Assembly: GCA_051418015.1 (NCBI GenBank) | Contig: JBPRGF010000014.1 | Span: 58,101 to 122,100 of the forward strand | Source of the DNA: Candidatus Nitrospinota bacterium M3_3B_026 | Lineage (GTDB): Bacteria > Nitrospinota_A > UBA7883 > JBPRGF01 | Direction: 5' to 3' | DNA: 64,000 nt | Part shown: piece by piece, positions 1 to 64,000 of the stretch | Layout of the letters: each line of letters starts with the position of its first letter | How positions within the stretch are numbered: position 1 is the first letter of the stretch | Program-made: the position numbers and the translations under genes | The notes under the pieces: model-generated | Database searches by the model: none | What the model was told of the DNA's origin: nothing | The model's input: the letters and a program-made list of their open reading frames with translations, nothing else

Positions 1-241
1 GGCGCTCTCGAGCCGTCTCGAGGGGTGCAATGCTACCACGGATCGCGCCGCCGTGAAAGCCCCCCGCCAGCGGCTCCACAAACCCCTTGCCGGCAGGTTG
101 CGCCATCTTTTATACTTTAAAATTCTTTTCAACAACGAAAGTCAACCGGAGGCCGACATGGCAAGCACGACAAGGAAAAGGAAACAGCGCCGCCGCTGGA
201 GAAGCAAGAAGGCAAGCCACTACAGGAAAGTGAGATAGCCC

Positions 242-532
242 GTGGCCATCTCCATGGACGAGACGCGCCGCGTGGCCGAGCTCGCCCGCCTTGAGCTTTC
301 CGAAAAGGATGAGGAGCTTTTCGCGGAGCAGCTTTCCGCCGTGCTCGACTATATCGGCCAGCTCAACGAGCTGGACACGGAGGATGTGGAGCCGCTGTCG
401 AGCGCGCTGGACATCAGGAACGTGGTCCGGGAGGACCGGGCCGAAAAAAAGTTCGACCCCGGCGCGTGGAGCTCGAACGCCCCCGCCAGCGACCAGGGCC
501 ATTTCCGCGTGCCAAGGATAATAGAGGGCTGA
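242..532 (+). CDS. gatC: Asp-tRNA(Asn)/Glu-tRNA(Gln) amidotransferase subunit C (GatC), GTG start
   Basis: 96-aa ORF '[32 protein letters not shown]' matches the GatC N-terminal consensus. It lies directly upstream of gatA (stop 532, gatA ATG 541). Confidence 0.8.
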
Positions 533-540
533 CACACCCC

Positions 541-2001
541 ATGACGGACATCTTCCGCCTCACCCTGCGCGAGCTTGGGGAGAGGCTCGCCGCCGGAGCC
601 GTCACGAGCGAAGAGGCCGCGGGGGCGTATCTTGACAGGATCAGGCGCGTCGACCCGGAGCTGAACTCCTACATCACCGTTGACGAGGATAGCGCCATGG
701 AGGCCGCCCGGGAGGCCGACAAACGCCGGGCCGGAGGCGAAGAAGGGCCGCTGCTCGGCGTACCCATGGCGGTCAAGGACCTCATAAACACGAAGGGCCT
801 GCGGACAACCTGCGGCTCGAAGATGCTGGAGAGCTTTGTCCCCCCCTTCGACGCCCATGTCGTAAAAAAGCTGAAAGAAGCAGGGGCGGTGATCCTCGGC
901 AAGACGAACATGGACGAGTTCGCCATGGGGTCGTCGAACGAGACCAGCTTTTTCGGGCCGGTGAAAAACCCCTGGGACATCTCCAGGATCCCGGGCGGCT
1001 CCTCCGGCGGGTCCGCGGCGGCGGTGGCGGCGGATCTTTGCGCGGCGGCGCTGGGGTCGGACACGGGCGGATCCGTGCGCCAGCCGGCGTCGCTTTGCGG
1101 GATCGTGGGGCTGAAGCCGACCTACGGGCGTGTCTCCCGGTTCGGTCTCGTCGCCTTCGCGTCGTCGCTGGACCAGATCGGGCCGATGACGAAGGATGTC
1201 GCCGACTGCGCCCTCATGCTCGGCGCCATCGCCGGAGACGATCCGCTGGACTCCACCTGCTCCCCTGAGCCGGTTCCGGACTACACCGCCGATCTTGACA
1301 AAGGCGTGGAGGGGATGACTATCGGCGTTCCGGAAGAGTATTTCGTCGAGGGGATGGACGAGGATGTGGAGAAGACCGTCCGGGCCGCCCTGGAGGCCCT
1401 GAAAGAGGCCGGGGCGGCTGTGAAGCCTATATCACTCCCCCACACGAAGTACGGCGTTCCGGCCTATTACGTCATCGCTCCCGCCGAAGCGTCATCGAAC
1501 CTGGCCCGGTACGACGGAGTGAAATACGGATTCCGCGCCCAGGGGGCGAAGAGCCTGATGGAGATGTACAGCCGCACTCGCGAGGAAGGGTTCGGCGCGG
1601 AGGTGAAACGCCGGATCATGTTGGGGACCTACGCGCTCTCTTCGGGCTATTACGACGCGTACTACCTGAAGGCCCAGAAGGTCCGCGCGCTCGTCAGGAA
1701 GGACTTCGCCGAGGCTTTCGGCGATGTCTCGGCCATAGTGGCCCCCACGTCCCCCTCGGCGGCCTTCGGGATAGGCGAGAGGACCGGCGACCCGCTGAAG
1801 ATGTACCTTTCGGATATATTCACCATCAACGCCAACCTCGCCGGGATACCGGGCCTTTCCGTTCCCTGCGGCCATACGCCGGAAGGGCTGCCCGTGGGCT
1901 TGCAGATACTCGGCAAATGGTTCGACGAGGCGTCCCTGTTCCGCGTCGCCAGCGTTGTGGAAGAAAAGACCGGCGCGGGGGCAAAGAAACCGGCGCTTTA
2001 A
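541..2001 (+). CDS. gatA: Glutamyl-tRNA(Gln) amidotransferase subunit A (amidase family)
   Basis: Amidase signature including '[12 protein letters not shown]', a Ser-cis-Ser-Lys triad region and GatA-like termini. Start placed at ATG 541 (MTDIFRL) inside the longer ORF 466..2001. Confidence 0.93.
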
Positions 2002-3060
2002 TTAAGGCTCCCGCCCTTCCCCGGCCAGGTATATCGTCTGCGTGGGGTAGGCGAACTCGACGCCGAGTTTTTCGAACTCGTCCTTGATGGCGAGGTTTAT
2101 GTTCTGCTGGATGTCCATGTACTTGTTGTAGTCCGCGCCGATCACGTAGTAGACGATCTCGAACACGAGGGCGAAGTCGCCGTAAGAGAAAAAGTGCGCC
2201 CTGTCGAAGACGGTGTCCTCGAGCCCTTCGATGATCTGTCTTATGACCCCCGGTATCCTGGCAAGCTTCTCCGAGGGTGTCTGGTACGTGACGCCGATCC
2301 TGAAGGCGACCCTTCTTCGCTCCATCTTTTTATAGTTATGCACGCGGGAGTTGGCCAGGTCCGTGTTGGCGAAAATGATCTCCTCGCCGGAGAGGCTCTT
2401 TATCCTGGTGGCCTTGAGGCCGATGTACTCCACCACGCCCATCTTGTCGCCGATGATGACAAAATCGCCCTTGCGGAAAGGTTTGTCGAAGAGGATCACG
2501 AAATAGTTGAAAAGGTCGCCCAGGATCGCCTGCGACGCAAGCGCCAGGGCCACTCCGCCGATTCCCAGCCCGGCTATCAGCGTGGTGATGTCGAACCCGA
2601 GATTGTCCAGCAGGAAGATAACGGCGACCGCCCATATGGAGAGCTTCAGGAGCGTCGAGACGCCCTTGGGGATGACCTTGACCGTCCGGGCTCCTTCCTC
2701 GCTGAGCCCCTCGCCCTCGAAGACGTTGTCGACAAGCGCCACTGCCACCCTGGCGGCGAAGAAGCAGAGGATCACAAGGCCCGCCACGTCGATGAGCCTT
2801 TCCACCCTGGGGTTGAGGTACATGGAGCCCGCCGCCGCGTAAAAAACGGCGAAGTAGAGAACAGGCATGGCGCCTTTCTCCACGGCGCTTATCATGAAAC
2901 CGCGCAGGCGGGATTCCGCGCTCTCCAGGTAGGTTTTCACTTTGCTGTCGAACACGCCCTGGAGGGCCCTGATGGCCGCCGCGCCCGCGCCGAGAATCAC
3001 GAGGGCCAGCAGGTAGTCTTCCCAGCCGTTGTTTGTCAGCGTGTCGATGATGGCGTCCAT
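2002..3060 (-). CDS. Small-conductance mechanosensitive channel (MscS family)
   Basis: 352 aa with N-terminal TM helices and the MscS beta-domain motif 'LFDKPFRKGDFV..G..G.VE.IGL..T'. Convergent with gatA. Confidence 0.82.
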   Translation of the reverse strand: MDAIIDTLTNNGWEDYLLALVILGAGAAAIRALQGVFDSKVKTYLESAESRLRGFMISAVEKGAMPVLYFAVFYAAAGSMYLNPRVERLIDVAGLVILCFFAARVAVALVDNVFEGEGLSEEGARTVKVIPKGVSTLLKLSIWAVAVIFLLDNLGFDITTLIAGLGIGGVALALASQAILGDLFNYFVILFDKPFRKGDFVIIGDKMGVVEYIGLKATRIKSLSGEEIIFANTDLANSRVHNYKKMERRRVAFRIGVTYQTPSEKLARIPGVIRQIIEGLEDTVFDRAHFFSYGDFALVFEIVYYVIGADYNKYMDIQQNINLAIKDEFEKLGVEFAYPTQTIYLAGEGREP

Positions 3061-3156
3061 GTCCCGCCCTCCTATCCGGCAGTATCCAAGACTGGCCTAT
3101 TCTAAGTCCCGCCGCGGCGTCTGTTCAAGAACGTCCAGCGCTCCGGGGTGTTTTTC

Positions 3157-4182
3157 TCAGCTTATGACCACCTTTTTCAGCGTGTCCCACTCCTCCAGGG
3201 TCCTGCCCACGCCGCGGACGATGGAGGTGAGGGGGTCTTTCGCCCTGTAGACGGGAATGTTCAACTCCTTTTTCAACCTTGCGCCGAGGCCCTTGAGCAG
3301 CGCCCCGCCGCCCGCCAGGACCATCCCGCGGGTGGATATGTCATGGGCGAACTCCGGCGTCGTCCGCTCAAGCGCCTTGCGCGCCGCGTCCACGATGGCG
3401 TGGACGGGCTCCTCCATCGCCCTCCGGACGTCCTCGTCGGACAGGACGACGGACACTGGCAGTCCGCTGGCCACGTTGCGCCCGTAGACTTTCATCCGGA
3501 TTCTTTTTTTCAGCGGGGCCGCGGAGCCGATGGTCATTTTCACCCTCTCCGCCTCGTAGACGCCTATCTCCAGGTTGTGGCTCTTCCGGACGCTCCTGAC
3601 CAGCGCCTCGTCCATCTCGTCGCCCGCCACGCGGATCGACTCCGTGTAGGCCGTGGCGTACATGGAGATTATGGCCACCTCCGTCGTCCCGCCGCCGATG
3701 TCCACTATGAGGTTGCCCACGGACTCCCCCACCGGCATCCTCGTACCGATGGCCGCCGCCATAGGCTCCTCGACGAGGCTTACCTCCCTCGCCCCGGCGC
3801 CCATGGCGGAGTCTATCACCGCGCGTTTTTCCACCTGGGTGATCCCGGAGGGGACGCCTATCACGATCTTCGGCCTGCGGGGCGTCCAGCGGGGCCTGGC
3901 GGATTTTATGAAGTAGGCGATCATGCTTTTCGTGGAGTCGAAATCGGCTATCACGCCGTCCTTCATGGGGCGGATCGCCTCGAACCTGTCCGGGGTCTTG
4001 CCGTACATGGCCTTTGCCTCCGCCCCGATGGCCACGAGTTTTCCGGTTTCCTTGGAGAGCGTCACCACCGAGGGTTCGTCGATGACCACGCCGCGTCCCG
4101 GGACGTAGACCAGGGTGTTGGCGGTCCCCAGGTCGATGGCGAGGTCCGCCGAAAAAAGGTTGAACAAGCCTCGGAGCGCCAT
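3157..4182 (-). CDS. mreB: Rod shape-determining protein MreB (actin homolog)
   Basis: 'DLGTANTLVYV', 'VIGVPSGITQVE', 'IVDIGGGTTEVAII' and 'LAGGGALL' are canonical MreB/actin-fold phosphate and adenosine motifs. 341 aa. Confidence 0.95.
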   Translation of the reverse strand: MALRGLFNLFSADLAIDLGTANTLVYVPGRGVVIDEPSVVTLSKETGKLVAIGAEAKAMYGKTPDRFEAIRPMKDGVIADFDSTKSMIAYFIKSARPRWTPRRPKIVIGVPSGITQVEKRAVIDSAMGAGAREVSLVEEPMAAAIGTRMPVGESVGNLIVDIGGGTTEVAIISMYATAYTESIRVAGDEMDEALVRSVRKSHNLEIGVYEAERVKMTIGSAAPLKKRIRMKVYGRNVASGLPVSVVLSDEDVRRAMEEPVHAIVDAARKALERTTPEFAHDISTRGMVLAGGGALLKGLGARLKKELNIPVYRAKDPLTSIVRGVGRTLEEWDTLKKVVIS

Positions 4183-4188
4183 CCCGTG

Positions 4189-5652
4189 TTACCGGTCTCC
4201 CGGCGCGCCCAGGGCGCCGCCCCAGGACGCCTCCTGCTCGCTGTAGAACGACACCCTGGAGCCGGAGGCGCTCTTGGCCTTTTCGGAGGCGACCTGGGCT
4301 TTCGCTATGAGTTCCTCCACCCTGTTCCCGTCGGCCGGATACAGGGCCACTCCTATTGAGGGTGAGGCGTAGATATCTACCCCGTCCAGGTGGTACGGAA
4401 GCGACTCCACGGAGTCCACCACCGCCTGGGCCATCGCCATCGCCTGCCCGCCTTCGAGGCCGCGCAGCAGGAGGATGAACCTGTCGCCGTAGTAGCGGCA
4501 TACGATCCCCCTCTCCGCCACCACCTCGGAGAGCCTGCGGGCGGTTTCTATCGTCACGCGGTCGCCCGCGTCCATGCCCAGCTCGTGGTTGATCCGCGTG
4601 AAGCCTATCAGGTTGACGATCGCCACGGCGCCCTTCCCTTCGAGCGTCTGGTGGGTCTCCACCAGGTAGCGGCTCGTGGCGGCGCTGGTCAGCGGGTCGG
4701 TGAAAACGGCCCGCATGTTCCTGTTGTGCAGGTACAGGCTCGTGAACGCGGAGGCGAGCGTCGAGGCCAGGACGGAGAGTGACTTCACGCTCACGTGGCT
4801 GAAGGCGGCCTGTTTTCTCGACACAAGCCCGATGGCGCCGGAGACGTGGTCACCCATGGCCATCGGCGCCCCGATGAAGGACCTCCATTGCTCGTCCGCG
4901 CCGGGCGCGACCTTCGCCCCCTTGAGGTCCGGCACATATATGGTCCTGGCCTGCTGGATCACCCAGCCCAGCCTGTAAGGGGCGCCCGGCAGCTCGGTCC
5001 CGGGCGTTTGCCCGGCGCCGCTTCTCACCATGTAATATTTTCCGTCGTCGCTCATTCTCACGGCCATGACCATCTTGTCATGCGGAATGAGGGAAGGCAG
5101 GGCCAGCCTGAGCGCGTCCGTTATCTCGGAGAACCGCGAGCAGGCGGTTATCCTGCCCACCAGCCCGGACAGGGCGTCGAAAGCCGAGGCCCGGGCATCC
5201 AGGGATATCCTTTTCCTTCCCTCTGTCACGGCCCGGGAAATGACGCCCGCGAATTCCTCCAGTATCTTCAGCGCCTTGTCGGTGAAGACGTAGCTTTTCT
5301 TGCTGTCCACCGCCAAAACCCCCATGACCCTGCCCCCGCCGTCGAAAAGGGGGGCCGCCGCGAAAGACTTTATGTCCTCGTCCTTCGAATAATACTGGAG
5401 CGTGGTGGTGTCCCTGTCGAAGTTCGTGGCGTGGGCGCTCCGTTCGTTCTTGGCCGCCCATCCCACAAGCCCGCGCCCCAGGGGGATCCTGGCTCCGGTT
5501 ACGATGTTGCCGGAAAGCGACTGGCAGGCCCGCAGCGTCAACGTGTCCTCGGACCCTTCGTCCAGCAGGAACAGGGCGGCGGTGAAGGCGTCGGTGACAT
5601 TGCCGGCCAGCCGCACGAGTCTTTGGATATCGTTTTCAAGCGACTGGGGCAT
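4189..5652 (-). CDS. GAF-GAF-GGDEF domain protein with degenerate active site (YYGDRF instead of GG[DE]EF)
   Basis: 487 aa. Two GAF-like sensor regions (e.g. 'LGRGLVGWAAKNERS', 'YRLGWVIQQART'), then a diguanylate-cyclase fold ('NLIGFTRINHELGMDAGD', 'RYYGDRFILL'). The A-site motif (residues ~387-392, nt ~4477-4494) is degenerate and no RxxD I-site sits upstream. 6-nt gap to mreB. Confidence 0.8.
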   Translation of the reverse strand: MPQSLENDIQRLVRLAGNVTDAFTAALFLLDEGSEDTLTLRACQSLSGNIVTGARIPLGRGLVGWAAKNERSAHATNFDRDTTTLQYYSKDEDIKSFAAAPLFDGGGRVMGVLAVDSKKSYVFTDKALKILEEFAGVISRAVTEGRKRISLDARASAFDALSGLVGRITACSRFSEITDALRLALPSLIPHDKMVMAVRMSDDGKYYMVRSGAGQTPGTELPGAPYRLGWVIQQARTIYVPDLKGAKVAPGADEQWRSFIGAPMAMGDHVSGAIGLVSRKQAAFSHVSVKSLSVLASTLASAFTSLYLHNRNMRAVFTDPLTSAATSRYLVETHQTLEGKGAVAIVNLIGFTRINHELGMDAGDRVTIETARRLSEVVAERGIVCRYYGDRFILLLRGLEGGQAMAMAQAVVDSVESLPYHLDGVDIYASPSIGVALYPADGNRVEELIAKAQVASEKAKSASGSRVSFYSEQEASWGGALGAPGDR

Positions 5653-5833
5653 ATGATAGCGCAGGCAACTTTTTCCTGATGGTTGTTTCGCTCAAACTCA
5701 CAATTGAGGGTTAGTATAAACCCACTCCCTCCCGGAAAAAAGGGAAAGCTTGAATCCCGCGCGGCCCCCTCGGCCCCCGCGCGGCCCCCAGGGCCGTCTC
5801 CGGTTGACCATCGGCGCGCGTGGGAATAGAATT

Positions 5834-6508
5834 ATGGCATACCACGCCAGGCCTCTGGAGGATCGCGATATGCATGTGGGACAGGTGATGAGCCGGAAGG
5901 TCGTCACCGCATCGCCCGAGACGAAGGTCGAGAAGGCTTTCGGCGTCATAGTCAGCAAACGTATCGGGCATCTGCCGGTTCTCAGGAGGGGAAGGCTCGC
6001 CGGGATAGTCTCGGACCGCGATTTCCGCATGGCCATGAATCCCGCCAGATCACCCAAATCCGGCCGCGCCGGGGTCAAAAACCTCGCCGTGAAAGACATC
6101 ATGACAAAGGACGTCATCACCACCGAGCCGGGGATGGCCGTCTCCGACGCGGTGAAGCTTATGCTCCGGGCGAAGATCGGGGCGTTGCCCGTGATGACCG
6201 GCGACAGGCTCAGCGGGATAGTGACCAAGGACGACCTGCTCGGCGTTTTCGTGGAGATGCTGAGGTGGATACAGGCATCCTCCACCATAGACGTGGAGCT
6301 GGTGGACGAAATCGACGACCTGCAGGCGCTCTTTTCCACCCTGCGCGAGAGGAAGGCGCGCGTTCTGAGCTATTCCGCCACCCCCGGAGGGGCCAGCCGG
6401 GGACAGATATGCCACATCAGGATGACCCCCTGCGCCGTCAAGCCCATTGTCGGCGACCTCGCCAGGCGAGGGGTGACCGTGCTGGACGCCTATGGGGAGG
6501 ACACCTGA
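5834..6508 (+). CDS. CBS-pair domain protein with ACT-like C-terminus (AcuB-like)
   Basis: Two CBS motifs ('VMSRKVVTASPETKVEKAFGVIV..HLPVL..GRLAGIVSDRD', 'IMTKDVITTEP..AVKLM..GALPVM..LSGIVTKDDL'). ATG at 5834 chosen inside ORF 5750..6508; ATG 5870 is an alternative. Confidence 0.7.
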   Translation: MAYHARPLEDRDMHVGQVMSRKVVTASPETKVEKAFGVIVSKRIGHLPVLRRGRLAGIVSDRDFRMAMNPARSPKSGRAGVKNLAVKDIMTKDVITTEPGMAVSDAVKLMLRAKIGALPVMTGDRLSGIVTKDDLLGVFVEMLRWIQASSTIDVELVDEIDDLQALFSTLRERKARVLSYSATPGGASRGQICHIRMTPCAVKPIVGDLARRGVTVLDAYGEDT

Positions 6509-6567
6509 CATATTCCCGCCCCCGGCCTTATATTAGCTGTAGGAAGACAAAGCAGGGAGCCGGAACC

Positions 6568-7572
6568 ATGACCGTGGCGGAAGGGCTTCATCCCGCCCTT
6601 TACTGGGAAAAGGAGAAGGAGGGGAGGGTCCGTTGCGTCCTCTGTCCCTTCAGGTGTCTTCTGGGCGAAGGCAAGATCGGCATATGCCGGGGCAAACAGA
6701 ACATCGAGGGGAGCCTTTATGCCATAAACTACGCCAGGACCACCTCCATGAACATGGACCCCATAGAGAAAAAACCGCTGTATCATTTTTATCCTGGCTC
6801 CCACATTCTCTCCATAGGCCCGAACGGGTGCAACCTGGGGTGCGATTTTTGCCAGAACTGGGCCATCTCCCAGAAGGAGTTCCCCACGACCTATCTTCCG
6901 CCCGAGGACGCCGTCGGGCTGGCGGAGACCAGGGGCTCCATCGGCATAGCCTACACCTACACCGAGCCGCTGATATGGTTCGAGTACGTGCTGGACACCT
7001 CGAAGCTTGCGCGCGAGGCGGGGCTCGTGAACGTCCTGGTGACGAACGGGATGATAAACCCGGAGCCGATGGAGGAGCTTCTGCCTTACATAGACGCGAT
7101 GAACATCGACCTGAAGTCGATGGACCCGGCTTTCTACAGGAAAGTGAGCAAGGGCAAGCTCGAGCCCGTGCTGGACACCATCCGCCGATGCGCGGACAGA
7201 ACCCACGTGGAGATCACGAATCTTCTCATCCCCGGCCTCAACGACTCCACGGAGATGATAGAGAAACTGACGGATTTTATCGCCGGGCTGGATCCGCTGA
7301 TCCCTCTGCATTTTTCCCGCTATTTCCCCGGCTACAAGCGGACGACGCCGCCGACGCCGATGGAGTCGCTCCTGCGCGCCGCCCACATAGCCGAAAAGAG
7401 GCTCAAGTACGTCTTCATCGGCAACATCGCATCGGAAAAATACAACCAGACAAGGTGCCCCGAATGCGGGGAGACGATCATAGAGAGGGCCGGCTACACC
7501 GTCCTGAAGACCGCCGTCCGCGGGGGGGAATGCCAATACTGCGGGGCGAAGACGGCGATAGTCGCGGATTGA
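6568..7572 (+). CDS. amrS: AmmeMemoRadiSam-system radical SAM enzyme (PFL-activase-like) with C-terminal Zn-ribbon
   Basis: 'CVLCPFRC..GICRG' N-terminal Cys cluster, the radical SAM 'CNLGCDFCQNW' CxxxCxxC motif, and C-terminal 'CPECG..CQYCG'. ATG 6568 chosen inside the longer ORF. Confidence 0.78.
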   Translation: MTVAEGLHPALYWEKEKEGRVRCVLCPFRCLLGEGKIGICRGKQNIEGSLYAINYARTTSMNMDPIEKKPLYHFYPGSHILSIGPNGCNLGCDFCQNWAISQKEFPTTYLPPEDAVGLAETRGSIGIAYTYTEPLIWFEYVLDTSKLAREAGLVNVLVTNGMINPEPMEELLPYIDAMNIDLKSMDPAFYRKVSKGKLEPVLDTIRRCADRTHVEITNLLIPGLNDSTEMIEKLTDFIAGLDPLIPLHFSRYFPGYKRTTPPTPMESLLRAAHIAEKRLKYVFIGNIASEKYNQTRCPECGETIIERAGYTVLKTAVRGGECQYCGAKTAIVAD

Positions 7573-7629
7573 TGTTTAAGTGTAATGTTTTCCGCCTGTT
7601 CCGAATGCTTAAAAAAAGGACAAAAAACC

Positions 7630-7658
7630 TTGACGCGCGCCGGTATTTGTAATTAAAA
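7630..7658 (+). promoter_or_regulatory. Candidate sigma-70 promoter (TTGACG-N17-TTAAAA) overlapping palindrome GTAATTaaAATTAC
   Basis: -35-like TTGACG at 7630-7635, then an AT-rich -10-like element 17 nt downstream. This is the only AT-rich stretch in the 200-nt leader of the 7774 gene. The inverted repeat GTAATT/AATTAC may be an operator. Confidence 0.25.
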
Positions 7659-7773
7659 TTACGCCGATTCACGCTCAATAGGAGACGGGTTCCGGCGCTT
7701 GTCGCGGCGGGGCTCTTGGCGTGGGTCGAAAAAGCCTTAAGTTATCTGTTGTTTGAGTAAGGAGGAGCATCGT

Positions 7774-8988
7774 ATGAGGAGGACATTCCTATCGGTTCTG
7801 TCGGTCGTGGCGGTCGCCATGGCGGGAATCCTCGTAACGCCGGATGAAGGCTCGGCCCTGCCGAACTTCGCCCGGCAGACCGGGCAGCCCTGTTTCAGCT
7901 GCCATTTCCAGCACATTCCAAAACTTTCCGCGTACGGGCGGTCCTTCAAGATGGGCGCGTACACGGACACCTTCGTCGACATGATCGAGGGTGAGAACCT
8001 GTCCACCCCGGCCACGGCCCCCGTCGGGTTCGTGACCAAGCTGCGCTACGTCCAGACCACCGCCAAGGAAGAGCACGGCGAGAAGGCCGGCACCGAGCGC
8101 GGCGAGTGGCAGATTCCTGACGAGGCCGCTCTCTGGCTGGCCGGGCGCGTGTCCGAGAACATCGGCTACGCCATCGAGTTCCCGGAAGGCTGGGCCTCGG
8201 GCAAGGTCATCTTCAAGCTTCCGGTGGACGCCGTGAACGTGGGCCTTTCCGTGTACAGCACGGACGCTCTCGGGCCGGGCTTCGGCATGGAGATCTTCAA
8301 CACCGGCGTTCTGCGGTCCATCCGCATGTTTGAGTCCCGCAAGGAGACGATAGTCGCCCAGGGGATGGGTGTCGGAGCCGGGACGGCCACGGGTCTTACC
8401 CTCTACGCCGGCAGCGACATGTTCTTCGCGGGCGCCGGCCTGTGGGGCCCGCAGTTCGGCGGAGAGGCTCCCATCGACACGGGTTTCGACCTTTCCACCT
8501 GGTACCGCGCGGCCTTCACGCCGACCTTCGGCGATCATAACCTGATGATCGGCGTCTTCGGCACCGCGGGCGAGACCAAGTGCGTCGAGTGTCTCGGTGG
8601 CGACGGTAGCGAGGTGCTGTCCGCCAAGACGGAGTCCTTCGGTGTTGACGCTCAGCTTCAGAGCGTGTTGGGCAACGGCATGACCCTGGAGGTTCAGGGC
8701 ATGTACCTGACCGCTGGCAGCGACGACGCCAACTCCCTCTACACGGAGTCCAACGGCTTCAGCGGCGTCGCGGAGCTTGGCTTCAACCCGATGTTCGGCG
8801 TGGCCGTCGGTTACGCAAGCTACACCGACAAGAGCGGGTCCGAGGACGTGGACACCCAGGCCACGAGCGTCGCGGCTTACGCCAACCTCGCCCAGAACGT
8901 CACGCTGAGGCCGGAGTTCACCTCCTACAGCGGCGACGGAAGGAGCAACGACGACCAGTTCCTGCTTCTCCTGCTGGCTGGCTTCTAA
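7774..8988 (+). CDS. Outer-membrane monoheme cytochrome c fused to a beta-barrel (Cyc2-like candidate)
   Basis: AGGAGG-like RBS (taaggagg, 7758-7765) before ATG 7774. Signal peptide 'MRRTFLSVLSVVAVAMAG'. A single CxxCH ('QPCFSCHF') lies ~20 residues into the mature protein. The remaining ~370 aa are Gly/aromatic-rich alternating beta-strand-like sequence ending in a C-terminal Phe ('LLAGF'), the typical OMP terminus. Confidence 0.5.
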   Translation: MRRTFLSVLSVVAVAMAGILVTPDEGSALPNFARQTGQPCFSCHFQHIPKLSAYGRSFKMGAYTDTFVDMIEGENLSTPATAPVGFVTKLRYVQTTAKEEHGEKAGTERGEWQIPDEAALWLAGRVSENIGYAIEFPEGWASGKVIFKLPVDAVNVGLSVYSTDALGPGFGMEIFNTGVLRSIRMFESRKETIVAQGMGVGAGTATGLTLYAGSDMFFAGAGLWGPQFGGEAPIDTGFDLSTWYRAAFTPTFGDHNLMIGVFGTAGETKCVECLGGDGSEVLSAKTESFGVDAQLQSVLGNGMTLEVQGMYLTAGSDDANSLYTESNGFSGVAELGFNPMFGVAVGYASYTDKSGSEDVDTQATSVAAYANLAQNVTLRPEFTSYSGDGRSNDDQFLLLLLAGF

Positions 8989-9013
8989 GCTCCCGCCTTT
9001 CAAGGCAGATACT

Positions 9014-9048
9014 CCCCCGTCCTCTTTAAAGAGGGCGGGGGTTTTTTT
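9014..9048 (+). terminator. Rho-independent terminator after the Cyc2-like gene
   Basis: Hairpin CCCCCGTCCTC/GAGGGCGGGGG followed by TTTTTTT (9042-9048). Confidence 0.7.
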
Positions 9049-9074
9049 ATGCTTGCCGCGGCGGGCTCCTTTCC

Positions 9075-9270
9075 CGCGGTGTCCATTCTGAGCGCCAGCG
9101 AAGAATCCCGCAACGGACGTGAAACGGCGAGATCCTTCGGCCTCAGGATGACAATGGGGCGGCTCAGGGTGGATAAAATGGGAGCGCTCAGGGTGACAAA
9201 GTGAGGGGAGGTTCAGGGTGACACTATCTCTTCACAGTGTCATGCTGAACGAAGTGAAGCATCTCGCCCC
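9075..9270. repeat. Dispersed intergenic inverted-repeat element family, locus A (core GTCATnCTGAG / CTCAGGnTGAC)
   Basis: 'gtccattctgagcgccagcgaagaatcccgc', three spaced copies of '(c)tcaggGtgaca(a)', and 'gtcatgctgaacgaagtgaagcatctcgc'. The latter is near-identical to 18241-18269; related copies sit at 60327-60357 and 62730-62790. Confidence 0.6.
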
Positions 9271-9304
9271 GGGACAACAACGAAAACAGCTTCTCAGCAG
9301 CCCG

Positions 9305-11266
9305 TCAGGCCCTCGCGGCGCCGGACTCTTTCCAATCTACCAAAAAGATGTCGTAGCGGACGCCCTCCAGCCCCTTGATCTCGGCCCAGCCTATTTCCCG
9401 GAGAACGAACCTGGGGTCGTCCTTGATGGAGTTGTAGACAATGTATGAGACCAGCACGCGGTTCACCAGCGGGAAATCCACAGGGTCCACGTTCAGTTGC
9501 ATGAATGACTCCGGGCCGAGCCTCTCGATCCTCGAAGCGGCGTTCACCGGCACGCCGAACCGGTCGTTGTCATGCCCCACCCTGGTCTCTCCGAAGTCGA
9601 TCCCCACCCGGACGTTTATCCTGTTTTTCTCGTCCGCCCTCCGGTTGTAATCTTCCAGCTCCTTCAGTGTCTCCACGGCCGCGCTGACGGCGTCGGCGTT
9701 GCTCTCGAAAACGCCCATGAACCCGTCGCCCAAGCCCTTTTTGTACGCGAGGCCGTTGCGCGAGGCCTTTTCGCTGAAAATCTTGTCCAGCGAACTGAAC
9801 AGCTTGAAGAAATGGTATCCCCCGTAGACGTTCATTATCTCCGTGGAGCCTGCCACGTCCAGGAACAGGATCGACTCCGGCCGGGAGTCTTTATACGGCG
9901 AGGCGGGGATGGATGGCGCCTGGAGCGGCTTTGACGGGATCGAGGGTGGAGCGTCCCCGGCGGAGCTTGCGGCGGACACTTTTTCTATGAACTCGGCCAC
10001 TCTTTCGGCGCTCCCCCTGAGGGATTCGTCGGCGAGCTTGATGAAGGTCTCGTAGTCCTTGACGGCTTCCCCGGACAATCCCATGTCATACTTCGCCTTG
10101 CCCCTGTTGTGATAGGCCGGGGCGAAGCTGGGGTTGAGCCGTATGGCCTCGCTGTAGTCGGCGACGGCTTCCTTCTTGAGGCCTAAGTCGGACCTGGCGT
10201 TGCCGCGGTTGTTGTAGGCGGCGGCGTAGCTCGGGTCCAGTTGCGTGGCGGCGTCGTAGTCGGCTATGGCCTCTTCCTTCAATCCCATGTATGAGAGGGC
10301 GTTCCCCTTGTTGTAAAAGACCTGCGGCATGTTCGGCTTCAGCCTCAGGGCCTCCTCGTAGTCGGCGACGGCTTCCTTTTTGAGACCCAGGTCGGACTTG
10401 GCGTTGCCCCGGTTGTAATAGGCCGCGGCAAGATCCGGGTCCAGCTCTATGGCGCGGTCGTAGTCGGCTATGGCCTCTTCCTTGCGCCCCAGGGCGGATT
10501 TTATGTTTCCCCTGTTGTTGTACGCCAGGGCGTAATCCGGACCCAGCTCTATGGCGCGGTCGAAATCGGCTATGGCCTCCTCGGCCCTGCCGAGGTCGTA
10601 TTTAGCGTTCGCCCTGTTGAAAAAGGCCACGGCGTAACGGGGACTGAGTTCTATGGCCTGGTCGTAGTCGGCTATTGCCTCGTCTTTTCGCCCCAGCGAG
10701 TCCTTGGCGATGCCGCGGTTGTTGTACGCCTTGGCGAGGCCGGGGTCCAGGCGGATGGCCTGGTCGTAGTCGGCTATGGCCTCCTCCTTGCGCCCCAGGG
10801 CGGCCTTGGCGCTGCCGCGGTTGTTGTAGGCGGCGGCGTGGGAGGGGTTCAGGCGTACGGCCTGGTCGTAGTCGGCTATGGCCTCCTCCTTGCGCCCCAG
10901 GGCGGACTTGGCGTTGCCACGGTTGTTGTAGGCCACGGCGTAGTTCGGGTTCAGCGCGAGCGCCTGGTCGTAGTCGGCTATGGCCTCCTCCTTGCGCCCT
11001 AGGGCGGACTTGGCGTTGCCCCGGTTGTTGTAGGCGGCGGCGTAATCGGGGTTCAGCTCTATGGCGCGGTCGAAATCGGCGATGGCCTCCTCCCTGTGGC
11101 CCAGGGCGGCCTTGGCGCTGCCGCGGTTGTTGTAGGCGGCGGCGTGGGAGGGGTTCAGGCGTATCGCCTCGTCGAAATCGGCGATCGACTCCCCGGTCTG
11201 CTTGTTTTTATATTTTTCGACGCCTTTTTCGAAATATTGTTTCGCTTTTTCCGTCTCGTTTGACAT
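9305..11266 (-). CDS. TPR-repeat protein (about 12 x 34-aa repeats) with C-terminal class III adenylyl/guanylyl cyclase domain
   Basis: Repeated 'AIADYDQAIELNPDYAAAYNNRGNAKSALGRKEE' units. The C-terminal domain carries 'FLDVAGSTEI', 'GDGFMGVF', 'VRVGIDFGE' and 'GVPVNAASRIE' (cyclase homology domain). 653 aa. Confidence 0.88.
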   Translation of the reverse strand: MSNETEKAKQYFEKGVEKYKNKQTGESIADFDEAIRLNPSHAAAYNNRGSAKAALGHREEAIADFDRAIELNPDYAAAYNNRGNAKSALGRKEEAIADYDQALALNPNYAVAYNNRGNAKSALGRKEEAIADYDQAVRLNPSHAAAYNNRGSAKAALGRKEEAIADYDQAIRLDPGLAKAYNNRGIAKDSLGRKDEAIADYDQAIELSPRYAVAFFNRANAKYDLGRAEEAIADFDRAIELGPDYALAYNNRGNIKSALGRKEEAIADYDRAIELDPDLAAAYYNRGNAKSDLGLKKEAVADYEEALRLKPNMPQVFYNKGNALSYMGLKEEAIADYDAATQLDPSYAAAYNNRGNARSDLGLKKEAVADYSEAIRLNPSFAPAYHNRGKAKYDMGLSGEAVKDYETFIKLADESLRGSAERVAEFIEKVSAASSAGDAPPSIPSKPLQAPSIPASPYKDSRPESILFLDVAGSTEIMNVYGGYHFFKLFSSLDKIFSEKASRNGLAYKKGLGDGFMGVFESNADAVSAAVETLKELEDYNRRADEKNRINVRVGIDFGETRVGHDNDRFGVPVNAASRIERLGPESFMQLNVDPVDFPLVNRVLVSYIVYNSIKDDPRFVLREIGWAEIKGLEGVRYDIFLVDWKESGAARA

Positions 11267-11333
11267 AATTTATAATCTTAGCAAAATATCTCTGCTATAA
11301 GGTTGAAATCAGGTAAATAACGTTTTTTGCCGT

Positions 11334-12059
11334 ATGACGCGGGAATCGCCGAGCCTTTTCGAAAACGCCCTTGTCCAGACCCTGGCCGAGCGCATCGGGC
11401 CGTCTTTCAACGTGACTCTGACCGACAACAGGAGAACCCTTATCTCCATAAGGGAAAAGAATGGCGCGACACACGTCAGGCTCTCCAGGATATTCGCCCT
11501 TGCCGACGAGGCGACGACCCGCGGCCTGGTCTTGTACATAAAAGGGAGGGCAAGACGCCTGCCGAGGAGCGTCACGGCCTTCGTCAGGACCCAGCCTCCG
11601 CCTCCCCGGGCCGTCCGTAAAGCCGTTGAAAAACTGGCCCCGAAAGGCAAAGTCCGCGACCTTCGGGACGTAGCCGGGAGGATCGACAAACGCTATTTCG
11701 GCGGCTGCGCCGGGAGGGTGAGGATCACCTGGGGCAGGCCCGCGCCGGTTATGAAAAAACGCCGCGCCCAGAAAAGCGTCCGGCTGGGGTCATACGACTG
11801 GGAGTTCGACCTGATAACCGTGAATCCCGTCCTGGACTCTGCGTCTGTCCCCGTCGAGGTGTTGGAACTGGTCGTGTATCACGAGATGCTCCACAAAAAA
11901 CTCGGCAGGAGGGTGGGGCGCGACGGCAGACTTCTGGCGCACACGCCGCTGTTCCGCGCGCTGGAGCGCAAATACGAGCGTTACGAGCAGGCCGTGGATT
12001 GGGAAAGGAAGCATATATGGAAGGCGCTGCGGCCGGCTCGCGGCGGGCGAAGGCCGTAG
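11334..12059 (+). CDS. DUF45/YgjP-like HExxH zinc metallohydrolase
   Basis: 'VVYHEMLHKK' HExxH motif followed by H..LF....Y......W..H spacing typical of YgjP/M48-like proteins. 241 aa. Confidence 0.55.
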   Translation: MTRESPSLFENALVQTLAERIGPSFNVTLTDNRRTLISIREKNGATHVRLSRIFALADEATTRGLVLYIKGRARRLPRSVTAFVRTQPPPPRAVRKAVEKLAPKGKVRDLRDVAGRIDKRYFGGCAGRVRITWGRPAPVMKKRRAQKSVRLGSYDWEFDLITVNPVLDSASVPVEVLELVVYHEMLHKKLGRRVGRDGRLLAHTPLFRALERKYERYEQAVDWERKHIWKALRPARGGRRP

Positions 12060-12736
12060 ACACGGGCTCTGCCCGGCGGGACGGGTTCGACATCTCAAAA
12101 GCCCTGGGGATCATCCGCCGGGAGGTGAAACGGTGGAAGACCCCGGTGGTGACCCGTTACAGCCGTGAGGGCGAAAGACCGGCCTTCCGCGTCCTCATAA
12201 GCTGCCTTCTCTCCCTGCGGACAAGGGACGAGCAGACCGCCGCGGCCGCCCGCCGCCTCTTCGCCGCCGCCGCCGCCCCCCGCCGGATCATGGCCCTGCC
12301 GGAGAAGAGGATCGAGGAGCTTATTTACCCCGTCGGGTTCTACAGGAACAAGGCCAGGGTCATAAAGGAGGTCTGCCGCCGGCTCGTGGCCGACTACGGT
12401 GGCGCCGTCCCGGACGAGATAGACGAGCTTTTGAAGCTGAAGGGAGTGGGGCGCAAGACGGCCAACCTCGTTGTGACCATGGGCTTCGGCAAGCCGGGGA
12501 TATGCGTGGACACCCACGTTCACCGGATAGTAAACATCTGGGGATACGTCAGGACCGCCGCGCCTGACAAGACCGAGCTTGCCCTGCGGGAAAAACTTCC
12601 CCGCCGCCACTGGATAGAGATAAACGACCTGCTCGTGACCTATGGCCAGAACGTGTGCAAGCCCGTCTCCCCGCTGTGCTCCAAGTGCGCCATACACAGC
12701 ATGTGCCCCAGGGCAGGCGTTACCCGCAGCCGCTAG
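12017..12736 (+). CDS. nth: Endonuclease III (DNA glycosylase/AP lyase, [4Fe-4S])
   Basis: HhH-GPD motif 'LKGVGRKTANLVV..FGKPGICVDTHVHRI' and C-terminal 'CKPVSPLCSKCAIHSMC' FCL cluster. Start uncertain (ATG 12017 chosen); the ORF overlaps the upstream gene. Confidence 0.82.
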   Translation: MEGAAAGSRRAKAVDTGSARRDGFDISKALGIIRREVKRWKTPVVTRYSREGERPAFRVLISCLLSLRTRDEQTAAAARRLFAAAAAPRRIMALPEKRIEELIYPVGFYRNKARVIKEVCRRLVADYGGAVPDEIDELLKLKGVGRKTANLVVTMGFGKPGICVDTHVHRIVNIWGYVRTAAPDKTELALREKLPRRHWIEINDLLVTYGQNVCKPVSPLCSKCAIHSMCPRAGVTRSR

Positions 12737-12791
12737 GCGAAAGCCTCCGTGTGTTAGAATTTTATAATGGCGAAGCTTCGCGAAAAAAAAG

Positions 12792-13550
12792 ATGCCGGAA
12801 CGTGAGCCCGCCCAGATCCTGAGCCTGTCGGTGATGGGGCGCGGGGGGGAGGAGAAAGCGTTCCCGCTGGATCGTGACAGCCTGACCATCGGCAGGGAGT
12901 CCGGCTGCGACATCATCATCCCTGACCTTTCCATATCCAAAAAACACGCGAGGGTTTTCATCGAGAACGGCAGGACGATGATCGCCGACGGCGTGGACGG
13001 CAAGCCAAGCGTCAACGGTGTTTACGTGAACGACGCTCGCATAAGCGGCCCCGTGGCGCTCAAGGAAGGCGACGTGGTGAAGATGGGCGTGCTGAAATTC
13101 ATGGCGAAGCTGAGCCCGGACCTTAAGCGCCAGGCGACGCTGGAGCAGGTGACCTCCGCGGAGAACCTGAGGGCGTTCCTGGAGTACGGCGAGGCCATGA
13201 AGGCCAGGGAGGCTGACATCCTGGCGCGGATATCCTCCCTTGACCTGGGGGCCGGAGAGCTGACGGAGATTTTCGACGCCGCGCTGGACAGGGCGATGGA
13301 GGAAAGCCGCCTCAAAAAGGTCGGGTTCATCTCCGCCCTGAAACACAAAGCGCTGAAAGAGACGAAAAGCGGCGGAGGCCGGAAGGCCGGACAGTGGAGC
13401 GAAGACGCCGCCGGGGACCCGGACGCCACCGTTCTAGACCCCGCCTTCGCCGCGTCCGCCGGGGCCGGGAAGCGGAGAGGGCTTCTGATCGTCGCGGCGG
13501 CGCTCCTGGGGGCTTTCATTGCCGCCGCCCTTGTTCTGATGTATTTATGA
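12792..13550 (+). CDS. FHA-domain protein with C-terminal membrane anchor
   Basis: N-terminal FHA ('LTIGRESGCDIIIPDLSISKKHARVFIENGRTMIADGVDGKPSVNGVYVND..LKEGDVVKMG'), central acidic region, C-terminal TM helix 'LLIVAAALLGAFIAAALVLMYL'. Confidence 0.78.
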   Translation: MPEREPAQILSLSVMGRGGEEKAFPLDRDSLTIGRESGCDIIIPDLSISKKHARVFIENGRTMIADGVDGKPSVNGVYVNDARISGPVALKEGDVVKMGVLKFMAKLSPDLKRQATLEQVTSAENLRAFLEYGEAMKAREADILARISSLDLGAGELTEIFDAALDRAMEESRLKKVGFISALKHKALKETKSGGGRKAGQWSEDAAGDPDATVLDPAFAASAGAGKRRGLLIVAAALLGAFIAAALVLMYL

Positions 13551-13564
13551 GAAAATAGGAAACC

Positions 13565-14590
13565 ATGGCGGAAAACAGGCTGGACAGGATTTTCGAGGAC
13601 GAAAGCTACCGGGCCCTCAAGGGGGAGGAGAAGAGGGTGTACGGCTTCCTCTCCACCGTGGTGGAGAAAAAGAAGATGCTCCTGGAGCTGGAGAAAAGCT
13701 ACCGCGCGAGGCTCAAGGAGATAGCCGACGAGGTGGCGGGCCGCGAGGGGGCCCTGAACCTTTCGGCCCAGGAGGCGGACGCCGCCGCCGATGGCCTGAA
13801 AAAGACCTTGAAAGCCGCGGATGAGAAGATAAAATCCATCCGCCGTGAGCTGGACTTCGCGGAGCTGCGCCTCTCGGCGGGGGAGTTTGGACGGGAGGAG
13901 CTGGACAGAGAAAGAGACAGGCTTCAGCGGGAGCTCTCGAAGGCGGAGGCGGAAAGATCGTGGATCCAGGACAAGATCGCCCTTGTCAAAAAACTGAAGT
14001 CCGGCTCCAGGAGGACGAAACCGCGAGAGGAACAGAAAGAGCGCAAGACCGACGGGGCGAACGCATCCTCCCCCCGCCGCCCCGCGGAGGCGGAGAAAGA
14101 CAATACGCAAACCACCACCTCCCCCATCATGAGCCTGAAAGGCTTTGGCGGCGCCAGGAGCCCCGACGCGACGATCATCTCCGAGATGACGCTGCCGATC
14201 AAACCCACGGGGGGGAATTTCGACGCCGAAGAAACCATGGCCATCCCGGCGGACCTCGTGGGATCGGATCCGGACAGGCTCCTGGAGGCGTCCCTGCACA
14301 TTCATAACGAGGATGGATGGGAGCGTTTCCCCCTGAAAAAGGAGGATGTGAGCATAGGCAACATCCGCGAGCCGGAAAACGACATCGCCCTTTACGACGC
14401 CCAGGTGTCGAGAAGACACGCGAAGATAATCTACGACGAGCCGACCGACTGCTGGTTTCTCGTGGACCTCGGCAGCCGCAACGGCTCCTTCCTGAACAAC
14501 AAGTTCATAGAGTCGAACGACCCGCAACTTCTGAAAGACAAGGACAGGATAACCCTGGGCGAGACCAGCATAGTCATACACCTGCCCTGA
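13565..14590 (+). CDS. Coiled-coil protein with C-terminal FHA domain
   Basis: N-terminal ~150 aa of E/K/R-rich coiled coil, then C-terminal FHA ('VSIGNIREPENDIALYDAQVSRRHAKIIYD..WFLVDLGSRNGSFLNNKFI..LKDKDRITLGE'). 14-nt gap from the preceding FHA gene. Confidence 0.78.
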   Translation: MAENRLDRIFEDESYRALKGEEKRVYGFLSTVVEKKKMLLELEKSYRARLKEIADEVAGREGALNLSAQEADAAADGLKKTLKAADEKIKSIRRELDFAELRLSAGEFGREELDRERDRLQRELSKAEAERSWIQDKIALVKKLKSGSRRTKPREEQKERKTDGANASSPRRPAEAEKDNTQTTTSPIMSLKGFGGARSPDATIISEMTLPIKPTGGNFDAEETMAIPADLVGSDPDRLLEASLHIHNEDGWERFPLKKEDVSIGNIREPENDIALYDAQVSRRHAKIIYDEPTDCWFLVDLGSRNGSFLNNKFIESNDPQLLKDKDRITLGETSIVIHLP

Positions 14591-14682
14591 CGGCTGCCCC
14601 GGCTCCGGCCTTGACTTTCGCGCCGCGGCGTCTGATAAAGGACAAATGAGCTTGAATTTCCTGATGATTCGCAAGAGAGCCG

Positions 14683-15603
14683 ATGGCTAAGGACTACTAC
14701 GACATACTCGGCGTGGACAGGAACGCCACGGTGGAGCAGATCAAGAAGGCGTACAAAAATCTCGCCAAGAGATACCACCCGGACAGGAACCCGGACGACA
14801 AGCAGGCCGAGGAGAAGTTCAAGGAGATAAGCGAGGCCTACGCCGTCCTGAGCGACAAGGAAAAACGCGCCCAGTACGACAGGTTCGGCCACGCCAAGTT
14901 CCGCCAGGCCTACAGCCAGGAGGACATCTTCAGCGGTGTGAACCCGGACGACATATTCCGCGAGTTCGGATTCGGGGGCGATATCCTCAGCCAGATGTTC
15001 GGCTTCAGGACCGCGGGCGGGCCGCGTGTGCGCTTTGAGCAGGGAGGCTTCGGGTTCGAGCCTTTCGGCGCGGGACGGGGGCCGATGGCGGGGCGGGACT
15101 ACGAGACGAGCCTCACCGTCTCCTTCGATGAGGCGATGAAAGGCGCCGAGCGGGCGCTGACCCTGAACACGGAGTCGGGCCCGCGCCACGTGACGGTGAG
15201 GATACCCCGGGGGATATCGACGGGCAAGAAACTCCGCCTGAAGGGGGAGGGCGGGCCCGGCCCCGGCGGCGGGCCTCCGGGCGATCTTTACATAAAAGCG
15301 ACGGTGGCTGAAGACCCGGTGTTCAAAAGAGACGGGGACGACCTGGTCGTGGAGGCGCCGGTCGCCTATTCCACCCTCATCCTTGGCGGGACGGCCTCCG
15401 TCCCCACGTTGGAGGGGGAAAAGACCATAAGGATACCTCCGGCGTCTGACCCGTCGAAAAGGATCAGGATAAAGGGAGCCGGGGCGCCGAAACTGAAAGG
15501 AGGCCGGGGCGACCTTTACGTCAAGCTGAAGGTGACCGTGCCGCCGGAGCCCACCGAAAAGCAGAAGAGCCTGGCCTCGGAGCTTTTGAAGACGGGGCTT
15601 TGA
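14683..15603 (+). CDS. cbpA: DnaJ-class J-protein lacking the zinc-finger (CbpA-like)
   Basis: J-domain '[30 protein letters not shown]', Gly/Phe-rich linker, DnaJ C-terminal substrate-binding domains. No CxxCxGxG repeats. Confidence 0.8.
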
Positions 15604-15758
15604 ACACCGGGGAAAAGGGCGGCGAGACTCGGCGCCGAGCCTCGCCGGGAGCGCATTGGGCGCGCCTGGCTATACCTTTCGCCGGGGCGCGTTTATAATC
15701 TTCTGGAGGATGCTAACCCGCCGACTTTCCCGCGGCGGGCCTTCGTGTTGAGCTGACC

Positions 15759-17246
15759 TTGATGAAACAAGACCGAAGAATAGAGCTTTTAAAGGACATC
15801 GCCGGCCTCATCGGCTCCGTGGCCGACCTGGACAACCTGCTCGCGCTGCTGGTCATCACCGCCACGCGCGTCCTGGAGGTCCGCGCCTCGTCGTTGTTGC
15901 TGCTGGACAAGAAGACCGGCCGCCTTTACTTCCACACCGCCCTCGGCGACAAGAAAGAGAACGTGAAGGAGTTCGAGCTGAAAAAGGGCGAGGGGATAGC
16001 CGGGTGGGTCTTCGAGCGCGGCGAGCCTCTGCTTGTCGAGAACGTGAAGGAAGACCCCCGCTGGGCCTCCGAGATCGCGGAGAAAGTGGGCTTCAACACG
16101 GGGTCCATAGCCTGCGCGCCCCTGAAGGTGGAAGGGGAGGTGATAGGCGTCCTGGAGGTCATAGACAGAGAGGACGGCGCTCCCCTGCGGCCGGAGGACC
16201 TGAAACAGCTGCAGGCATTCTCCGATCTGGCCGCCGCGACGCTCCTGAGCGCCAGGGCGTACAAGAACGTCCAGAGGGAGGTCAGCGAGCTGCGCCGGGA
16301 GCTCGGCTCGAGACGGCGCATAATCGGAAACTCCCCCTCCGTCAGGAAGGCCCTGGAGGACTGTTCCAAGGTGGCCGACTCCAAGGCCACGACGCTCATC
16401 ACCGGGGAGTCCGGCACGGGCAAGGAGCTTTTCGCCCGGCTCATCCACGATCTGTCGCCGCGGAGCGGCGGCCCCATGACGGTTGTCAACTGCGGCGCGC
16501 TGCCGGAGACCCTGCTGGAGCGGGAGCTTTTCGGCCACGAGAAGGGCGCCTTCACGGGGGCCGATTCCATGAAGCCCGGCCTTTTCGAGTCCGCCGACAC
16601 GGGTACCATATTCCTCGATGAGATAGCGGAGACGTCCCCCGCCATGCAGGTCAAGCTGCTGCGGGTCCTGCAGGAGGGAGCGTTTTACAGGGTCGGCGGC
16701 TCCTCGCCGATCCGCGTGGACGTCAGGGTCATCGCGGCCACGAACAAAGACCTTGAGAAGATGGTGAAGGAGAAGACGTTCCGCGAGGATCTTTTTTACA
16801 GGCTCAACGTCTTCAGGCTGCGCCTGCCGCCGCTGCGGGACAGGAGGGACGACATCCCCGCCCTCGCGGAAAAGTTCCTGGCCCGGACGGCGCGGGATAT
16901 GAGCCGCCCTGTCAGGGGTTTTTCGGACGAGGCGATGAACGCCCTCATGAGATACTCCTGGCCCGGCAACATCCGCCAACTGGAGAACGCCGTGGAGCGC
17001 GCCGTGATAATGTCCGAGTCGGAGTTGATCGAGCTCGACGACCTGCCTGGGGAGGTGCGGGAGACCGGCGGCGGGGACATTCACGTGGGCATGAGCCTGA
17101 AAGACGCCCAGGACGGCTTCAAGAGGGCGTTTATAGCGCAATCGCTGGCGTTCCTCGGCGGCAACAAGACGAAAACGGCTAAGATGCTGGGCATACAGCG
17201 CACCTACCTGAGCAGGCTCATAAGGGAGCTTGGCATAAACTCTTAA
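15759..17246 (+). CDS. Sigma-54-dependent transcriptional activator with N-terminal GAF sensor (Fis-type HTH)
   Basis: GAF region, then AAA+ 'ITGESGTGKELFAR', the GAFTGA loop ('EKGAFTGA'), 'RVDVRVIAATN', and C-terminal Fis-like HTH 'KTAKMLGIQRTYLSRLIRE'. Confidence 0.9.
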   Translation: MMKQDRRIELLKDIAGLIGSVADLDNLLALLVITATRVLEVRASSLLLLDKKTGRLYFHTALGDKKENVKEFELKKGEGIAGWVFERGEPLLVENVKEDPRWASEIAEKVGFNTGSIACAPLKVEGEVIGVLEVIDREDGAPLRPEDLKQLQAFSDLAAATLLSARAYKNVQREVSELRRELGSRRRIIGNSPSVRKALEDCSKVADSKATTLITGESGTGKELFARLIHDLSPRSGGPMTVVNCGALPETLLERELFGHEKGAFTGADSMKPGLFESADTGTIFLDEIAETSPAMQVKLLRVLQEGAFYRVGGSSPIRVDVRVIAATNKDLEKMVKEKTFREDLFYRLNVFRLRLPPLRDRRDDIPALAEKFLARTARDMSRPVRGFSDEAMNALMRYSWPGNIRQLENAVERAVIMSESELIELDDLPGEVRETGGGDIHVGMSLKDAQDGFKRAFIAQSLAFLGGNKTKTAKMLGIQRTYLSRLIRELGINS

Positions 17247-17274
17247 AACGCCGGGCGGCGGGACGCGCCCGGGG

Positions 17275-18099
17275 ATGGAAGGCATGGAAAACCTCGTATG
17301 GATCGCCGCGGGCCTCGCCCTGATAGCGATGATAGCCACCAGGCTGAGGGAGCAGAGGCAGGAGTCGCGCCACAGGAGGGGGCTGTCACCCGCCGCGTCC
17401 AACCGGTTTCGCGGCGGCCACGACGGGATGTTCGACGCGCGGGTTATAGCCTTGGAGTTCGACGAATCCGGCCCGGTGATGTTCATAAACGGCAAGTTCA
17501 AAAACGGCGAGGAGCCTACGGACATCGGGCTGGTGACGGCGGAGGTGGAGCACGCCGCGGGGACGGAGACTTTTTTCCCGTTCGACGCCGACACGGGCGA
17601 GGAACCCGGCGAGCGCAGGCTGGGAGACCTTGTGAACCTTGTCGCGCCCGCCTCCTTCTCTCCCTTCGAGAGGGGGATGTTCCGCGCGCCCCTTTTCTCT
17701 CCGGACCGCGAGGAGCGCCTCGCCAGCGCCGTCGACCGGCTGGACAGCGCCGCCATGCGCATGGTGGAGAAGCTCGATCGGGAGTTTGACAGCTACTCTC
17801 TGGAGGGGGAGCCGCTGGCCCGGCTGGAGGAGGACTTCCGGCGTGATTTCGTGGTGAAGGAAATCGCCGATGAGATAGAACGCGAGCTTCTCTGGCGGCC
17901 GGGACGCTTTTCGATCATCGCGAAGTTCGTGTCCGGCGGCAATGACGTCGTGGACAAGATATCCCTGACGATCCATCTCGACCAGAGCAACGCCGAAAAG
18001 CTCAGGAAAAACGTGGACGCGATAATAACCAACGCCCTCCGCGCCGAGCTGGACCTGGAGCCTGCGCTCTACACCCCGGTGATATTCGAGAGAGAATAG
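17275..18099 (+). CDS. Hypothetical protein with N-terminal TM anchor
   Basis: 274-aa ORF with GC3-rich codon usage. N-terminal hydrophobic helix 'LVWIAAGLALIAMIA'. No recognised domain. Confidence 0.45.
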   Translation: MEGMENLVWIAAGLALIAMIATRLREQRQESRHRRGLSPAASNRFRGGHDGMFDARVIALEFDESGPVMFINGKFKNGEEPTDIGLVTAEVEHAAGTETFFPFDADTGEEPGERRLGDLVNLVAPASFSPFERGMFRAPLFSPDREERLASAVDRLDSAAMRMVEKLDREFDSYSLEGEPLARLEEDFRRDFVVKEIADEIERELLWRPGRFSIIAKFVSGGNDVVDKISLTIHLDQSNAEKLRKNVDAIITNALRAELDLEPALYTPVIFERE

Positions 18100-18119
18100 G
18101 CGGCGCGAAGACAGGCGGC

Positions 18120-18350
18120 GGGATCCTTCGCCCCGGGATTTTTCGGCTTCGCCTTAGAATGACAAGGGGGGCTCCGAGGATGGCGAAAGCTCATCGTGGC
18201 GCCACTCTGAGCGAAGAGCCTCGCAATGGACTCCGCTATGTCATGCTGAGCAAAGCGAAGCATCTCGCGCCGGATAAAACGATGAGATCCTTCATCTGCG
18301 GCTCAGGATGACAAAGGGGCGCCTCAGAAATGACAAAGGTGGGTCTCAGG
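18120..18350. repeat. Dispersed inverted-repeat element family, locus B
   Basis: 'gaatgacaaggggggctccgagga', 'gccactctgagcgaagagcctcgc', 'gtcatgctgagcaaagcgaagcatctcgc', 'ggctcaggatgacaaaggggcgcctcagaaatgacaaaggtgggtctcagg'. Sits between the convergent 17275 gene and lpxB. Confidence 0.6.
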
Positions 18351-19539
18351 CTTGTTTGAGCTTGCGCAGGTAGTCCGCCATTATCCTCGCCGCCCGGTCC
18401 GCCGCGCCCGGCTCTCCCAGCGAGTCCCTCACTTTTTCAAGCTCGTTCCGGGCCTTCTCGCGCCTGCCCGCGTCCTCGAGAAAGGAAAGCGTTGTTTTGG
18501 CGATGTTCTTCGCCGTGACTTTGCGCTGGATGAGCTCCGGGACTATCTCCCGCCCCGCGATGAGGTTCGGCAGCCCGGCCCACTTTACGTGGCTCAATAG
18601 TTTAGCGAGAAAATAGGAGAGAGCATCGGCCTTGTAGACGATGACCATCGGCGTCCCCGCTATGGCCGCCTGGAGAGTGGACGTGCCGGACTTGCATATC
18701 AGGAAGTCGCAGGCGCTCATCACCTCCCACGTCCTGCCCCGAACCACCGCCGCCTCCACGCCGGCGGCCTCGACCTTTTCCCTTATATAAGAAGGGTCGA
18801 CCGACTCCGCGGCGGGGATGACCACCTTGACCGGCTTTTTCGCGCGGATGATCTTCACCGCGTCCAGCATCTCCGGCAGCATCCGCTCCACCTCCGCCTC
18901 CCGCGAGCCCGGCACAAGGCCCAGCAAAGTATGCCCCATCCCGGCGCCGAGTTCGGCCCGCAGGGCGGCCCTGTCCTCCACGGGCTCAAGCTCGTCCAGC
19001 AGGGGGTGGCCGACGAAATGGGCGTTCACACCCCGGCGGATGTAAAACTCCTCCTCGAAGGGGAAGGCCACGATCATGAGATCCACATATCGTTTTATCG
19101 TCTTCACCCTCCCCCTGCGCCAGGCCCAGACCTGCGGGCAGACGTAGTAGAAAACCGGTGTGGCGGAATTCTCGGCGGCCTTGGCGAGGCGGAGGTTGAA
19201 CTCGGGATAGTCGATCAGGACGATGGCGTCATACTCCCCCGCGGCGGCCTTTTCCTTGAGCTTGCCGAGGACGTCGAAGAAGAAGCGGAACCTGCCGGCC
19301 ATGGAGCCGAGCCCCACGGACGACATCTCGGTGACATCGAAGAAAGTCGTTCCCCCCGCCTGCCTCATGCGCCCTCCGCCGATCCCTTCCACCCGCAGAC
19401 CTTCGATGAGCCTCTTCAGGCTTCTAGTGATCTGGGCCGCGTAGACGTCGCCGGACTCCTCCCCCGCGACGACAAGGATCTTCTCGGCGGCGGGCTTTGC
19501 GAGGCCGGGTTTTATCAGATCATGAAACGGATCTGCCAT
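18346..19539 (-). CDS. lpxB: Lipid-A-disaccharide synthase
   Basis: 'ILVVAGEESGDVYAA', 'VLIDYPEFNLRLAK', 'YVCPQVWAWR', 'GLVPGSR' and 'CKSGTSTLQAAIAGTPMVIVYK' are LpxB (GT19) hallmarks. 397 aa. Confidence 0.9.
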   Translation of the reverse strand: MADPFHDLIKPGLAKPAAEKILVVAGEESGDVYAAQITRSLKRLIEGLRVEGIGGGRMRQAGGTTFFDVTEMSSVGLGSMAGRFRFFFDVLGKLKEKAAAGEYDAIVLIDYPEFNLRLAKAAENSATPVFYYVCPQVWAWRRGRVKTIKRYVDLMIVAFPFEEEFYIRRGVNAHFVGHPLLDELEPVEDRAALRAELGAGMGHTLLGLVPGSREAEVERMLPEMLDAVKIIRAKKPVKVVIPAAESVDPSYIREKVEAAGVEAAVVRGRTWEVMSACDFLICKSGTSTLQAAIAGTPMVIVYKADALSYFLAKLLSHVKWAGLPNLIAGREIVPELIQRKVTAKNIAKTTLSFLEDAGRREKARNELEKVRDSLGEPGAADRAARIMADYLRKLKQA

Positions 19540-20219
19540 ACCCTGTAGAAAGCCTCGAAAAATATTGTCCAGGACATCTTGGACTTGCCACCCTCCCTGT
19601 CCTTGAAGACTATCGGAATCTCCTTTATCTTAAACCCTTTTTTGCTCGCCCTGTAGGTCATCTCTATCTGGAAGGAATAACCCTCGGAGCGGACCTCGTC
19701 CAGGGGCAGCGACTCCAGGATCCTCCGCCGGAAACATTTGAAGCCCCCCGTGAGGTCGCGGTATGGCAGGGAGAGTATGATCCTGGAATAGAGGCTTCCT
19801 CCCATGGATATGATCTTGCGGAAGAAAGGCCAGTTCTCCACGCCGCCGCCCTCCACGTAGCGGGAGCCTATGACAAGATCCGCCTCGCGCGCCGCCTCCA
19901 GGAAATCGGGGAGGTAGGCCGGGTCGTGGGAGAAATCGGCGTCCATCTCGAATATGTATTCGAACCCGTGTTCCAGGGCGTGCTTGAACCCGGCGATGTA
20001 CGCCGTGCCCAGACCGAGCTTGCCAGGCCTGCGCAGAAGGCGGACGCGCTCGTCTTTTTCCGACAGCCTTTCCACGAGGCCGCCCGTGCCGTCGGGAGAG
20101 TTGTCGTCCACCACCAGGACGGAGGCTTCGGGGAGCCTGTCGTGTATCGCGCCGATAAGCCTTTCTATGTTCTCTATCTCGTTGTAGGTCGGGATGATGA
20201 CAAGGGTTTGGGAATTCAT
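19515..20219 (-). CDS. GT2-family polyprenyl-phosphate glycosyltransferase (dolichol-phosphate mannosyltransferase-like)
   Basis: 'LVIIPTYNEIENI', 'VVDDNSPDGT', 'GLGTAYIAGF', 'FEMDADFSHDP'. Start at MNSQTL inside the longer ORF. 3' overlap with lpxB indicates an operon. Confidence 0.85.
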   Translation of the reverse strand: MNSQTLVIIPTYNEIENIERLIGAIHDRLPEASVLVVDDNSPDGTGGLVERLSEKDERVRLLRRPGKLGLGTAYIAGFKHALEHGFEYIFEMDADFSHDPAYLPDFLEAAREADLVIGSRYVEGGGVENWPFFRKIISMGGSLYSRIILSLPYRDLTGGFKCFRRRILESLPLDEVRSEGYSFQIEMTYRASKKGFKIKEIPIVFKDREGGKSKMSWTIFFEAFYRVWQIRFMI

Positions 20220-20397
20220 AGGAGGGCATTTTAAGGTAAAGAGCCGCTGGAGGGCAATCACGGAGAGAGGAGCGTCAAAATTCCGTCTATCAAGTTATCC
20301 TGAAACTCTCCGACAATTAGGGTGTAATCTCAACGTGGCCAGGCCCCAGAGCGCCTGAAACTGGATCTACATTAATAACGTCGATTACGTTTGAACG

Positions 20398-21000
20398 ATG
20401 GCGATTCGCATGAAACCTGCCGTGGCTTTCAGTCTTGTTCCGGTTCTCCTGCTGGCCTTCCTCGGAGCCTGCGCGCTGCTGGAGCGGGATTTCACGGCAA
20501 GCAAGGCCGAGGCGCTGAACAGGGAAATAGGAAAGGTCGCCATAGAGCTCGCCAACCGCCTGCGTGAGTTCGACCCCACGGACAAGACCATAGCCGTCGC
20601 CACATTCGTCGAGCTGGACCGGCTGGAGAGCACATCCTCCTTCGGCAGGCTGGTAGCCGAGCGGCTCGCCGCGGAGCTTTACAAGCTCGGCTTCAGGGTC
20701 CGCGAGCTGCGGCAGATGAGCGAGGTGGAGATCGTCCCGGATAAGGGCGAGCTGGCCCTCTCCCGCCGGGCGGAGCGGCTTGTGAAAAAATACCGGGTGG
20801 ACGCGCTGGTCACGGGCACCTACGCCATGGTCGGCGACGAGGTGATGGTCAGCGCCCGGCTTTTGAGCGTGGACACGGCAAGGGTGGTCTCCGTGGGCAA
20901 GATGGTGGCCCACGCGAGGATGAACTCCTACATCCATGATCTTCTGACCCGCCGGTCCGAGGCGAGCGCGCCGGTGGTGAGGGTGCACGGCGATGAGTAG
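20398..21000 (+). CDS. Lipoprotein with FlgO/TolB-N-like domain (paralog 1 of 3)
   Basis: Signal peptide plus lipobox 'LAFLGAC'. Shared motif 'IAVATFVELDRLESTSSFGRLVAERLAAELYKLGFRVRE...GELALSR...VDALVTGTYAMVGDEVMVSARLLSVDT'. Confidence 0.55.
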   Translation: MAIRMKPAVAFSLVPVLLLAFLGACALLERDFTASKAEALNREIGKVAIELANRLREFDPTDKTIAVATFVELDRLESTSSFGRLVAERLAAELYKLGFRVRELRQMSEVEIVPDKGELALSRRAERLVKKYRVDALVTGTYAMVGDEVMVSARLLSVDTARVVSVGKMVAHARMNSYIHDLLTRRSEASAPVVRVHGDE

Positions 21001-22189
21001 GGGGATCACAGGGATGAGCGCGAAACACTGGGCGGCTCTCGTCATGTCCGCCGTCATCGCCGCGGGATGCTACCCGTACCGCAAGGAGCCGGACTTCCAG
21101 AGCAGGCTCGTCCCTTCGCGGCCTTCCTATGGCGGGCAATATGAGTGGCCGCCATACTCGGCGATATACACCCAGCGCTTTGTCTGGAAGATGCGCTACA
21201 TGGCCGAGAGGCTGGCCGCCGGGATGCCCGAGGGGGAAAGGGAGAGAACGCCCCTGCTCATGACCACCATGGCGCCGGCGGACGACATCTACCGCGGGAC
21301 GAGCTTCGGCAGGCTTGTCACCGAGACGCTGATGACGGAGCTTTCCGCGCAGGGGTTTGAGGTCATCGAGGCGAGAAAGATGGACGGCTACAAAATCCTC
21401 GACCACGAGGGCGAGTTCTATCTCTCCCGCGACGTCAAGAGGATAGCCGCCGAGCACGAGGCCGGCGCGGCCCTCGTCGGGACGTACTCCGAGTCCGGCG
21501 GCCAGGCCATCATAAACACCAGGATCATAGACACAAGGCAAGGCAGGGTCATCGCCGCCGCCACGGCCATGATGGACATACGCGGCGACAGGTTCCTCGG
21601 GCCGATCCTGACCGGGGATGGCGCTGGCGGGACAGGCGCCGAAACGCCGGAGATAGCCACGCGCAAGAAGGTGATGCCCGCCGAGGATCCATACTCCGAG
21701 GTGTTGCGGGACATGGCCCGCGATATGGCCTATGACGTGGCCGAGGCGGCCGCGGGCGAGGCGGGCCGGGCGCCGGTCATCGCCGTCGCCACCTTTGTGG
21801 ACGTGGACAACATGTACCGCGCCGCCACCTTCGGAAGGTACATTACGGAGCTTCTGATGGAGAACCTCTCCTCCATGGGCCACGAGGTGCTCGAGCTTCG
21901 CGCCGCGCCGGAGGTGTTCGTCGACCTGCGGATAGGCGAGCTTGCCCTGACCAGGGAGATGAGCCAGCTCGTCGGCTCGACCGGCGCCGGCGCGGTCGTC
22001 CTCGGCACCTACACCAAGGCCGGCGACAAGGTGATGGTCAGCGCCAGGATGGTCGTGAAAAAGACGAAGAGAGTTATCGGCGTGGGGAGCATGACGGTGG
22101 ACGCGGGCGAAGAGAACGAGTTCGTCGCGGCGCTTCTGAAAAACGAGATAGCCGCCGTTCCACCAACCGAGACCGTGGAGGGTTTTTGA
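20993..22189 (+). CDS. Lipoprotein with two tandem FlgO/TolB-N-like domains (paralog 2)
   Basis: Lipobox 'IAAGC'. Two copies of the motif ('LLMTTMAPADDIYRGTSFGRLVTETLMTELSAQGFEV..GAALVGTYSESGGQAIINTRIIDT' and 'VIAVATFVDVDNMYRAATFGRYITELLMENLSSMGHEV..GAVVLGTYTKAGDKVMVSARMV'). ATGAGTAG start/stop overlap with the upstream paralog. Confidence 0.55.
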   Translation: MSRGITGMSAKHWAALVMSAVIAAGCYPYRKEPDFQSRLVPSRPSYGGQYEWPPYSAIYTQRFVWKMRYMAERLAAGMPEGERERTPLLMTTMAPADDIYRGTSFGRLVTETLMTELSAQGFEVIEARKMDGYKILDHEGEFYLSRDVKRIAAEHEAGAALVGTYSESGGQAIINTRIIDTRQGRVIAAATAMMDIRGDRFLGPILTGDGAGGTGAETPEIATRKKVMPAEDPYSEVLRDMARDMAYDVAEAAAGEAGRAPVIAVATFVDVDNMYRAATFGRYITELLMENLSSMGHEVLELRAAPEVFVDLRIGELALTREMSQLVGSTGAGAVVLGTYTKAGDKVMVSARMVVKKTKRVIGVGSMTVDAGEENEFVAALLKNEIAAVPPTETVEGF

Positions 22190-22190
22190 G

Positions 22191-22745
22191 ATGAAAGCGG
22201 CAAGACTCATCGCGGGACTCTTGTTCGCGGCGGCCGCGCTTTCCGGCTGCGCGGGGCTCGCGGCGGCCCCGAAACGCGCCGTGGGGCCGGCGCCGGACGA
22301 CCAGTTCGGCGCGATGTACCTGGCCTACACGATCAAGGGCCAACTCCGCCACAGGGAGGTGATGGACCAGCCTATCGTCGTCACCACCTTCGTCGACCTG
22401 AACAACCTGGCCAGGTCATCGGTCTTCGGCAGGGTCCTGGCGGAGAAGCTGCTGACGGAGCTTCACCTGGCGGGGTTCACGGTGTCGGAGATAAGAAAAG
22501 GCAGGGACATCTTCATCCGCAAGGAGTTGGGGGAGCTTATCCTCTCCCGCGACTCCAGGGAGATACTGGGCAAGTCGAGGGCGCGGGCCGCCCTGGCGGG
22601 GACCTACGTGGCCACGGAGGATTCCGTGATAGTCAACGCAAGGCTCATAGACGTGGGCAGCCCGCTGATCCTCTCCTCCTGCTCCTACAATCTCCCCATG
22701 ACGGGTGAGCTTCAGAAACTTTTGACGGGCGAGGCCCCGTTTTAG
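22191..22745 (+). CDS. Lipoprotein with FlgO/TolB-N-like domain (paralog 3)
   Basis: Lipobox 'ALSGC'. 'IVVTTFVDLNNLARSSVFGRVLAEKLLTELHLAGFTV..AALAGTYVATEDSVIVNARLIDV'. Starts 1 nt after the upstream stop. Confidence 0.55.
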   Translation: MKAARLIAGLLFAAAALSGCAGLAAAPKRAVGPAPDDQFGAMYLAYTIKGQLRHREVMDQPIVVTTFVDLNNLARSSVFGRVLAEKLLTELHLAGFTVSEIRKGRDIFIRKELGELILSRDSREILGKSRARAALAGTYVATEDSVIVNARLIDVGSPLILSSCSYNLPMTGELQKLLTGEAPF

Positions 22746-22769
22746 AAGATGAGCCGAGGAGACTGGAAA

Positions 22770-23327
22770 ATGAGAGTTTTTGAGCTTGCGGTGGCGGTCT
22801 TCTTCGTCGCGGCCCTCGCCGCGCCGCCGGCCTTCGCCAACGGTGTCCCGGAGAGCGCGACGCCCGCCGACGGGGCCATGGCCGGGAGCGCGGAGGCAAA
22901 AGAGATGAAAAAGACCGAAAGCGCGGGGCCGACGCCGCCCTCCGCGGAAGCGGACCAGGAGATAACCCCCCCGGTGAGCGGCGCGGGGGCGGAGGCCGTC
23001 GCCCCGGCAGTGAGCGGGGAGGGGACGACCGAGAGGAGGATCGGCGTCGTTACCACGTCCCCCATGCCGCCGACGATACGCAAGGTCTCCGTGCTTATAG
23101 AGTCGTCCCCCTCGAATTGCGACATCGAGATAGACGGCGTGTACGTGGGGTCTACACCGGTACAGCTTTCGCTAAAAGAGGGCGTGCACCACGTCAAGAT
23201 ATCGAGGGAGGGGTACCTCCCCTGGGCGAAGGCGGTGAAGGCTTACCACGGCCTTTATGTGAACCCGGCGCTGGTCAGCGAGTCGGCCCGCTCCGCGGAC
23301 ATCAAGGAAAGCGCGAGCGCCAGGTGA
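22770..23327 (+). CDS. Secreted PEGA-domain protein
   Basis: GGAGA RBS before ATG 22770. Signal peptide 'MRVFELAVAVFFVAALAAPPAFA'. Ala/Pro/Glu-rich linker, then PEGA fold 'NCDIEIDGVYVGSTPVQLSLKEGVHHVKISREGYLPW'. Confidence 0.68.
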   Translation: MRVFELAVAVFFVAALAAPPAFANGVPESATPADGAMAGSAEAKEMKKTESAGPTPPSAEADQEITPPVSGAGAEAVAPAVSGEGTTERRIGVVTTSPMPPTIRKVSVLIESSPSNCDIEIDGVYVGSTPVQLSLKEGVHHVKISREGYLPWAKAVKAYHGLYVNPALVSESARSADIKESASAR

Positions 23328-23352
23328 CGCCTTTAGCGGCGCGCCGGGCTTG

Positions 23353-24243
23353 TCATTCCTCCTCGGCCAGCCTCCGAAGGTATTCGCCGTACTCGTTCTT
23401 GCTCAAGGGGTCGGCAAGCCTCAGGAGCTGGTCTTTGTCTATGTAGCCCATCCTGTAGGCCACCTCCTCAACGCAGGCCACCTTGAGCCCCTGCCTGTTC
23501 TCGATGGTCTCGATGAAGTTCGCCGCCTCCAGCAGCGACTGGCTGGTGCCTGTGTCGAGCCATGCGACCCCCCGCCCCAGTACCCGCACGTCCAGGTCGC
23601 CGCGCTCGAGGTAGACGTTGTTGATGTCGGTGATCTCAAGCTCGCCCCGGACGGAGGGTTTCAGCCCCGCGGCTATCTCCACGACGTCGTTGTCGTAGTA
23701 GTAGAGCCCCGTGACGGCGAAATGGGACTTGGGATTTTCCGGCTTTTCCACGATCTTCTCCGGCCTGCCGTCCTTTGAAAGCTCCACCACCCCGTAACGG
23801 CTCGGGTCGCGCACCCAGTAGCCGAATATGGTGGCGCCGGATTCCCTGGCCGCGGCCTTTTTCATGGTCTCGGGCAGCCCCTCGCCGTAGAAAAGATTGT
23901 CACCCAGGATCATGATGACGGGATCGGAGCCTATGAACTCCCGCCCGATGATGAAAGCCTGCGCCAGCCCCTCGGGCCTGGGCTGTATGGCGTAGGATAT
24001 ATCGAGGCCCAGCTGCGAGCCGTCCCCTAAAAGCCGCTCGAAGCCGCTCTTGTCCTCGGGGGTGGTTATAATAAGTACCCGCCGGACGCCGGAGAGCATC
24101 AGCGTGGAGAGGGGATAGTAGATCATCGGCTTGTCGTACACCGGCAGAAGCTGCTTGCTGCCCGTCAGGGTCAGCGGATACAGCCTCGTCCCGGCGCCGC
24201 CGGCGAGGATTATCCCTTTTCTTCCTGTTTCGCTTTCACTCAT
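23353..24243 (-). CDS. rfbA: Glucose-1-phosphate thymidylyltransferase
   Basis: '[16 protein letters not shown]...[25 protein letters not shown]', 'GLAQAF', 'ILGDNLFYG', '[18 protein letters not shown]'. Confidence 0.95.
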
Positions 24244-24369
24244 GGAAAACCGTCAGTTTTGTTTTGAAAACACCGCGGAAAAGATTGTAACATCACGCGA
24301 GCGGCTGATCGCTCATTATACACAGCCCGCTCGCCTCGAATCCATGGCATACCCATTATGGCGCGTTGA

Positions 24370-26487
24370 ATGGCTTCGCCGGAAAAGGACCTGGCCCGGC
24401 CGGTCCAGTACCTGAAAGGGGTGGGCCCGAAACGGGCCGGGCTTTTCGAAAAGCTCGGCGTCCGGACGATAGAGGACCTGCTGTTCTACCTCCCCCAAAG
24501 GTACGAGGACCGCTCCCGTCTCAAGACCATCGCCGAGCTTGAGCCGGACACGGTGGAGACCGTCCGGGCCGCGGTGAAATCCGCCTCCGCCTCGGCGCGC
24601 AGGGGCAGACGGCGTGTCTTCGAGGCGGCCTTCGCGGACAAAACTGGGGTGTTGCGCGCCACGTGGTTTCATTACCACTCCGCGAAGGCTTTCCTGAGCA
24701 GGTTCAGGTTCGGGTCGGAATGGATAGTCTCCGGCAAGGTCACCATCAACAGGCTTCGCGGTTCGAAGGAGATGATCCACCCTGAGACGGAGGAGGCGGC
24801 CGCGGGACGCGAGGAGGATTTTTTGAACCTCGGTAGGATAGTCCCCGTGTACGGCCTCACCGCGGGCCTTTCGCAAAGGGCCGTGCGGGCCGCCACGGCG
24901 GCGGCCATGCCATACGCCGCGCTCCTGGAGGACTTCGTCCCCGAAGAGCTGAACAGGCGCTACAATCTCCCCGGCCTGGCGGAAAGCGTCGCTCGCGTCC
25001 ACTGGCCGGAGATGGGGACGGACGTGGCGAAACTCGAAAACTTCCAGACCCGCGAGAGGAAAAAACTTGTCTTCAACGAGTTCTTCCTGCTCCAGGCCGG
25101 GCTGGCCCTGAATAAAAAGAGGATAAGACAGGAGCGCGAGGGGGTGGCGCTCAAGACCACGGACGAGCTGATGTCGAAGATATACTCCGTCTTCCCCTTC
25201 ACCCTGACCCGCGCCCAGAGGAGATCCATAGCCGCGATAGCGTCCGACATGTCGTCGAAAAAGCCGATGAACAGGCTCCTGCAAGGCGACGTCGGCTCCG
25301 GCAAGACGGCGGTGGCCCTCGCCGCCGCGCTGATCGCCGTCCGCAACAGGCGGCAGGCCGCCATCATGGCCCCCACGGAGATACTAGCCGCGCAGCATTT
25401 CAGGAATTTCCAGAAGCTGCTTGAGAAGACGAAAGTCAGGATGGAGCTTCTCACGTCGGGAGCGCCGTCGAAGAAGACCGTTTACGAAAAGATCGCCTCG
25501 GGCGAAATACACATAGCCGTCGGCACGCACGCGCTCATACAGGAAAAGGTGAAATTCCACTCCCTGGGTCTCGCGATAATAGACGAGCAGCACAGGTTCG
25601 GCGTGCGCCAGCGGGCGGAGCTGATAGGCAAAGGCGAGCCCGCCCACACCCTCATCATGACCGCCACGCCCATCCCCCGCACCCTGGCCATGACCCTGTA
25701 CGGCGACCTGGACGTTTCGGTCATCGACGAACTCCCGCCAGGCAGGGCCGCAATATCCACCACCGTCTTCCCGCCGGGCGGAAGGGGGGAAGCGGTGGGG
25801 ATCGTCCGCCGCGAGGTGGAGAAGGGCAGGCAGGCGTACATCGTCTGCCCGCTGGTGGAGGAGAGCGAGAAGCTCCAGCTCAAGGCCGCCACCGCCGTGT
25901 TCGAGCGGCTGTCGGGCGGGGAGTTCGCGGGTTTTCGCCTGGGGCTGATCCATGGCAGGATGAAAAGCGCGGAGAAGGACGGCGTGATGGAGAGGTTCAC
26001 GAGCGGCGCGATCGACATCCTCGTGGCGACGTCGGTCGTGGAGGTGGGGGTGGACCAGCCCAACGCCACGGCCATGATGATCGAGAGCGCCGACAGGTTC
26101 GGCCTATCCCAGCTGCACCAGCTGCGCGGCAGGGTGGGGCGGGCCAGCCACCGGTCGTACTGCCTGCTGATGGCGGACGCGCGGCCGGGGACGCCGGCGT
26201 GGAGAAGGCTCAAGGTGATGGAGAAGACAACCGATGGGTTCAGGATTGCCGAGGAGGACCTTGCCTTGAGGGGCGCGGGCGACCTTTTCGGCGAGAGACA
26301 ATGGGGGCTGCCCGCCCTGCGGGTGGGGGACATCGTAAGAGATCACAAGATTCTCGCCGCGGCCAGGGAGGCGGCTTTCGACATCATAAAACGCGACTCC
26401 GGCCTGGCCGCCCCGGAGAGCAGAAAGCTCCGCGAGGCCGTGAAAAAGGCCTGGACGGGCCGTTTCAAGCTCGGCGAGGTAGGATAA
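24370..26487 (+). CDS. recG: ATP-dependent DNA helicase RecG
   Basis: Wedge domain, then SF2 motifs 'LLQGDVGSGKT', 'DEQHRFG', 'TATPIPRT', 'VATSVVEVGVDQPNA', 'QLRGRVGR'. 705 aa. Confidence 0.95.
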   Translation: MASPEKDLARPVQYLKGVGPKRAGLFEKLGVRTIEDLLFYLPQRYEDRSRLKTIAELEPDTVETVRAAVKSASASARRGRRRVFEAAFADKTGVLRATWFHYHSAKAFLSRFRFGSEWIVSGKVTINRLRGSKEMIHPETEEAAAGREEDFLNLGRIVPVYGLTAGLSQRAVRAATAAAMPYAALLEDFVPEELNRRYNLPGLAESVARVHWPEMGTDVAKLENFQTRERKKLVFNEFFLLQAGLALNKKRIRQEREGVALKTTDELMSKIYSVFPFTLTRAQRRSIAAIASDMSSKKPMNRLLQGDVGSGKTAVALAAALIAVRNRRQAAIMAPTEILAAQHFRNFQKLLEKTKVRMELLTSGAPSKKTVYEKIASGEIHIAVGTHALIQEKVKFHSLGLAIIDEQHRFGVRQRAELIGKGEPAHTLIMTATPIPRTLAMTLYGDLDVSVIDELPPGRAAISTTVFPPGGRGEAVGIVRREVEKGRQAYIVCPLVEESEKLQLKAATAVFERLSGGEFAGFRLGLIHGRMKSAEKDGVMERFTSGAIDILVATSVVEVGVDQPNATAMMIESADRFGLSQLHQLRGRVGRASHRSYCLLMADARPGTPAWRRLKVMEKTTDGFRIAEEDLALRGAGDLFGERQWGLPALRVGDIVRDHKILAAAREAAFDIIKRDSGLAAPESRKLREAVKKAWTGRFKLGEVG

Positions 26488-26580
26488 ACAGGGAGACGGC
26501 GGGCGATGTTTGGATATAATTGTCCCTTCGCGGCGTGAAGCCTCGCGGGATGATTTGAACAGCATGATGGAAAAGAGCGA

Positions 26581-27600
26581 ATGACAAAAGACAATAAAGA
26601 AGGCGCCCCGGCGAAGCGAAGCTGGCTCGTGACGGGCTGCGCCGGGTTCATCGGCTCCCACATAGTCGAAAGGCTCCTCTCGGACGGCCATGCGGTGCGG
26701 GGGATCGACGACCTTTCCACGGGGTCTAAGGAGAATGTCGAGGAAGCTTTGAGGAACGCGGGTGAAGACGCCGCGGGCCGCTTCACCTTCGTGGAGGGGG
26801 ACATCCTGGACGAGGCCAGGCTGGAGGAGGCGATGAGGGGGACGGAGGTCGTCCTCCACCAGGCGGCCCTGGGCTCCGTCCCGCGCTCCATCGAGGAGCC
26901 TTTGAAGACCACCAGGGCGAACGTGGACGGCTTCGTGGCCGTCGTGAAGGCGGCCGTGGACGGGGGAGTGAGACGGGTCGTTTATGCCTCCTCCTCGTCG
27001 GTCTATGGCGACCACCCGGACCTGCCCAAGGTGGAGGAGAGGATCGGCTCTCCCCTTTCCCCCTACGCCGCCAGCAAGCTCGCCGACGAGGTCTTCGCCG
27101 AGGCTCTCACGAGCTCCTATGGCGTGGAGCTTGTCGGCCTGCGCTACTTCAACGTCTTCGGCCCGCGCCAGAGCCCGGAAGGGCCCTACGCCGCCGTCAT
27201 ACCGCGATGGATAGACACCCTGCTCGAAGGCGGCCGGCCGATAATAAACGGCGACCCGGAGATATCCCGAGACTTCACCTACATAGACAACGCCGTGGAG
27301 GCCAACATCCTGGCCGCCGAAACGCGAAAAGGCGTCAACACCTCCTACAACATCGCCGCCGGGGAGCGGACGACGCTGGCCCAGCTCCTCGACGGTATAC
27401 TCGAGGCCATGATGGAGGCAGGCGCGCTGAAGGAGCGCCCGGAGCCGGTTCTGGGCTCTCCCCGTCCCGGCGACGTGAAACACTCCCTGGCGGATATATC
27501 GAAGGCCAGGGCTGGCCTTGGCTACGAGCCGCGCGTCGGCCTGAAGGAGGGGCTCCGCCGGACGGTTCGATGGAGCGTCTCCAGGGAGGCGGGTGGTTGA
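26581..27600 (+). CDS. NAD-dependent UDP-sugar 4-epimerase (WbpP/CapD-like SDR)
   Basis: 'WLVTGCAGFIGSH' Rossmann motif, catalytic 'YAASKLADE' (YxxxK), and an extended-SDR C-terminal domain. Confidence 0.85.
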   Translation: MTKDNKEGAPAKRSWLVTGCAGFIGSHIVERLLSDGHAVRGIDDLSTGSKENVEEALRNAGEDAAGRFTFVEGDILDEARLEEAMRGTEVVLHQAALGSVPRSIEEPLKTTRANVDGFVAVVKAAVDGGVRRVVYASSSSVYGDHPDLPKVEERIGSPLSPYAASKLADEVFAEALTSSYGVELVGLRYFNVFGPRQSPEGPYAAVIPRWIDTLLEGGRPIINGDPEISRDFTYIDNAVEANILAAETRKGVNTSYNIAAGERTTLAQLLDGILEAMMEAGALKERPEPVLGSPRPGDVKHSLADISKARAGLGYEPRVGLKEGLRRTVRWSVSREAGG

Positions 27601-28193
27601 GGCTCGTTTTGGCGTCGTCCTCGCCCAGGAGGGCGCGTCTGTTGAAAGAGGCGGGGTTTTCTTTCGACATAGCGCCGTCGTCCGCGCCGGAGGATATAAA
27701 CCCGTCCCTCGGGCCGGGGAAGAACGCGCGCCTCATCGCCATCCGCAAGGCCGGGGACGTGGCGGCCTCGCGCCCGGACGACGCCGTCCTGGCGGCGGAT
27801 ACGATGGTCGTCGTGGACGGGAGAATCCTGGGAAAACCGGTGGACGAAAATGACGCGAGGCGCATGTTGAAAAAACTTTCGGGAAGGGAGCACAAGGTCA
27901 TCACCGGCGTGGCCGTCATATGCCCCGCCCGGCGGGAAGAATGGAGCCACGTGGAGGTATCCCGCGTGCGGTTCCGGAAAGTACCGGAGAAGGCCGTTGA
28001 GGAATACGTCGAAAGCGGCGAGCCGATGGACAAGGCGGGAGGCTACGCCATCCAGGGCGGGGCGGGTGAGTGGATCGAAGGATACGAGGGAAGCCTGACG
28101 AACATTATCGGCCTGCCTATGGAGCCGTTGCTCGAGGAGCTTGAAAGGCTCGGGTTCGAAACAAGCCGCGGAGGGGGCGAATCATGCCGCTGA
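27570..28193 (+). CDS. maf: Maf-family nucleoside triphosphate pyrophosphatase
   Basis: 'LVLASSSPRRARLL', 'AADTMVVVDGRILGKP', 'HKVITGVAV', 'GGYAIQG'. ATG 27570 chosen; a TTGA start/stop overlap at 27597 is an alternative. Confidence 0.85.
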   Translation: MERLQGGGWLRLVLASSSPRRARLLKEAGFSFDIAPSSAPEDINPSLGPGKNARLIAIRKAGDVAASRPDDAVLAADTMVVVDGRILGKPVDENDARRMLKKLSGREHKVITGVAVICPARREEWSHVEVSRVRFRKVPEKAVEEYVESGEPMDKAGGYAIQGGAGEWIEGYEGSLTNIIGLPMEPLLEELERLGFETSRGGGESCR

Positions 28194-28780
28194 TAGGGCT
28201 CACCGGCGGATACGCGACGGGCAAAAGCTCCGTCTGCTCCATGCTCGTCAAGATGGGCGCGGAGCTGATCGACTGCGACCTGCTCGCCCGCGAGGTGGTG
28301 GCGCCGGGGACGGATGGCCTGAAAAAAGTGGCCGAACGGTTCGGCGAGGACGTCATGAACCCCGACGGGACGCTGAACCGCCGCGAGCTGGCCGACATCA
28401 TCTTCACCGACGCGGAAAGCCGCCGCGGCCTGGAGGCGATACTTCACCCTCTCATAAGAGAGCTGGTCTTCAAAAGGGCGAAAGAGCGGCTCTCCCGCGA
28501 CCCCGGCGCCGTCGTGGTGGTGGAGGCGGCGTTGTTGTTTGAGTCCGGCCTGTACGAGAAGATGGACAAGAACATCGTCGTCACCTGCCGCGAAGACCAG
28601 CAGATCGAACGGGGAATGGCCCGCGACGGCCTGCCGAAGGCGGAGGTGATAAAAAGAATGAACGCGCAGTGGCCCCTCTCCAGGAAAGCGGAGCTTGCCG
28701 ACTTCGTGATAGACAACTCCGGCGCCGTCGAAAAGACCAAAGAGCGCGTCCGCGAAATATGGGCCGGGATCGCGAAATAG
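28184..28780 (+). CDS. coaE: Dephospho-CoA kinase
   Basis: P-loop 'IGLTGGYATGKSSV', 'IDCDLLAREVVAPG'. Overlaps the maf 3' end by 10 nt. Confidence 0.9.
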   Translation: MPLIGLTGGYATGKSSVCSMLVKMGAELIDCDLLAREVVAPGTDGLKKVAERFGEDVMNPDGTLNRRELADIIFTDAESRRGLEAILHPLIRELVFKRAKERLSRDPGAVVVVEAALLFESGLYEKMDKNIVVTCREDQQIERGMARDGLPKAEVIKRMNAQWPLSRKAELADFVIDNSGAVEKTKERVREIWAGIAK

Positions 28781-28985
28781 CGTAGCGTCTTTTCCACATT
28801 CGTCATATAATCCGTGGAATGATGTCCACGTATTTCTCGTATGGCGGCCGCCGGGCGCTCATGGCCATGGCCGTTTACCCAGTCTATTCACGAGCTTGCC
28901 CTCCCGCCGCGGCGGCGGGCACGGGTTTTGTTTATAAAAGCATGTCAGCGATAGTTTTTCACCACCTGATGAGAGGGTCCGGCTG

Positions 28986-30269
28986 ATGAGAGAGGATCTT
29001 TCGAAGCTCACCAAGGCGCAGCTTCTGGAGCTTGCCGCCAGGAGGAAGGTAAAGGCGGTCTCCTCGATGAAAAAGGACGAGATCGTCAAAGCCATCGAGA
29101 AGGCGAAAGCCGCCGCTAAAAAGAAGGCGAAGACGGCCGCGGCGAAGAAAAAAGCGGCGGCGGGCAAACCGAAGGCGGCCCCGGAAAAAAAGAGCGCCGC
29201 CGGGAAAGCCGCCCGTCCCGCGGCGAAAAAGAAGGCGAGAGCGGCCGCGAGGCCCGCCGCGAGGGCGAAAACGGCCAGGCCCGCAAAACCCGCGCGGGAG
29301 AAGGCGCCGGAGACCGCTCCCTCTCCCGCGGCTGAGCCGAAGAGGAACAACTGGGACATCAACCTGGAGGGCAAGAAGTTTTTCGTCGCCGAGGAGGTGG
29401 AGGATTTCCCGCCGCCGGAGCCGGACGAGGCGCCGGAAAGCTACGCCGACAACAGGATCGTCGCCCTCGCCCGCGACCCGCGCCATCTTTACGTCTACTG
29501 GGAGACCAACCCCGGCCTTGCCGAAAAGGCCCGCCAGACCCTCGGCGGCAAGGGCTGGGACAAGCTGCGATGGACGTTGCGCGTTCACGACGTCACCGGC
29601 GCGGAGCTTGAGAATGCCTCGCGTGTCTTCGACGTCCCCGTCGAGCAGGGCGCCGGCAGCGCTTATGTCGATGTCGGCCGTCCTGACAGCGAGTATGTTG
29701 TCTCCGTGGGCCTGATGGACGACGAGGGCGGGTTCGAGGCGGTGGCCGTCTCCGGCAGGGCCATGACGCCCCGCGAGGCCGTCTCCTCCGAGACGGACGC
29801 GGAGTGGATGGTCCCGGCGGAGACGTTCGAGAAGCTTTACGGCATATCCGGCGGCGGAGTCCCTGGGGAGAGCTCTCTTGGCCTTGGCGGCTCGGAGCTT
29901 GGGATAGGCGCGTCGGAGCTTGGCGTTCCCATAGAGGAAATATCGTCCGGCGCCGTGTCGAGCCTTGGGGCGTCCGAGGAGTTTTTGGCGAAGGCCGCCC
30001 GCGAGCGGGGCTTTTTCTTCTGGCTGAACTGCGAGCTGGTCGTTTACGGCGGGACCATGCCGGACGCCACGGTCACCCTGAAGGGGGAGAGAATAAAACT
30101 CCGGCCGGACGGCACTTTTTCGGTCCGCTTCTCCCTGCCGGACGGCGCCCTCGACATCCCCGTGACGGCCGAGTCCGCCGATGGCGCCGACAGGAAGGAG
30201 ATATCCCCCACGGTGACCAGGGCCACGAAGGTGAGCGAGGCGCGCGGCGAGAGGGAAAAGGCGAGATAA
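28986..30269 (+). CDS. Rho_N-like / Lys-Ala-rich / DUF4912 protein (GH57-associated)
   Basis: N-terminal 'LSKLTKAQLLELAARRKVKAVSSMKKDEIVKAIE' (Rho N-terminal-like fold), K/A-rich basic spacer, and DUF4912-like core 'IVALARDPRHLYVYWE'. Immediately upstream of the GH57 gene, a recurrent pairing. Confidence 0.7.
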   Translation: MREDLSKLTKAQLLELAARRKVKAVSSMKKDEIVKAIEKAKAAAKKKAKTAAAKKKAAAGKPKAAPEKKSAAGKAARPAAKKKARAAARPAARAKTARPAKPAREKAPETAPSPAAEPKRNNWDINLEGKKFFVAEEVEDFPPPEPDEAPESYADNRIVALARDPRHLYVYWETNPGLAEKARQTLGGKGWDKLRWTLRVHDVTGAELENASRVFDVPVEQGAGSAYVDVGRPDSEYVVSVGLMDDEGGFEAVAVSGRAMTPREAVSSETDAEWMVPAETFEKLYGISGGGVPGESSLGLGGSELGIGASELGVPIEEISSGAVSSLGASEEFLAKAARERGFFFWLNCELVVYGGTMPDATVTLKGERIKLRPDGTFSVRFSLPDGALDIPVTAESADGADRKEISPTVTRATKVSEARGEREKAR

Positions 30270-30303
30270 GGGGCCGGGCGGCGGCTTCGAAGCGGCGAGA
30301 CCG

Positions 30304-31905
30304 ATGGACACGGGATACCTGGCGCTGGTCCTTCACGCGCATCTGCCCTACGTGCGCCACCCGGAGCACGAGGAGTTTCTGGAGGAGGACTGGCTTTACG
30401 AGGCCGTGACGGAAACCTACCTGCCACTGCTGACGGTTTTCGAGGGGCTTTTGAAGGACGGGATCGATTTCAAGGTCACGGTCTCGCTCTCCCCCACTCT
30501 GATCGCCATGCTTTCCGACCCTCTTCTCCGGGGCAGGCTCTCAAGAAGGCTTGAAAAGCTCATCGAGCTAAGCGCGGCGGAGATCCACAGGACGGCCGCC
30601 ACGCCCTCCGTCAACGCCCTCGCCAGGATGTACAACTGGCGTTTCACCCGCGCCCTTGAGCTTTACGAGAACACCTACCGGCGCGACCTCGTCTCCGCCT
30701 TCGCGAGGCTGGCCGACGAGGGCGCGGTGGAGATAATCACCTCCACCGCCACGCACGGGTATCTGCCCTTGCTGGCGGTGAACGAGGCGGCGGTCCGCGC
30801 CCAGGTCCGCGTCGCCTGCGACTTCTACCGGAGGACCTTCGGCAGGCCGCCGCGGGGGATGTGGCTGCCGGAGATGGGCTACTGCCCGGGAGTCGAGAAG
30901 ATCTTAAGGGACGAGGGGATACTCTACTTTTTCACCGACGCCCACGGCGTGCTCCATTCAAGGCCGCGCCCGCGCTACGGCGTCTTCGCCCCCATATACA
31001 CGGACGAGGGGGTGGCCGTCTTCGGGCGGGACATGGAGTCCGGCAGACAGGTCTGGAGCGCGAAGGTGGGGTATCCCGGCGACCCCTGCTACCGCGACTT
31101 TTACCGCGACATCGGCTTCGACCTGGAGTTCGACTACATAAAGCCCTACATCCAGCCCAACGGCCACAGGAAGATGACGGGGATAAAATACTACCGCATA
31201 ACCAGCGGCGCCGCCGACAAGGAGGTCTACGACCACGCCGAGGCCCTCCGCAAAGCCTCCGAGCACGCCGCCGATTTCCTGGAGCGCAGGGTCGAGCAGG
31301 CGCGAAAGCTCAAAGGGCTGATGGACAGGCCCCCGGTCATCGTTTCCCCCTACGACGCGGAGCTTTTCGGCCACTGGTGGAACGAGGGGCCGGAGTTTTT
31401 GAACTTTCTGTTCAGGAAGCTTCATCACGACGGCCGCGGGCTGAGGGCCGTCACGCCATACGAATACCTGAAAATCCATCCCGTCAACCAGAAGGCCGAG
31501 CCCGCCGCCTCGTCCTGGGGATACAAGGGCCACTCCGAGGTGTGGCTCGACGAGAGCAACGACTGGATATACCGCCACCTGCACAAGGCCGCGGACCGCA
31601 TGACCGAACTGGCCTCTTCGCGCCGGGAGGCAGACGGCGTGACGCGGCGCGCGCTCAACCAGGCCGCCCGCGAGCTTCTGCTGGCGCAAAGCAGCGACTG
31701 GGCTTTCATAATGAAGACGGGGACGATGGCCCCCTACGCCGAGAAGAGGACGAAGGAGGGCATCGCGCGGTTCACCCGCCTGTACGGGCAGATAATGAAC
31801 GGGGAGATAGACGAGGGGTTCCTGGAATACCTCGAGGGAGTGGACAACATCTTTTCAGACATAGACTACAGTGTCTACGCCGACAACGCTTCCGGCTCCC
31901 GCTAG
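30304..31905 (+). CDS. GH57-family 1,4-alpha-glucan branching enzyme
   Basis: 'YLALVLHAHLPYVRHPE', 'ITSTATHGYLPLL', 'MWLPEMGY', 'SPYDAELFGHWWNEGPEFL' match the GH57 branching-enzyme catalytic Glu/Asp region. 533 aa. Confidence 0.85.
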   Translation: MDTGYLALVLHAHLPYVRHPEHEEFLEEDWLYEAVTETYLPLLTVFEGLLKDGIDFKVTVSLSPTLIAMLSDPLLRGRLSRRLEKLIELSAAEIHRTAATPSVNALARMYNWRFTRALELYENTYRRDLVSAFARLADEGAVEIITSTATHGYLPLLAVNEAAVRAQVRVACDFYRRTFGRPPRGMWLPEMGYCPGVEKILRDEGILYFFTDAHGVLHSRPRPRYGVFAPIYTDEGVAVFGRDMESGRQVWSAKVGYPGDPCYRDFYRDIGFDLEFDYIKPYIQPNGHRKMTGIKYYRITSGAADKEVYDHAEALRKASEHAADFLERRVEQARKLKGLMDRPPVIVSPYDAELFGHWWNEGPEFLNFLFRKLHHDGRGLRAVTPYEYLKIHPVNQKAEPAASSWGYKGHSEVWLDESNDWIYRHLHKAADRMTELASSRREADGVTRRALNQAARELLLAQSSDWAFIMKTGTMAPYAEKRTKEGIARFTRLYGQIMNGEIDEGFLEYLEGVDNIFSDIDYSVYADNASGSR

Positions 31906-31999
31906 ATTCGGACATTTGTCCGCGGCGTGTTATAATTCAACTTGGTAGAAATTCAGCGGACAGTCATTCGGAATCACGGCGCGATATAGAGGAGCGTTT

Positions 32000-32386
32000 A
32001 TGTCCGACTTCAACACCCTGCTCGCCGCCAGGGACCTGATGACCAGCGATATCGTCACATCGTCAAGAACCATCACGGTCAAGGAGGCCGCCGGGATAAT
32101 GGCGGACCGGGAAGTCTCCAGCATCGTCCTGACGGAGGAGAACGGCGCCATCGCCGGCATCGTCACCGAGACGGACATAGTGAGAAAAGCAGTGGCCGAG
32201 GGGGCCGACGCGGCCCGCGCAGGGGCCGCCTCCATCATGAGCGAAAACGTCCACAGCATCCCTGGCGACGCCTCCATATTCGACGCCAGGGCGAAGATGT
32301 CCGATCTCGGAGTCAAACACATGATAGTGGAGGACGGCGGAAAGCCTATCGGGATAATCTCCTCCACGGCCCTTCTCGGTTCTTAG
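32000..32386 (+). CDS. CBS-pair domain protein
   Basis: Two CBS motifs ('LMTSDIVTSSRTITVKEAAGIM', 'IMSENVHSIPGDASIFDARAKM..VKHMIVED'). 128 aa. Confidence 0.8.
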   Translation: MSDFNTLLAARDLMTSDIVTSSRTITVKEAAGIMADREVSSIVLTEENGAIAGIVTETDIVRKAVAEGADAARAGAASIMSENVHSIPGDASIFDARAKMSDLGVKHMIVEDGGKPIGIISSTALLGS

Positions 32387-32387
32387 G

Positions 32388-33188
32388 TCACACTTCCGAC
32401 AGAAGGCGCGTGAGCGCCGCGCCGGGGTCCTCCTCCCTCATGAGGGCCGAGCCGACCAGGAAACCTCCGACGCCCGCCCGGGCGAGACGCCTTATGTCCC
32501 CGGCGGACTCAATCCCGCTTTCGCTCACCACGATGACATCTTCCGGCAGGGCCGGGGTGAGCCTGGATGTCGTCTCGAGGTCCACCTTCAAGTCATCGGA
32601 GAGAAAATCCCGATTGTTTATCCCGACGATCCCTGGCTTTAGGGGCGCGGCCTTTTCCCAGTCCTCCTCCGAGTGTATCTCCACCAGCGCCTCCAGCCCG
32701 AGCCGGGCGGCGTAATCGTGGAAGGCGGCCAGCGTCTGGCCGTCCAGGACGACCGCCATCAGCAGCACAGCGTCTGCGCCGAGGGCGGCGCTCTCGGCGA
32801 TCTGCCATTCGTCGATTATAAAATCCTTGCGCAATACCGGGATGGAGGCCGCCTCCCGGACCATCGGGACATAAAGGGGCGAGCCGAGGAAGAACCTCGC
32901 GTCGGTGAGAACGGAGACCGCCACGGCGCCCGCCTTCTCGTAGGACCTTGCGATGGCGGCGGGGTCGAACTCCGACGGCTTGAGCATGACCGAAGGCGTG
33001 GCGCGCTTGACTTCCGCGATGATCCTCGCCGGCGCGTTCCCAGAGCTTAAAGCGGCCTTCAGCGATCTTTTTCGCCCCGCGGCCCCTGCGGCGTCGGTGA
33101 GGGCGTCTTTCGGCGCCATGCGTTTGGCGAGCCGTACCTCCTCGCGCTTGTGCTCCAGGATTTTCCGCAGAACCGGGCTGAGCCTCAC
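32388..33188 (-). CDS. trpC: Indole-3-glycerol-phosphate synthase
   Basis: 'ILEHKREEV', 'IIAEVKRATPS', 'AVSVLTD..FF.GS', 'IPVLRKDFII', 'EIHSEED', 'IVGINNRD'. GTG start at 33188 forms a GTGA overlap with the malic-enzyme stop. The 5' part of ORF 32388..33818 is discarded. Confidence 0.85.
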   Translation of the reverse strand: MRLSPVLRKILEHKREEVRLAKRMAPKDALTDAAGAAGRKRSLKAALSSGNAPARIIAEVKRATPSVMLKPSEFDPAAIARSYEKAGAVAVSVLTDARFFLGSPLYVPMVREAASIPVLRKDFIIDEWQIAESAALGADAVLLMAVVLDGQTLAAFHDYAARLGLEALVEIHSEEDWEKAAPLKPGIVGINNRDFLSDDLKVDLETTSRLTPALPEDVIVVSESGIESAGDIRRLARAGVGGFLVGSALMREEDPGAALTRLLSEV

Positions 33189-34924
33189 GCCGTCTCCACC
33201 TTCGGGACGGCGGCGTCTTTTTTCCTGTAGGGCAGGTACTCCGGGCGCCATATCCTCTCTCTTATCGCCTCCAGCGGCTCCACGCCCTCCGGCGGGTCCG
33301 CCACGCCCTGCCTTGCCGCTGTATTGAAGACAGCCAGGGCCACCTGCTCCGTCACCTTCGAAAGCCGCGTGACAGGAGGATAGACACACCGCGTCAGGGC
33401 CGCGTCGGCGGGGATCATCCCGGCCAGGCGCCTCGCGGCGGCGTTGAACATCTCGTCGGTTATCATCCTGGCGCGGGCGGCCAGCGTGCCAAGCCCCACG
33501 CCGGGGAATATGAAGACGTTGTTGCCCTGTCCCACCCTGTACCTCCCACCCTGCAGTTCGACGTCGGAGAAGGGGCTGCCGGTGGCCACTATGGCCCTGC
33601 CGTTCGTCCAGCTGTAAATATCGGCCGGCGCGGCCTCCGCACGGGATGTGGGGTTGCTCAGGGGGAAGATCACCGGCATGTGGGTGTTCGCCGCCATGGC
33701 CTCCACGACGGGCCTCGTGAACGCCCCTCCCTGGCCGGAAAGGCCGAGCAGGACGGTGACCCCGGCGTTCCTTATAACCTCCTCCAGAATGATCCTCTCG
33801 CGGTTCCGCGCGCTCCATCCCCCAACCCTTGACACGGGCTGCGCGAAGCCTTTCTTATAATACTCGACGTCTTTCCTGTCCGACGTCAACAGCCCATGGC
33901 TGTCCACCACGAATATCCTCTCCAGCGCCTCCCTTTCCGGCAGGCCGTCGTCCGCCAGGGCGCTTTTTATCCTTCGCGCAACGCCTATGCCGCCCGCCCC
34001 GGCGCCGTAAATGAGGAAACGCTGATCGGTGAGCCTCTCCTCCTTTATCCTCATGGCCCCCAGTATCCCCGCCAGCGCCACGGCGCCCGTCCCCTGGATG
34101 TCGTCGTTGAAGGAGAGTATCTTGCCGCGGTAGTTGTCCAGGTTCGAGAAAGCGTTCTGCTTCGAAAAGTCCTCCCACTGCAAGAGCGCCCCCGGGCAAT
34201 GCCTCTTTACCGCATCGACGAAGGCTTCTATGAGAGAGTCGTATTTTTCTCCGGTCAGGCGGTGATGCTTCTGCCCGAGGTAGAGCGGGTCGTCAAGGAG
34301 CGCCTCGTTGTCCGTCCCCACGTCCAGGCATATCGGCAGACAGGCGGCGGGGGGGACGCCCGCGGCGAGAGTGTAAAGCGACAGTTTCCCTATGGGGATG
34401 CCCATGCCGCCTATCCCCTGGTCGCCTATCCCCAGGATACCCTGGTTGTCCGTGACGACGATGACCTCTATGTCCTGCGACGGGAGGTTTTTTATCATCT
34501 GTCCCATCATGGCGACGTTGGCGGGGGATATGTAAAGACCGCGGGAGTATCTGTATATGTGGCTTCCCTTCCTCACCGCCTCGCCGACGGTCGGGGTGTA
34601 GATTATGGGGATCATCTCCGCGGCGTGCTCTCTGAGCAGGGCGTAGAAGAGCGTCTCGTTCCTGTCCTGCAGGGCGCGCAGGTAGACGTAGCGCTCCAGG
34701 TCGTTGGGCTTGGCCTGGTAGTTCTCGTACACCCGCCCCAGCTGCTCCGTCATGGTGGAGACGTGCGGGGGGAGAAGGCCGGCGAGACTCAGCTCGCGGC
34801 GCTCGCTCTCGGTGAAGGCGGTCCCCTTGTTCAAAAGCGGATTGTGCAGAAGGTCGGAGCCGGACTGGTCCACCTCGATGAAACGGCTTCCCGTCTCGTC
34901 CCGCCTTACAAGGTAATGAGACAT
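33185..34924 (-). CDS. maeA: NAD(P)-dependent malic enzyme (large, SfcA/MaeA type)
   Basis: 'LLNKGTAFT..ERRELSL', 'YTPTVGEAV', 'IVVTDNQGILGIGDQG..GMGIPIGKL', 'FLIYGAGAGGIGVA', 'VIFPLSNPTS'. Start at MSHYLV. Confidence 0.9.
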   Translation of the reverse strand: MSHYLVRRDETGSRFIEVDQSGSDLLHNPLLNKGTAFTESERRELSLAGLLPPHVSTMTEQLGRVYENYQAKPNDLERYVYLRALQDRNETLFYALLREHAAEMIPIIYTPTVGEAVRKGSHIYRYSRGLYISPANVAMMGQMIKNLPSQDIEVIVVTDNQGILGIGDQGIGGMGIPIGKLSLYTLAAGVPPAACLPICLDVGTDNEALLDDPLYLGQKHHRLTGEKYDSLIEAFVDAVKRHCPGALLQWEDFSKQNAFSNLDNYRGKILSFNDDIQGTGAVALAGILGAMRIKEERLTDQRFLIYGAGAGGIGVARRIKSALADDGLPEREALERIFVVDSHGLLTSDRKDVEYYKKGFAQPVSRVGGWSARNRERIILEEVIRNAGVTVLLGLSGQGGAFTRPVVEAMAANTHMPVIFPLSNPTSRAEAAPADIYSWTNGRAIVATGSPFSDVELQGGRYRVGQGNNVFIFPGVGLGTLAARARMITDEMFNAAARRLAGMIPADAALTRCVYPPVTRLSKVTEQVALAVFNTAARQGVADPPEGVEPLEAIRERIWRPEYLPYRKKDAAVPKVETA

Positions 34925-35475
34925 CAAAAATCCTTCCAAGAGTCATGAGCTCCACGCGGCGCCGAGAGAACAGTATAGCAAAGCCGGTCCGCCAGGCTCT
35001 CCCACCGCCGGGCAAAAACGGGCTAAAGCCAGCGCCGCTGCCCGCCGATAAAAATACCAGAACACGAGCTGGGTAAACACCCGCGATGGATTGCGGGCTT
35101 ATGCTCAACCATGGAGGGTTTTTGTCATGTCTTCAGTGTCAGGTGGTTCCTTTTCGCAGGGAGAGGTTAAGCTTCTCCGGGCGACTCTTGCCCCCAGGTC
35201 ACTCCCCAAGCTGGGAGAGGGGCTGAATCTTTTCAACGCTCCGCCCCAGGCCGCTGGGAACTCGCGGCTGATGCTCGAGACCCAGGGTGCCAATATCTCC
35301 GTGCGCGCTTGAACCCGCGGCGCCCGCCCCGGCGCCGTGGCCACGCGCCAATGATACCCGTCCTCTTTTCGCCCGCCCCGATCCGCGGCCGCCGGATGGC
35401 CGGATGTCCCTCGAAAATATTTCGAACAATATTTTACGAAATTAGTTGTAATTAGCTATAAATGTGATTATAATG

Positions 35476-35503
35476 TTGACAATTTATATGGCATAAATAT
35501 AAA
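35476..35503 (+). promoter_or_regulatory. Strong sigma-70-like promoter (TTGACA-N16-TATAAA) inside a 230-bp AT-rich island
   Basis: TTGACA at 35476-35481 and TATAAA at 35498-35503. The 35345-35575 region is about 25-30% GC against a background of about 65%. Confidence 0.45.
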
Positions 35504-35576
35504 ATCTGACTATTAGTTAGTTAATTTAGAGATAAGTAGTATGTAATAAATGTAAAAGATCTGAGGAAAACAGCGT

Positions 35577-36179
35577 TTGAAAGGCTCCAATCGCGTCAGG
35601 ATCGAATGCAGAAATCCCAGGTACGCGGACAGAGAACTCAAAGAGCACCTGCTGGAGCTTGTCCATTATTCCAGGTACGCGGGCATAGAGCCAGCGGGGT
35701 TGCGGCAGGCCATATCCGGGGCGGATCTGGAGTTCGGGAGGCAGGGCCCGGATTTGCGGCATGGAGGCAAGCTGATACTGGAGGCCGACCAGAAGACGGC
35801 GAACCTCATCGGTCAACTGGTTCAGATGTATCCCGTGTTCACGATGTGGGATATCAAGGTTTTTAAAGAGAGGGTCAAACCAGCTAGGGGTAAAACCAAG
35901 GCAAAGAAGAAGGAGAAGAAGATGGCTGCGACCAAGAAATCCGCCGCTAAGAAGAAGACGGCCAAAAAGAAACCGGCCAAAAAGAAGGTAGCCAAGAAGA
36001 AACCGGCCGCCAAGAAAAAGACGGTCAAGAAGAAGGCCGCCAAGAAATCCGTCGCCAAGAAGAAGACGGCAAAGAAGGTGACCAAGAAGAAGGCCGCCAA
36101 GAAAAAGACGGCCAAGAAGAAGACCGCCAAAAAGAAAACGGCAAAGAAGAAGACCGCGAAGAGGAAAAAGTCCTCCTAG
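35577..36179 (+). CDS. Histone H1-like Lys/Ala-rich DNA-binding protein
   Basis: TTG start with GAGGA RBS. The C-terminal 85 aa is a pure (A/T/V)KKK(T/A)AKKK repeat tail. An internal ATG at 35922 (MAATKK) has a perfect AAGGAG RBS and could yield a short form. Followed by a strong terminator. Confidence 0.6.
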   Translation: MKGSNRVRIECRNPRYADRELKEHLLELVHYSRYAGIEPAGLRQAISGADLEFGRQGPDLRHGGKLILEADQKTANLIGQLVQMYPVFTMWDIKVFKERVKPARGKTKAKKKEKKMAATKKSAAKKKTAKKKPAKKKVAKKKPAAKKKTVKKKAAKKSVAKKKTAKKVTKKKAAKKKTAKKKTAKKKTAKKKTAKRKKSS

Positions 36180-36229
36180 CGGGGGTTTTTCCAGGGAACG
36201 GTTTTTTCTTTAGACTGTTTCGTTTTTAT

Positions 36230-36267
36230 CCGGCCGGAGCCGTGAAAAGCTCCGGCCGGTTTTTTTT
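36230..36267 (+). terminator. Rho-independent terminator shared by convergent genes
   Basis: CCGGCCGGAGC..GCTCCGGCCGG hairpin followed by TTTTTTTT. Confidence 0.78.
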
Positions 36268-36294
36268 GTCCCCGGCCTGCGGGGAAACGTTTCT

Positions 36295-37296
36295 TCAGGA
36301 CACGATGGCGCCGCCGCAGGTGAAACCCGCCCCGGCTGCGCACGCGTGGCAATGATCAGACGTGGCTATTGGCGAGCCGGGCTCCGGCGGGCCGGGCATC
36401 CTGCTTACATGGGTCTTTTCTCCACCGAGAGGGATGGAGGCGGCTATATGGAAGTCGCAGTCGTAAAGGAAGCCGTCCCACGCCACGGAGACCTGCGTCC
36501 TGCACATCAGACCCTCCACGGCCATGGGGTTGAAGCTGTCCGCCAGCTTGTTTTCGTACCGCTCCAGGTTGCCCGTGCTCTCAAGCCAGCTTCTGAACCT
36601 CCCCAGGGGAACGTTGGCGAAGCCGTACAGGTTGTTGAACGTCACTCCCCATTTTCCGGCCAACTCCGCCTTGAACCTTTTTTCCATCTCGCCCTGCGAG
36701 GACGCAGGCAGGAAGGCGCCGGACGGGTTTGACGCGAAATTGATCTCGAGGCCGGTACCCTCCTTTCCGTATCCAAGCGAGTTCAACGCGCGCAGCGTCC
36801 TGATGCTTTTGTCGAAGACTCCCGCGCCGCGTTGCGCCTCCACCTGCTGCCTGTTGAGCGAGGGGAGGGAGGCGAACAAAACCACCTTTTTTTCCCCGAG
36901 CAGCTCCATCAGCTCGTCCTTGCTCTCGCCGGATATGGCCGTGAGGTTCGAGCGTAGTATTATTCTCGGCGCGAACGCGGAAAGCTCCTCTATGAGCCTC
37001 GGCAGGCCTGGGTTCATCTCCGGCGCGCCGCCGGTTATGTCCACGACACCAAAACGCCCCCGCCTCGCGTAGTCTATAACCTCGGTTATCGTTTCGCCGT
37101 CCATGAGCTCCCCCCGCGCGGGTCCCGCCTCCAGGTGGCAGTGGCGGCACTCCTGGTTGCACAGCAGCCCCACGTTCACCTGCAGAGTCGTTGTCTTCGC
37201 CCGGCTGAGCCTTACGCCGTTGTCCGCGAGAGCCCGGGAAAACGAGTCCCCGCCCCCCTTCGTCCCGGCCGTCGTTCCGTCCATGCCCTCCTCCAT
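36295..37296 (-). CDS. arsS: Radical SAM/Cys-rich-domain protein (arsenosugar-biosynthesis ArsS-like)
   Basis: 'VGLLCNQECRHCH' (CxxxCxxC), and the C-terminal Cys-rich 'CHACAAGAGFTCGG' typical of the ArsS family (here Cys, not Sec). Start at MEEGMDG within the longer ORF. Confidence 0.65.
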   Translation of the reverse strand: MEEGMDGTTAGTKGGGDSFSRALADNGVRLSRAKTTTLQVNVGLLCNQECRHCHLEAGPARGELMDGETITEVIDYARRGRFGVVDITGGAPEMNPGLPRLIEELSAFAPRIILRSNLTAISGESKDELMELLGEKKVVLFASLPSLNRQQVEAQRGAGVFDKSIRTLRALNSLGYGKEGTGLEINFASNPSGAFLPASSQGEMEKRFKAELAGKWGVTFNNLYGFANVPLGRFRSWLESTGNLERYENKLADSFNPMAVEGLMCRTQVSVAWDGFLYDCDFHIAASIPLGGEKTHVSRMPGPPEPGSPIATSDHCHACAAGAGFTCGGAIVS

Positions 37297-37301
37297 GGAA
37301 T

Positions 37302-37634
37302 CTACATAGAAAGTTTTTCCGCCAGGTCGCGCATCTGCACGCCGTGGACAAGGGACGCGCCGCCGCGGATGGCCGCCGCCACGTGGACGGCTTCCGTCAT
37401 CTCCGCCATGTTGGAGCCCTTCTCCAGGCAGGACTGCGTGTAGGCGTCGATGCAGTAGGGGCACTGCACCGCGTGGGCCACCGCCAGGGCGATCAGGGCT
37501 TTTTCCCTGCCCGTCAGCTCTCCCTCGGCGAAAACGGAGTTGTAATAATCGAAAAACTTCCTGGCCAGGTCCGGCGCGTCCTTCCCTATTTCCTTGAACC
37601 GTGGAAGGTCCTTCGGGTCGTAATATGTCTCCAT
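37302..37634 (-). CDS. AhpD-like carboxymuconolactone-decarboxylase-family protein (ArsS-partner peroxidase-like)
   Basis: AhpD core 'ALAVAHAVQCPYCIDAYT' (CxxC). 110 aa. 5 nt upstream of arsS on the same strand. Confidence 0.65.
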   Translation of the reverse strand: METYYDPKDLPRFKEIGKDAPDLARKFFDYYNSVFAEGELTGREKALIALAVAHAVQCPYCIDAYTQSCLEKGSNMAEMTEAVHVAAAIRGGASLVHGVQMRDLAEKLSM

Positions 37635-37850
37635 CCCTTCAAGCTCCCTTATCTATATAGACGGGCGCCTATTCCCGTTCATGGATCACAGGATATCAGG
37701 GCCGAAGGCCAGCCCGCAATAAAGCCCGCCCGGAGGCGGCGTTGACGGCAGGGGCTCCGCCACGGGATAATATCAGCGGCTCCGTGGGCAAAGGCGCGGG
37801 CCTAAAGAAATGTTACCACCCGAAAGGGCGTTCCCGGCAAGGTTTGTTGG

Positions 37851-39542
37851 ATGCTTCGATCCGGTCTTTTCATCCTGCAAAAAGCACGCTTCCGGTTGGC
37901 GAGCAACTCCGTTCTCCGGCCTGGCCGGGGAAGCGCCGCAAGGAGGGCCGTCCTGGGGGCGCTCGCCGCGCTCTTTGTCCTGGGTGACTGGTGGTTCTTC
38001 AGGCGGATACTCGTCTATTTCAACAGCCTGCCGATGGACGTGGGGGAGATACTCGTCATACAGCTTCTGAACCTTCTGTGCCTCACGCTCTTTTCGATGC
38101 TGGTCTTCTCCAACGTCATCGCCGCGATATCGACGCTTTACATGTCGCGGGACCTTGAGCTGCTGCTTTCCGCGCCCCTGCGCCCCGTCGAGGTCTTCGT
38201 CTCCAAGTTCATCCTGACGCTGATAAACTCCTCGTGGATGCCGGTACTTTTCGGCATGCCGATCTTCGTGGCCTACGGCCAGTCCGGCGGCGCCTCGTGG
38301 CTCTACTATGCCTTGCTGCCCGCCGCTGTCCTTCCGTTCCTTGTGGCGCCTTCGGGGCTCGGTGTGCTGTTCACGATGGTCCTCACCCGTTTCTTCCCGG
38401 CGAGAAGGGCCTACCAGGTCCTGACGTTTGTGGGCGTGCTTTTCATGGGCGGGCTGGTGATGTACTTCAGGTTCCTGAGGCCGGAGAGGTTCGTCGGCAA
38501 GGATGTCCCCGACGAGGCGATAATCGGATTCGTGGAGAGCCTCAAGGCGCCGGACTACCCATGGCTGCCTTCCAGCATGATGGCCTCGGCCCTGCAGGCG
38601 GGGGCGCTGGGCGACTGGGAGATGTTCTGGGGCGGGCTGGGCAAGCTGTGGGCCGTGGCGGCCGCGGCCTCGGCTGTGGCAGTCGTTGCGGCGTGGAGGT
38701 TCTACTACGCCGGATGGACGGCCGCCGCGGGGGGCAGGAGCGTGGTTATGCCCAAAAAGGAGCGGATGATGTACCGCGCTGCGCGAAAGATGATGGCCCC
38801 TCTCGCGCCGGAGTCGAGGGCGTTGCTGATGAAGGACATGAAGCTCTTCTGGAGGGACACGGGACAATGGTCCCAGCTTTTCATACTCGGCGCGCTGGTG
38901 GTGGTCTACATATTCAACATCAGGAACCTGCCCCTGGACACCGTTTACCTGAAAAATGTCGTCTCGGTGATGAACATCGGCCTGGCGGGCGTGGTGCTGG
39001 CGGCGGTCGCGGCAAGATTCGTCTTCGCCGCGATAAGCGTGGAGGGAAAAGGGTTCTGGGTCATCCACTCCGCGCCGCTCGATCCCCGGAGGCTTCTGTG
39101 GGCCAAGTTTTCGCTTTACATTCTTCCTCTGATAATCCTGGCCGAGGCGCTGGTCGTTGTCTCCAACCTGTTCCTGGGCGTCGACGGGTTTGTGATGGCC
39201 GCTTCCGCGGCGGCCATAGCGGCGCTGACGGCGGGGCTTTCGGGCCTGGGGACCGGGATGGGCGCCATGTATCCCAAGTTTGACTTCGAGAACGTGGCCG
39301 AGGTGGGGACGACAACCGGCGCGATCATGTACATGATAATATCCCTCGCTTACGTGGGCGCGTCGGTGAGCCTCGTGGCGGGGCCCGTCAGGGCTCATCT
39401 GCTCCACGTCTTCCTGGGCGCGCCCGTGAGCCAGGCGGACATCTGGGGCCCCTTCGCCGCGCTTTTGATCCTCACGGCGGTGTTCGTCTACGCGCCCATG
39501 AGGATGGGAGCGGACGCGCTGGCGAGAATGGAGACCTTCTAG
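37851..39542 (+). CDS. Uncharacterized polytopic membrane protein (10 or more TM, ABC-2/exporter-permease-like)
   Basis: 563 aa, predominantly hydrophobic helices. No soluble catalytic motif recognised. Start uncertain. Confidence 0.65.
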   Translation: MLRSGLFILQKARFRLASNSVLRPGRGSAARRAVLGALAALFVLGDWWFFRRILVYFNSLPMDVGEILVIQLLNLLCLTLFSMLVFSNVIAAISTLYMSRDLELLLSAPLRPVEVFVSKFILTLINSSWMPVLFGMPIFVAYGQSGGASWLYYALLPAAVLPFLVAPSGLGVLFTMVLTRFFPARRAYQVLTFVGVLFMGGLVMYFRFLRPERFVGKDVPDEAIIGFVESLKAPDYPWLPSSMMASALQAGALGDWEMFWGGLGKLWAVAAAASAVAVVAAWRFYYAGWTAAAGGRSVVMPKKERMMYRAARKMMAPLAPESRALLMKDMKLFWRDTGQWSQLFILGALVVVYIFNIRNLPLDTVYLKNVVSVMNIGLAGVVLAAVAARFVFAAISVEGKGFWVIHSAPLDPRRLLWAKFSLYILPLIILAEALVVVSNLFLGVDGFVMAASAAAIAALTAGLSGLGTGMGAMYPKFDFENVAEVGTTTGAIMYMIISLAYVGASVSLVAGPVRAHLLHVFLGAPVSQADIWGPFAALLILTAVFVYAPMRMGADALARMETF

Positions 39543-39559
39543 GCCGTGCGGCGGGACCG

Positions 39560-40024
39560 ATGAAGCTGGAAGATCAGGACAGGGAAAAATGGATAGCTCT
39601 GATCGGCGGGGTGAAATTTTTCGACGGGCTGGGCGAGGACGACCTCGGCATGCTTCTCGACGCCGGGAACGTGAAACGCTACGAGTTCCACGAATACATC
39701 TTCAAGGAAAACGAGGTGGACCTCTCCTTTTTCGTGATACTCAAAGGCTCCGTGAAGCTCATAAAGCTGGGGCCGCTGAGAAAAAAACGGGAGGTGGGGA
39801 AGCTCGCGGCGGGCGACTGTTTCGGGGAAATGGGGCTCTTGCTCAAAAACCCGAGAAGCGCCAGTGTCCTGGCGGCGGAGGAGTGTTTCATCTTCAAGAT
39901 AAACATGGAGGATATCGAGACCATGCCCGCCGCCACCCAGGCCGGCCTCTACAAACGGTTCGCCACGTTCCTGGCCCAGCGGCTGCGCCAGGCCACCGAA
40001 AGCATCGTGAACCCCGGTTCCTGA
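39560..40024 (+). CDS. Cyclic-nucleotide-binding domain protein
   Basis: cNMP-binding fold 'FFVILKGSVKL', 'GDCFGEMGLL', 'RSASVLAAEECFIF'. 154 aa. Confidence 0.8.
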   Translation: MKLEDQDREKWIALIGGVKFFDGLGEDDLGMLLDAGNVKRYEFHEYIFKENEVDLSFFVILKGSVKLIKLGPLRKKREVGKLAAGDCFGEMGLLLKNPRSASVLAAEECFIFKINMEDIETMPAATQAGLYKRFATFLAQRLRQATESIVNPGS

Positions 40025-40049
40025 AAACCGCCCGGCGTGTCATTGCGCG

Positions 40050-41384
40050 TCATCTGGCCCAGCGCAGGGTCGCCGTGTTTCGCGCCTCCCGCCCGGCGGC
40101 TATGGAAGGGGCCAGGAAAAGCCCGGGAACCCACAGGACCTCGTTTTCCTTCACCAGCACGGGCAGGACGTCTCTTATGCCGGACGGGGTTTTCCTGTCG
40201 ATGAAAAAGGACTTGAGGGTCTTGCGCCCCTCGAGGTTTTCGAGGCCAAGCCAGTCGCCGGGACGGCGCGTCCTGAAGACGGCGCCGGGGGGAATCCTGT
40301 CCAGGTCGGCCACCTCACCTTCGCGGCGCCCCTTCTCCACGGCGAGGCGCCCCTCGGGAAGTTCGACCTTCAGGGGACAGGAAAAGGGAGTGCGCACGAT
40401 GAAGGGGATCGCCTTCTTCACCCGGAACGAGAGCCCGCCATGATCCAGCCTGACCGCGTACCCGCCCGGGACCTCCACCTCCCTCCCGAGCGATCCGGAC
40501 ACGACGGCGCGGTCTATCGCCTCCACCCGCTCGAAGCTCACGCGGGCCGGGTCCAGCCCGGCTGATTTCAACGCTGTCCTGTAGACGGACCATCGCAGAG
40601 CCTCCGGCTCGCCCGCGATCCTGCCAGGGTCCAGCGTCACGGCGCCTTCGCCCACGGACAAAGCGGCGCGCTCGATCAGCTCCTCCGCCATCCTGTCCAC
40701 GAAAAGCTCCTGCGCCCGGACGATCCTTGCCAGCCGGGCCACGGCCGCCACGGCGTCCCCGGCCTCCCGCTCCATGGCGGGGATCAAGTGATGACGGATC
40801 CTGTTCCGCAGGTAGTCCTCCGTCAGGTTGGAGGGGTCTTCCCGGAAGCTCGCCCCCCTTTCCCTGAGCCAGGCCAGGATATCTCGTTTTCTCGTCTCGA
40901 TGAGGGGGCGGATATATCTTTCCCGGACGGGCGGGATGCCGCTGAAACCGGCCGGCCCCGTTCCCCGCAGCATCCACATGATCGACGTCTCCACGCTGTC
41001 GTCCATCGTGTGCCCCGTGGCGATGAGGCCGGCGTAGCCTGAGTCCAGCAGCCGCTCGAAAAACGAGTACCGGAGCCTGCGTCCCGTCTCCTGCAGCGCC
41101 GCGGCGGGCCTGCCTTTCTCGTTGCGCTCCATCTTCATTTCGATCCCAAGCCGGCGGGCCAGGGCGGCGGCGGCCTCGGCGTCCTTCGCCGAATCCTCCC
41201 GGAAGGCGTGGTCGAAATGGCAGGCGTTCAGCGTGAACCCCATGGGTCCCGAGAGAGCCGCCAGCGCCTCGGCAAGGGCGGTCGAGTCCGGTCCGCCTGA
41301 AAGGGCGGCGCAGACGGCCGAGCCCCGCGGGATCATGCCGTGCCCGGCGATGGTGGATTTCACGCGGTCTATGAAACGGTTCAT
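40050..41384 (-). CDS. tilS: tRNA(Ile)-lysidine synthetase
   Basis: PP-loop 'ALSGGPDSTAL', 'IATGHTMDDSVETSIM', and TilS C-terminal domain. Start at MNRFIDRV inside the longer ORF. Confidence 0.85.
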   Translation of the reverse strand: MNRFIDRVKSTIAGHGMIPRGSAVCAALSGGPDSTALAEALAALSGPMGFTLNACHFDHAFREDSAKDAEAAAALARRLGIEMKMERNEKGRPAAALQETGRRLRYSFFERLLDSGYAGLIATGHTMDDSVETSIMWMLRGTGPAGFSGIPPVRERYIRPLIETRKRDILAWLRERGASFREDPSNLTEDYLRNRIRHHLIPAMEREAGDAVAAVARLARIVRAQELFVDRMAEELIERAALSVGEGAVTLDPGRIAGEPEALRWSVYRTALKSAGLDPARVSFERVEAIDRAVVSGSLGREVEVPGGYAVRLDHGGLSFRVKKAIPFIVRTPFSCPLKVELPEGRLAVEKGRREGEVADLDRIPPGAVFRTRRPGDWLGLENLEGRKTLKSFFIDRKTPSGIRDVLPVLVKENEVLWVPGLFLAPSIAAGREARNTATLRWAR

Positions 41385-41514
41385 GAAGCGGCCAGGGAAA
41401 ATACAAAGATTTGAAAAATCCGTCACCCGGGATGAAAATTTACACCCCTTCGGGCATTTCGTCAACGGCCGCGGCCGCCGCGAGAGCGGGGAAAAGGACG
41501 GGGGGACAGGCCTG

Positions 41515-42489
41515 TCAGAGGCGGCCCCAGTCGAACACGATCCGCTCCGACTCGTACCACACGCCCGGCTTGTCGGGGTCCGGGTTTTCCCGCGTTATCT
41601 CCGAGGTCAAAAGCTCCGGCGGCACCCGGGCCATCTGCAGGTAGAGGTCCGCTTCCTCCTCCTTGTACCCCAGGTAGCTTTCCACCTGTTCGATGACATC
41701 CTTTCTCGACTCCGCGTTGACGTAGAGAGTGGAGTAGAACCCCCTCGGCTTCTCCACCTCGTCGAGACCCGGTTTGTAGCCCCGGATATCGACCTTCCAG
41801 CAGGTCATGCCGATGGGGACGCCGTCCTCGTCAATCTCCTCGTCCTCCTCCTCGTCGAGATAGAGGTCGTACCGGTCCGCCAAGTCCTCGAAAGCGGTCA
41901 GATAATCGTCGCCGTTCTCTTCGTCCAGCGGGAGCGGCTCATGGTAGTGGGGCTCGTCGAGGAACAGGCCCAGCTCCATGACGAAGGGTATTCCCATGCG
42001 CTCCAGGGCTCTTTCCATCATGTCAGGGTCGTGGTGGTACACCTGGATCGTCTTGTGCTCGTCGAGGAAAACCTCGGCGGGGCTTCCGTGCGAGAACGCG
42101 CCTATCCCGAAAAAACCGTCGTCCAGGACGACGTCGCGCCAGTTTTTAATCCACTCCACGATCTCCCTGCGGTTTATCAGCGAGTCGCTTATGTATGTGT
42201 CATGATCGCGGTAGTAGTCGTCCGAATGGATCTTGACCACGAGGTGGACCATTTCCGGGAGTCGGCCGAGCAGGGACAGGAACGTCGCCATGAGCCGCTC
42301 GTGGGGCACGGCGATATGGTAGTGAAAACAGCCCTCCTCGCGCAGATACTTGGAGTCGTAGCCTGCCTTCTGACAGTACTCTCCCTCGGGGTAGGCTCCG
42401 AACGAGTACGTGAAGCCGTCTTCCCTGATCCTGTCGGTCAGTTTCCTTCGGGCCGGAAGCGCGCTCCGGCGGGGGTCTTTTTCGCTCAT
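41515..42489 (-). CDS. Hypothetical acidic protein (unknown function)
   Basis: 324-aa ORF with GC3-rich codon usage and Asp/Glu/Tyr-rich low-complexity segments. No recognised domain. Confidence 0.45.
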   Translation of the reverse strand: MSEKDPRRSALPARRKLTDRIREDGFTYSFGAYPEGEYCQKAGYDSKYLREEGCFHYHIAVPHERLMATFLSLLGRLPEMVHLVVKIHSDDYYRDHDTYISDSLINRREIVEWIKNWRDVVLDDGFFGIGAFSHGSPAEVFLDEHKTIQVYHHDPDMMERALERMGIPFVMELGLFLDEPHYHEPLPLDEENGDDYLTAFEDLADRYDLYLDEEEDEEIDEDGVPIGMTCWKVDIRGYKPGLDEVEKPRGFYSTLYVNAESRKDVIEQVESYLGYKEEEADLYLQMARVPPELLTSEITRENPDPDKPGVWYESERIVFDWGRL

Positions 42490-42748
42490 AGTAGTATTTT
42501 AAATTAACAGCCGATTTTGACAAGCCGTAAAAGCCGATGGTCCGACGGCCCCGGCGTCAGGCTGGACGCGCCGGACGGCCTTTTCAGCGCCGCCGGTTTT
42601 TTGCTGGTATAATGTAAGACCTTTTTTGCCGCCGCCGAAGTTCCGGGGCAAGCGGCCGAGGCGGCCCGGCCCGGCGGCTGGAGCTTTCTGAAAATAACTT
42701 TTCCGCCGCCTTACCCTGGCTGTTTAACTGTTTGTTGGGGACATCGGA

Positions 42749-44098
42749 ATGAGATTTTCTTTCAGGAGCGTGGTCACGGCCTGGCTTGGAGTGGCCGTCG
42801 CCTCGATGGCCTTCATGGGGGTGTACGCTTTCATGATAGTCCTGAGCCGCGCGCCCGGCTTCAACCTCCTTTTCACGGAGCAGGACTTTTTCCACACCGC
42901 GCTTGTGACGCACGTGGTTCTGTCCGTCGTGATATGGTTCCAGGCGTTCATACTCTTTCTCATCCATTACACGACGTCCGGCAGGCCGCCGGGGACTCTG
43001 GACGGGCTTTCCGCCCTCGGCGCTCTGGCTGGCGTGGCGCTTATCGTTGTGACGCCGCTGACCGGCCAGGCCTACCCGATGCTCAACAACTACGTGCCGG
43101 TGCTCAACAGGCCCATGTACATCACCGGGTTGGCCCTCTTTTTCGGGTTCGCGTCCCTGGGGGTGGTTTTGCGCGCCCCGGCGCTGGCGGGGAAGATCAT
43201 GGAGAGGGCGCGGGGCGGGGAAGTTCCGCTCGCCGTGACGGCGCCATTGGCGGGGGCGGGGCTCTCCATCGTCATGGGGGTGGCGCTGGTCGTCCTTGCG
43301 CTGATCCGTCTTTCCGGCGGTGCCGGGGAGGGGCTTGCGCCGACGGTCTATTTCGAGATCCTCTTCTGGGGAGGGGGGCATGTGCTGCAGTTCGCGAACA
43401 CTTTCGGGATGATGGCCGTCTGGTCCCTGCTTGCCCTCAGGCTTGGCGGCGGCGCGCTGGCCGATGACAGGGTCGCCCTCGCCGCCGTTATCATAATGGC
43501 CGCCTTCGTCGTCTCGGCCCCGGTGGACTATTTCACGAAACCGATAGAGTCCTTCGAGTCCCGGGCGTTTTTCACCACCATGAAGGGATGGGGGATAGCC
43601 CTTGGGCCCATAGTCCTTGGGCTTTCCGCGGCGTTGAGGTGGAAGAGGCTGGGGGACGACTTTCTGGCCCGGCGCGGGCTGGCGCTGTCGATGGCGCTTT
43701 TCGGTATGGGGGGGCTGATAGCCCTCACCATACAGGGCAGCGATACAAGGATACCGGCCCATTACCACGGCGTCATCGGGGGGGTGACCATAGGCTACAT
43801 GACCCTGGGGCTGCTTGCCATGAGGGACAACGGATGGCTCGCGGCGGGACGGAGGTGGCTCAAGATACAGGTCAACTCCTACGGGGTCGGCCAGGCGCTT
43901 TTCGTGGTGGGCATGTTCGTCGGCGGCCTTTTGGGCCTTGCCAGGAAAACCTACGGGCAGGCCCAGGTGCTGGACACTTTCCAGAAGGCGCTGAGCATGG
44001 CCCTTATGGGCATAGGCGGAGTGCTGGCCATAGCCGCCGGGGGCCTTTTCGTGGTCATCATGATAATGTCGCTTGCGCGGGGAAGGAGGGAGGCGTGA
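42749..44098 (+). CDS. His-motif polytopic membrane protein, paralog A (heme-copper-oxidase-like motifs but not canonical; NnrS-like is an alternative)
   Basis: 449 aa, about 12 hydrophobic helices. Conserved His at H49/H55 ('FFHTALVTHVV'), 'FWGGGH211VLQF' and 'AH338YH340GV'. Stop overlaps the GTG of the downstream cytochrome c (GTGA). Confidence 0.7.
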   Translation: MRFSFRSVVTAWLGVAVASMAFMGVYAFMIVLSRAPGFNLLFTEQDFFHTALVTHVVLSVVIWFQAFILFLIHYTTSGRPPGTLDGLSALGALAGVALIVVTPLTGQAYPMLNNYVPVLNRPMYITGLALFFGFASLGVVLRAPALAGKIMERARGGEVPLAVTAPLAGAGLSIVMGVALVVLALIRLSGGAGEGLAPTVYFEILFWGGGHVLQFANTFGMMAVWSLLALRLGGGALADDRVALAAVIIMAAFVVSAPVDYFTKPIESFESRAFFTTMKGWGIALGPIVLGLSAALRWKRLGDDFLARRGLALSMALFGMGGLIALTIQGSDTRIPAHYHGVIGGVTIGYMTLGLLAMRDNGWLAAGRRWLKIQVNSYGVGQALFVVGMFVGGLLGLARKTYGQAQVLDTFQKALSMALMGIGGVLAIAAGGLFVVIMIMSLARGRREA

Positions 44099-44418
44099 AG
44101 GGCTTTTTTCTTTGGCCTGCCGTGACCTGCGCTTTTTTCCTGGCGGCGGGCTGCCGGACGGCGGACAGACCGGCCGCTTACCAGAAATGCGTTAAATGCC
44201 ACGGGGAACCGGGGGGCGGCGGGACGATGACGGCGCCGGACCTCGCCGAGACGGAGTACGACCTAGGGCAGTTCAAAAAACAGTTGCTGAGCGGTTCGGA
44301 TTGGGAAGGGAAACCGCCCGGGAAATGGAAATACCGGTGGAAAAAGATGCCTCCCCAGGTGGGTCTTTCCGAAAAACAGATCAAAGCCCTTTTCGAGTAC
44401 ATAAAATCCGCTAATTAG
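44095..44418 (+). CDS. Monoheme c-type cytochrome lipoprotein (paralog 1)
   Basis: GGAGG RBS plus GTG. Lipobox 'FLAAGC'. 'CVKCHG' heme site. Shared downstream 'KKMPPQ..LSEKQIKALFEYI' with the two paralogs. Confidence 0.8.
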   Translation: MKGFFLWPAVTCAFFLAAGCRTADRPAAYQKCVKCHGEPGGGGTMTAPDLAETEYDLGQFKKQLLSGSDWEGKPPGKWKYRWKKMPPQVGLSEKQIKALFEYIKSAN

Positions 44419-44611
44419 ACGGCGTTCCGCATCAGACTGGGTTTAATTTCTGTACCCGGTATTTTCTCTGGAATCGGTATTTACACGCGAGGGTTGTTTG
44501 TAATACTATTAGGCGGCTTTTTTCGCGGCTCCGCTTTCGCGGGCCCGCGAAAGAGGGGGGTAAGTCAAGGATGGGAACCGCAATGTTCAACAAAACGCTA
44601 GGAGGTCAATT

Positions 44612-44944
44612 ATGATGAGAGCGGTGATTCTCTCCCTGGTTTCCCTCGCCCTGCTGGCCGCCCCTTCTCTTGCGGGTGACGCGCCGAAGGCTTTCAGGAA
44701 GTGCAAGACCTGCCACGGTCCGATCGGAGCGGGCAAGGGCAAGCTTGGGCCCGACCTTATCAAGGACCGCTTGAATTTCGAGCAGTTCACCAAGCAGATC
44801 AAGAACGGCTCCAAGTGGGAAGGCAAGCCGCCCAAGATGGAAGGCTTCGAGAAGAAGAAGATGCCTCCCCAGAAAAAGCTTTCCGACGAGGACATCAAGG
44901 CTTTGTTTGACTATATCCAGGCCGCCCAGGCAGCCGCCAAGTAA
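44612..44944 (+). CDS. Monoheme c-type cytochrome (paralog 2, Sec signal)
   Basis: AGGAGG RBS. Signal peptide. 'CKTCHGP'. 'KKMPPQKKLSDEDIKALFDYI'. Confidence 0.85.
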   Translation: MMRAVILSLVSLALLAAPSLAGDAPKAFRKCKTCHGPIGAGKGKLGPDLIKDRLNFEQFTKQIKNGSKWEGKPPKMEGFEKKKMPPQKKLSDEDIKALFDYIQAAQAAAK

Positions 44945-44960
44945 CGACTCTCTTGGGAAA

Positions 44961-44997
44961 CCGCCGGATGGCCGCGAAGGCTCCGGCGGTTTTTTTT
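44961..44997 (+). terminator. Rho-independent terminator
   Basis: CCGCCGGA..TCCGGCGG hairpin plus T8. Confidence 0.72.
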
Positions 44998-45051
44998 GTC
45001 CACGCCCGCAATACACGGGCCCGGACCGGCAAAATTTTTCGGAAGTGACGA

Positions 45052-45080
45052 TTGCATGCCGGATTCGTTTATAATATGAT
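45052..45080 (+). promoter_or_regulatory. Candidate sigma-70 promoter TTGCAT-N17-TATGAT, followed by inverted repeat CCGGTGA-N8-TCACCGG
   Basis: Spacing and hexamers fit the consensus. The perfect 7-bp inverted repeat at 45094-45114 lies between the promoter and the RBS of cytochrome c paralog 3. Confidence 0.35.
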
Positions 45081-45181
45081 ATGTTCGCTTTTCCGGTGAG
45101 TTATTTTCACCGGATTCACCGCAGAGGGTATATCTGAGTAATATCCCGGAATTGTTCAACAAATAGTAGGAGGGGTAAGTT

Positions 45182-45502
45182 ATGATGAGAGCGATGTCCG
45201 TTTTTTTTATTTCCCTGGCCCTGCTGGCTGGCCCCGCCCTGGCCGGTGGCGCGCCGAAAGCTTTCAAGAAATGCAAGACCTGCCACGGCCCACTGGGAAA
45301 AAACAAGGGCAAGATAGGGCCTGACCTGGCCACGACCAAATACACCTTCGAGCAGTTCACCAACCAGGTGAAGAACGGCTCCAAGTGGGACGGCAAGCCG
45401 GCCAAGAGGGAAGGCTTCGAGAAGAAGAAGATGCCTCCCCAGAAGAAACTTTCCGACGAGGACATCAAGACTCTGTACGACTACGTGCAGTCCGCCAAGT
45501 AA
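45182..45502 (+). CDS. Monoheme c-type cytochrome (paralog 3)
   Basis: AGGAGG RBS. Signal peptide. 'CKTCHGP'. 'KKMPPQKKLSDEDIKTLYDYV'. About 70% identical to paralog 2. Confidence 0.85.
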   Translation: MMRAMSVFFISLALLAGPALAGGAPKAFKKCKTCHGPLGKNKGKIGPDLATTKYTFEQFTNQVKNGSKWDGKPAKREGFEKKKMPPQKKLSDEDIKTLYDYVQSAK

Positions 45503-45519
45503 CCACGGCTCAAGGAAAA

Positions 45520-45559
45520 CCGCCGGACGCCTCCGAAAGGGCGTTCCGGCGGTTTTTTT
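45520..45559 (+). terminator. Rho-independent terminator (near-duplicate of 44961..44997)
   Basis: CCGCCGGACGC..GCGTTCCGGCGG hairpin plus T7. Confidence 0.72.
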
Positions 45560-46805
45560 ATGACCTTGAGCCCCTGAGATACGACACCATCTGCCAGGCC
45601 GCGCCCGCCGCCGCGGCTGACGAGGCGAAAAGAAGCGCCAGCGTCCCGGCCGGGTGATCGGCCCACAAGCCGTCCACGGACACCGTTTTCCTCAAAAGCC
45701 GCGTTCCGGCCAGCCACAGGAAGGAGAGAGCCATCAAAAGCCCCCCAAGCCCGAAAAGCGCCGCGGGGACGGTTGTTTTCGCCTTCCTTCCCGTGAGTAG
45801 TCCGAGAAAGCTGGCCGACACGGCGATCAACAGGCCGTGGTAATGCCCCGTGAGGGCCATGGACTCCCGGTCGTCGAGGCTGGGCAGGAGGCCGCCCGCC
45901 ACAAACGAGACCATGGCGACCGCGACCAGCGCCAAGGCGCCAGACGGCCTGCCCCTCCCGGCAAAGATGACCACCGCGGCCAGGAAGGATGTTGTCCCCA
46001 GCCCGCCGCCGAGGACCAGCGTCCATGTCATCTTCAGCGTCTGCGACACGGGGTCCTCGAAGATGTAGATCAACGGGGTCGCCATGGCGGCGCAGGCCGC
46101 GGCGGCGTAAAGGAGGGCCAGGGCGGTTCTCTTGAGCCCTTCATCCCTGAAGCCTGAGAGCATGATCCACGCGCAGGTCATGAGCGTCACGTGGGTGAAC
46201 TGGATGGAGTGGCCGGGGCCGTAGGCGACCGTCCCCAGGGAACTGGCTCCGGCGAGGCTCCCCGGCGTGGCCAGCCATGCCAGCAGGGCGTTCACCGCGG
46301 TGGCCCAGGCGGCGGCGGAGGCGGCCATCATCCCCGCCAGGATGATGGGCGGAGCCGCTCCGTCCGGATCTTTCCCCAGAGCCGCCCATGCCCGAAAAGG
46401 GGTCAGCGAGGCGGCCAGCCACGCGGCGTAGACGGCGGCCATCCCGGCGGTAAACAAGGGTGACCCGAAGGCGGGCGCGTAGTCCACGGGCGCCGGCCTG
46501 TCCCACCCCGCCACCGTCCCCGCCAGGATCAGGACGCCGCCGCCCGCCGCCACGGGGCCCGTCCAGCGATATGATTTTACCCGTGTCCCGGCGATCCGCC
46601 CCGCCATGTTCCAGATGGTTATCTCGGCGGCCGGGATCCATACGTGAGACATCAGGGCGAGGTGGGCCGTGAGGGTGGAGTAAAACCAGTCCCTCGCCCC
46701 GAAGATGAGCGGATACAGGGAGGCGAGGCCGAAAAGGCCCGCCGCCGCCAGCCCTGAAAGCGCCGCGCCGAGGGCGGGTTTCGGGCCGTCTGGTTCATAG
46801 CGCAT
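45558..46805 (-). CDS. His-motif polytopic membrane protein, paralog B (convergent)
   Basis: 415 aa. Shares the HX5H ('TAHLALMSH'), 'GPGH199SIQF' and 'GH321YH323GL' motifs and helix pattern with paralog A. Confidence 0.7.
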   Translation of the reverse strand: MRYEPDGPKPALGAALSGLAAAGLFGLASLYPLIFGARDWFYSTLTAHLALMSHVWIPAAEITIWNMAGRIAGTRVKSYRWTGPVAAGGGVLILAGTVAGWDRPAPVDYAPAFGSPLFTAGMAAVYAAWLAASLTPFRAWAALGKDPDGAAPPIILAGMMAASAAAWATAVNALLAWLATPGSLAGASSLGTVAYGPGHSIQFTHVTLMTCAWIMLSGFRDEGLKRTALALLYAAAACAAMATPLIYIFEDPVSQTLKMTWTLVLGGGLGTTSFLAAVVIFAGRGRPSGALALVAVAMVSFVAGGLLPSLDDRESMALTGHYHGLLIAVSASFLGLLTGRKAKTTVPAALFGLGGLLMALSFLWLAGTRLLRKTVSVDGLWADHPAGTLALLFASSAAAAGAAWQMVSYLRGSRS

Positions 46806-46916
46806 GGGGCATTATACAATCCCGCGGCGCCATCCCCCCTTCTCCCGGGCGCCGGTTTCAAGTAAAATCACTCGGAGTCAGCTAACCTCTTCGTTTTGAT
46901 ATTAGCGCGCGGGACA

Positions 46917-48098
46917 ATGAAAACCATCGCCAGCCTGTTGAGCATGGAAATCGCGGGGATAACCATCTACCAGTTCATCCTGAGCTTTGCCATACTGTTG
47001 GCCACCCTTACCCTGCGCAGGGTGATAACCAGGGGGATCATGCGTTGGCTGGAGTCCCGCGCCGAGCGCACGAAGACGAAGTGGGACGAGACGCTGATCT
47101 CCTCCGTCCGTCCTCCCATCGAGGCGATGATCCTGGCTTACGGCATCCTGCTGGCCATAAAGGTGCTTCCGCAGCCCGAGGAGCCTGTGAACATAAAACG
47201 CTTCGTGGAGATGGCCGGCCACGTGCTCATCCTGTTCATCGGGGCGTGGCTGCTTCTGCGGATGGTCACCGTCGTGGACATCGTCCTAAAGAGAAAAGCC
47301 GCCGACCCGAGACACTGGCTGGAGTACGGCATGGTGCCGCTGATCAGCAAATCCATAAGGATAATGATCGCCATAGTCGCCGGGATAGTGATAGCCCAGA
47401 ACATGGGCTATTCCGTGAGCGGCCTCGTCGCCTCCCTGGGCCTGGGCGGCGCGGCGCTGGCGCTCGCCTCCAAGGACACGCTTTCTAACCTGTTCGGTTC
47501 CATGATGATCCTCGTGGACAAGCCCTTCAAGGTGGGGGACTGGATAGTGGGCGACGGATTCGAGGGGATAGTCGAGGAGGTCGGATTCCGCTCCACCAGG
47601 ATCAGGACGTTCGAGAAGACGGTGCAGAACATCCCAAACAACATCCTTGCGAACATGACGGTGGAGAACATCGACAGGAGAAGGGACGCCGGGCTCAACG
47701 TCCGCAGGATCAGCATGACCGTTGGTGTGACCTACGCCACCACCGCCGACCAGATGGAAGAGGCGGTGAAAGAAATAAAGGAGATATTAAAGACCGACGA
47801 GGGCGTAAGCGGCGACGCGCCATGCCTGGTCTCCTTCACGGACTTCGGCGACTCGTCGCTGAACATTTTCGTCTACTACTTCGCCAACAAGGCCGACTGG
47901 GCCTACTATCTGAAAGTGCGGCAGAGGGTGAACCTGAAGATCATGAGGAAACTGAAGGAGCTGGGGCTTTCCGTGGCGTTCCCCTCCAGGTCGATATACC
48001 TCGAGGCCCTGCCTGGCGGCATGGAGCGGGTTCACATACCCTTGCCCCCGCCGTACACCGCGCCGGCGGACAAGCCGCCCCCGCCGACGAAGGCTTGA
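46917..48098 (+). CDS. Mechanosensitive channel (MscS family), second copy
   Basis: TM helices, then 'LVDKPFKVGDWIV..GFEGIVEEVGFRSTRIRT'. ATG 46917 chosen; TTG 46896 is an alternative. Confidence 0.82.
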   Translation: MKTIASLLSMEIAGITIYQFILSFAILLATLTLRRVITRGIMRWLESRAERTKTKWDETLISSVRPPIEAMILAYGILLAIKVLPQPEEPVNIKRFVEMAGHVLILFIGAWLLLRMVTVVDIVLKRKAADPRHWLEYGMVPLISKSIRIMIAIVAGIVIAQNMGYSVSGLVASLGLGGAALALASKDTLSNLFGSMMILVDKPFKVGDWIVGDGFEGIVEEVGFRSTRIRTFEKTVQNIPNNILANMTVENIDRRRDAGLNVRRISMTVGVTYATTADQMEEAVKEIKEILKTDEGVSGDAPCLVSFTDFGDSSLNIFVYYFANKADWAYYLKVRQRVNLKIMRKLKELGLSVAFPSRSIYLEALPGGMERVHIPLPPPYTAPADKPPPPTKA

Positions 48099-48101
48099 GG
48101 C

Positions 48102-49949
48102 TTATCTTCCGCCTATCCCATAAAACGCCCACAGGCCGATGACGGTCACGATGATAAATACAACCGTCATCCCTCCTCCCGCCTTTATGTAGTCCATGGT
48201 ACGGTATCTGCCCGGGCCCATCAGCAGGGCGTTGACCTGGTGCGTGGGCAGTATGAAGGAGTTCGACGTGGCAAGGCCCACCACAAGCGCCGCCATTCGG
48301 GGATCCGTCCCCGTTTCCTCGGCCATGCTTATGACCAGGGGAACCAGCAGGACGGTGGCTCCGACGTTTGATATCACCAGCGTGAAGACCGTTGTCAAAA
48401 CCGCGATGACCGTGAGCAGGGCCAGCGGCGAGATGTCCCCCATGACGGCCAGGGCGTTGTGGGCTATGTAGGCCGCCGCCCCGCTCTTCTCCGTGGCTAT
48501 CCCCAGGGGGATGAGGCCTGCGAGCAGGAAAACCGTCCGCCAGTCGACGGCCTCGTATGCCTCGTCGATGGACAGGACGCTGGTGAGGACCATCAGCAAC
48601 GCCCCCGTCATGAGGCACACGGAAAGGGATATGGGAAGGCCGAGAATATCCTTGAAAATTACCAGGGTAATGGCCACGGAGAAGCTGATGAAGGCCGGTT
48701 TCGCCTTGCTCAGGCGGAACTCCTCGTATTCCACGGGGACGGAAAAGAGAAGGTCCGGCGAGTCCTTGAGCTTTGCGAAGGAGCGCCAGGAGCCGTGCAA
48801 AAGCAACGCGTCGCCCGGCAGGAGGGGTATGTCGGCGATGCCGGCCATGAACACTTTCCCTTCCCTGTAGAGCGCCACCGGCGTTATGTCATACTCGCTC
48901 CTGAAACGGTAGTGCCGCAGGGTCGTCCCCACCAGCTCCGAGCGCGGCGACACGATCGCCTCCACCAGCCCCGCCCTGGCGGCGGACATCTCCTCGGCGA
49001 AGACCTCCAGCTCCTGTTTCACCTGGAAATCGTAGCTTTCGGCCAGTTTCCTGACGTTGTTCTCGTGGCCGATCACGGCCAGGGTGTCGTTCGAGTAGAC
49101 CCTGTGGCTGCGGAGCGGCGACAGGGCCTTCTGGGTCACGCCAGCCTGGGCTATGGCCACGACCGTCACGATAAAGGACCGGCGGATCTGGAGCTCCTCC
49201 AGCGTTCTGCCGGAATAGCGGAAATCCGGCGGGGCGACAAGCTCGTAGACCTTGCCGCTGGCGCCGTACAGGTCGAGTATCTTCAGGGCGCCGCCGATAT
49301 CCACGCCCGCGGCGTCCGCCCGGACGGGCAGGATGAGCTTGCCGAAAACGAGGAAGTAGACGATGCCAGAGGCGACGAGCATAAGGCCTATGGGGGTGAC
49401 GGAAAAGAGGCCGAAAGGCTCGAGGTCCGCGTATTCAAGCAGGTCGTTCAAAAGTATCAACGGACTCGAGGCGACCAGGGTGACGGTCCCGCCAAGGATG
49501 GCGCAAAAGCCCATGGGCATGAGAATCCGCGACAGGGGTATGTTGAGCTGCTTGCTGACCCGCATGGAGGCGGGCAGAAAGAGGGCCGCCGCGCCGATGT
49601 TCTGCATGAAGCTCGATATTAGGGCCACCGTTCCGCATATGGCCGTCAAAAGGTGGGAGTAACCTTTCTTCCCGAACCTTATTATAGGCGCCGCCACCTG
49701 GTTCATTATCCCCGTCCTGTCCAGGCCCGCCCCGATTATTACCACCGCGATGATGGCGACCACCGCGTTCGAGGAAAGGCCCGAGAAGGCTTCCTTGGGG
49801 GTGACAAGGCCGAGCAGTGGAAGGCTGACCATCATTATTATGGCCACCACGTCCACCCGGACCAACTCCGTGATGAACAAAGCGACGGCGGCCGCGAGGA
49901 CGCCGAGGACCATCAATATCTCTATCGTGAGGACGGGGTCTGTCTCCAT
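48102..49949 (-). CDS. SLC13/DASS-family anion permease with two central TrkA-C domains
   Basis: 615 aa. Two hydrophobic halves separated by about 200 aa with TrkA-C-like 'LVG.TLR' and 'LLPGD.L.L.G' motifs. Confidence 0.8.
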   Translation of the reverse strand: METDPVLTIEILMVLGVLAAAVALFITELVRVDVVAIIMMVSLPLLGLVTPKEAFSGLSSNAVVAIIAVVIIGAGLDRTGIMNQVAAPIIRFGKKGYSHLLTAICGTVALISSFMQNIGAAALFLPASMRVSKQLNIPLSRILMPMGFCAILGGTVTLVASSPLILLNDLLEYADLEPFGLFSVTPIGLMLVASGIVYFLVFGKLILPVRADAAGVDIGGALKILDLYGASGKVYELVAPPDFRYSGRTLEELQIRRSFIVTVVAIAQAGVTQKALSPLRSHRVYSNDTLAVIGHENNVRKLAESYDFQVKQELEVFAEEMSAARAGLVEAIVSPRSELVGTTLRHYRFRSEYDITPVALYREGKVFMAGIADIPLLPGDALLLHGSWRSFAKLKDSPDLLFSVPVEYEEFRLSKAKPAFISFSVAITLVIFKDILGLPISLSVCLMTGALLMVLTSVLSIDEAYEAVDWRTVFLLAGLIPLGIATEKSGAAAYIAHNALAVMGDISPLALLTVIAVLTTVFTLVISNVGATVLLVPLVISMAEETGTDPRMAALVVGLATSNSFILPTHQVNALLMGPGRYRTMDYIKAGGGMTVVFIIVTVIGLWAFYGIGGR

Positions 49950-49954
49950 CGGTG

Positions 49955-50443
49955 TCAGTATTCGTTGGCGGCGAGGCAGAAGGCCGGGATCGACCTCGGC
50001 CCCTCCTCCGCCTCGTTTACGAACTCCGGCTCCATGAGGACGAGGTCTATATCCCCTCGCTCTTTGTATACCCGGTGGACGACGCTGTCCAAGTCACCGA
50101 TCATCGTCGCGCTCTCGAACCCGACGCCTCGCTCCCGCGCCATGCTCTCGAACTCCGCCACGGCGGCCTTCGCGTCCTCTTTCAACTCGTTTTCTTTTTG
50201 TTTTATCTCATCGGGGCCGAGCCCGCGAAGCCTCGTCCGGGGCAGGAAACGATAGTTCAAGGCGACGATGGAGTATCCCATCCTCATGGCCATGTCCAGG
50301 GCGTAGATTTTCAGCATGTCCGAAAAGCCCGCGTCGTCTCCGATCACAAGGAGCTTGTCATAAAAACCGGCCCCCCCTATGGTCTGTGCCCGCCCCTCGG
50401 TCTTTTTCGGCATGATTTCGGCCTTGTCTTGCTGTTTCCCCAC
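49955..50443 (-). CDS. Universal stress protein (UspA family)
   Basis: 'KLLVIGDDAGFSD', 'DLVLM' and a USP-like C-terminal ATP-binding region. Start uncertain (50443 or 50413). Confidence 0.72.
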   Translation of the reverse strand: MGKQQDKAEIMPKKTEGRAQTIGGAGFYDKLLVIGDDAGFSDMLKIYALDMAMRMGYSIVALNYRFLPRTRLRGLGPDEIKQKENELKEDAKAAVAEFESMARERGVGFESATMIGDLDSVVHRVYKERGDIDLVLMEPEFVNEAEEGPRSIPAFCLAANEY

Positions 50444-50574
50444 GGAATAAAATGCCGCCCTTCACCGGCCGCGGCGCGCAAAACACCCCAGGAGCCCTGA
50501 AAGCTCGCTCCCATCTTAGATAAACCGCCTCTGGAAAAGATTCACCAGGCTTGTTTTTACAGGTGCCGCCGCCC

Positions 50575-51219
50575 TCAGCCCATGGGGGAGACGCAGTAGT
50601 CGTAAAAACTTTGTATGGCCTCGAGGCTTTTCCTGTCCTCCGTCTCAAACTCCACCCCAACGAGGCGAAGGCTTCTCGGCTCCCGTATGTTCCGCGCCAG
50701 GCACCCCAGCCGCTCCACCGCCGCTCCACCGGGCAGCTTAAGCGATATCCATACGGTCTCCCCCACCTCCGGTAGAAAGTCCCCCTCGAAGGATAAAAGC
50801 GCCCCCTCCCGCGAAAGGTCCATCATGGCCCCCCCCTCGGGCTCCGTCTCCTCCTCGAACGCTATCTTGATGGGGATGAAGGTTTTGATCCTCTCGCTCC
50901 GGCGAAGGTTGCGCTCCTCCACGGCCTTCGGGAAATCCACGACCAGTATCTGGCTGGGGGCGAGGTACTCGTGGTTCACGATGGCGCGGAACCCGAACAT
51001 GACCCCCTGGTGGATGTACCTTATGAGGACCGTTTTGCCCTTGGGCAGCGAGATGAGCCTGCCGTCTTTTTTCGGCATGTCCAGCAACACCCACCGGGGA
51101 GGGACAATGCCGCGGATGACGGTGGAATATTTCTTGTTCTCCACCTGTATCTGCGCCCCCTCGCCTATGGGAATGGCGGCGCCTTCGGCGGCGGCCGGCC
51201 TCGGCTCCGTCTCCCTCAT
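50575..51219 (-). CDS. YcgR-like PilZ-domain c-di-GMP receptor (paralog 1)
   Basis: YcgR-N-like N-terminal beta-domain. PilZ motifs 'RRSERI' and 'DLSREGALL'. Confidence 0.7.
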   Translation of the reverse strand: MRETEPRPAAAEGAAIPIGEGAQIQVENKKYSTVIRGIVPPRWVLLDMPKKDGRLISLPKGKTVLIRYIHQGVMFGFRAIVNHEYLAPSQILVVDFPKAVEERNLRRSERIKTFIPIKIAFEEETEPEGGAMMDLSREGALLSFEGDFLPEVGETVWISLKLPGGAAVERLGCLARNIREPRSLRLVGVEFETEDRKSLEAIQSFYDYCVSPMG

Positions 51220-51827
51220 GGCGAAGCCTCCATCCTGGCGGCGGCCATCTCCAGGAATTCAGACAACGTTCTCTCGTTGTCGTCCCCAAGGGAAACAAAG
51301 TCCAGTCCCAGTTCGTAACCTTCCTGTATTCTGGCGATCCTTCTCACCACCGCCTGCGCGTTGTCCACCTCGCCCCCCTCGCCGGGGGTGAAGGTCAAAA
51401 AAAGCGTTTCGTTCACCGCGGCGGGGCGGGGGCTTATGATACGGGCGCCGTTGTGGCTGATGTCGCGGATGACCCCGCGCCACTCCTCGAGCTCGTGGCC
51501 GGCCAGTATCTGCAGTATCTCGACGGGAATGGAGACGGGGACCCTCTCGCTTCTGCGCTCGGAGTTGCGCTCCACACGCTCCGGATAGGCAAGGAGAGCC
51601 AGGCTGTGATTGTAGAGAAACTGGAGCAGGGTCGTAACGAACCCGAAAGGCTCGCCTCCCATGAAGAAACGGGCGACCATTTCGTCGCCGGTCTTGAGGC
51701 TCGCGCCGGGTTCTGTGGTGTAGTCCATGTCGATGAGGATATAGCCGCCCTTTCGCCAGCCTCTCACGCGGCTTTTGAACCGGCCATTCTCACCTTCCAT
51801 CTGTATTTCCTGACCAGCGATGAACAT
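51216..51827 (-). CDS. YcgR-like PilZ-domain c-di-GMP receptor (paralog 2)
   Basis: PilZ motifs 'RRSERV' and 'DISHNGARI'. ATGA overlap with the downstream paralog. Confidence 0.7.
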   Translation of the reverse strand: MFIAGQEIQMEGENGRFKSRVRGWRKGGYILIDMDYTTEPGASLKTGDEMVARFFMGGEPFGFVTTLLQFLYNHSLALLAYPERVERNSERRSERVPVSIPVEILQILAGHELEEWRGVIRDISHNGARIISPRPAAVNETLFLTFTPGEGGEVDNAQAVVRRIARIQEGYELGLDFVSLGDDNERTLSEFLEMAAARMEASP

Positions 51828-51891
51828 GGCTCTCCGCGTGACATTGTTTACACAATATTACAACAAAGCGCGGCGGAGGCGCCCGGACTTA

Positions 51892-51907
51892 TGGCCGGGT
51901 ACTTGCC
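51892..51907 (+). promoter_or_regulatory. Candidate sigma-54 promoter TGGCCG-N5-TTGCC (-24 GG / -12 GC)
   Basis: GG at 51893-51894 and GC at 51905-51906 with the exact 10-nt spacing. 125 nt upstream of the histidine-kinase start. Confidence 0.35.
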
Positions 51908-52030
51908 GCCCGGCTGCGAAAAGGTGGATATCCCAGGTTGCCCCCCCCTAATTCATATATAATTCATAGAACATGTCGGCTGAAAGCTGACCGTTTCTCC
52001 ACTCGGGGGGAGAGGAAGGAAACGCCCGTC

Positions 52031-53425
52031 ATGGATAAGCATTCGTCACCAGATCCTTTCGCGCTGTCTCTGCGTCACCTTGTGGCCGTCCTGTCGGTGA
52101 TATTCGCCGGAGAGGCCGTCATAATGAGCCTGATCCACCAGTTCCTGCCTGAGGATTATTTCACCATCCCCATCGCGTTTCTCGACGCCCTATTTCTCTT
52201 TCTGATAGCATTTCCGCTAATCTATTTCTTCTATCACAGGCCGCTTGCGGCCGCCTACGGCGAGTTGCTCCGCGCCGAGGAGAAAAGACAGCTCCTCCTG
52301 GACGGCTCCCCCATGGGAATATACGAGATCGGTCTCGACGGCAGGCTCGTCTTCGCCAACCGGACTTGCGTGAGATTGCTGGGATACAGGGACCGCGATG
52401 AGCTGACGGGCGGGAACGCTCACAAGCTTTTCCACTACAAGTGCGCAGACGGAACACCCTACCCAGTGGAGGAGTGCGAGGTCCACAAGGCCCACAAGGA
52501 AGACGCGGGTACGCACGTTGAGACCGATGTTCTGTGGCGGGCCGACGGAGAAAGCTTCCCCGTCGAATACTGGTCCAACCCGCTCGTCAGCGATGGCCGG
52601 GTCACGGGCTCCATCGTGACGTTCATCGACGTCACGGAGCGAAGAGAAACCGAGGAGCGCCTCCGGAAAACGAGCGCCCAGCTGATCCGCTCCGAGAAGC
52701 TGGCCTCCCTGGGCGAGCTTTCCGCCGGGGTGGCCCACGAACTCAAAAATCCCCTCAACATAGTATCCACCTCCACCCAGCTTCTGATGATGGACGAGGG
52801 CGTCCCCGCCGAGGTCATGGACCAGTACAAGATAATCATGGAGCAGGTGGGGCGATCCGTGAAGATCATAGAGAACCTGCGCGACTTCGGCAGGGAGAGA
52901 AAACCGGAGGTGAGTCAGATCGATCTCCACGAGTTTTTGAACAAGACACTGGCCCTGGTGGAGTACGAGATGAAGGTGGAGAACATAGACATTGTCCGAA
53001 GCTTCGCCGCGGCTCCGCTGACCGTGGAGGGCGACCCGGACCAACTGGCCCAGGTCTTCCTTAACATAATCAACAATGCCCGCGAGAGCATGAACGAAAA
53101 ACAGAAGACCGGCGGACCGGCGGCGCTGCGGCTGGCCGGGTGGAAAGGGCTGCTGGAGGTGGGGACCCGCGTCGAGGACGGCCTTGCCCGCGTCTCTATC
53201 AAGGACACCGGAACGGGCGTCCCAGCCGCCATGCTGGAGAAGGTGTTCGACCCGTTTTTCACGACGAAGGGGGAGAAGGGGACAGGGCTCGGCCTTTCCA
53301 TAGCCTTCGGCATCGTCGAGAACCACGGCGGGAGGATAGAGGTCGCAAGCGAGGAGGGCGGAGGCACTGAGTTCAGGGTGTTCCTGCCGCTGGCGCCGCG
53401 GGACGGGGAAATGACGGCGTCTTGA
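52031..53425 (+). CDS. Membrane-anchored PAS sensor histidine kinase
   Basis: Two N-terminal TM helices, a PAS region with a Cys/His-rich insert, the H-box 'LSAGVAHELKNPL', the N-box 'NIINNARES', G1 'IKDTGTGV' and G2 'GTGLGLSI'. Confidence 0.85.
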   Translation: MDKHSSPDPFALSLRHLVAVLSVIFAGEAVIMSLIHQFLPEDYFTIPIAFLDALFLFLIAFPLIYFFYHRPLAAAYGELLRAEEKRQLLLDGSPMGIYEIGLDGRLVFANRTCVRLLGYRDRDELTGGNAHKLFHYKCADGTPYPVEECEVHKAHKEDAGTHVETDVLWRADGESFPVEYWSNPLVSDGRVTGSIVTFIDVTERRETEERLRKTSAQLIRSEKLASLGELSAGVAHELKNPLNIVSTSTQLLMMDEGVPAEVMDQYKIIMEQVGRSVKIIENLRDFGRERKPEVSQIDLHEFLNKTLALVEYEMKVENIDIVRSFAAAPLTVEGDPDQLAQVFLNIINNARESMNEKQKTGGPAALRLAGWKGLLEVGTRVEDGLARVSIKDTGTGVPAAMLEKVFDPFFTTKGEKGTGLGLSIAFGIVENHGGRIEVASEEGGGTEFRVFLPLAPRDGEMTAS

Positions 53426-53481
53426 GACGGCGTTGGTGGCATTATTATTAGAGCCGCGTTGACACATTTTGCGGGTGGGCA

Positions 53482-54450
53482 ATGGACCGATTCGACCGTA
53501 TTTACGCTCTGCACAACATCCTTGGCGCCTCGCGCTATCCCGTGTCGCGCAAAAATATCCAGGAGCGGCTCGAGTGCTCCCGCGCCACCTTCACGAGGCT
53601 CGTGGAGGACATGCGGGATTTTCTGGGCGCGCCCATAGAATATGACCGGAGGCTCAACGGCTATCACTACGCCGAGACGGACGAGGGGCCGTATGAGCTT
53701 CCCGGCCTATGGTTCAACGCCTCGGAGCTCCACGCCCTCTTGACTTGCCAGGAGCTTTTGTCCAGCGTTCAGCCCGGCCTGTTGGACGGCCACATCGCCC
53801 CGCTCAAGAAGAGGATCGGCCAGATCATGAGATCCACCGGGCTGGATCACGGCGGCGTCGGCGGCAGGATCAGGATACTGAGGATCGGCGGCCGCGCGCC
53901 GGATGAGCGGATATTCAAGACCGCCGCCGACGCGACGATCCAGCGGCGGCGGCTGCTCATCGAGTATCGCGGCAGAGAGCGGGACGAGACCACCGAAAGG
54001 GAGATATCCCCCCAGCGGCTGGCTTATTACAGGGACAATTGGTACCTGGACGCCTGGTGCCACATGAGGCGCGCCCTGCGGAGCTTCTCCGTGGACAGGA
54101 TCAGAAAAGCCGGCGCCACCTCCCGCAAGGCGAAGGAGATCAGCGGGAAAAAGCTCGACTCCTATTTCGCCGGGTCCTACGGCATATTCGCCGGGAAACC
54201 GAAACACCGGGCCGTGCTCAGGTTCAGCCGGAACGTGGCGCCATGGGTTTCGCGGGAGGTATGGTTCCCTGGCCAGGAGGGAAGGCTCGACGGCGGCGAG
54301 TATGAATTGAAAATACCATACGCCGACCCGCGGGAGCTGATCCTGGATATACTGCGCTACGGCCCGGACGTTGAGGTGATAGCCCCGGCGTCCCTCCGCC
54401 GCGCCGTCCGGGAAAGACTCCGCGCCGCCGCCCGCCAGCACGAGGTGTAG
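53482..54450 (+). CDS. HTH-WYL-domain transcriptional regulator (YafY-like)
   Basis: N-terminal wHTH 'SRYPVSRKNIQERLECSRATFTRLVEDM'. Central 'RDNWYLDAWCH' WYL motif. WCX-like C-terminal domain. Confidence 0.75.
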   Translation: MDRFDRIYALHNILGASRYPVSRKNIQERLECSRATFTRLVEDMRDFLGAPIEYDRRLNGYHYAETDEGPYELPGLWFNASELHALLTCQELLSSVQPGLLDGHIAPLKKRIGQIMRSTGLDHGGVGGRIRILRIGGRAPDERIFKTAADATIQRRRLLIEYRGRERDETTEREISPQRLAYYRDNWYLDAWCHMRRALRSFSVDRIRKAGATSRKAKEISGKKLDSYFAGSYGIFAGKPKHRAVLRFSRNVAPWVSREVWFPGQEGRLDGGEYELKIPYADPRELILDILRYGPDVEVIAPASLRRAVRERLRAAARQHEV

Positions 54451-54589
54451 GGCGCCGTTTCGCCCCGCCGCGAAAATTTTTTCCACTGCCTCACGGATTG
54501 AGGCGCCCCCTGTCGTAATCTGCCATGCGTGGAGGCCCGGCGGTGCTCCGGGCGAGGTGGTGGATTGCTTGACAGAGGAGGTCTGGATT

Positions 54590-55231
54590 ATGAAAAGCTG
54601 GAAACTTTTCGGGCGAAAGATTCGTGTGAGGGTTGTGACGCTGTTTTTCATCGGCGCCGCTGTCGCGCTTTCCGGCGCGGGAGCCGCGTCGGCGCAGGAG
54701 ACGCCCAGGGGGAACGTGAACGTCCTGCTGGGGCAGAGAAACCTGAGCAGCGACTGGGACCCCGTGGATAAACAGACGACGTTCGCCGTGGAGGTGGACT
54801 TCGCCTCCGCGGACTGGCCCGTGAACGTCATCTTCGGCATGGCCGGATCAGTGGCCGAAGAGGATACAACCGTCACCGTAACTGATGGATGGCGCCTTTA
54901 TGACGTAAACGTGACCCTTGAGGGGAAGACGTCGGAGATATACGGCGGCGGGCGCAAATACTTCGACACCGGCTCGCCAATGGCGCCATACATCGGAGCC
55001 GGCCTGTCTTTCATAAAGGCCGAGCTTTCCGCTTCGGCGGGAGGATACAAGGTTTCCCTGGACGACACCTCCGCGGGCCTTTTTATCGACGGCGGCCTGG
55101 TTTACAGGGTCGGTTCGTTCAACATCGGCCTCGATCTGCGCCTGCTGACAGGGACATCGATGGAAGCGGCTGGCTACTCCACGGACGCCAACTATACCCA
55201 GGCCGCGCTGGTCATAGGGTACGGGTGGTAA
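54590..55231 (+). CDS. Small outer-membrane beta-barrel protein (OmpW/OmpA-barrel-like)
   Basis: Signal peptide 'VVTLFFIGAAVALSGAGAASA'. Alternating amphipathic strands. C-terminal 'LVIGYGW' aromatic terminus. Confidence 0.65.
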   Translation: MKSWKLFGRKIRVRVVTLFFIGAAVALSGAGAASAQETPRGNVNVLLGQRNLSSDWDPVDKQTTFAVEVDFASADWPVNVIFGMAGSVAEEDTTVTVTDGWRLYDVNVTLEGKTSEIYGGGRKYFDTGSPMAPYIGAGLSFIKAELSASAGGYKVSLDDTSAGLFIDGGLVYRVGSFNIGLDLRLLTGTSMEAAGYSTDANYTQAALVIGYGW

Positions 55232-55420
55232 GCCTGCCCCTCCCCATGGACGGGGAGGGCTGTTAAATTCGCGCCGCGCCCCCGGATTAGATGGGCTATG
55301 GGTGTCTTTTTTTCAATGGCGCAGACTGCGCCTCAAGCTTCGGACGGCGTTTTTTTCATCCGGGCGGAAAGGCTTGCTGAACCGCCGCGCGTAAGTATAT
55401 GATGAATTACGTTGAGGTAT

Positions 55421-55497
55421 CGGGGCGTAGCGCAGCCTGGTAGCGCATCTGCTTTGGGAGCAGAGGGCCGGAGGTTCAAATCCTCTCGCCCCGACCA
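55421..55497 (+). tRNA. tRNA-Pro (anticodon TGG)
   Basis: Cloverleaf with 7-bp acceptor CGGGGCG/CGCCCCG, anticodon stem TCTGC/GCAGA, loop TTTGGGA (anticodon TGG, G37), T-loop GGTTCAAAT, encoded CCA. Confidence 0.9.
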
Positions 55498-55527
55498 ATA
55501 TGGTCATCGGCCCGCCGTCTGGGAATT

Positions 55528-55603
<76 letters not shown>

Positions 55604-55703
55604 ACGCTGAAAGTTTAAAATAGCAAAAAAACGCGCGCTTAGCAATATGGCGCCGCGCTTTACGGAAGATCACCGCAAGCTTATAACAAACCCCGGAACG
55701 GAT

Positions 55704-56396
55704 TCAGCGGCCACATGCGGGCACCCAGTTTCTCAGGGCTTTCAGAACCCGTTCCCGTTTCCTATCATTCGTCATGAAGGGCCCCCGGCTTATCTCCAGC
55801 TGGACCCAGGGAAGCTCTCCTGAGTGGGAGCGGATTATGTGGCCCCCCTTGAAAGGATCGTCGATCCTGACTTCCGGCCCGAACTGGTCCCGGAAGCTTT
55901 CCGCCAGCGCCTTCACCCATTCCCATGGACAGGAGGCCCCCTCCGCGCAACTTATGCAGACCAGCGGCCGCGCCGCCCCTTCGTCCGGGCCCACGGGCGG
56001 GCCTTCGGCGGCCATGGTGTGGCAGTCCACCCCCGCCCTCGCCTTGGGCGCAAGCTCGCTCAAGCGCCGGTGATAGGGCCTGTAATAGCGCGCGAGCAGC
56101 GTCTCTATCACATCCTCCGGCGGAGGATCCCCGTAGACGGGGACGCCCCAGCATGTGTGTGTTTTCACCACGCCGTCGGGTCCCCTGTCGTCCTCGGCGC
56201 GGTTCGGGTCCACGATCGCCCTGGCCACGTCAGTGGTAATGTAGGCCGCCACCTCATCCGCGATGTCATACACCTCCCCCGCGCCCTCGTCCCCGTCGGC
56301 GATTATGTCCTCCGGCGAAAGCGAGGCGTAGCCTTGCGCTTCGGCCGGGATGGAGAGTCCGGCGTGGGGGACGGAGATGAGAAGAGGCAGCGTCAT
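55704..56396 (-). CDS. N-formylglutamate amidohydrolase-family protein
   Basis: 'LISVPHAGLSIP' N-terminal motif. 230 aa. The start overlaps the GGT stop by 4 nt. Confidence 0.7.
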   Translation of the reverse strand: MTLPLLISVPHAGLSIPAEAQGYASLSPEDIIADGDEGAGEVYDIADEVAAYITTDVARAIVDPNRAEDDRGPDGVVKTHTCWGVPVYGDPPPEDVIETLLARYYRPYHRRLSELAPKARAGVDCHTMAAEGPPVGPDEGAARPLVCISCAEGASCPWEWVKALAESFRDQFGPEVRIDDPFKGGHIIRSHSGELPWVQLEISRGPFMTNDRKRERVLKALRNWVPACGR

Positions 56397-57979
56397 CGCC
56401 GCGCCCCCCCGGCCGAGCCGTCCCGCCGCGGGTCGGCCACGGCGATGAACTTGGCGCCGTCGCGCATGACCATCTGTACGCAGCCGAGGTAGAAGGAGTA
56501 AGGCTTGCGTATGTCTGTCTCGTACCCTTCCGCCTCCAGGGCGTCGATGATATCGCTTCGCATCCTGGTCGCCTCAAGGGAGACTTTGCCGTCCAGCGAG
56601 CAGCTCATCCTCGCCGCCGCTACGGCCTCCAGTGGGCTGTGTCCCGCCCTCAGCCGCAAAAGAACCTGCGCTATGGCGGCGGCTATCCTCTCGCTTCCCG
56701 GCGAACCCAGGGCCAGCCACGGCTTCCGGCCGAGGAAGACGATGGTGGGCGCGACGCTGGCCCAGGGGACGGCGGCTGGGCGCAGATAGTGCGGATGCCT
56801 TATGTCCCCGTACTCGAAGGCGCTCATATAGTTGTTGTATAAAAAGCCAAGGCCCGGCGCGGCCTCGAAGGAGCCGTACACCCTCTCGATCGACTGGGTG
56901 AGCGCGACGACGTTGCCGAACCTGTCCATCACTGAAAGATGCGTGGTGTCCCCCCGCCTTTCTATCTCGTCCCGCACCTTGTCCGCCACGGTCTGGGCGT
57001 ATTCCGTGCTCAGCATCTTCTTTGTGCGCCGTTGCGGATAATAGGTCGGGTCGAAGGGGCGGTCTTTCCTGTCGATCTGGCTTTGGCGGATGACCGCCGC
57101 CAGGGCGAGCGCGGCTTCGGGGGTGTCCGGGTCCCGGAGCCGCTCCGGCAGGCGGTCTAGTATGTTCAGCATCTCGATAAGGGGCCTGCCGGCGCCCGGG
57201 GGGGGGAACGTGATAACCTTCCACGCCCCGAACCTGCAGGAGATCGGCCTGCGTTCCACCGGCCATGGTATCTGGGCGAGGTCGTCCTTTCTTATCAACC
57301 CGCCATTTTCCACCATGTCCTCGTGGATGACCCTTGCTATCTTGCCGTGATAGAAGGAGCCGGGGCCGTTTTTTGAAAACCTTTTCAGGGTCTCCGCCAG
57401 GACCGGCTGCTTCAGGATCTCGCCCGCTGGGTAGGGCCGCCTGCCGTCCTTCAGGAAAAACCTGGCGGCGCTGGATTTTCTGAGTTTTTTCAACTCCCGC
57501 TTTGTCAGCCTGTTCATCAGCGATGAGACCTCGAACCCCTCCTCGGCGAACCTTATCGCCGGAGCGAGGACCTGCCTTCTTTTCAGTTTCCCGAAGCTCC
57601 TGCGGGCGTATTCCAGGACGGCGGGTGTGCTGGGGACGGTGGTGGCGCCATGGCCGCGCAAAAGGTCTTTTTTCAAGTACTCGCCGGGTATCACGCGATG
57701 AGGCGCCCTGGAAGAGCCGTCGAGGGCGATGGTCTTGCGTGAGTTGGCGGTGTATATCATCATCATGGTTTGCCCCCCCAGGCCGGAGGCGAACGGCTCG
57801 ACGACGCCGAGGGCGTAGGCGGCCGCCACCGCCGCGTCCACCGCGAGTCCGCCCATCTCGAGGATCTCCACCGCCGCCTCGGTAGCCCTGTAGTGGGCCG
57901 TGGCGGCCGCGCCGTGGCGGGAGGCCGCTATCCGTTGCGGCTCCACGGGACGGGCAGCGGCGAAGCCGCGCTCAATCAT
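56393..57979 (-). CDS. ggt: Gamma-glutamyltranspeptidase-family protein lacking a signal peptide (cytoplasmic GGT-like)
   Basis: 'TAHYRATEAAVEILEMGGLAVDAAVA', 'GLGGQTMMMIY', 'TTHLSVMDRFGNVVALTQSIERVYGS' (autoprocessing Thr). ATG 57979 chosen inside the 817-aa ORF. Confidence 0.82.
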   Translation of the reverse strand: MIERGFAAARPVEPQRIAASRHGAAATAHYRATEAAVEILEMGGLAVDAAVAAAYALGVVEPFASGLGGQTMMMIYTANSRKTIALDGSSRAPHRVIPGEYLKKDLLRGHGATTVPSTPAVLEYARRSFGKLKRRQVLAPAIRFAEEGFEVSSLMNRLTKRELKKLRKSSAARFFLKDGRRPYPAGEILKQPVLAETLKRFSKNGPGSFYHGKIARVIHEDMVENGGLIRKDDLAQIPWPVERRPISCRFGAWKVITFPPPGAGRPLIEMLNILDRLPERLRDPDTPEAALALAAVIRQSQIDRKDRPFDPTYYPQRRTKKMLSTEYAQTVADKVRDEIERRGDTTHLSVMDRFGNVVALTQSIERVYGSFEAAPGLGFLYNNYMSAFEYGDIRHPHYLRPAAVPWASVAPTIVFLGRKPWLALGSPGSERIAAAIAQVLLRLRAGHSPLEAVAAARMSCSLDGKVSLEATRMRSDIIDALEAEGYETDIRKPYSFYLGCVQMVMRDGAKFIAVADPRRDGSAGGARR

Positions 57980-57981
57980 TT

Positions 57982-60171
57982 TCAGCCGGAAGCGGTTTTG
58001 CGGGATTTGCCACGCTTTTTCTCCTCCACTATCTCCCCGGCCAGAAACTGCGCCAGAAGAAGCGTCCGCTGGATGAGGCTTATCCTTTGTACCGCCTCCT
58101 GTGCGGTGTAGACGTCCCGGGCCACGGGGCCCGCGCCGCAGACCACGGAAGCGCCCTCCGGCGCAAGACCCGCCACAGATGGCCACACCGAAGACTCGTA
58201 GTCGAGCGGGATGTCCCAGCGCGATGCTATGCCTTTCAGCTTTCTGGCGAGGCGGAGGGTACCCTGTTTTTTTTGCATCGGCGGCCTGTCGGATACGACG
58301 GAAAGCTCCAGGCGCAGGCCGGTGTTGACAAGGATCGATCTGATCTTCTTCTCGGTCCTGTCGGCCGTCCTGACATCCGGGTAGGAGGCCAGGATCGAGA
58401 CCCATGCCTTGTGCGGCAGCATCATCGGAAAGCCGTCCACCCTGATGTCCACGGGGGAAACGGCAAGGCGCTCCTTGCGCGAGGAGATGGCGGAAAGCTT
58501 CTTCATCGTGGAAAATATCCAGGAAAGAGGCTCCGGCTCTTTGGAGAGTTTGCCGAGGGGCTGCGGCTTGCCCTCGACCAGGAGACGGTATCGGCGCTGC
58601 CCCCTGCGCTGGGTCACCAGCCGGCCCCCGGGATTGGCCGGGCGCAGAACAATCGTCCGGCCCGCGCGGGCCATGGCGCCGGATATCGTCCCGGCGCTGT
58701 ACCTGCAGCCGCTCCCTTCGTCGGTGTAGAAAAGAACGCCAAGGGGAACGCGGCGCAGGAGACGATGCGCCCGGAGCGACCTTAAGGCGTACTCCATCAT
58801 GACCAGCGGCGCGCGGGAGCAGCCCACGCCCTCGCCGTAGAGCCATTCCGGATCAACGCGGAACCTTTCCGCGGGGGTGGAAGGGTCCAGGGGGACGTCC
58901 AGGTGGGCCACAAGCAGGATTCCTCCCTCGAAGCCCTTCTTTGTCTCCCAGGCCCACGTGGCCCTTTTCTCGCTAAGTTCCCTGACGGGCGTCATGCCCA
59001 TCTCATCGAAAAAATCGCCGAGCCGTTTCACCACCGCCTCGATCCCCACCGGGTCCGCCGTCCTGCTCGACACCCCCACCCACCGGCCAAGGCTTTTTTC
59101 TATCTGGTCCCGCCTTTGCGTGAGGTAGCCAAGGACAAGGCTCTCCGGCTCCTTTTTCTCCACCGCGACGGGGGTGGGGCTGGGCGTGCCGAAATACCTG
59201 GCGCTGGCCACCTCGATGAGCCGTTTTACGAGGGCGTCGTAGTCCAGCCCGTCGTGCTCCGCCGCGGCGGTGTAAGATCCGTGCTCGCCCAGGCTGGGGA
59301 GACTGTTCACCTCCAGTATGTAAATGTTCCCCGCGGCGTCGATGCGCATGTCCACCCTGGCGCAGTCGTAACAGCCGAGGGCGGAGAAGGCGCGCAACGC
59401 CAGCTCTTTCGCCTCCGAGGCGGTCTGGGGGCTTATCCTGGCGGGGCATACGGGGTGTATCTCCCTGCCGGACCTTTTGGTCTTGTCCTCGTATGTATAG
59501 ATGGGGGGGCCGCTGGAGCCGAAGTCTATCTCCGCCGGGGTCAGGGCCTCCGGCGGGTCGTTGCCTATGAGCCCCACGTTTATCTCCTTGCCCTCGATGA
59601 ACCTCTCCACGAGGGCGGGCTGGTGGAACTCCCTGAATATGTAGTCCGCGGCCTCCCTTAGCTCTTCTTCATTTTCCACTATGGTAAGCCCCATGGAGAC
59701 GGCCTCGTTCTTTGCTTTCACTATCAGGGGATATTCAAGCTCCGGCTGCTCGAAACCTGGGCCGTAGAGCACGGCGAAATCCGGTGTGGGCAGGCCGCTC
59801 TGGCGGAAGATCATCTTCGCCACAACTTTGTCGAGGGCCAGCGAGTGGGCCAGGGGGCCGGAGCCGACGTAGGGGATCCCCACCATCTCCAGGATGCTTG
59901 GCACGTGTGTGTACCGGGCCTGGCCCTGGATGCCGTACGACAGGTTGAAGACCATGCCCGGCCGCTCCCCCTTAAGCGCGCTGGGCATGAAGCTTTGCAG
60001 CTTGTCTATCAGGTCCTTGTCGCCCTCGAGGGCCACCGTCTTGTATCCCCCCTTTTTCAGGGCGTCCATTATGCGCCGGATCGTCCTGAGGCCGTAGCGC
60101 TCCCTGTTCGGCGTTCCGAACAGGTTTATCACGTTCCTGCTCTCCCGGTTATAAACGACGGCTATCTTCAT
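57982..60171 (-). CDS. D-Ala-D-Ala-ligase-like ATP-grasp enzyme fused to an M20-peptidase-like domain (possibly degenerate)
   Basis: N-terminal 320 aa: 'GIPYVGSGPLAHSLALDKVVAK', 'KAKNEAVSMGLTIVENEEEL', 'VERFIEGKEINVGLIGN', 'CARVDMRIDAAGNIYILEVNSLPS' (Ddl family). C-terminal 400 aa: 'LLVAHLDVPLD', 'YTDEGSG' M20-like metal-site remnants. The canonical GxxDDKG Asp is absent. Confidence 0.75.
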   Translation of the reverse strand: MKIAVVYNRESRNVINLFGTPNRERYGLRTIRRIMDALKKGGYKTVALEGDKDLIDKLQSFMPSALKGERPGMVFNLSYGIQGQARYTHVPSILEMVGIPYVGSGPLAHSLALDKVVAKMIFRQSGLPTPDFAVLYGPGFEQPELEYPLIVKAKNEAVSMGLTIVENEEELREAADYIFREFHQPALVERFIEGKEINVGLIGNDPPEALTPAEIDFGSSGPPIYTYEDKTKRSGREIHPVCPARISPQTASEAKELALRAFSALGCYDCARVDMRIDAAGNIYILEVNSLPSLGEHGSYTAAAEHDGLDYDALVKRLIEVASARYFGTPSPTPVAVEKKEPESLVLGYLTQRRDQIEKSLGRWVGVSSRTADPVGIEAVVKRLGDFFDEMGMTPVRELSEKRATWAWETKKGFEGGILLVAHLDVPLDPSTPAERFRVDPEWLYGEGVGCSRAPLVMMEYALRSLRAHRLLRRVPLGVLFYTDEGSGCRYSAGTISGAMARAGRTIVLRPANPGGRLVTQRRGQRRYRLLVEGKPQPLGKLSKEPEPLSWIFSTMKKLSAISSRKERLAVSPVDIRVDGFPMMLPHKAWVSILASYPDVRTADRTEKKIRSILVNTGLRLELSVVSDRPPMQKKQGTLRLARKLKGIASRWDIPLDYESSVWPSVAGLAPEGASVVCGAGPVARDVYTAQEAVQRISLIQRTLLLAQFLAGEIVEEKKRGKSRKTASG

Positions 60172-60309
60172 CGCTCCCTCATCGGTTTTGAGGCCGCGGG
60201 GCCTGGAGCGCCCCTCCGGGATATTCTAACCGCCAAACATGGCGGGGAAAACGAAAGAAAACGCGGGGCGGGGGGCGGAGGCTCAAGGCGCTGACATGGC
60301 CGGCCGGTC

Positions 60310-60420
60310 TGTCTCAGTCCCACGTTGTCATTCTGAGGCGAAGGCGAAGAATCCCGCCACCTCCGGCATGGCCGCGCGGGATACTGCGCTGGCGCTCAGC
60401 ATGACATTATCGAAGCGTCA
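60310..60420. repeat. Dispersed inverted-repeat element family, locus C
   Basis: 'gtcattctgaggcgaaggcgaagaatcccgc' and the inverted copy 'gcgctcagcatgacatt'. Intergenic between the ATP-grasp gene start and the hemL stop. Confidence 0.55.
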
Positions 60421-60446
60421 CGCTCGATTCGATGATGTCGCTCTTC

Positions 60447-61727
60447 TCAAAGGCCTTTCAGGGATTCTTCCGCGGCCTCGAGTGTTTTGTCTATGTCGCC
60501 TTCCGTGTGGGCGAGCGACATGAACCCGGCCTCGAACTGGGACGGGGCGAGGTAGACTCCCCGCTCCAGCATGGCGCGGAAGAACTTTCCGAACTTTTCG
60601 GTGTCGGAGGTCTTCGCCGTCTTGTAGTCATAGACCTCCGGCTCGCCGGTGAAGAAGGTGATGAACATCGCCCCGGCGCGGTTGTGTACGGATGGTGTTT
60701 TCAGCCTGTCAGTGATCTCCTTCAACCCTTCGCCGAGCTTTGCGGAAAGCTCCTCCAGCCTCTCGTAGACACCGTCTTCCTTCAGGATTTTAAGCGTCTC
60801 GATCCCCGCCGCCATGGCCAACGGGTTGCCGGAGAGTGTCCCCGCCTGGTAGACGGGCCCCGACGGGGCGACTTTTTCCATGATCTCCCGCCTGCCCCCG
60901 TAGGCGCCGACGGGCAGCCCGCCGCCTATGACCTTGCCCAGCGTCGTAAGGTCCGGCGTGACGCCGTAGCGCTCCTGGGCGCCCCCGTAGGCCACGCGGA
61001 AACCGGTCATCACCTCGTCGAAGATGAGCACCACGCCATACCTGTCACAAAGCTTGCGCAGTCCCTCCAAGTAGCCCGGCTTGGGCGGTATACAACCCAT
61101 GTTGCCGACTATGGGCTCGAGTATCACGCAGGCGATGTTGTCCCCCTCGGCGGAAAGCTCCCGCTCCACCGCGTCAAGGTCGTTGAAGGGGAGCGAGCGG
61201 GTGAGGTTGGCCAGCGCCGCGGGGACGCCGGGCGAGTTCGGCAGACCGAGCGTCTCCACCCCCGAGCCGGCCTGTACAAGCAGAGAGTCCGGACAGCCGT
61301 GATAGCATCCGTCGAACTTTATTATCCCGTCGCGCCCCGTGAATCCGCGCGCCAGGCGGATGGCGCTCATGGTGGCCTCCGTGCCGGAGTTTACCATCCT
61401 GACCATCTCGATCGACGGAACGGCGTCCACTACCATCCGGGCCATCTCCACCTCCAGCTCCGTCGGCGCGCCGAAGGACGATCCGTTCTCCAGGGCTTTT
61501 CTGACCGCCTCGGTGACCCGCGGGTTGGCGTGGCCCGCGATCATCGGGCCCCAGGAGCCGACGTAGTCGATGTATTCGTTCCCGTCGACATCGAATATTT
61601 TCGAGCCGGCGGCCTTTTTTATGAAAGGCGGCTCGGCGCCCACGGCGCTGAAGGCCCGGACGGGGCTGTTCACTCCGCCGGGGATTATCTTTTTGGCTCT
61701 CTCGAAAAGCTCGGAAGACTCGCTCAT
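60447..61727 (-). CDS. hemL: Glutamate-1-semialdehyde 2,1-aminomutase
   Basis: '[13 protein letters not shown]', '[15 protein letters not shown]', '[10 protein letters not shown]', '[17 protein letters not shown]' (PLP-Lys). Start at MSESSE inside the longer ORF. Confidence 0.95.
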
Positions 61728-61741
61728 CTGAAAAATCCTTG

Positions 61742-62590
61742 CTAAATGTATTTCCCGATGATTATGTCCAGGTCCTTTTTCGTCTTGTCCGGGATCATCT
61801 CGGGCTTGGTGATGATCCCATATTGAAGCGCGCTGGCGCAGTGGCAGTCTCTTTCCCCCTTGATTTCCGGGACGGCGGCCTTTATGGCGGCCTTGGAGTT
61901 TTCTATGTTCGAGGCCATGGTCTTGAGCACCTGTTCTATGGTGACGTCCTCCTCGCTCCAGCAGTCGTAGTCCGTCGCCAGGGCCAGGGTGGCGTAGCAA
62001 ACTTCCGCCTCGCGGGCGAGCTTGGCCTCCTGCAGGTTCGTCATGCCTATGACGTCGGCGCCCCAGGAACGGTACAGGTTCGACTCCGCCCTGGTGGAAA
62101 ACTGCGGCCCCTCCATGCAGATGTATGTCCCGCCCTTGTGTGAGGCCCAGCCAATCTTGCGCGTGGCCTCGTAGAGAACGTCGCTCAGGTAGGGGCAGAC
62201 AGGGTCGGCGAAGGTGATGTGGGCCACGATTCCGTCGCCGAAAAAGGTCCCCGTCCGCGTCCCCCGGGTCCTGTCTATGAACTGGTCGATGACCACCGCG
62301 TGGCCCGGTTCTATCTCCTCCTTCAGCGAGCCGACGGCGGAGACGGATATGATCCTGTCCACGCCGAGCTTTTTCATGGCCCAGACGTTGGCGCGGAAGT
62401 TAAGCTCCGACGGCAGTATCCTGTGGCCCCGGCCGTGGCGCGGCAGGAAAGCCATCTCCACGCCGCCGAGTTCGCCCAGGACAAGCTCGTCAGAAGGGTC
62501 GCCGAAGGGGGTGGGGACCTTTTCCGTCCTCACGTTGGCGAGCCCCTCCATCTCGTACAGGCCGCTTCCGCCTATAACCCCGATGGTCAT
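61742..62590 (-). CDS. mtnP: S-methyl-5'-thioadenosine phosphorylase
   Basis: '[10 protein letters not shown]', '[21 protein letters not shown]', '[16 protein letters not shown]', and a PNP-fold C-terminus. Confidence 0.9.
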
Positions 62591-62729
62591 CTTTCGCTTT
62601 CTCCGTGTCAGCCGTTTCAGTTTGAAGTGAGTAACTATCGCATATCAGGAAAACTCGTTCAAGATGGCCTTCCGCCAGCGGGCAGCGGGTTGATTTGAAA
62701 AAATCAAGGCCCTTCACTTCACGGGTGTT

Positions 62730-62800
62730 TCGTTCAGGACGGCAAAGCGTGACAGCGCCACCCGCTCGCGCCGTCCTGAGCCGCCAGGCGAAGAGCCTTG
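62730..62800. repeat. Dispersed inverted-repeat element family, locus D (divergent copy)
   Basis: 'ttcaggacggcaaagcg' .. 'cgtcctgagccgccaggcgaagagcc' form a 9-bp-arm hairpin (TCAGGACGG/CCGTCCTGA) and resemble the U2/U1 units of loci A-C. Confidence 0.4.
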
Positions 62801-62921
62801 CCTTTTGGGGAAAAATCAGACTGACCCACCGCCAGTGGCTTTTGTTGAAAGCTTTGCCGTAAATGGGCTAATATACAAAATTCTTTTGTTAAACCGTTGT
62901 CTTGGTTTTAAGTCTGGTAGG

Positions 62922-64000
62922 ATGGAGAAGAGCAAAGGCAAGGGGCCGCGCATAGCCCCCACCGGCATAAAGAAGGGCATGGGCGTCGACGAGTTGATAG
63001 ACGCCCACTTCAACGCCTACAACGCCGCCAGGCTCTCCGAGGCGTGCCGCCTGCTGGAGCGGAAGATCCTCAAGAAGGACGTGGTCGTGGGCATGTCGCT
63101 GTCCGGCGCCCTCACGCCGGCGGGCCTCGGCGCGTCGGCCATCGTCCAGTGGATAGAAAAGGGTTGGGTGGATTACATCGTGTCCACGGGGGCGAACCTT
63201 TACCATGACATGCATTTTGGCCTGAACCTGCCGTTGCACAAGTCCACCCCATTCCAGAACGACGTGGAGCTGAGGGAAGGCCGCGTTGTGCGGATATACG
63301 ACATCGTGATGGACCTCGACGTGCTCCTTCGCACCGACAAGTACGTCTACAACATCCTGGAGGCGCCGGAGTTCAAAAGGAAGATGGGCTCCGCGGAGCT
63401 TCACTACCTGATCGGCAAGTACGTGGACGGGACGGAGAAGAAGACGGGGATGGAAGGCGGTACGATACTGGGCGCGGCGTACCGGAACGCGGTTCCGATA
63501 TTCTGCCCCTCGCCGGGCGACTCCACCATCGGGCTGAACGCCGCGGCCTTGTCTTTCGTTAGCCCCGGCCTGGAGATCGACCCCATACAAGATGTCAATG
63601 ATTCCACCGCCATAGCCATGATGGCCAAGACGCGCATGAAAAGCGGCGTGGTGATCTTCGGCGGGGGAAGCCCGAAGAACTTCATTCTCCAGACCATCCC
63701 CCAACTCGACGAGGTGATGGAGATACACGTGAAAGGGCACGACTATTTCATACAGATAACCGACGCGAGGCCGGACACGGGCGGTCTCTCTGGCGCCACG
63801 CCGCAGGAGGCTGTGAGCTGGGGGAAAGTGGACCCGGACATGGTCCCGGACTCGGTCGTGGGTTATATGGACAGCTCCATAGCCATGCCGCTGATGACGG
63901 CGTATATACTGAACAGGGCCGAGCCCAGGCCGCCCCGCAGGCTTTACGACAGGCGGGAGGAGCTTTTCAGGGAGTTGGAGGCAAAGTACGCGAGCGTGCG
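62922..64000 (+). CDS. Deoxyhypusine synthase-like protein (3'-partial, continues beyond window)
   Basis: ATG 62922, then 'VVVGMSLSGALTPAGLGASAIVQWIEKGWVDYIVSTGANLYHD' and 'GGGSPKNFILQ' (DHS/homospermidine-synthase NAD-binding fold). No stop before the window end. Confidence 0.78.
   Translation, partial: MEKSKGKGPRIAPTGIKKGMGVDELIDAHFNAYNAARLSEACRLLERKILKKDVVVGMSLSGALTPAGLGASAIVQWIEKGWVDYIVSTGANLYHDMHFGLNLPLHKSTPFQNDVELREGRVVRIYDIVMDLDVLLRTDKYVYNILEAPEFKRKMGSAELHYLIGKYVDGTEKKTGMEGGTILGAAYRNAVPIFCPSPGDSTIGLNAAALSFVSPGLEIDPIQDVNDSTAIAMMAKTRMKSGVVIFGGGSPKNFILQTIPQLDEVMEIHVKGHDYFIQITDARPDTGGLSGATPQEAVSWGKVDPDMVPDSVVGYMDSSIAMPLMTAYILNRAEPRPPRRLYDRREELFRELEAKYASV

Follow-up and report, generated by a model that had tools for sequence, protein, structure and literature searches.

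The stretch of DNA analyzed here (hereafter the window) comprises 64,000 nucleotides from the metagenome-assembled genome (MAG) of Candidatus Nitrospinota bacterium M3_3B_026. On its minus strand, at positions 4189–5652, lies an open reading frame of 487 amino acids (ATG at 5652, TAA at 4189–4191), which encodes two GAF domains followed by a degenerate GGDEF domain, according to its translation and Pfam matches. The predicted protein is 100% identical to an NCBI entry from the same MAG, named "GAF domain-containing protein". A first-pass annotation of this DNA had placed the end of the gene 6 nt before an mreB gene on the same strand, which agrees with our reading of the junction as TAA-CACGGG-ATG (spacer CACGGG at 4183–4188, minus strand). 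That annotation left the strand itself unstated; it is the minus strand. The downstream gene (3157–4182, minus strand), which we refer to as mreB2, encodes a 341-aa actin-like protein of the MreB/Mbl family (PF06723, 417 bits, E = 4e-125; NCBIfam MreB subfamily model NF010539, 450 bits against a cut-off of 293) and belongs to a GAF-linked paralog clade described below. It is followed in the window by an MscS channel gene. On the other side, an intergenic region at 5653–5749, delimited by the ORF map and a Pfam CBS match, separates the GAF gene from a divergently oriented CBS-domain gene on the plus strand (5750–6508).

A sequence scan of the stretch that joins the GAF gene to mreB2 turned up neither a terminator-like nor a promoter-like site, and from the 6-nt gap devoid of a terminator we infer that the two genes are co-transcribed. 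The region 5653–5749 is presumed to hold the promoter of this two-gene unit; a simple scan of its minus strand found no sigma-70-like site, and no riboswitch or other RNA element matched Rfam near the locus, upstream region included. Translational coupling of the two genes is only plausible, because the Shine-Dalgarno match before mreB2 is imperfect (GGGAG, lying some 14 nt away from the ATG). The two open reading frames are in frame in the window, separated by the TAA and two codons, yet a fusion by stop-codon read-through was rejected as a conserved trait, since both gap length and frame vary among orthologs. A foreign origin of the locus was also rejected, its local GC content being like that of the rest of the window, and so was membership in an anti-phage defence system, with PADLOC returning no matches for the GAF protein or for MreB2.

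The domain anatomy of the upstream protein is well resolved. Pfam recognizes two GAF stretches, matched by GAF (PF01590) and GAF_2 (PF13185, E = 1.5e-26), and a GGDEF domain at residues 335–463 (PF00990, 74.2 bits against a cut-off of 23.8, E = 1.4e-20), the last also matched by TIGR00254 (64.5 bits against a cut-off of 37.4). The N-terminal GAF domain (GAF1; residues 1–150, 5203–5652, minus strand) is the best-conserved and family-defining part of the protein and carries the motifs NVTDAFTAALFL, G-GLVGW-AK, Y--DEDIKSF-A-P and VDSK--Y-FT-K; its nearest PDB sequence match, the GAF domain of PtsP (3ci6, E = 1.2e-4), is a weak hint. A connecting helix and the second GAF domain occupy residues 151–310 (4723–5202, minus strand), as placed by the second Pfam GAF stretch and an AlphaFold2 model, and the degenerate GGDEF-fold domain follows at residues 311–470 (4243–4722, minus strand), with PDB sequence matches to 5m3c and 4urq/4urs. 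The AlphaFold2 model has a mean pLDDT of 86.5, rising to about 90 over the GGDEF domain, and lays out a GAF fold at residues 24–117, a helix at 125–169, a second GAF fold at 193–278, a helix at 286–317 and the GGDEF fold at 341–469. Foldseek superimposed this last part on the Thermotoga maritima GGDEF domain 4urg (chain 4urg_B) with a TM score of 0.84 and an rmsd of 1.5 Å over 153 columns, and returned the tandem-GAF structures 1ykd, 3lfv and 3ibj among its top matches. The tandem GAF sensors and the intact GGDEF fold noted in the first-pass annotation are thus both borne out by the model and the profile matches. The protein is predicted to be soluble, with the order GAF, helix, GAF, helix, GGDEF fold, and, judging from tandem-GAF enzymes, it probably dimerizes.

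The A-site heptad of the GGDEF domain, R386-Y-Y-G-D-R-F392 (4477–4497, minus strand), was read from the sequence and aligned to the RYGGDEF of TM1788. Relative to the canonical R-x-G-G-[DE]-E-F, the first glycine (G1) is replaced by tyrosine and the second acidic residue (E371 in PleD) by R391. At the position of the first Mg-binding aspartate (D327 in PleD), where the VDL of 4urs aligns to VNL, the protein carries N347 (4612–4614, minus strand), which leaves D390 as the only acidic residue among these positions. The first-pass reading of this A-site is confirmed both by direct inspection and by alignment to solved cyclases, loss of the metal ligands included. It had further described the inhibitory RxxD site as replaced by ERGI. 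Our alignment to TM1788 (4urs) places A379-E-R-G382 (4507–4518, minus strand) opposite RRSD, so that the RxxD motif, expected five residues upstream of the A-site, is indeed absent, but the proposed register was off by one residue and the true residues are AERG. The accompanying suggestion that the protein lacks the usual c-di-GMP binding site is in line with this alignment. The suggestion that it is unlikely to synthesize c-di-GMP is strengthened by the A-site substitutions together with the absence of the canonical motif from its orthologs (below), and on sequence grounds the GGDEF domain in the window is very unlikely to make this nucleotide.

The degeneracy extends throughout the family. 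Neither GG[DE]EF nor RxxD was found in any of 42 Nitrospinota orthologs (0/42 for each), and GG[DE]EF was equally missing from about 50 diverse, more distant cluster representatives. The arginine that opens the heptad (R386) is kept in all 42 orthologs. The G1 position is occupied by Y in 30, C in 3, S in 3, F in 2, H in 2 and W in 2, and the last acidic position of the A-site by R in 21 and K in 14, never by E. The N347 position holds N in 24 orthologs, D in 17 and K in 1. At the I-site, the position of the R is taken by G (n = 28), K (n = 7), A (n = 3), P (n = 2), N (n = 1) or E (n = 1) and that of the D by G (n = 34), A (n = 5), S (n = 2) or D (n = 1). As the first-pass annotation had proposed comparing orthologs upstream of mreB, we can state that the mreB-linked orthologs share the degeneracy; because none of them has an intact GG[DE]EF, it is old and does not reflect recent neutral decay.

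Conservation is unevenly distributed along the protein, with mean pairwise identities among the 42 orthologs of 55% for GAF1, 44% for the second GAF domain and 37% for the degenerate GGDEF domain. Within GAF1, residues G64, W65, Y88, P101, D116, S117, K118 and F123 are invariant. Across lineages we observed a graded series, from RFAGEEF accompanied by an RDED I-site and DxD at the near-canonical end, represented by Schekmanbacteria (L015 and P0283), through RYYGDRF and GCLDQARF to proteins with no such domain. The GGDEF domain is absent in many lineages and scrambled in others, and the N-terminal GAF domain is always kept. In Bdellovibrionota partners, the C-terminal module lines up with GGDEF in register by eye, but hhalign gave E = 0.054 and a probability of 1%, and we do not count this module as an extremely degenerate GGDEF domain. 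Judged from these comparisons, what is conserved in the partner is its N-terminal GAF domain and not the GGDEF domain. The initial proposal that a dead cyclase is the partner of the actin-like gene does not hold in that form, since the GGDEF domain is near-canonical, scrambled or absent depending on lineage and GAF1 is the constant element.

The downstream gene is likewise not what it seemed. MreB2 keeps the ATP-binding motifs DLGTANT, EEPMAAAIG, DIGGGTTE and GGG, which are retained in all 56 MreB2 sequences compared (56/56), as well as an N-terminal amphipathic segment. No MreC or MreD match was found anywhere in the window, and with Nitrospinota MreC and MreD as queries neither gene was detected beside a GAF-linked mreB except on one Nitrospinota contig (L084). 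This contig, the one genome in view that holds both a canonical mreBCD cluster and a GAF-linked mreB, has the order mreB-mreC-mreD, pdxJ, GAF gene and second mreB, and the MreB2 of the window is 65% identical to its GAF-linked copy and 52% to its mreCD-linked copy. More generally, MreB2 is 49–52% identical to canonical MreBs, whereas these are 58–60% identical among themselves. A neighbor-joining tree split GAF-linked from canonical MreBs with bootstrap values of 99/100 and 97/100, the canonical outgroup consisting of 4 sequences, and placed the MreB2 of the window apart from the MreBs of E. coli, Caulobacter and Geobacillus and from the mreCD-linked MreB of Nitrospinota. By these sequence criteria, what lies downstream is a divergent paralog of mreB, and not the canonical rod-complex gene of mreBCD. 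The first-pass assignment to the MreB family therefore stands, but its identification with the rod-shape gene does not, given the lack of mreCD and the separate clade, and the proposed role as a regulator of cell shape is not established because the partner gene belongs to this distinct paralog clade. A search for GAF-linked MreBs starting from Bdellovibrionota MreB2 returned only sequences from uncultured organisms (MAGs), and neither MreB1 nor MreB2 of cultured B. bacteriovorus was among them.

We then defined the family by a score of 125 bits or more against the GAF1 profile, together with an mreB paralog directly downstream. Out of 65 loci that reached this score, 60 had enough downstream sequence to be informative, and mreB lay directly downstream on the same strand in 59 of these, a count made on the same loci from which the criterion was derived and with a profile whose first sequence is the window protein. 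None of 11 lower-scoring GAF proteins (GAF-GAF-SpoIIE, GAF-kinase and PucR types) had mreB directly downstream. In the reverse check from the MreB side, a family member was found just upstream in 2 of 2 contigs, with E values of about 1e-49. The paired loci come from Nitrospinota, Desulfobacterota-type, Bdellovibrionota, Oligoflexia and Schekmanbacteria bins, and the genes flanking the pair differ between loci. The link to an actin-like gene put forward in the first-pass annotation is thereby considerably extended, to several phyla and changing flanks. The gap between the two genes in related loci ranges from -20 to +360 nt in varying frame and is at most 26 nt in about half of them, with one outlier (L065) at about 1,000 nt. 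Pairing is not obligatory, because in one Nitrospinota locus (L012) a convergent histidine kinase gene takes the place of mreB downstream of the GAF gene. At the level of gene order, such adjacency shows functional coupling, not direct binding. The family is large, as its top 150 matches fall into at least 97 distinct clusters at 50% identity, and its members carry generic database names such as "GAF domain-containing protein", "diguanylate cyclase" or "signal transduction protein with GAF and PtsI domain". Our literature search found no published account of the pairing between the GAF gene and mreB2.

Several known systems resemble this locus in part. In E. coli, csrD (yhdA) also encodes a protein with a non-catalytic GGDEF domain, and mreB is the next gene downstream of it on the same strand, after a gap of 304 nt. 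CsrD acts as a protein or RNA-decay specificity factor and not as an enzyme (PMC6123446). Unlike the window protein, it combines transmembrane segments with a degenerate EAL domain and lacks GAF domains, and csrD precedes a canonical mreBCD-yhdE-rng cluster. CsrD scored 26.7 bits against the profile of the family's degenerate GGDEF domain, the lowest of 61 GGDEF proteins, on which basis specific homology was rejected; conversely, the window protein reached 26 bits against the CsrD model (cut-off 663; E = 2.5e-6) and had no EAL match. The literature search found no functional link between csrD and mreB, and we know of none between their products, so that the shared position of csrD upstream of mreB may be due to chance. 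Other degenerate GGDEF proteins, such as PopA, SgmT, PelD and Bdellovibrio CdgA, combine an inactive A-site with non-enzymatic roles, often in localization, but most of them bind c-di-GMP through an intact RxxD, a site missing from the window protein and its 42 orthologs.

Closer in architecture is DmxA of Myxococcus xanthus, with two GAF domains, connecting helices and a GGDEF domain. This cyclase dimerizes via its GAF region and, through recruitment to the division site, is linked to a cytoskeletal machinery (PMC11255338). In contrast to the window protein, a six-helix membrane domain does the recruiting, the A-site is active, an I-site is present, function depends on c-di-GMP synthesis and the gene is not next to mreB. 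The best whole-model matches were the bacteriophytochrome cyclase IsPadC (5llw and 6et7) and the tandem-GAF regulatory modules of PDE2/5/6 and CyaB2 (1ykd, 3lfv and 3ibj), which similarly connect sensor domains through long helices to an output domain in a parallel dimer; these, however, are active enzymes with bilin, cGMP or cAMP ligands and share 11–18% identity with the window protein. Small or dedicated modulators of MreB are also known, among them RodZ, MbiA, AimB, YodL/YisK and CbtA, yet we know of none that is of the GAF or GGDEF type, nor of any that is an operon partner conserved across phyla. Finally, a second MreB with a presumably specialized role has precedents in Mbl and MreBH of B. 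subtilis and in MreB1 and MreB2 of Bdellovibrio bacteriovorus, whose two MreBs are both essential and have no known partners (PMC6985089).

On balance, we lean toward the view that the GAF protein senses a signal and, without enzymatic activity, acts as partner or regulator of the MreB2 filament, a dead cyclase paired with a second MreB. The GAF gene nearly always comes first in the two-gene unit and the divergent mreB2 second, and MreB2, with its ATP-binding motifs and predicted membrane-binding N-terminus, would form the filament of which the GAF protein is the dedicated sensory partner. One or both GAF domains may bind a small ligand and thereby adjust the assembly, placement or partner recruitment of MreB2. 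The GGDEF module would be what remains of a once active cyclase in the ancestor, kept in Nitrospinota as a structural and possibly guanine-nucleotide-binding module. We infer the physical interaction between the two proteins, the sensing of a ligand and the direction of regulation from domain content and gene order. A bolder and less probable extension is that of an ancient, widespread, signal-gated second actin cytoskeleton, in which GAF1 would bind MreB2 directly and, on sensing a metabolite or nucleotide, switch its polymerization or its placement at the membrane. The starting point of the family would then have been a filament-tethered c-di-GMP synthase whose enzymatic output was repeatedly lost while the structural partnership was kept.

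An unlikely alternative is that the degenerate Nitrospinota A-site binds GTP, (p)ppGpp or c-di-GMP without turnover, gating the MreB2 effect instead of or besides the GAF domains. Allosteric GTP binding by a degenerate GGDEF domain has a precedent in PdeA of C. crescentus, which favors this alternative, and the PDB holds complexes of PleD with (p)ppGpp (9g85 and 9g86). The fold is intact, the two PleD residues in contact with the guanine base (N335 and D344) have their counterparts, N355 and D364, in 40 of the 42 orthologs, R386 is invariant and D390 is found in 39/42. However, both metal ligands are altered (N347 and R391), the guanine positions are lost in Syntrophobacterales-type members and the short forms have no GGDEF domain, and because of these losses in other members nucleotide binding cannot be the family-wide mechanism.

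It is improbable that the two genes are co-regulated neighbors only, with the GAF protein signaling elsewhere and sharing a promoter with mreB2, even though synteny is the sole link between the two proteins, the lineage with the histidine kinase gene has lost the adjacency and csrD occupies the same position in E. coli. The pairing survives in 59/60 loci from several phyla while its surroundings change, and the family combines a dispensable output domain with a strongly conserved GAF1, leaving no obvious alternative output. Continued enzymatic activity, with the variant A-site making c-di-GMP or another nucleotide product, appears highly improbable: three catalytic positions are changed together in the window protein (G1 to Y, E371 to R and D327 to N), the change at the E371 position is a charge reversal, with R or K in 35 of 42 orthologs, and none of the orthologs restores these positions. 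These outweigh the retained fold, guanine-binding N/D pair and acidic D390, and the few distant members close to the canonical sequence (RFAGEEF with an I-site, or RYGGDNF), which may be active. The idea of a pseudogene, or of an ordinary cyclase gene in recent neutral decay, has nothing in its favor beyond the altered motif and is refuted by the presence of the degenerate motif in all orthologs, at 30–59% identity, along with the full-length open reading frame, the conserved N-terminal MPQ and the constraint on R386, N355, D364 and D390.

The regulation of MreB by environmental or metabolic signals and the role of second MreB copies are poorly understood, and a sensor protein tied genetically to one MreB paralog in several phyla offers a concrete, testable handle on both. 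If the GAF gene and mreB2 were co-expressed neighbors only, the family would add one more degenerate GGDEF protein to those known. The natural series from a nearly intact cyclase with an I-site, through dead versions, to none at all provides a model for the conversion of an enzyme to a non-enzymatic protein. Overall, the nearly constant position of this family's gene just upstream of a divergent mreB points to a cytoskeletal module under signal control that has not been described before. Should the reading of a signal-gated second actin be true, MreB would have a regulator of a new class, and the path by which an enzyme turned into a cytoskeletal adaptor would be documented.

The GAF-GAF-GGDEF* gene, GGDEF* denoting a degenerate GGDEF-like domain, occupies 4189..5652 on the minus strand (ATG at 5652, TAA at 4189-4191). 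Its 487-aa product matches, at 100% identity, the NCBI entry labelled 'MAG: Candidatus Nitrospinota bacterium M3_3B_026'. Pfam assigns residues 335-463 to GGDEF (E 1.4e-20) and matches GAF in two stretches (GAF_2, E 1.5e-26). As the first-pass annotation stated, the gene ends 6 nt (CACGGG) before an mreB-like gene on the same strand, here mreB2 (4182 to 3157, minus; 341-aa MreB/Mbl; PF06723, E 4e-125; NCBIfam MreB subfamily, 450 bits). A simple scan found no terminator-like or promoter-like site at this junction, and placed a separate promoter-like site before the next gene downstream, which codes for an MscS-type channel, not for MreC (2002-3060, minus). On the upstream side lies a divergently transcribed CBS-domain gene. 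Within 3160-5652 (minus) the GAF-GGDEF* open reading frame and mreB2 share one reading frame, with TAA and two codons between them; a read-through fusion is unlikely, since neither frame nor gap is kept in orthologs.

The functional sites, given here in PleD numbering, were located by alignment to cyclases of solved structure (T. maritima TM1788, 4urs/4urq; 5m3c). The first Mg ligand, D327, is replaced by N347, the guanine-binding pair N335 and D344 (here N355 and D364) and the motif Arg R366 (R386) are kept, and the GGEEF A-site reads Y388-G-D-R-F392, in agreement with the degenerate R-Y-Y-G-D-R-F noticed earlier. The RxxD I-site was also correctly called missing; its equivalent is A379-E-R-G382, and the 'ERGI' proposed in its place lies one residue off register. 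With 42 orthologs as input, AlphaFold2 gave a model (mean pLDDT 86.5) in which two GAF domains (24-117 and 193-278) and a GGDEF fold (341-469) are joined by long helices (125-169 and 286-317). With Foldseek, the whole model was nearest the phytochrome-cyclase IsPadC (5llw, 6et7; E about 1e-19) and tandem-GAF modules, and its GGDEF part superposed on 4urg (TM 0.84, rmsd 1.5 A), bearing out the expected tandem GAFs and intact fold. Alignment and model together indicate a GGDEF domain that is folded yet catalytically dead.

The same degeneracy was found in related genomes. About 42 full-length orthologs (476-513 aa, 30-59% identity), all from Nitrospinota-type bins, came up in a protein search. 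In the 42-ortholog alignment R386 is invariant, D390 is kept in 39/42, the first Gly position of the A-site is substituted throughout (Y30/C3/S3/F2/H2/W2), the last acidic position is mostly basic (R21/K14) and never E, and RxxD is absent from every sequence. Mean pairwise identity is 55% in GAF1, the N-terminal GAF domain, 44% in GAF2 and 37% in GGDEF*. Orthologs with an intact GGEEF would have pointed to recent neutral decay; since none was found among them, the degenerate A-site is a constrained, long-standing state. The product is a soluble tandem-GAF protein with a dead cyclase domain, and that state is conserved.

The pairing with mreB was then followed across the GTDB species representatives, one genome for each species, using the ortholog alignment as query. 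Most of the 80 resulting loci have, immediately downstream and in the same orientation, an mreB that is 50-74% identical to the window copy. When loci were separated by a GAF1 profile at a threshold of 125 bits, and those with at least 1.1 kb downstream were counted, mreB followed directly in 59 of 60 (from 65 loci at or above threshold) and in 0 of 11 (from 15 below it); the low-scoring loci encode other GAF proteins, among them GAF-GAF-SpoIIE phosphatases, a multi-GAF kinase and a PucR-type regulator. The sole exception among the 60, L012 from a Nitrospinota bin (567-4124), has room downstream and a convergent PAS histidine kinase gene in place of mreB; mreB2 may have been lost or moved elsewhere in its subclade, whose A-site reads RYSADMF or RYSADTF. 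Searching from the MreB side, two of two contigs whose upstream gene was not known beforehand had a gene of the family immediately upstream (E about 1e-49). The carriers, every one a metagenome bin, bear the labels Nitrospinota, Syntrophobacterales, Desulfarculales, Desulfobacteraceae, Thermodesulfobacteriota, Bdellovibrionota, Oligoflexia and Schekmanbacteria. The gap between the two genes lies between -20 and +360 nt, except in L065, where it is about 1000 nt; about half of the gaps are 26 nt or less. Flanking genes vary between loci: hisB and motA (L081), pdxJ and ETF-QO (L084), peptidase U32 and DivIVA/YggT (L083), RNase E/G (L085, L086). The pairing of this gene with a distinct MreB paralog is near-obligate.

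That the linked mreB is a distinct paralog can be seen in L084, a Nitrospinota contig carrying both copies in the order mreB-mreC-mreD, pdxJ, GAF-GAF-GGDEF* gene, second mreB. The window MreB is 65% identical to the second copy and 52% to the mreCD-linked one, and a Nitrospinota MreC/MreD query found neither gene beside any other GAF-linked mreB or in the window. In neighbour-joining trees 56 GAF-linked MreBs split from a small canonical outgroup (Nitrospinota MreB1, Caulobacter and Geobacillus; E. coli added later) in 99/100 and 97/100 bootstraps. Canonical MreBs share 58-60% identity among themselves and, without exception, 49-52% with the window copy. Every ATP-binding motif is kept in 56/56 GAF-linked MreBs, as is a hydrophobic or amphipathic N-terminus, and MreB2 is likely a working, membrane-bound filament former.

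Across the family, defined by GAF1 and linkage to mreB2, partners take a long form (about 465-540 aa, GAF-GAF-GGDEF-like), a short form (about 300-340 aa, GAF-GAF) or, in Bdellovibrionota, a form of about 320 aa with GAF and an unassigned C-terminal module, whose in-register alignment with GGDEF is not significant (hhalign E 0.054). Their A-sites form a graded series from near-canonical to absent: RFAGEEF with an RDED I-site and DxD in Schekmanbacteria L015 and the distant cluster representative P0283; RYGSDEF, RYGGDNF and RYRGEEF in scattered distant members; RYYGDRF and variants in Nitrospinota; GCLDQARF in Syntrophobacterales; and no GGDEF-like domain in short forms. GAF1 alone, searched against 1.84 billion cluster representatives, matched 851 clusters at E 1e-10 or better, and 97 of the best 150 of these belong to the family (45 long, 27 short, 17 with N-terminal extensions). 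No source examined gives it an informative name. The family is large, its constant part being the GAF domain and the cyclase being dispensable.

Among characterised proteins the closest architecture is DmxA, the GAF-GAF-GGDEF cyclase of Myxococcus xanthus (PMC11255338), which, unlike the window protein, is an active enzyme anchored in the membrane and is recruited to the divisome. PopA and other I-site receptors differ in having the RxxD that the window protein lacks. A striking positional parallel is E. coli csrD, which encodes a degenerate GGDEF-EAL protein directly upstream of canonical mreB and on its strand (K-12 NC_000913.3 3400044-3403332, csrD-mreB-mreC-mreD-yhdE-rng). CsrD shows no specific similarity to the family (26.7 bits, lowest of 61 GGDEF proteins), no functional CsrD-MreB link was found in the literature, and we take the parallel as an analogy, which may have arisen by chance. 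In the Bdellovibrionota-type loci L085 (4685-6298) and L086 (5201-6922), an RNase E/G gene lies just upstream of the pair, with FHA-domain genes, a response regulator and a YscJ/FliF gene further upstream; given rng at the end of the E. coli mre cluster, an old mreB-RNase G neighbourhood is possible. Literature searches on MreB with GAF, degenerate GGDEF, Nitrospina or CsrD, on Bdellovibrio MreB2 and on MreB paralogs in Deltaproteobacteria turned up no account of the GAF-MreB pairing. We know of no MreB modulator that is a GAF or GGDEF protein.

Other genes in the window were noted. gatC and gatA (242-2001, plus) converge on the MscS-mreB2-GAF genes; gatCAB also adjoins mreB in Pseudomonas. 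The arrangement was not seen in either L081 or L084 and is thus probably chance. Adjoining the divergent CBS-domain gene, 6265-7572 (plus) encodes a radical SAM protein with a C-terminal zinc-ribbon-like match, its true start probably internal, near MTVAEGL. A 411-aa product (7753-8988, plus) with a signal-peptide-like N-terminus and no Pfam match may reside in the outer membrane or the periplasm. In a neighbourhood not conserved in related loci, some 4 kb away from the GAF gene, a 653-aa protein (9305-11266, minus) combines at least 10 TPR repeats with a C-terminal class III adenylate/guanylate cyclase domain, a possible cyclic nucleotide source for the GAF domains. Two adjacent FHA-domain genes (12792-13550 and 13565-14590, plus), of a kind also near the pair in L085 and L086, precede genes for a DnaJ/CbpA-like protein (14683-15603, plus) and a GAF-containing sigma-54 activator (15759-17246, plus). 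The only Rfam matches in the whole window are two tRNA genes on opposite strands, 36 nt apart (55421-55494, plus; 55531-55603, minus).

From the conserved dead cyclase, the near-obligate pairing and the dispensable cyclase module we infer that the GAF protein would be a dedicated sensory partner of the MreB2 filament, and we lean slightly towards its being a partner or regulator of MreB2. PDE tandem GAFs are parallel dimers, and by analogy with them and DmxA the long helices suggest a parallel dimer. Within the partner or regulator reading, the dead site might serve as a receptor for GTP, ppGpp or c-di-GMP, as the guanine-binding pair and motif Arg retained in Nitrospinota would allow; it cannot be the family-wide mechanism, and we consider it unlikely. 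Mere co-expression of the two genes seems a little less probable still, and residual catalysis by GGDEF* highly improbable. The first-pass observation is therefore confirmed, and its reading as a cytoskeletal regulator is partly supported: the mreB pairing stands, but the linked gene is a paralog and the constant element is the GAF domain, not the cyclase, so the interpretation needs re-centring on the two genes together. What deserves notice is the conserved two-gene module formed by a GAF protein and an MreB paralog, of which the dead cyclase is the Nitrospinota version. Its two parts are of familiar types, a degenerate GGDEF/GAF signalling protein and an MreB paralog, and the module is directly testable.

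Follow-up and report, generated by a model that had tools for sequence, protein, structure and literature searches.

A predicted Cyc2-family cytochrome-porin with a candidate role in Fe(II) oxidation in a member of the Nitrospinota

Results

Organization of the cyc2-like locus

The window, i.e. the whole stretch of 64,000 nucleotides of Candidatus Nitrospinota bacterium M3_3B_026 that was analysed, contains a cyc2-like gene (Table 1). Cyc2 is an outer-membrane pore fused to a single haem, which taps electrons from dissolved iron in iron-oxidising bacteria. A preliminary description of the DNA had listed an ORF of 404 amino acids with a signal peptide, a CXXCH motif and a C-terminal Phe. All of these were read in the sequence as stated, the C-terminus being ...LLLLAGF. 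A longer start is available at TTG 7753. Since the Shine-Dalgarno sequence sits 6 nt 5' of ATG 7774, this ATG is likely the start codon of the gene.

The promoter-like site in the 201-bp gap upstream matches the consensus at 10 of 12 positions; with one site found and 0.4 expected in shuffled sequences, it is regarded as a consensus match only. An intrinsic terminator follows the gene. The terminator together with the upstream gap indicates that the cyc2-like gene is a stand-alone monocistronic unit. The genes around it encode signalling and housekeeping proteins (MscS, MreB, GAF-GGDEF, CBS, radical SAM, TPR-adenylate/guanylate cyclase). No adjacent electron-transfer partner was found among these neighbours, which counts against a reading as Fe(II) oxidase.

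The conserved neighbour, an AmmeMemoRadiSam radical SAM enzyme (TIGR04337), was considered as a maturase of the cytochrome-porin and rejected as unsupported, because it belongs to a widespread housekeeping-type system, because the 201-bp gap with its promoter-like site divides its gene from cyc2, and because outside the Nitrospinota this gene was not found beside cyc2. A 51-aa ORF (9049-9204) was likewise rejected as a partner of Cyc2; it is located past the terminator, and Pfam gave no match for it.

An operon of small cytochromes c had been noted 35 kb away from the gene. The distance of ~35 kb proved correct. The makeup had to be revised to three tandem monohaem cytochromes c, which are located after a gene for a COX1-like membrane protein. 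Two of these cytochromes c were scanned, and both gave matches to PF00034 and PF13442.

Table 1. Features of the cyc2-like locus and of the distant cytochrome c cluster (positions refer to the window).
Feature	Position (nt)	Strand	Details
Promoter-like site	7630-7659	+	TTGACG, 18-nt spacer, TAAAAT; inside the 201-bp gap 5' of the cyc2-like gene
Shine-Dalgarno sequence	7759-7767	+	AAGGAGGAG; 6 nt before ATG 7774; read directly from the sequence
cyc2-like gene	7774-8988	+	stop codon included; predicted 404-aa fused monohaem cytochrome-porin
Sec-type signal peptide, aa 1-28	7774-7857	+	cleavage GSA|LP predicted, by inspection
Cyc2 signature, aa 28-51	7855-7926	+	ALPNFARQTGQPCFSCHFQHIPKL; regular-expression match: AXPXFAR[Q/K][T/Y], CXXCH, PXL
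Haem c attachment site CFSCH, aa 40-44	7891-7905	+	predicted from the CXXCH motif; only CXXCH of the protein
16-strand beta-barrel porin domain, aa 84-404	8023-8985	+	predicted; C-terminal Phe
Second cysteine pair CVEC, aa 270-273	8581-8592	+	tip of predicted extracellular loop 5
Intrinsic terminator	9014-9051	+	12-bp G+C-rich stem and T-run, 26 nt past the stop codon
COX1-like membrane protein	42749-44098	+	PF00115, 41.1 bits (cut-off 34.8)
Lipoprotein-type monohaem cytochrome c	44095-44418	+	4-nt overlap with the COX1-like gene
Monohaem cytochrome c	44612-44944	+	
Monohaem cytochrome c	45182-45502	+	

The N-terminus carries an invariant haem motif within a Cyc2 signature

The first residues, MRRTFLSVLSVVAVAMAGILVTPDEGSA, have the n/h/c layout typical of a Sec signal peptide, with a basic n-region and a hydrophobic core of 18 residues (by inspection). 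In the AlphaFold model residues 1-28 have a pLDDT below 50. The preliminary description had placed a single CXXCH about 20 residues into the mature protein; the motif is indeed single and lies closer to the N-terminus, starting 12 residues past the predicted cleavage site A28|L29. The N-terminal stretch reads ALPNFARQT-GQP-CFSCH-FQHI-PKL, where ALPNFARQT corresponds to aa 28-36. This is an exact fit to the published Cyc2 motif, in which AXPXFAR[Q/K][T/Y] stands just before the CXXCH and PXL four residues after it; the first element is stated to be unique to Cyc2 (PMC8406198).

Conservation of the CXXCH in homologues had been proposed as a check on the assignment. C40, C43 and H44 are invariant in an alignment of 33 homologues and in one of 107 homologues. 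A translation of the window in six frames contains the Cyc2-type motif only once; together with the invariance of C40/C43/H44, this places the CXXCH beyond chance. In the 107 homologues A28, P30, Q35 and L51 are conserved at 100% like the haem motif, followed by F32 and R34 (99%) and P49 (98%). At the 80 related genome loci the AXPXFAR[Q/K][T/Y] motif is strict or near-strict without exception (80/80), and the CXXCH is invariant there too. The core of the motif likewise does not vary among the 33 homologues or the 80 loci. Averaged over all columns of the alignment of 107, identity is 37%, the barrel being far less conserved than the 24-residue signature. A search with the family profile returned 4630 cluster representatives at E <= 1e-3, and 510 loci of the Cyc2-type family were found in species-representative genomes.

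Outside the signature, the family alignment contains conserved acidic residues (D116, E117, E135, D164, E173, E187 and D292), consistent with the acidic tunnel published for Cyc2 models. As to a distal haem ligand, no conserved Met or second His was found in the 107-homologue alignment, and this counts against the explanation preferred below. The only cysteines besides those of CFSCH are C270 and C273. Their CVEC sequence is not a haem motif; it is kept as C-x-x-C in close Nitrospinota homologues and is missing or respaced in the homologues P0030-P0038. The pair possibly forms a disulfide or a metal site.

A predicted 16-strand barrel without a significant match to porin families in Pfam and NCBIfam

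The preliminary description had also called for a beta-barrel prediction, and a barrel of 16 strands was obtained, whose internal loop 3 (aa 164-204) is long and carries a helix. The mature part is composed of 13% Gly, 10% Ala, 8% Thr, 7% Ser and 7% Phe. In the structural model, which is described as confident, a very short, predicted haem-binding segment (aa 29-60) is fused to an OprP/OprO-like outer-membrane barrel. The phosphate-selective porins OprP and OprO of Pseudomonas aeruginosa (PDB 2O4V, 4RJW) are not cytochromes, and the identity to OprP is 12%. PDB sequence and profile searches returned no solved relative, and OprP and OprO did not come up in the sequence searches. No Cyc2 structure is known with which to compare the model.

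The resemblance of the barrel to general and phosphate porins raises the question whether the protein is just a diffusion porin (OprP/OprO or BBP2 type) that binds no haem and has its CXXCH by accident. The sole family match in Pfam is indeed to BBP2 (PF07642, E 0.021). It covers aa 277-393 only, and its 14.5 bits fall below the gathering threshold of 26.2. The NCBIfam scan gave no match, porin families included. Neither Pfam nor NCBIfam includes a model for Cyc2. The earlier objection that a porin family without haem might match better was thus not borne out. Along with the low identity to OprP, the (near-)invariance of the CXXCH and of the 24-residue signature in 107 homologues, within proteins whose barrels are far less conserved, makes an ordinary porin extremely improbable.

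The MtrCAB, MtoAB and PioAB systems likewise use an outer-membrane beta-barrel to move electrons across the membrane. There, a 26-strand barrel surrounds a separate decahaem protein (PMC8406198), whereas the window protein would combine 16 strands and one haem in a single polypeptide. The hallmarks of the MtrB/MtoB/PioB type, i.e. 26 strands and an adjoining gene for a multihaem partner, were not found at the cyc2-like locus.

Similarity of the protein to Cluster 1 Cyc2

Membership in the Cyc2 family was judged by the criteria of Keffer et al. 2021 (PMC8406198) / FeGenie. The length of 404 aa is above the Cyc2 cut-off of at least 365 aa. BLASTP against Cyc2 of Ferrigenium straubiae KS (Cyc2_KS), which is a Cluster 1 Cyc2 (Keffer et al. 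Fig. S7), yielded 31% identity over the full length with an E-value of 8e-53 (criterion E <= 1e-5). The global identity to Cyc2_KS is 27.4%. This value lies within the range published for Cluster 1 (25-53%) and above that between clusters (15-23%; Keffer et al.). For the neighbour-joining tree, which was built without Cluster 2/3 references, the global identity was 27% to the KS protein vs 18% to the distant homologues P0037/P0038. These values, the published ranges and the published assignment of Nitrospinota homologues to Cluster I (PMC9769843) favour a probable placement in Cluster 1. Among the 120 best matches listed to Cyc2_KS, those that are named belong to Gallionellaceae or Nitrosomonadales. 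The link to Cyc2 of Mariprofundus ferrooxydans PV-1, Cyc2 of Acidithiobacillus ferrooxidans and Cyt572 of Leptospirillum runs via Cyc2_KS, the published identity ranges and the published trees. The exact motif, the invariant CXXCH and the full-length homology to a Cluster 1 reference bear out the Cyc2 reading put forward in the preliminary description, and we assign the product of 7774-8988 to the Cyc2-family fused cytochrome-porins with high confidence.

Cluster 1 Cyc2 proteins (Mariprofundus ferrooxydans PV-1, Ferrigenium straubiae KS, Gallionellaceae, Chlorobi) have in common with the window protein the signal peptide, the single N-terminal CXXCH, the motifs, a length of ~400 aa and a 16-strand OprP/OprO-like barrel, which in the window protein is predicted. 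In contrast to them, the window protein comes from a member of the Nitrospinota, which is not a recognised iron oxidiser, its predicted extracellular loop 5 contains an additional CxxC, which is conserved, and no gene for a cyc1-type dihaem cytochrome or an oxidase adjoins it. Cyc2 of Acidithiobacillus ferrooxidans and Cyt572 of Leptospirillum are described as having the same fused monohaem cytochrome-porin architecture (PMC8406198). The cyc2 gene of Acidithiobacillus opens the rus operon, cyc2-cyc1-cup-coxBACD-rus, whereas the cyc2 of the window stands alone.

A Nitrospinota clade with conserved gene order

In the neighbour-joining tree without Cluster 2/3 references, the clade of the window protein consists almost entirely of Nitrospinota sequences and is sister to a group that contains Cyc2 of Gallionellaceae iron oxidisers. 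Two members of the clade (L007 and L013) bear the naming scheme of Dive96, and Nitrospinota Cyc2 homologues from Dive96 MAGs have been placed in Cluster I (PMC9769843). The homologue of Nitrospinaceae OFTM379 (L001) is 61% identical to the window protein, that of Dive96_bin1.228 (L007) 47%. The gene order mreB - GGDEF - radical SAM - cyc2 is common to the window, L002 and L007; in L003 and L004 the adjacency of radical SAM and cyc2 is the same as in the window. The organism represents a distinct lineage, as its GatA shares no more than 74% identity with any other sequence, and the G+C content is ~62% in the window vs 47-61% in the related loci. Directly downstream of cyc2, L002, L006 and L007 encode a short (327-330 aa) Cyc2-like paralogue, which the window does not have. 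The cyc2 gene of the window was also found, in identical form, in the Logan run SRR28149505.

The genomic context bears on the role of the protein. A stand-alone gene between signalling proteins (GAF-GGDEF, CBS, TPR-adenylate/guanylate cyclase), to which no dedicated respiratory operon is attached, would fit a non-energetic role in a host that lives by nitrite oxidation, either detoxification of Fe(II) at the surface, which would limit Fenton chemistry, or redox/iron sensing, with little benefit for growth. The constitutive expression of cyc2 in Ferrigenium straubiae KS agrees with such a role. However, several divergent Nitrospinota MAGs have kept both the cyc2 gene and its position, and some MAGs encode a second or third paralogue or have multihaem cytochromes close by, which looks more like invested electron-transfer capacity. 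We therefore consider a non-energetic role unlikely.

Discussion

Taken together, the data point to a Cyc2-family cytochrome-porin of the Nitrospinota working in Fe(II) oxidation, a combined reading to which we give a probability of roughly 60%. The mechanism envisaged follows that of Cyc2 from Mariprofundus PV-1 and from Acidithiobacillus, both of which were tested biochemically (PMC8406198). For Cyc2 of PV-1 the redox potential was 208 mV. The protein would be exported by the Sec pathway and the haem would be attached covalently, after which the barrel would insert into the outer membrane with the haem segment in or at the pore's periplasmic mouth. Fe2+ in solution would enter the pore, possibly guided by D116, E117, E135, D164, E173, E187 and D292, and would donate one electron to the haem. 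From there soluble c-type cytochromes of the periplasm would carry the electron to a terminal oxidase, and Fe(III) would remain outside the cell. The COX1-like protein and the three cytochromes c encoded at 42749-45502 are plausible candidate electron acceptors for Cyc2.

For the physiological job of the window Cyc2 taken by itself, our analysis gives Fe(II) oxidation about an even chance. Nitrospinota are known as nitrite oxidisers and not as iron oxidisers, which counts against the Fe(II) reading. Cyc2_KS, the Cluster 1 reference used here, exceeds the other putative Fe(II) oxidases of Ferrigenium straubiae KS in expression and is up-regulated in Fe(II)-containing conditions. For Cyc2 homologues outside the known iron-oxidiser clades, Keffer et al. 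state that functional verification is needed (PMC8406198). The same one-haem pore might pass electrons inward from a reductant other than iron, such as Mn(II), as hypothesised for 'Candidatus Manganitrophus', or from minerals or cathodes, as proposed for Tenderia. The Mn(II)-oxidising Manganitrophaceae have Cyc2 homologues among their core genes, and these were proposed to act in Mn oxidation (PMC9040806). Cyc2 homologues are also found in many organisms that are not known to oxidise iron, among them Sulfurimonas, Deltaproteobacteria and symbionts of tubeworms and lucinids. In addition, putative Mn oxidases were reported in nearly all nitrifier MAGs of a subsea-tunnel study, including Nitrospinaceae and UBA8639. 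Nevertheless, no Cyc2 is known to oxidise Mn(II) in biochemical tests. All three tested Cyc2 representatives oxidised Fe(II) (3/3; PMC8406198). By identity and published trees, the window protein is moreover closest to Cluster 1, where an Fe(II) function is best supported. A donor other than iron thus appears quite unlikely, and Fe(II) remains the preferred substrate.

Cyc2-like genes were already reported in MAGs of Nitrospinota, Nitrospinaceae and UBA8639 (PMC9769843; PMC11995701), so that the gene described here adds an example and not a new architecture. In those reports the Nitrospinota Cyc2 genes are recorded as gene presence, and iron use by Nitrospinota has been published as an idea on the same footing. 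The window contributes one more well-supported example, in which the gene is cleanly monocistronic, its neighbourhood is conserved and the structural model is confident. The ~330-aa Cyc2-like paralogue of the sister genomes is below the length cut-off of current detection pipelines.

A wider proposal can be advanced only tentatively, with the odds rather against it: a lineage of the Nitrospinota, which are known almost exclusively for nitrite oxidation, may gain energy by oxidising Fe(II), or possibly Mn(II), outside the cell, by means of its own vertically inherited Cyc2 subfamily with a conserved extracellular CxxC loop, joined in sister genomes by the previously undescribed ~330-aa paralogue. 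Among the candidate markers of Fe(II) oxidation by microbes, Cyc2 is the most widespread, and its occurrence in Nitrospinota hints that supposed nitrite oxidisers could also tap iron. If true, this would link the nitrogen and iron cycles in groundwater, at vents and on corroding infrastructure.

Protein features and predicted fold

By the definition of Keffer et al. (2021; PMC8406198), a Cyc2 protein has six features. It is 365 aa or longer and carries a signal peptide and a single CXXCH. The motif AXPXFAR[Q/K][T/Y], said to be unique to Cyc2, stands just upstream of the CXXCH, and PXL lies four residues past the CXXCH. The last feature is a 16-strand porin with a structure like OprO/OprP (PDB 4RJW, 2O4V). 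The fused monohaem cytochrome-porin encoded by cyc2 reads A-L-P-N-F-A-R-Q-T / GQP / C-F-S-C-H / FQHI / P-K-L, an exact fit to this definition. Of the window ORFs of 80 aa or more, six contain a CXXCH; the upstream motif occurs once across all six frames and, among these ORFs, in cyc2 only. The ORF listing gives an ORF from TTG 7753 with an in-frame ATG at 7774, from which a 404-aa protein follows. This ATG is the likely start codon, since AAGGAGGAG sits 6 nt ahead of it. The N-terminus reads MRRTFLSVLSVVAVAMAGILVTPDEGSA up to the predicted cleavage site and LPNFARQTGQPCFSCHFQHIPKL beyond it; the C-terminus is LLLLAGF. The protein has four cysteines. C40 and C43 make its sole CXXCH (CFSCH); the other two, C270 and C273, belong to a CVEC that is no haem motif. 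The CXXCH begins 12 residues past the predicted cleavage site, not about 20 as in the preliminary description, which was otherwise accurate.

An AlphaFold2 model was computed from a 33-sequence alignment (mean pLDDT 85.1, pTM 0.83) and its secondary structure assigned by DSSP. Two short helices (residues 30-36 and 53-60) flank the CXXCH and are followed by a short hairpin (70-79). Sixteen long strands span residues 84-403, in agreement with the beta-barrel proposed earlier, and a helix-bearing 41-residue segment (164-204) lies at the position of the porin constriction loop 3. The distal axial haem ligand cannot be named from sequence, because no His or Met besides H44 is conserved in the 107-sequence family alignment; H47 is found in 82% of these sequences, with Asn in its place in some. 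The CVEC pair is found at the apex of predicted extracellular loop 5; a disulfide or a metal site on the outside is a possible role. This CxxC is kept in close Nitrospinota homologues and is missing or respaced in the more distant homologues P0030-P0038.

The Cyc2 family and its Nitrospinota branch

In Pfam the sole match of the protein was the BBP2 porin (14.5 bits, under the 26.2 cut-off). An NCBIfam search gave no match, so that no better non-haem porin family emerged, and PDB searches by sequence and by profile gave none either. A word-indexed database returned 38 matches, the named ones all hypothetical proteins of Nitrospinae MAGs. A profile built from 33 sequences was run against 1.84 billion entries; 4630 cluster representatives scored E ≤ 1e-3, 428 of them E ≤ 1e-30, and 510 homologous loci were found in species-representative genomes. 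The signature is present, strictly or near-strictly, in 80 of the 80 retrieved genome loci. Across the 107 sequences A28, P30, Q35, C40, C43, H44 and L51 are 100% conserved, the CXXCH thus being invariant in homologues, and F32, R34 and P49 are 98-99% conserved. Conservation of the cytochrome segment is far above that of the barrel, as published for the Cyc2 family. By these sequence measures the homologues are a real, large family.

One retrieved locus (L077) comes from 'Candidatus Ferrigenium straubiae' KS, whose genome is complete. Its protein, Cyc2_KS, appears as 'Gallionellaceae sp. KS' among Cluster 1 Cyc2 (Fig. S7, PMC8406198). A 2026 preprint regards it as the organism's single and most highly expressed putative Fe(II) oxidase, with up-regulation in Fe(II)-containing conditions. 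The window protein and Cyc2_KS share 31% identity over the whole length (BLASTP, E 8e-53) and 27.4% globally. Published identities are 25-53% within Cluster 1 and 15-23% between clusters (PMC8406198). P0037 and P0038, the farthest matches in the set, are 18% identical to the window protein. In a neighbour-joining tree of the 107 sequences, the protein falls within a clade almost wholly of Nitrospinota MAGs, including Nitrospinaceae OFTM379, Dive96 bins that NCBI labels 'Nitrospirae', and several MAGs from groundwater. This clade is sister to a group with Cyc2_KS, Nitrosomonadales, sulfur-oxidising symbionts and Deltaproteobacteria, in a tree without Cluster 2 or 3 references. The source study of the Dive96 MAGs placed Nitrospinota Cyc2 homologues in Cluster I (PMC9769843). 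The proposed Cyc2-like identity is borne out by the exact motif, the conserved signature, the predicted fold and the homology to a Cluster 1 Cyc2.

Gene neighbourhood

The window GatA is 100% identical to a protein of a 'Candidatus Nitrospinota bacterium' MAG in NCBI, and its next matches, at up to 74% identity, are from Nitrospinae or Nitrospinota. The order mreB - GAF-GGDEF - (CBS) - AmmeMemoRadiSam radical SAM - cyc2 is common to the window and the related loci L002 and L007, and the radical SAM - cyc2 adjacency extends to L003 and L004; a functional link of the radical SAM enzyme to cyc2 is not evident. Neighbour proteins are 49-74% identical to their counterparts. The conserved order and these identities argue that cyc2 is vertically inherited in the lineage and no recent acquisition. 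With a promoter-like site in the gap before it and a terminator behind it, cyc2 looks monocistronic. Other annotated window genes are housekeeping or signalling.

Features of the window
Feature	Position (strand)	Remarks
gatA	541-2001	
AmmeMemoRadiSam-system radical SAM enzyme	6568-7572	TIGR04337, 314 bits; immediately 5' of cyc2
Promoter-like site	7630-7659	in 201-bp gap 5' of cyc2
ORF including cyc2	7753-8988 (+)	TTG at 7753
AAGGAGGAG	7759-7767	
cyc2	7774-8988 (+)	
CVEC codons	8581-8592	aa 270-273
Strong intrinsic terminator	9014-9041	3' of cyc2
51-aa ORF	9049-9204 (+)	called on identical Logan contig, just past terminator; no family match; probably not a gene
653-aa protein	9305-11266 (-)	about 11 near-identical TPR units (internal repeats 59-63% identical), then adenylate/guanylate cyclase domain; converges on cyc2
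Three FlgO-domain proteins in a row, then PEGA-domain protein	20398-23327 (+)	all with signal-peptide-like N-termini
Radical SAM protein	36295-37464 (-)	C-terminal DUF3641 (PF12345, 150 bits); one CXXCH; probably not a cytochrome
COX1-like membrane protein, 449 aa	42749-44098	PF00115, 41 bits, just above cut-off; no NCBIfam match
Lipoprotein-type monohaem cytochrome c	44095-44418	4-nt overlap with COX1-like gene
Two paralogous tandem monohaem cytochromes c	44612-44944, 45182-45502	next in cluster
Multi-span membrane protein, 415 aa	45558-46805 (other strand, convergent)	HYHG motif; no family match

The cytochrome c cluster noted earlier some 35 kb from cyc2 does exist, at 42749-46805. The COX1-like gene and the first cytochrome c gene appear translationally coupled through their overlap, and the cluster may be a divergent haem-copper oxidase or NOR-like module. 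Its cytochromes c are plausible candidate periplasmic acceptors, together with a possible oxidase.

Loci of other Nitrospinota MAGs differ in gene content. In several MAGs there are two full-length paralogues of cyc2, arranged in tandem in L002 (7977-9239, 9585-10904) or placed on two loci of one MAG (L005 and L008; L010 and L014); the window has one. Short Cyc2-like paralogues (327-330 aa) lie directly 3' of cyc2 at L002:11109-12095, L006:9469-10461 and L007:9440-10423 (all +); the window has none. Each combines a signal peptide and a CXXCH with MPN[FY]AR[EQ]SG or LPSFARGQG and ends in LLFI[TS][SN]F, but lacks the PXL motif; identity with the window protein, over its C-terminal half, is about 30%. 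At this length they would be missed under the 365-aa cut-off of FeGenie and Keffer et al. Multihaem ORFs are found at L001:11668-12879 (14 CXXCH, running to the contig end, 2.4 kb downstream of cyc2) and upstream of cyc2 at L015:2127-3278 and 5550-7136 (5 and 9 CXXCH); no comparable genes lie near the window cyc2.

Proposed function

Sequence features, conservation, predicted fold and homology to a Cluster 1 Cyc2 are shown for the window protein itself; the steps of its mechanism follow tested members of the family. By this analogy the protein would be exported, its haem attached and its barrel placed in the outer membrane; the haem segment would lie on the barrel's periplasmic side or inside it. 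The pore would admit dissolved Fe2+, which would reduce the haem. Periplasmic cytochromes c would take the electron, and Fe(III) would stay outside. Conserved acidic residues in the 107-sequence alignment (D116, E117, E135, D164, E173, E187 and D292) fit the acidic tunnel of Cyc2 models (2026 preprint). Nitrospinota are not known as iron oxidisers. Keffer et al. caution against generalising Cyc2 function without phylogenetic and physiological context (PMC8406198), and in Manganitrophaceae a Cyc2 homologue has been proposed for Mn(II) oxidation (PMC9040806).

The Cyc2 architecture and family are already known. Cyc2-like genes were earlier noted in vent-chimney Nitrospinota MAGs (PMC9769843) and in subsea-tunnel Nitrospinaceae and UBA8639 MAGs (PMC11995701); L001, 61% identical to the window protein, belongs to the subsea-tunnel MAG series. 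The window protein is a further Cyc2 member, as the preliminary description had correctly called it, and of moderate-to-low surprise. Of more interest as leads are the extracellular CxxC kept in the Nitrospinota clade and the short Cyc2-like paralogues beside cyc2 in sister MAGs, which the length filter of current pipelines would drop.

Follow-up and report, generated by a model that had tools for sequence, protein, structure and literature searches.

Several intergenic regions of Candidatus Nitrospinota bacterium M3_3B_026 carry the same short inverted repeats. What kind of element are they, and what spreads them? We studied a window of 64 kb, that is, the whole stretch of DNA analysed here, in which a first, sequence-only reading had described a REP/MITE-like family at four loci. 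The repeats are genuine: they are copies of a TGTC/CGTC-tagged REP, a small DNA hairpin that is mobile. We read the four loci as non-autonomous copies and propose a stand-alone GIY-YIG nuclease (about 95 amino acids) as their partner. We assign this reading a probability of roughly 0.6.

The motif GTCATNCTGAG, with at most one mismatch, has 14 matches in the window. The expected number is 2.5 +/- 1.7, and none of 100 shuffles gets to 14. The clear motif copies are grouped at 9082-9266, 18120-18345, and 60327-60405. The window was also scanned with a covariance model (R1), whose training set consisted of 59 copies from other organisms only. R1 recovers seven significant units (E <= 4e-4) and nothing significant outside the four loci named before. 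Motif enrichment and this foreign-built model thus confirm the family at these loci. Besides the seven, the window holds four degenerate units, which are weak R1 matches, and several half-units (Table 1).

All four loci sit just past gene 3' ends. Some details of the sequence-only reading had to be corrected. The gene hemL, previously placed near the second locus, adjoins the third (stop codon at 60447). There, the C1/C2 pair lies 34 nt past the hemL stop codon and upstream of a ddl-like gene. Copies had also been said to overlap the lpxB stop codon. However, the GCCTGAG found there is lpxB's own end, present in relatives too, and the first repeat fragment past lpxB begins 2 nt beyond the stop codon. 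Likewise, the match of 9238-9266 with 18241-18269, given as 27 of 29 nt, is one of 26 of 29 in the register 9238-9266 against 18239-18267. Of the three mismatches, two belong to one pair and compensate each other.

Table 1. Repeat units and fragments in the 64-kb window, with the E-value of the R1 match.
Feature	Coordinates	Strand	R1 E	Remarks
Full unit A1	9073..9115	+	3e-4	Tag with 1-nt insertion (TGTCCAT)
Full unit A2	9123..9160	-	2.5e-7	GTCATCCTGAGGCCGAAGGATC; apex short
Three head-only fragments	9163..9229	-		5' flank + GTCAYCCTGAG/A, each ending at the hairpin apex
Full unit A5	9231..9271	+	2.5e-11	GTCATGCTGAACGAAGTGAAGCATC; single unit
Tail-only fragment	18116..18134	-		GGCGAAGGATCCCGCCGCC
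Degenerate unit B1	18129..18171	-	3.8	GTCATTCTAAGGCGAAGCCGAAAAATC; motif match with 1 mismatch
Degenerate unit B2, tag lost	18193..18228	+	1.9	GCCACTCTGAGCGAAGAGCCTCGC
Full unit B3	18232..18272	+	5.9e-11	
Full unit B4	18278..18320	-	1e-6	
Head-only fragment	18321..18345	-		CCCACCTTTGTCATTTCTGAGGCGCC
Full unit C1	60319..60361	+	1.8e-7	
Full unit C2	60372..60413	-	4e-4	N/N' is a G·T wobble
Degenerate, divergent unit D0	62700..62751	-	0.69	GCCGTC-CTGAACGA...GTGAAGGGCC; alone not significant
Degenerate, divergent unit D1	62765..62805	+	1.2	CGTC-CTGAGCCGCCAGGCGAAGAGCC

Units A1 and A2 form an inverted pair with the tags outside. The head-only fragments of the first locus form a tandem array next to the tag of A2. 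Similar arrays are present in many other genomes, and no simple insertion model predicts them. B3 with B4 (pair fold -19.7 kcal/mol, z -3.5) and C1 with C2 (-22.4 kcal/mol, z -2.4) are also inverted pairs with the tags outside. In D0 and D1, a degenerate pair (E about 1), the tags point inwards. Both begin with CGTC-CTGAG, without the AT-N part of the stem. The 9-bp inverted repeat of this fourth locus lies at 62734-62742 and 62771-62779.

At the second locus, the tail-only and head-only fragments are read as the 3' and 5' halves of an ancestral single unit. The ATC of the former ends 22 nt ahead of the stop codon of the neighbouring gene, and for the single unit of the relative L322 this distance is 23 nt. 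In the latter, GTCAT begins 11 nt past the lpxB TGA, at the identical distance in L322. A MAFFT alignment placed the relative's unit on B1, not on the split head and tail. We rejected it because it misaligns the lpxB stop codon and would also turn the equal distances (11 vs 11, 22 vs 23 nt) into coincidences.

The unit has the form TGTC-[AT N CTGA G..C GAAG N' AT]-C, a hairpin in which three pairs show compensatory changes. Its 5' tag, (T/C)GTC, is unpaired. Among 387 units, GTC never varies, and the letter at position -1 is T in 79% of cases and C in 16%. Units of the window carry TGTC. The stem has nine positions. It opens with 12-32 (A-U in 55 of 59) and 13-31 (U-A in 58 of 59), followed by a free compensating N-N' pair and by C-G and U-A pairs. 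CTGAG against CGAAG adds two predicted sheared G·A pairs, a tandem G·A. The apex is variable. Its commonest form, C-GNA-G, has a loop of 3 nt, or of 5 nt without counting the closing pair. Longer apical inserts form sub-stems in 118 of the 387 units, and apex stems of 5-16 nt show compensated length changes. The 3' tail is short and unpaired, C(T/C)C (C, then T in 76%, then C in 54% of the 387). Inspection shows that pairing between tag and tail is impossible.

The covariation data come from 59 distinct foreign units. Here, pair 14-30 is CG in 20, UA in 19, GC in 11, AU in 4, and UG in 2. Pair 19-25 is GC in 49, AU in 7, and GU in 3, and pair 20-24 is CG in 42, UG in 4, UA in 2, and GC in 1. 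The covariation score is 0.224, compared with 0.078 for shuffles (0 of 500 reach 0.224) and at most 0.066 for slid registers. N and N' are complementary in 373 of 387 distinct units. Single units fold only weakly in nearest-neighbour calculations (-2 to -4 kcal/mol, z above -1, no significant z-scores). The evidence for the hairpin is covariation and not single-unit thermodynamic folding.

This anatomy changes two points of the sequence-only reading. Of its two blocks, U1 and U2, the second simply corresponds to further units in reverse complement, namely to their 5' half (flank plus head). It had also ascribed the hairpins to copies in opposite orientations. Pairs can indeed fold further, but each single unit is already a hairpin, given the covariation within it. 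Two RNA motifs were considered and rejected by inspection. The hammerhead ribozyme, suggested by CUGA...GAA, needs a 7-nt CUGANGA core and a stem I that are absent here; the kink-turn needs a 3-nt bulge, which is missing beside the tandem G·A.

The family extends far beyond this genome. The exact 25-mer form of the unit has at least 120 matches in more than 20 phyla; with 22 fixed bases, fewer than 0.1 chance matches are expected in the 596 Gb searched. The matches listed include Nitrospirota, Chloroflexota, Acidobacteriota, Planctomycetota, Bacteroidota, Firmicutes, Saccharibacteria, Gracilibacteria, Omnitrophota, Verrucomicrobiota, and Gemmatimonadota. The unit is also found on cyanobacterial plasmids. 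A full-text literature search for the repeat sequence returned primers and vectors only. Units mostly form inverted pairs with the tags outside (59 pairs in the set of 387 distinct units, compared with 13 with tags inside and 18 in tandem), and they accumulate in clusters. Spacers are mostly 10-100 nt.

Close relatives differ in these copies. After lpxB, the intergenic region of the window measures 246 nt and holds a cluster. In a relative with a 94% identical LpxB, it measures 62 nt and has one unit, and in a relative at 70% identity it has 47 nt and no unit. This indicates a mobile family. After hemL, one relative carries a different inverted pair and another carries none. Close relatives thus show the presence/absence polymorphism that the sequence-only reading had proposed to look for. 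Its label "REP/MITE-like" was right, given this polymorphism, the inverted pairs, and the fit to a published REP superfamily.

That superfamily, the CGTC-tagged REPs, includes Neisseria dRS3 and Rickettsia RPE-4/RPE-6 (Di Nocera, De Gregorio & Rocco 2013, BMC Genomics 14:522, PMC3733652). Its members have a terminal unpaired CGTC (TGTC or CCTC allowed), a stem of 8-9 bp that nearly always opens with A-T, T-A, a loop of 4-5 nt, and a CCA tail. They are mostly "HH" dimers, whose tags face outwards and whose spacers measure ~20-100 bp. They occupy intergenic regions between convergent or unidirectional genes in five listed phyla, mainly Alphaproteobacteria, and no dedicated transposase is reported (PMC3733652). 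The unit studied here fits this description in its unpaired tag and in the opening and length of its stem. The tags-outside pairs, the spacers, the gene-end location, and the lack of an associated transposase also agree. Nevertheless, there are differences. Two of the nine stem positions are here non-Watson-Crick G·A, which departs from the published families. Where the published loop has 4-5 nt, the apex here has a loop of 3 nt (5 nt if its closing pair is left out) or a longer sub-stem. A short unpaired 3' tail is present, but it reads C(T/C)C and not CCA. The host belongs to Nitrospinota, and the 25-mer is not limited to five phyla. Finally, no enzyme is reported for the published families, whereas units here bracket GIY-YIG genes.

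These genes, which encode nucleases of about 95 aa, are observed between tagged units in many genomes, and this correlative association is new here. The lead came from a motif scan around units, and the association was then tested from the gene side. A canonical unit lies within 200 nt in 33 of 80 metagenomic GIY-YIG loci. GTCAT occurs at most 160 nt upstream in 50 of 63 metagenomic genes and ATGAC downstream in 49 of 63, compared with 11 of 76 control windows. With a strict structural detector, units are found at 34/74 and 36/74 genes, against a background of 0.24 per kb. The left and right units of one gene also vary together; they are alike at 5.5 of 7 nt, compared with 3.49 +/- 0.17 with shuffled partners. 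Repeat-derived peptides appear in 24 of 79 family representatives with miscalled extensions, but in 0 of 131 in the protein core.

Annotated genes bracketed by units occur in S. meliloti, A. lipoferum 4B, Rhizobium, Shinella, Aeromonas, Spirosoma, and Planktothrix. The tail of the units adjacent to GIY-YIG genes reads CCA in Alphaproteobacteria and Aeromonas. About 20-40% of the sampled genes have no recognisable flanking units, and in one lineage the gene lies between units of the same orientation. The metagenome sample was built from two seed proteins, both found adjoining units, and is therefore biased towards that subfamily. Plasmid matches (37-49% identity) and 50%-cluster representatives lessen this bias but do not remove it. 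The taxa covered lie outside the repeat-rich Neisseria, Rickettsia, and Wolbachia. We found no paper linking GIY-YIG, UPF0213, or COG2827 proteins with REP, RAYT, or MITE. The window itself has no GIY-YIG gene, so its copies are taken as non-autonomous.

The associated protein matches Pfam GIY-YIG (PF01541; E 3.8e-18 and 4.3e-16). Across 35 sequences, the catalytic residues Y7, Y18, G20, R28, H32, E65, and N84 never vary. Its predicted structure (pLDDT 94) best matches UPF0213 (1ZG2), followed by Slx1, At-HIGLE, and the UvrC N-domain. It consists of the bare catalytic domain, and the NCBIfam model for group-I-intron endonucleases gives it 18.9 bits against a cutoff of 56.

We propose the following mechanism. 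The partner enzyme would be this UPF0213-like nuclease, whose gene lies inside an inverted pair or array in many genomes, just as a RAYT gene lies inside REPs. As a structure-specific nuclease, it may recognise the tagged hairpin when it is extruded from single-stranded or supercoiled DNA, and cut it. Repair or copying would then spread the units, preferentially into existing ones. Breakage and rejoining would concentrate at the hairpin apex. The window copies would be passengers at gene 3' ends, where insertion may be tolerated, and any effect on transcripts would be secondary. More broadly, tagged REPs and small UPF0213-like nucleases may constitute a second system of REPs and nuclease that does not depend on RAYT and occurs across bacterial phyla. 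It would drive the spread and maintenance of the repeats via the tagged hairpin, with the apex as hot spot. We hold this general form of the proposal at even odds.

Against the proposal, neither target-site duplications nor defined element ends were found, and the link between gene and units is correlative. The gene could instead be carried along by repeat pairs or parasitise them by homing. In the latter case the repeats would be mobile REPs, but a homing-type gene would use the inverted pairs as homology arms or a landing pad, and the units would spread through another enzyme or host replication and repair. GIY-YIG domains are classic homing endonucleases, and the gene occupies the spacer position of the pair. 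Seen from the elements, it is present in only 2 of ~240 loci. The copy number of unit arrays varies in ways that ordinary recombination could produce. Against this stand the bare catalytic domain, which has no DNA-binding domain as homing enzymes do, and its nearest characterised folds, which are structure-specific nucleases. Moreover, the stem type tracks the GIY-YIG gene, and no other candidate enzyme recurs beside units. No transposase family recurs in Pfam among 148 genes adjoining units, and ORF clustering within 400 nt of 390 units returned only phage structural genes from viral contigs, with no common partner. We consider such parasitism unlikely. Functional RNA hairpins selected at gene ends (3'-end stabilisers, terminators, or a small-RNA family) instead of mobile DNA seem quite improbable. 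The position of all four loci, the G·U pairs in the covariation on the unit strand, and the literature, which locates the majority of tagged REPs between convergent or unidirectional genes, would agree with them. However, both orientations occur at every window locus. Neither strand is thus preferred, and this speaks against the repeats being primarily a strand-specific RNA gene. The units have no T-run after them, and the true terminator (9003-9050) is separate. Rfam has no family for them: the Rfam 15 scan of the window at gathering thresholds gave two tRNAs only, and an E-value scan of 9000-9320 matched only that terminator. Presence, absence, and half-units differ between close relatives, and the same sequence adjoins unrelated genes in more than 20 phyla and is found in phage contigs.

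The other two explanations borrow known transposases. Classical REPs mobilised by RAYT, an IS200/IS605-type tyrosine transposase, share the general look of tagged hairpin, inverted pairs, and clusters. Yet the tag is (T/C)GTC and not GTAG in all units, and no Y1 transposase appears in the neighbour ORF clusters or among the Pfam matches of the 148 neighbouring genes. The 2013 survey found no CGTC-flanked RAYT gene (PMC3733652). We regard RAYT as a highly improbable mobiliser. We give equally little credit to inverted pairs being MITEs, deletion derivatives of a DDE-transposase IS with units as terminal inverted repeats. Tags-outside pairs with spacers of 10-100 nt do look MITE-like, but 57 pairs show no direct target duplications and their flanks are inverted (T...A). 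Units often stand alone, covariation is internal to each arm, partners are identical in only 12 of 57 pairs, and no transposase is enclosed or adjacent.

The proposed pairing of tagged REPs with a GIY-YIG nuclease can be compared with several known systems. It resembles the REP/REPIN elements with RAYT, reportedly described by Nunvar in 2010 and by Bertels and Rainey in 2011, in its short tagged hairpins, inverted doublets, and clusters, and in having hundreds of non-coding copies per rare, repeat-flanked nuclease gene. In contrast, the tag is (T/C)GTC instead of GTAG, a GIY-YIG domain replaces RAYT's HUH tyrosine transposase, and the unit is common to many phyla, whereas REP/RAYT pairs are lineage-specific. 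With UPF0213/COG2827 (PDB 1ZG2, 1YWL), Slx1, and HIGLE, the protein shares the GIY-YIG fold and all catalytic residues. We know of no function for UPF0213 proteins. Slx1 depends on Slx4 and a RING domain; the associated protein is a bare domain, and its activity on hairpins is putative. Free-standing GIY-YIG homing endonucleases (I-TevI, Seg proteins) have the same catalytic domain and a similarly selfish genomic setting. Unlike them, the protein has ~95 aa without linker or DNA-binding domain, and its gene is flanked by inverted hairpin repeats and not placed in an intron or between phage genes. MITEs, including Correia/NEMIS, are likewise small, non-coding, intergenic inverted-repeat elements. 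The repeats here differ in the lack of target duplication, in their independently covarying arms, and in having no DDE parent element.

Among the features of bacterial genomes that still lack an explanation, short palindromic repeats rank with the most abundant. CGTC-tagged REPs are one of two published superfamilies, and their enzyme has been missing since 2013. In practice, tagged repeats lead annotation to call spurious ORFs and falsely extended N-termini, and metagenome assemblies break at them. If the proposal is true, the 2013 question of what mobilises "orphan" CGTC REPs would be answered, and the whole class, including Neisseria dRS3 and the Rickettsia RPEs, would gain a mechanism. A function would also be given to UPF0213-type proteins and to a very large family of "hypothetical" 95-aa nucleases (~13,900 clusters at 50% identity). 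Biochemistry, and possibly tool development, would gain a structure-specific nuclease of minimal size whose substrate is a DNA hairpin of 25 nt.

The repeats of the window are, with a probability of about 0.9, non-autonomous and mobile tagged-hairpin REPs of the CGTC/TGTC superfamily. Allowing one mismatch at most, GTCATNCTGAG matches the window 14 times where 2.5 ± 1.7 matches are expected; 100 dinucleotide-preserving shuffles never gave as many. Within the window, the motif is thus more frequent than composition predicts. We also scanned the window, with filters off, using a covariance model (R1) built from 59 distinct copies, all from other organisms. It recovers seven units (E 2.5e-11 to 4e-4) and, in addition, four degenerate ones (E 0.7-3.8). 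All lie inside the four loci of the sequence-only reading, and the scan gave no significant match elsewhere in the window. That reading therefore located the family correctly, and some of its details change. Its second unit type, U2, is indeed related to U1 by reverse complement, but consists of the reverse complement of the 5' flank and first half of further units. The match described as 27 of 29 nt at 18241-18269 is 26 of 29, in the register 9238-9266 versus 18239-18267. The gene hemL lies next to the third locus rather than the second, and what was taken for a copy at the lpxB stop codon is the conserved end of lpxB itself.

Features of the window and of two loci fetched from elsewhere (L126; L328, Planktothrix agardhii p1)
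Feature	Position	Strand	Remark
Locus A	~9073-9271		clear motif copies 9082-9266
Locus B	~18116-18345		beside lpxB; clear copies 18120-18345
Locus C	60319-60413		beside hemL; clear copies 60327-60405
Locus D	62700-62805
Head-only tandem array	9163-9229
Head-only tandem array	L126 3762-3890
Head-only tandem array	L328 1190-1260
Head-only tandem array	L328 1810-2040
Small ORF	9049-9204	+
Small ORF	9218-9448	+
Small ORF	18069-18263	-
Small ORF	18159-18311	+
Small ORF	60168-60323	-
Small ORF	60239-60523	+
Intrinsic terminator	9003-9050	+	follows gene ending 8988 (+)
TPR-coding repeats	10091-11206	-	inside ORF 9305-11266
Direct repeats	44263-45499
tRNA gene	55421-55494	+
tRNA gene	55531-55603	-
Ligase-like gene	57982-60171	-	start ~150 nt from repeat pair C

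Clear copies of the motif occur only at loci A, B and C. The six small ORFs crossing the clusters are almost certainly spurious. Near locus A, a typical intrinsic terminator, consisting of a GC-rich stem (CCCCCGCCCTC/GAGGGCGGGGG) and a T7 run, is distinct from the repeats and explains all weak Rfam matches around it. At the gathering threshold, the only Rfam matches in the window are the two tRNAs, which are divergent and 36 nt apart. Other repeats are present: nine tandem 102-nt repeats (61-71% identity) encode the 34-residue TPR units of a 653-aa protein, and direct repeats of 118-153 nt (80-89% identity, spacing 514-570 nt) point to a tandem duplication of genes or domains and have no relation to the hairpin family. 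The ligase-like gene encodes 729 aa, with a D-Ala-D-Ala ligase match in the first ~325 residues only.

We inspected 164 copies from viral contigs (among the matches listed) and then a joint set of viral and genome contigs with 387 distinct copies. The consensus of one unit is (Y)T-GTC-AT-N-CTGA-G-[apex]-C-GAAG-N'-AT-C-(T)(C). In 373 of the 387 units, N' is the complement of N (T-A 168, C-G 159, G-C 35, A-T 11). The usual apex is C-GNA-G, and the alternative is a longer insert with its own stem, such as GGGCCGCAGCCC or GTCAGCATAGCTGAC. In an ungapped alignment of 59 distinct 25-nt units, the paired positions change together: 14-30 (CG 20, UA 19, GC 11, AU 4, UG 2), 19-25 (GC 49, AU 7, GU 3) and 20-24 (CG 42, UG 4, UA 2, GC 1). 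Covariation scores 0.224 in the true register; shuffles give 0.078 ± 0.010 (0 of 500 as high) and slid registers at most 0.066. Two invariant mismatched positions in CTGAG/CGAAG place 5'-GA-3' opposite 5'-GA-3'. By nucleic-acid chemistry, sheared G·A pairs in tandem would take this form, and GCGAAGC is known as a very stable mini-hairpin. By nearest-neighbour folding, single units give the expected hairpin only weakly (-2 to -4 kcal/mol, z above -1), so the hairpin of one unit rests on covariation. For inverted pairs, the folding energies are -17 to -22 kcal/mol (z -1.2 to -3.5). Pairs have tags outside in 59 cases, tags inside in 13 and are tandem in 18, with spacers of ~10-100 nt; the partners are often of different subtypes.

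Incomplete units are common. Heads (5' halves) without a tail (3' half) are 125 of 464 exact heads, and tails without a head are 89 of 429. Since such fragments are general, the apex is a hot spot of breakage and rejoining. Of the head-only copies, 66 are arranged in tandem beside a full unit, on its tag side, and repeat every ~19-27 nt. The array element is an 8-12 nt flank plus GTCATNCTGAG, always cut at the apex; in Planktothrix the arrays are symmetric, flanking a pair on both sides. No simple insertion model predicts these arrays.

The lpxB and hemL gaps are polymorphic among relatives, the comparison proposed earlier as a sign of mobility. The same convergent gene pair in L322 (LpxB 94% identical) has a 62-nt gap with one unit, GTCATTCCGAGGCGCCAGCCGAAGAATC. 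The gap is 246 nt in the window, and 47 nt without a unit in the 70%-identical L323. A head-only fragment begins 11 nt after the lpxB TGA in the window, an identical distance to that in L322, and a tail-only fragment reaches up to 22 nt before the neighbour's stop codon (23 nt in L322). Between them are ~187 nt of additional units. The simplest reading of these sequences is that incoming units split an ancestral single unit at its apex. The other decomposition given by MAFFT was rejected because it misaligns the stop codon. Downstream of hemL, a different inverted pair is present in one relative (78% identical) and nothing in another. The HemL of the window is 100% identical to that of 'Candidatus Nitrospinota bacterium M3_3B_026', which identifies the source of the window.

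The units are widely distributed. Their degenerate pattern has at least 164 copies in viral contigs. The exact form, a 25-mer with 22 fixed bases (GTCATNCTGAGCGNAGCGAAGNATC), has at least 120 matches in one-genome-per-species contigs, where simple arithmetic predicts fewer than 0.1 in 596 Gb. Hosts among the matches listed are Nitrospirota, Nitrospinota, Chloroflexota, Acidobacteriota, Planctomycetota, Verrucomicrobiota, Bacteroidota, Ignavibacteria, Gemmatimonadota, Alphaproteobacteria, Desulfovibrio, Bdellovibrionales, Clostridia, Fibrobacter, Omnitrophota, Saccharibacteria, Gracilibacteria and Abditibacteria. Plasmids of Planktothrix, Calothrix, Oscillatoria, Hymenobacter and Granulicella have this form too. 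Transfer of the repeats from host to host by phages is possible; cultured phage genomes gave weak partial matches only. The adjacent genes are ordinary housekeeping genes: 148 neighbours match 177 Pfam families, each seen at most twice, with no transposase among them. In many IMG/VR contigs (L002-L121), units occupy the gaps between structural genes of phages (terminase, portal, tail).

Di Nocera, De Gregorio and Rocco 2013 (PMC3733652) split REPs into GTAG- and CGTC-tagged superfamilies. The CGTC class has a short unpaired tail, forms mostly tags-outside dimers with spacers of 20-100 bp, and lies between convergent or unidirectional genes. Our units agree with this definition, but differ in the G·A-containing stem, apex, tail and host range. 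The fit to this superfamily, the inverted pairs and the polymorphism between relatives uphold the earlier "REP/MITE-like" label. For the units and neighbouring genes analysed, a reading as DDE-type MITEs fails, as there is no DDE gene and no target duplication. A reading as RAYT-driven REPs fails too, there being neither GTAG tag nor Y1 gene. It is unlikely that the units are primarily functional RNA: they occur in both orientations at every locus, have no terminator features, and are gained or lost between close relatives. They may still influence mRNA ends secondarily.

A motif scan of the element-centred loci revealed two small GIY-YIG genes, both flanked by units. Among their confirmed metagenome relatives (the best 80 of 509), a canonical unit lies within 200 nt of the gene at 33 of 80 loci, and nearly all, when inspected, have GTCAT-hairpin-ATC units on both sides. 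The sample was seeded with those two unit-flanked proteins. GTCAT is found within 160 nt upstream of 50 of 63 genes, ATGAC downstream of 49, and both at 38, against 11 of 76 control windows 1.2 kb away. With a strict structural detector, the counts are 34/74 and 36/74, versus a background of 0.24 units per kb. The gene and the repeats also co-vary. The stem type shifts with gene lineage (CTGAG/CGAAG, CCGAG/CGAGG, GCCGAC/GGAGGC, and minimal forms such as GTCATGCTGTAAGCATC), and the left and right units of one gene have 5.5 of 7 stem bases in common, against 3.49 ± 0.17 for shuffled partners (n=1000, maximum 4.30). As independent evidence, unit-derived peptides (VILSEAKNL, CHPE.., LRFAQDD, LRMT) appear in 24 of 79 family representatives with miscalled extensions of at least 20 aa and in 0 of 131 protein cores; many GIY-YIG entries in databases have false extensions of this kind at the N or C terminus. 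Seen from the elements, the gene is present at 2 of ~240 loci, a rarity expected if there are many non-coding copies per gene. The 64-kb window has none.

Among annotated cultured bacteria, bracketed genes occur in Rhizobium sp. CIAT894, S. meliloti pSymB, Azospirillum lipoferum 4B, Shinella, Aeromonas caviae, Spirosoma and Planktothrix agardhii p1, and their units have the classic form CGTC-AT...AT-CCA. The 2013 paper (PMC3733652) lists two of these species, S. meliloti and A. lipoferum, among its CGTC hosts. The module lies between gltA and lpxB in S. meliloti (L331), between sufB and sufC, inside an operon, in A. lipoferum (L332), and between an MmeI-type restriction-modification gene and DISARM drmA in P. 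agardhii.

The protein has ~95 aa and a Pfam GIY-YIG match, with invariant catalytic Tyr, Tyr-x-Gly, Arg, His, Glu and Asn. The family is very large: at E <= 1e-10, 7965 of 8000 scored 90%-identity clusters belong to it, and ~13,900 representatives at 50% identity do so at E <= 1e-3. The nearest solved sequences are the UPF0213 proteins 1ZG2 and 1YWL. The predicted structure (pLDDT 94) matches 1ZG2 best, then the Slx1 nuclease domain (rmsd 2.1-2.4 Å, ~70 columns), At-HIGLE and the UvrC N-domain. The characterised relatives therefore cut DNA structures, not long specific sequences.

The small GIY-YIG nuclease is probably the cognate enzyme of these REPs, in an arrangement analogous to REP and RAYT. 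How it would act is more tentative. The enzyme might recognise the extruded hairpin through the tag and first two pairs and cut near the apex; new units would then be added, preferably within existing ones, by repair or by copying of another unit. The gene may instead be a homing parasite of repeat pairs, not their mobiliser. In one lineage it lies between same-orientation units with variable array copy number, and ordinary recombination could explain that variation. At one locus in ten metagenome samples (L336-L345), with an identical GIY-YIG protein and the same context, the number of flanking modules varies (downstream gap 175, 257 or 312 nt), so the arrays are polymorphic in natural populations. 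One sample has the gene and its flank tandemly duplicated.

The nuclease as enzyme of the CGTC superfamily is apparently an unreported candidate. Later papers citing the 2013 work added no enzyme, and our search of the openly accessible literature found no paper naming both "GIY-YIG" and "repetitive extragenic palindromic". The window repeats are a real member of a known, poorly understood superfamily, and tracing them outward gives a specific, testable candidate for its missing enzyme.
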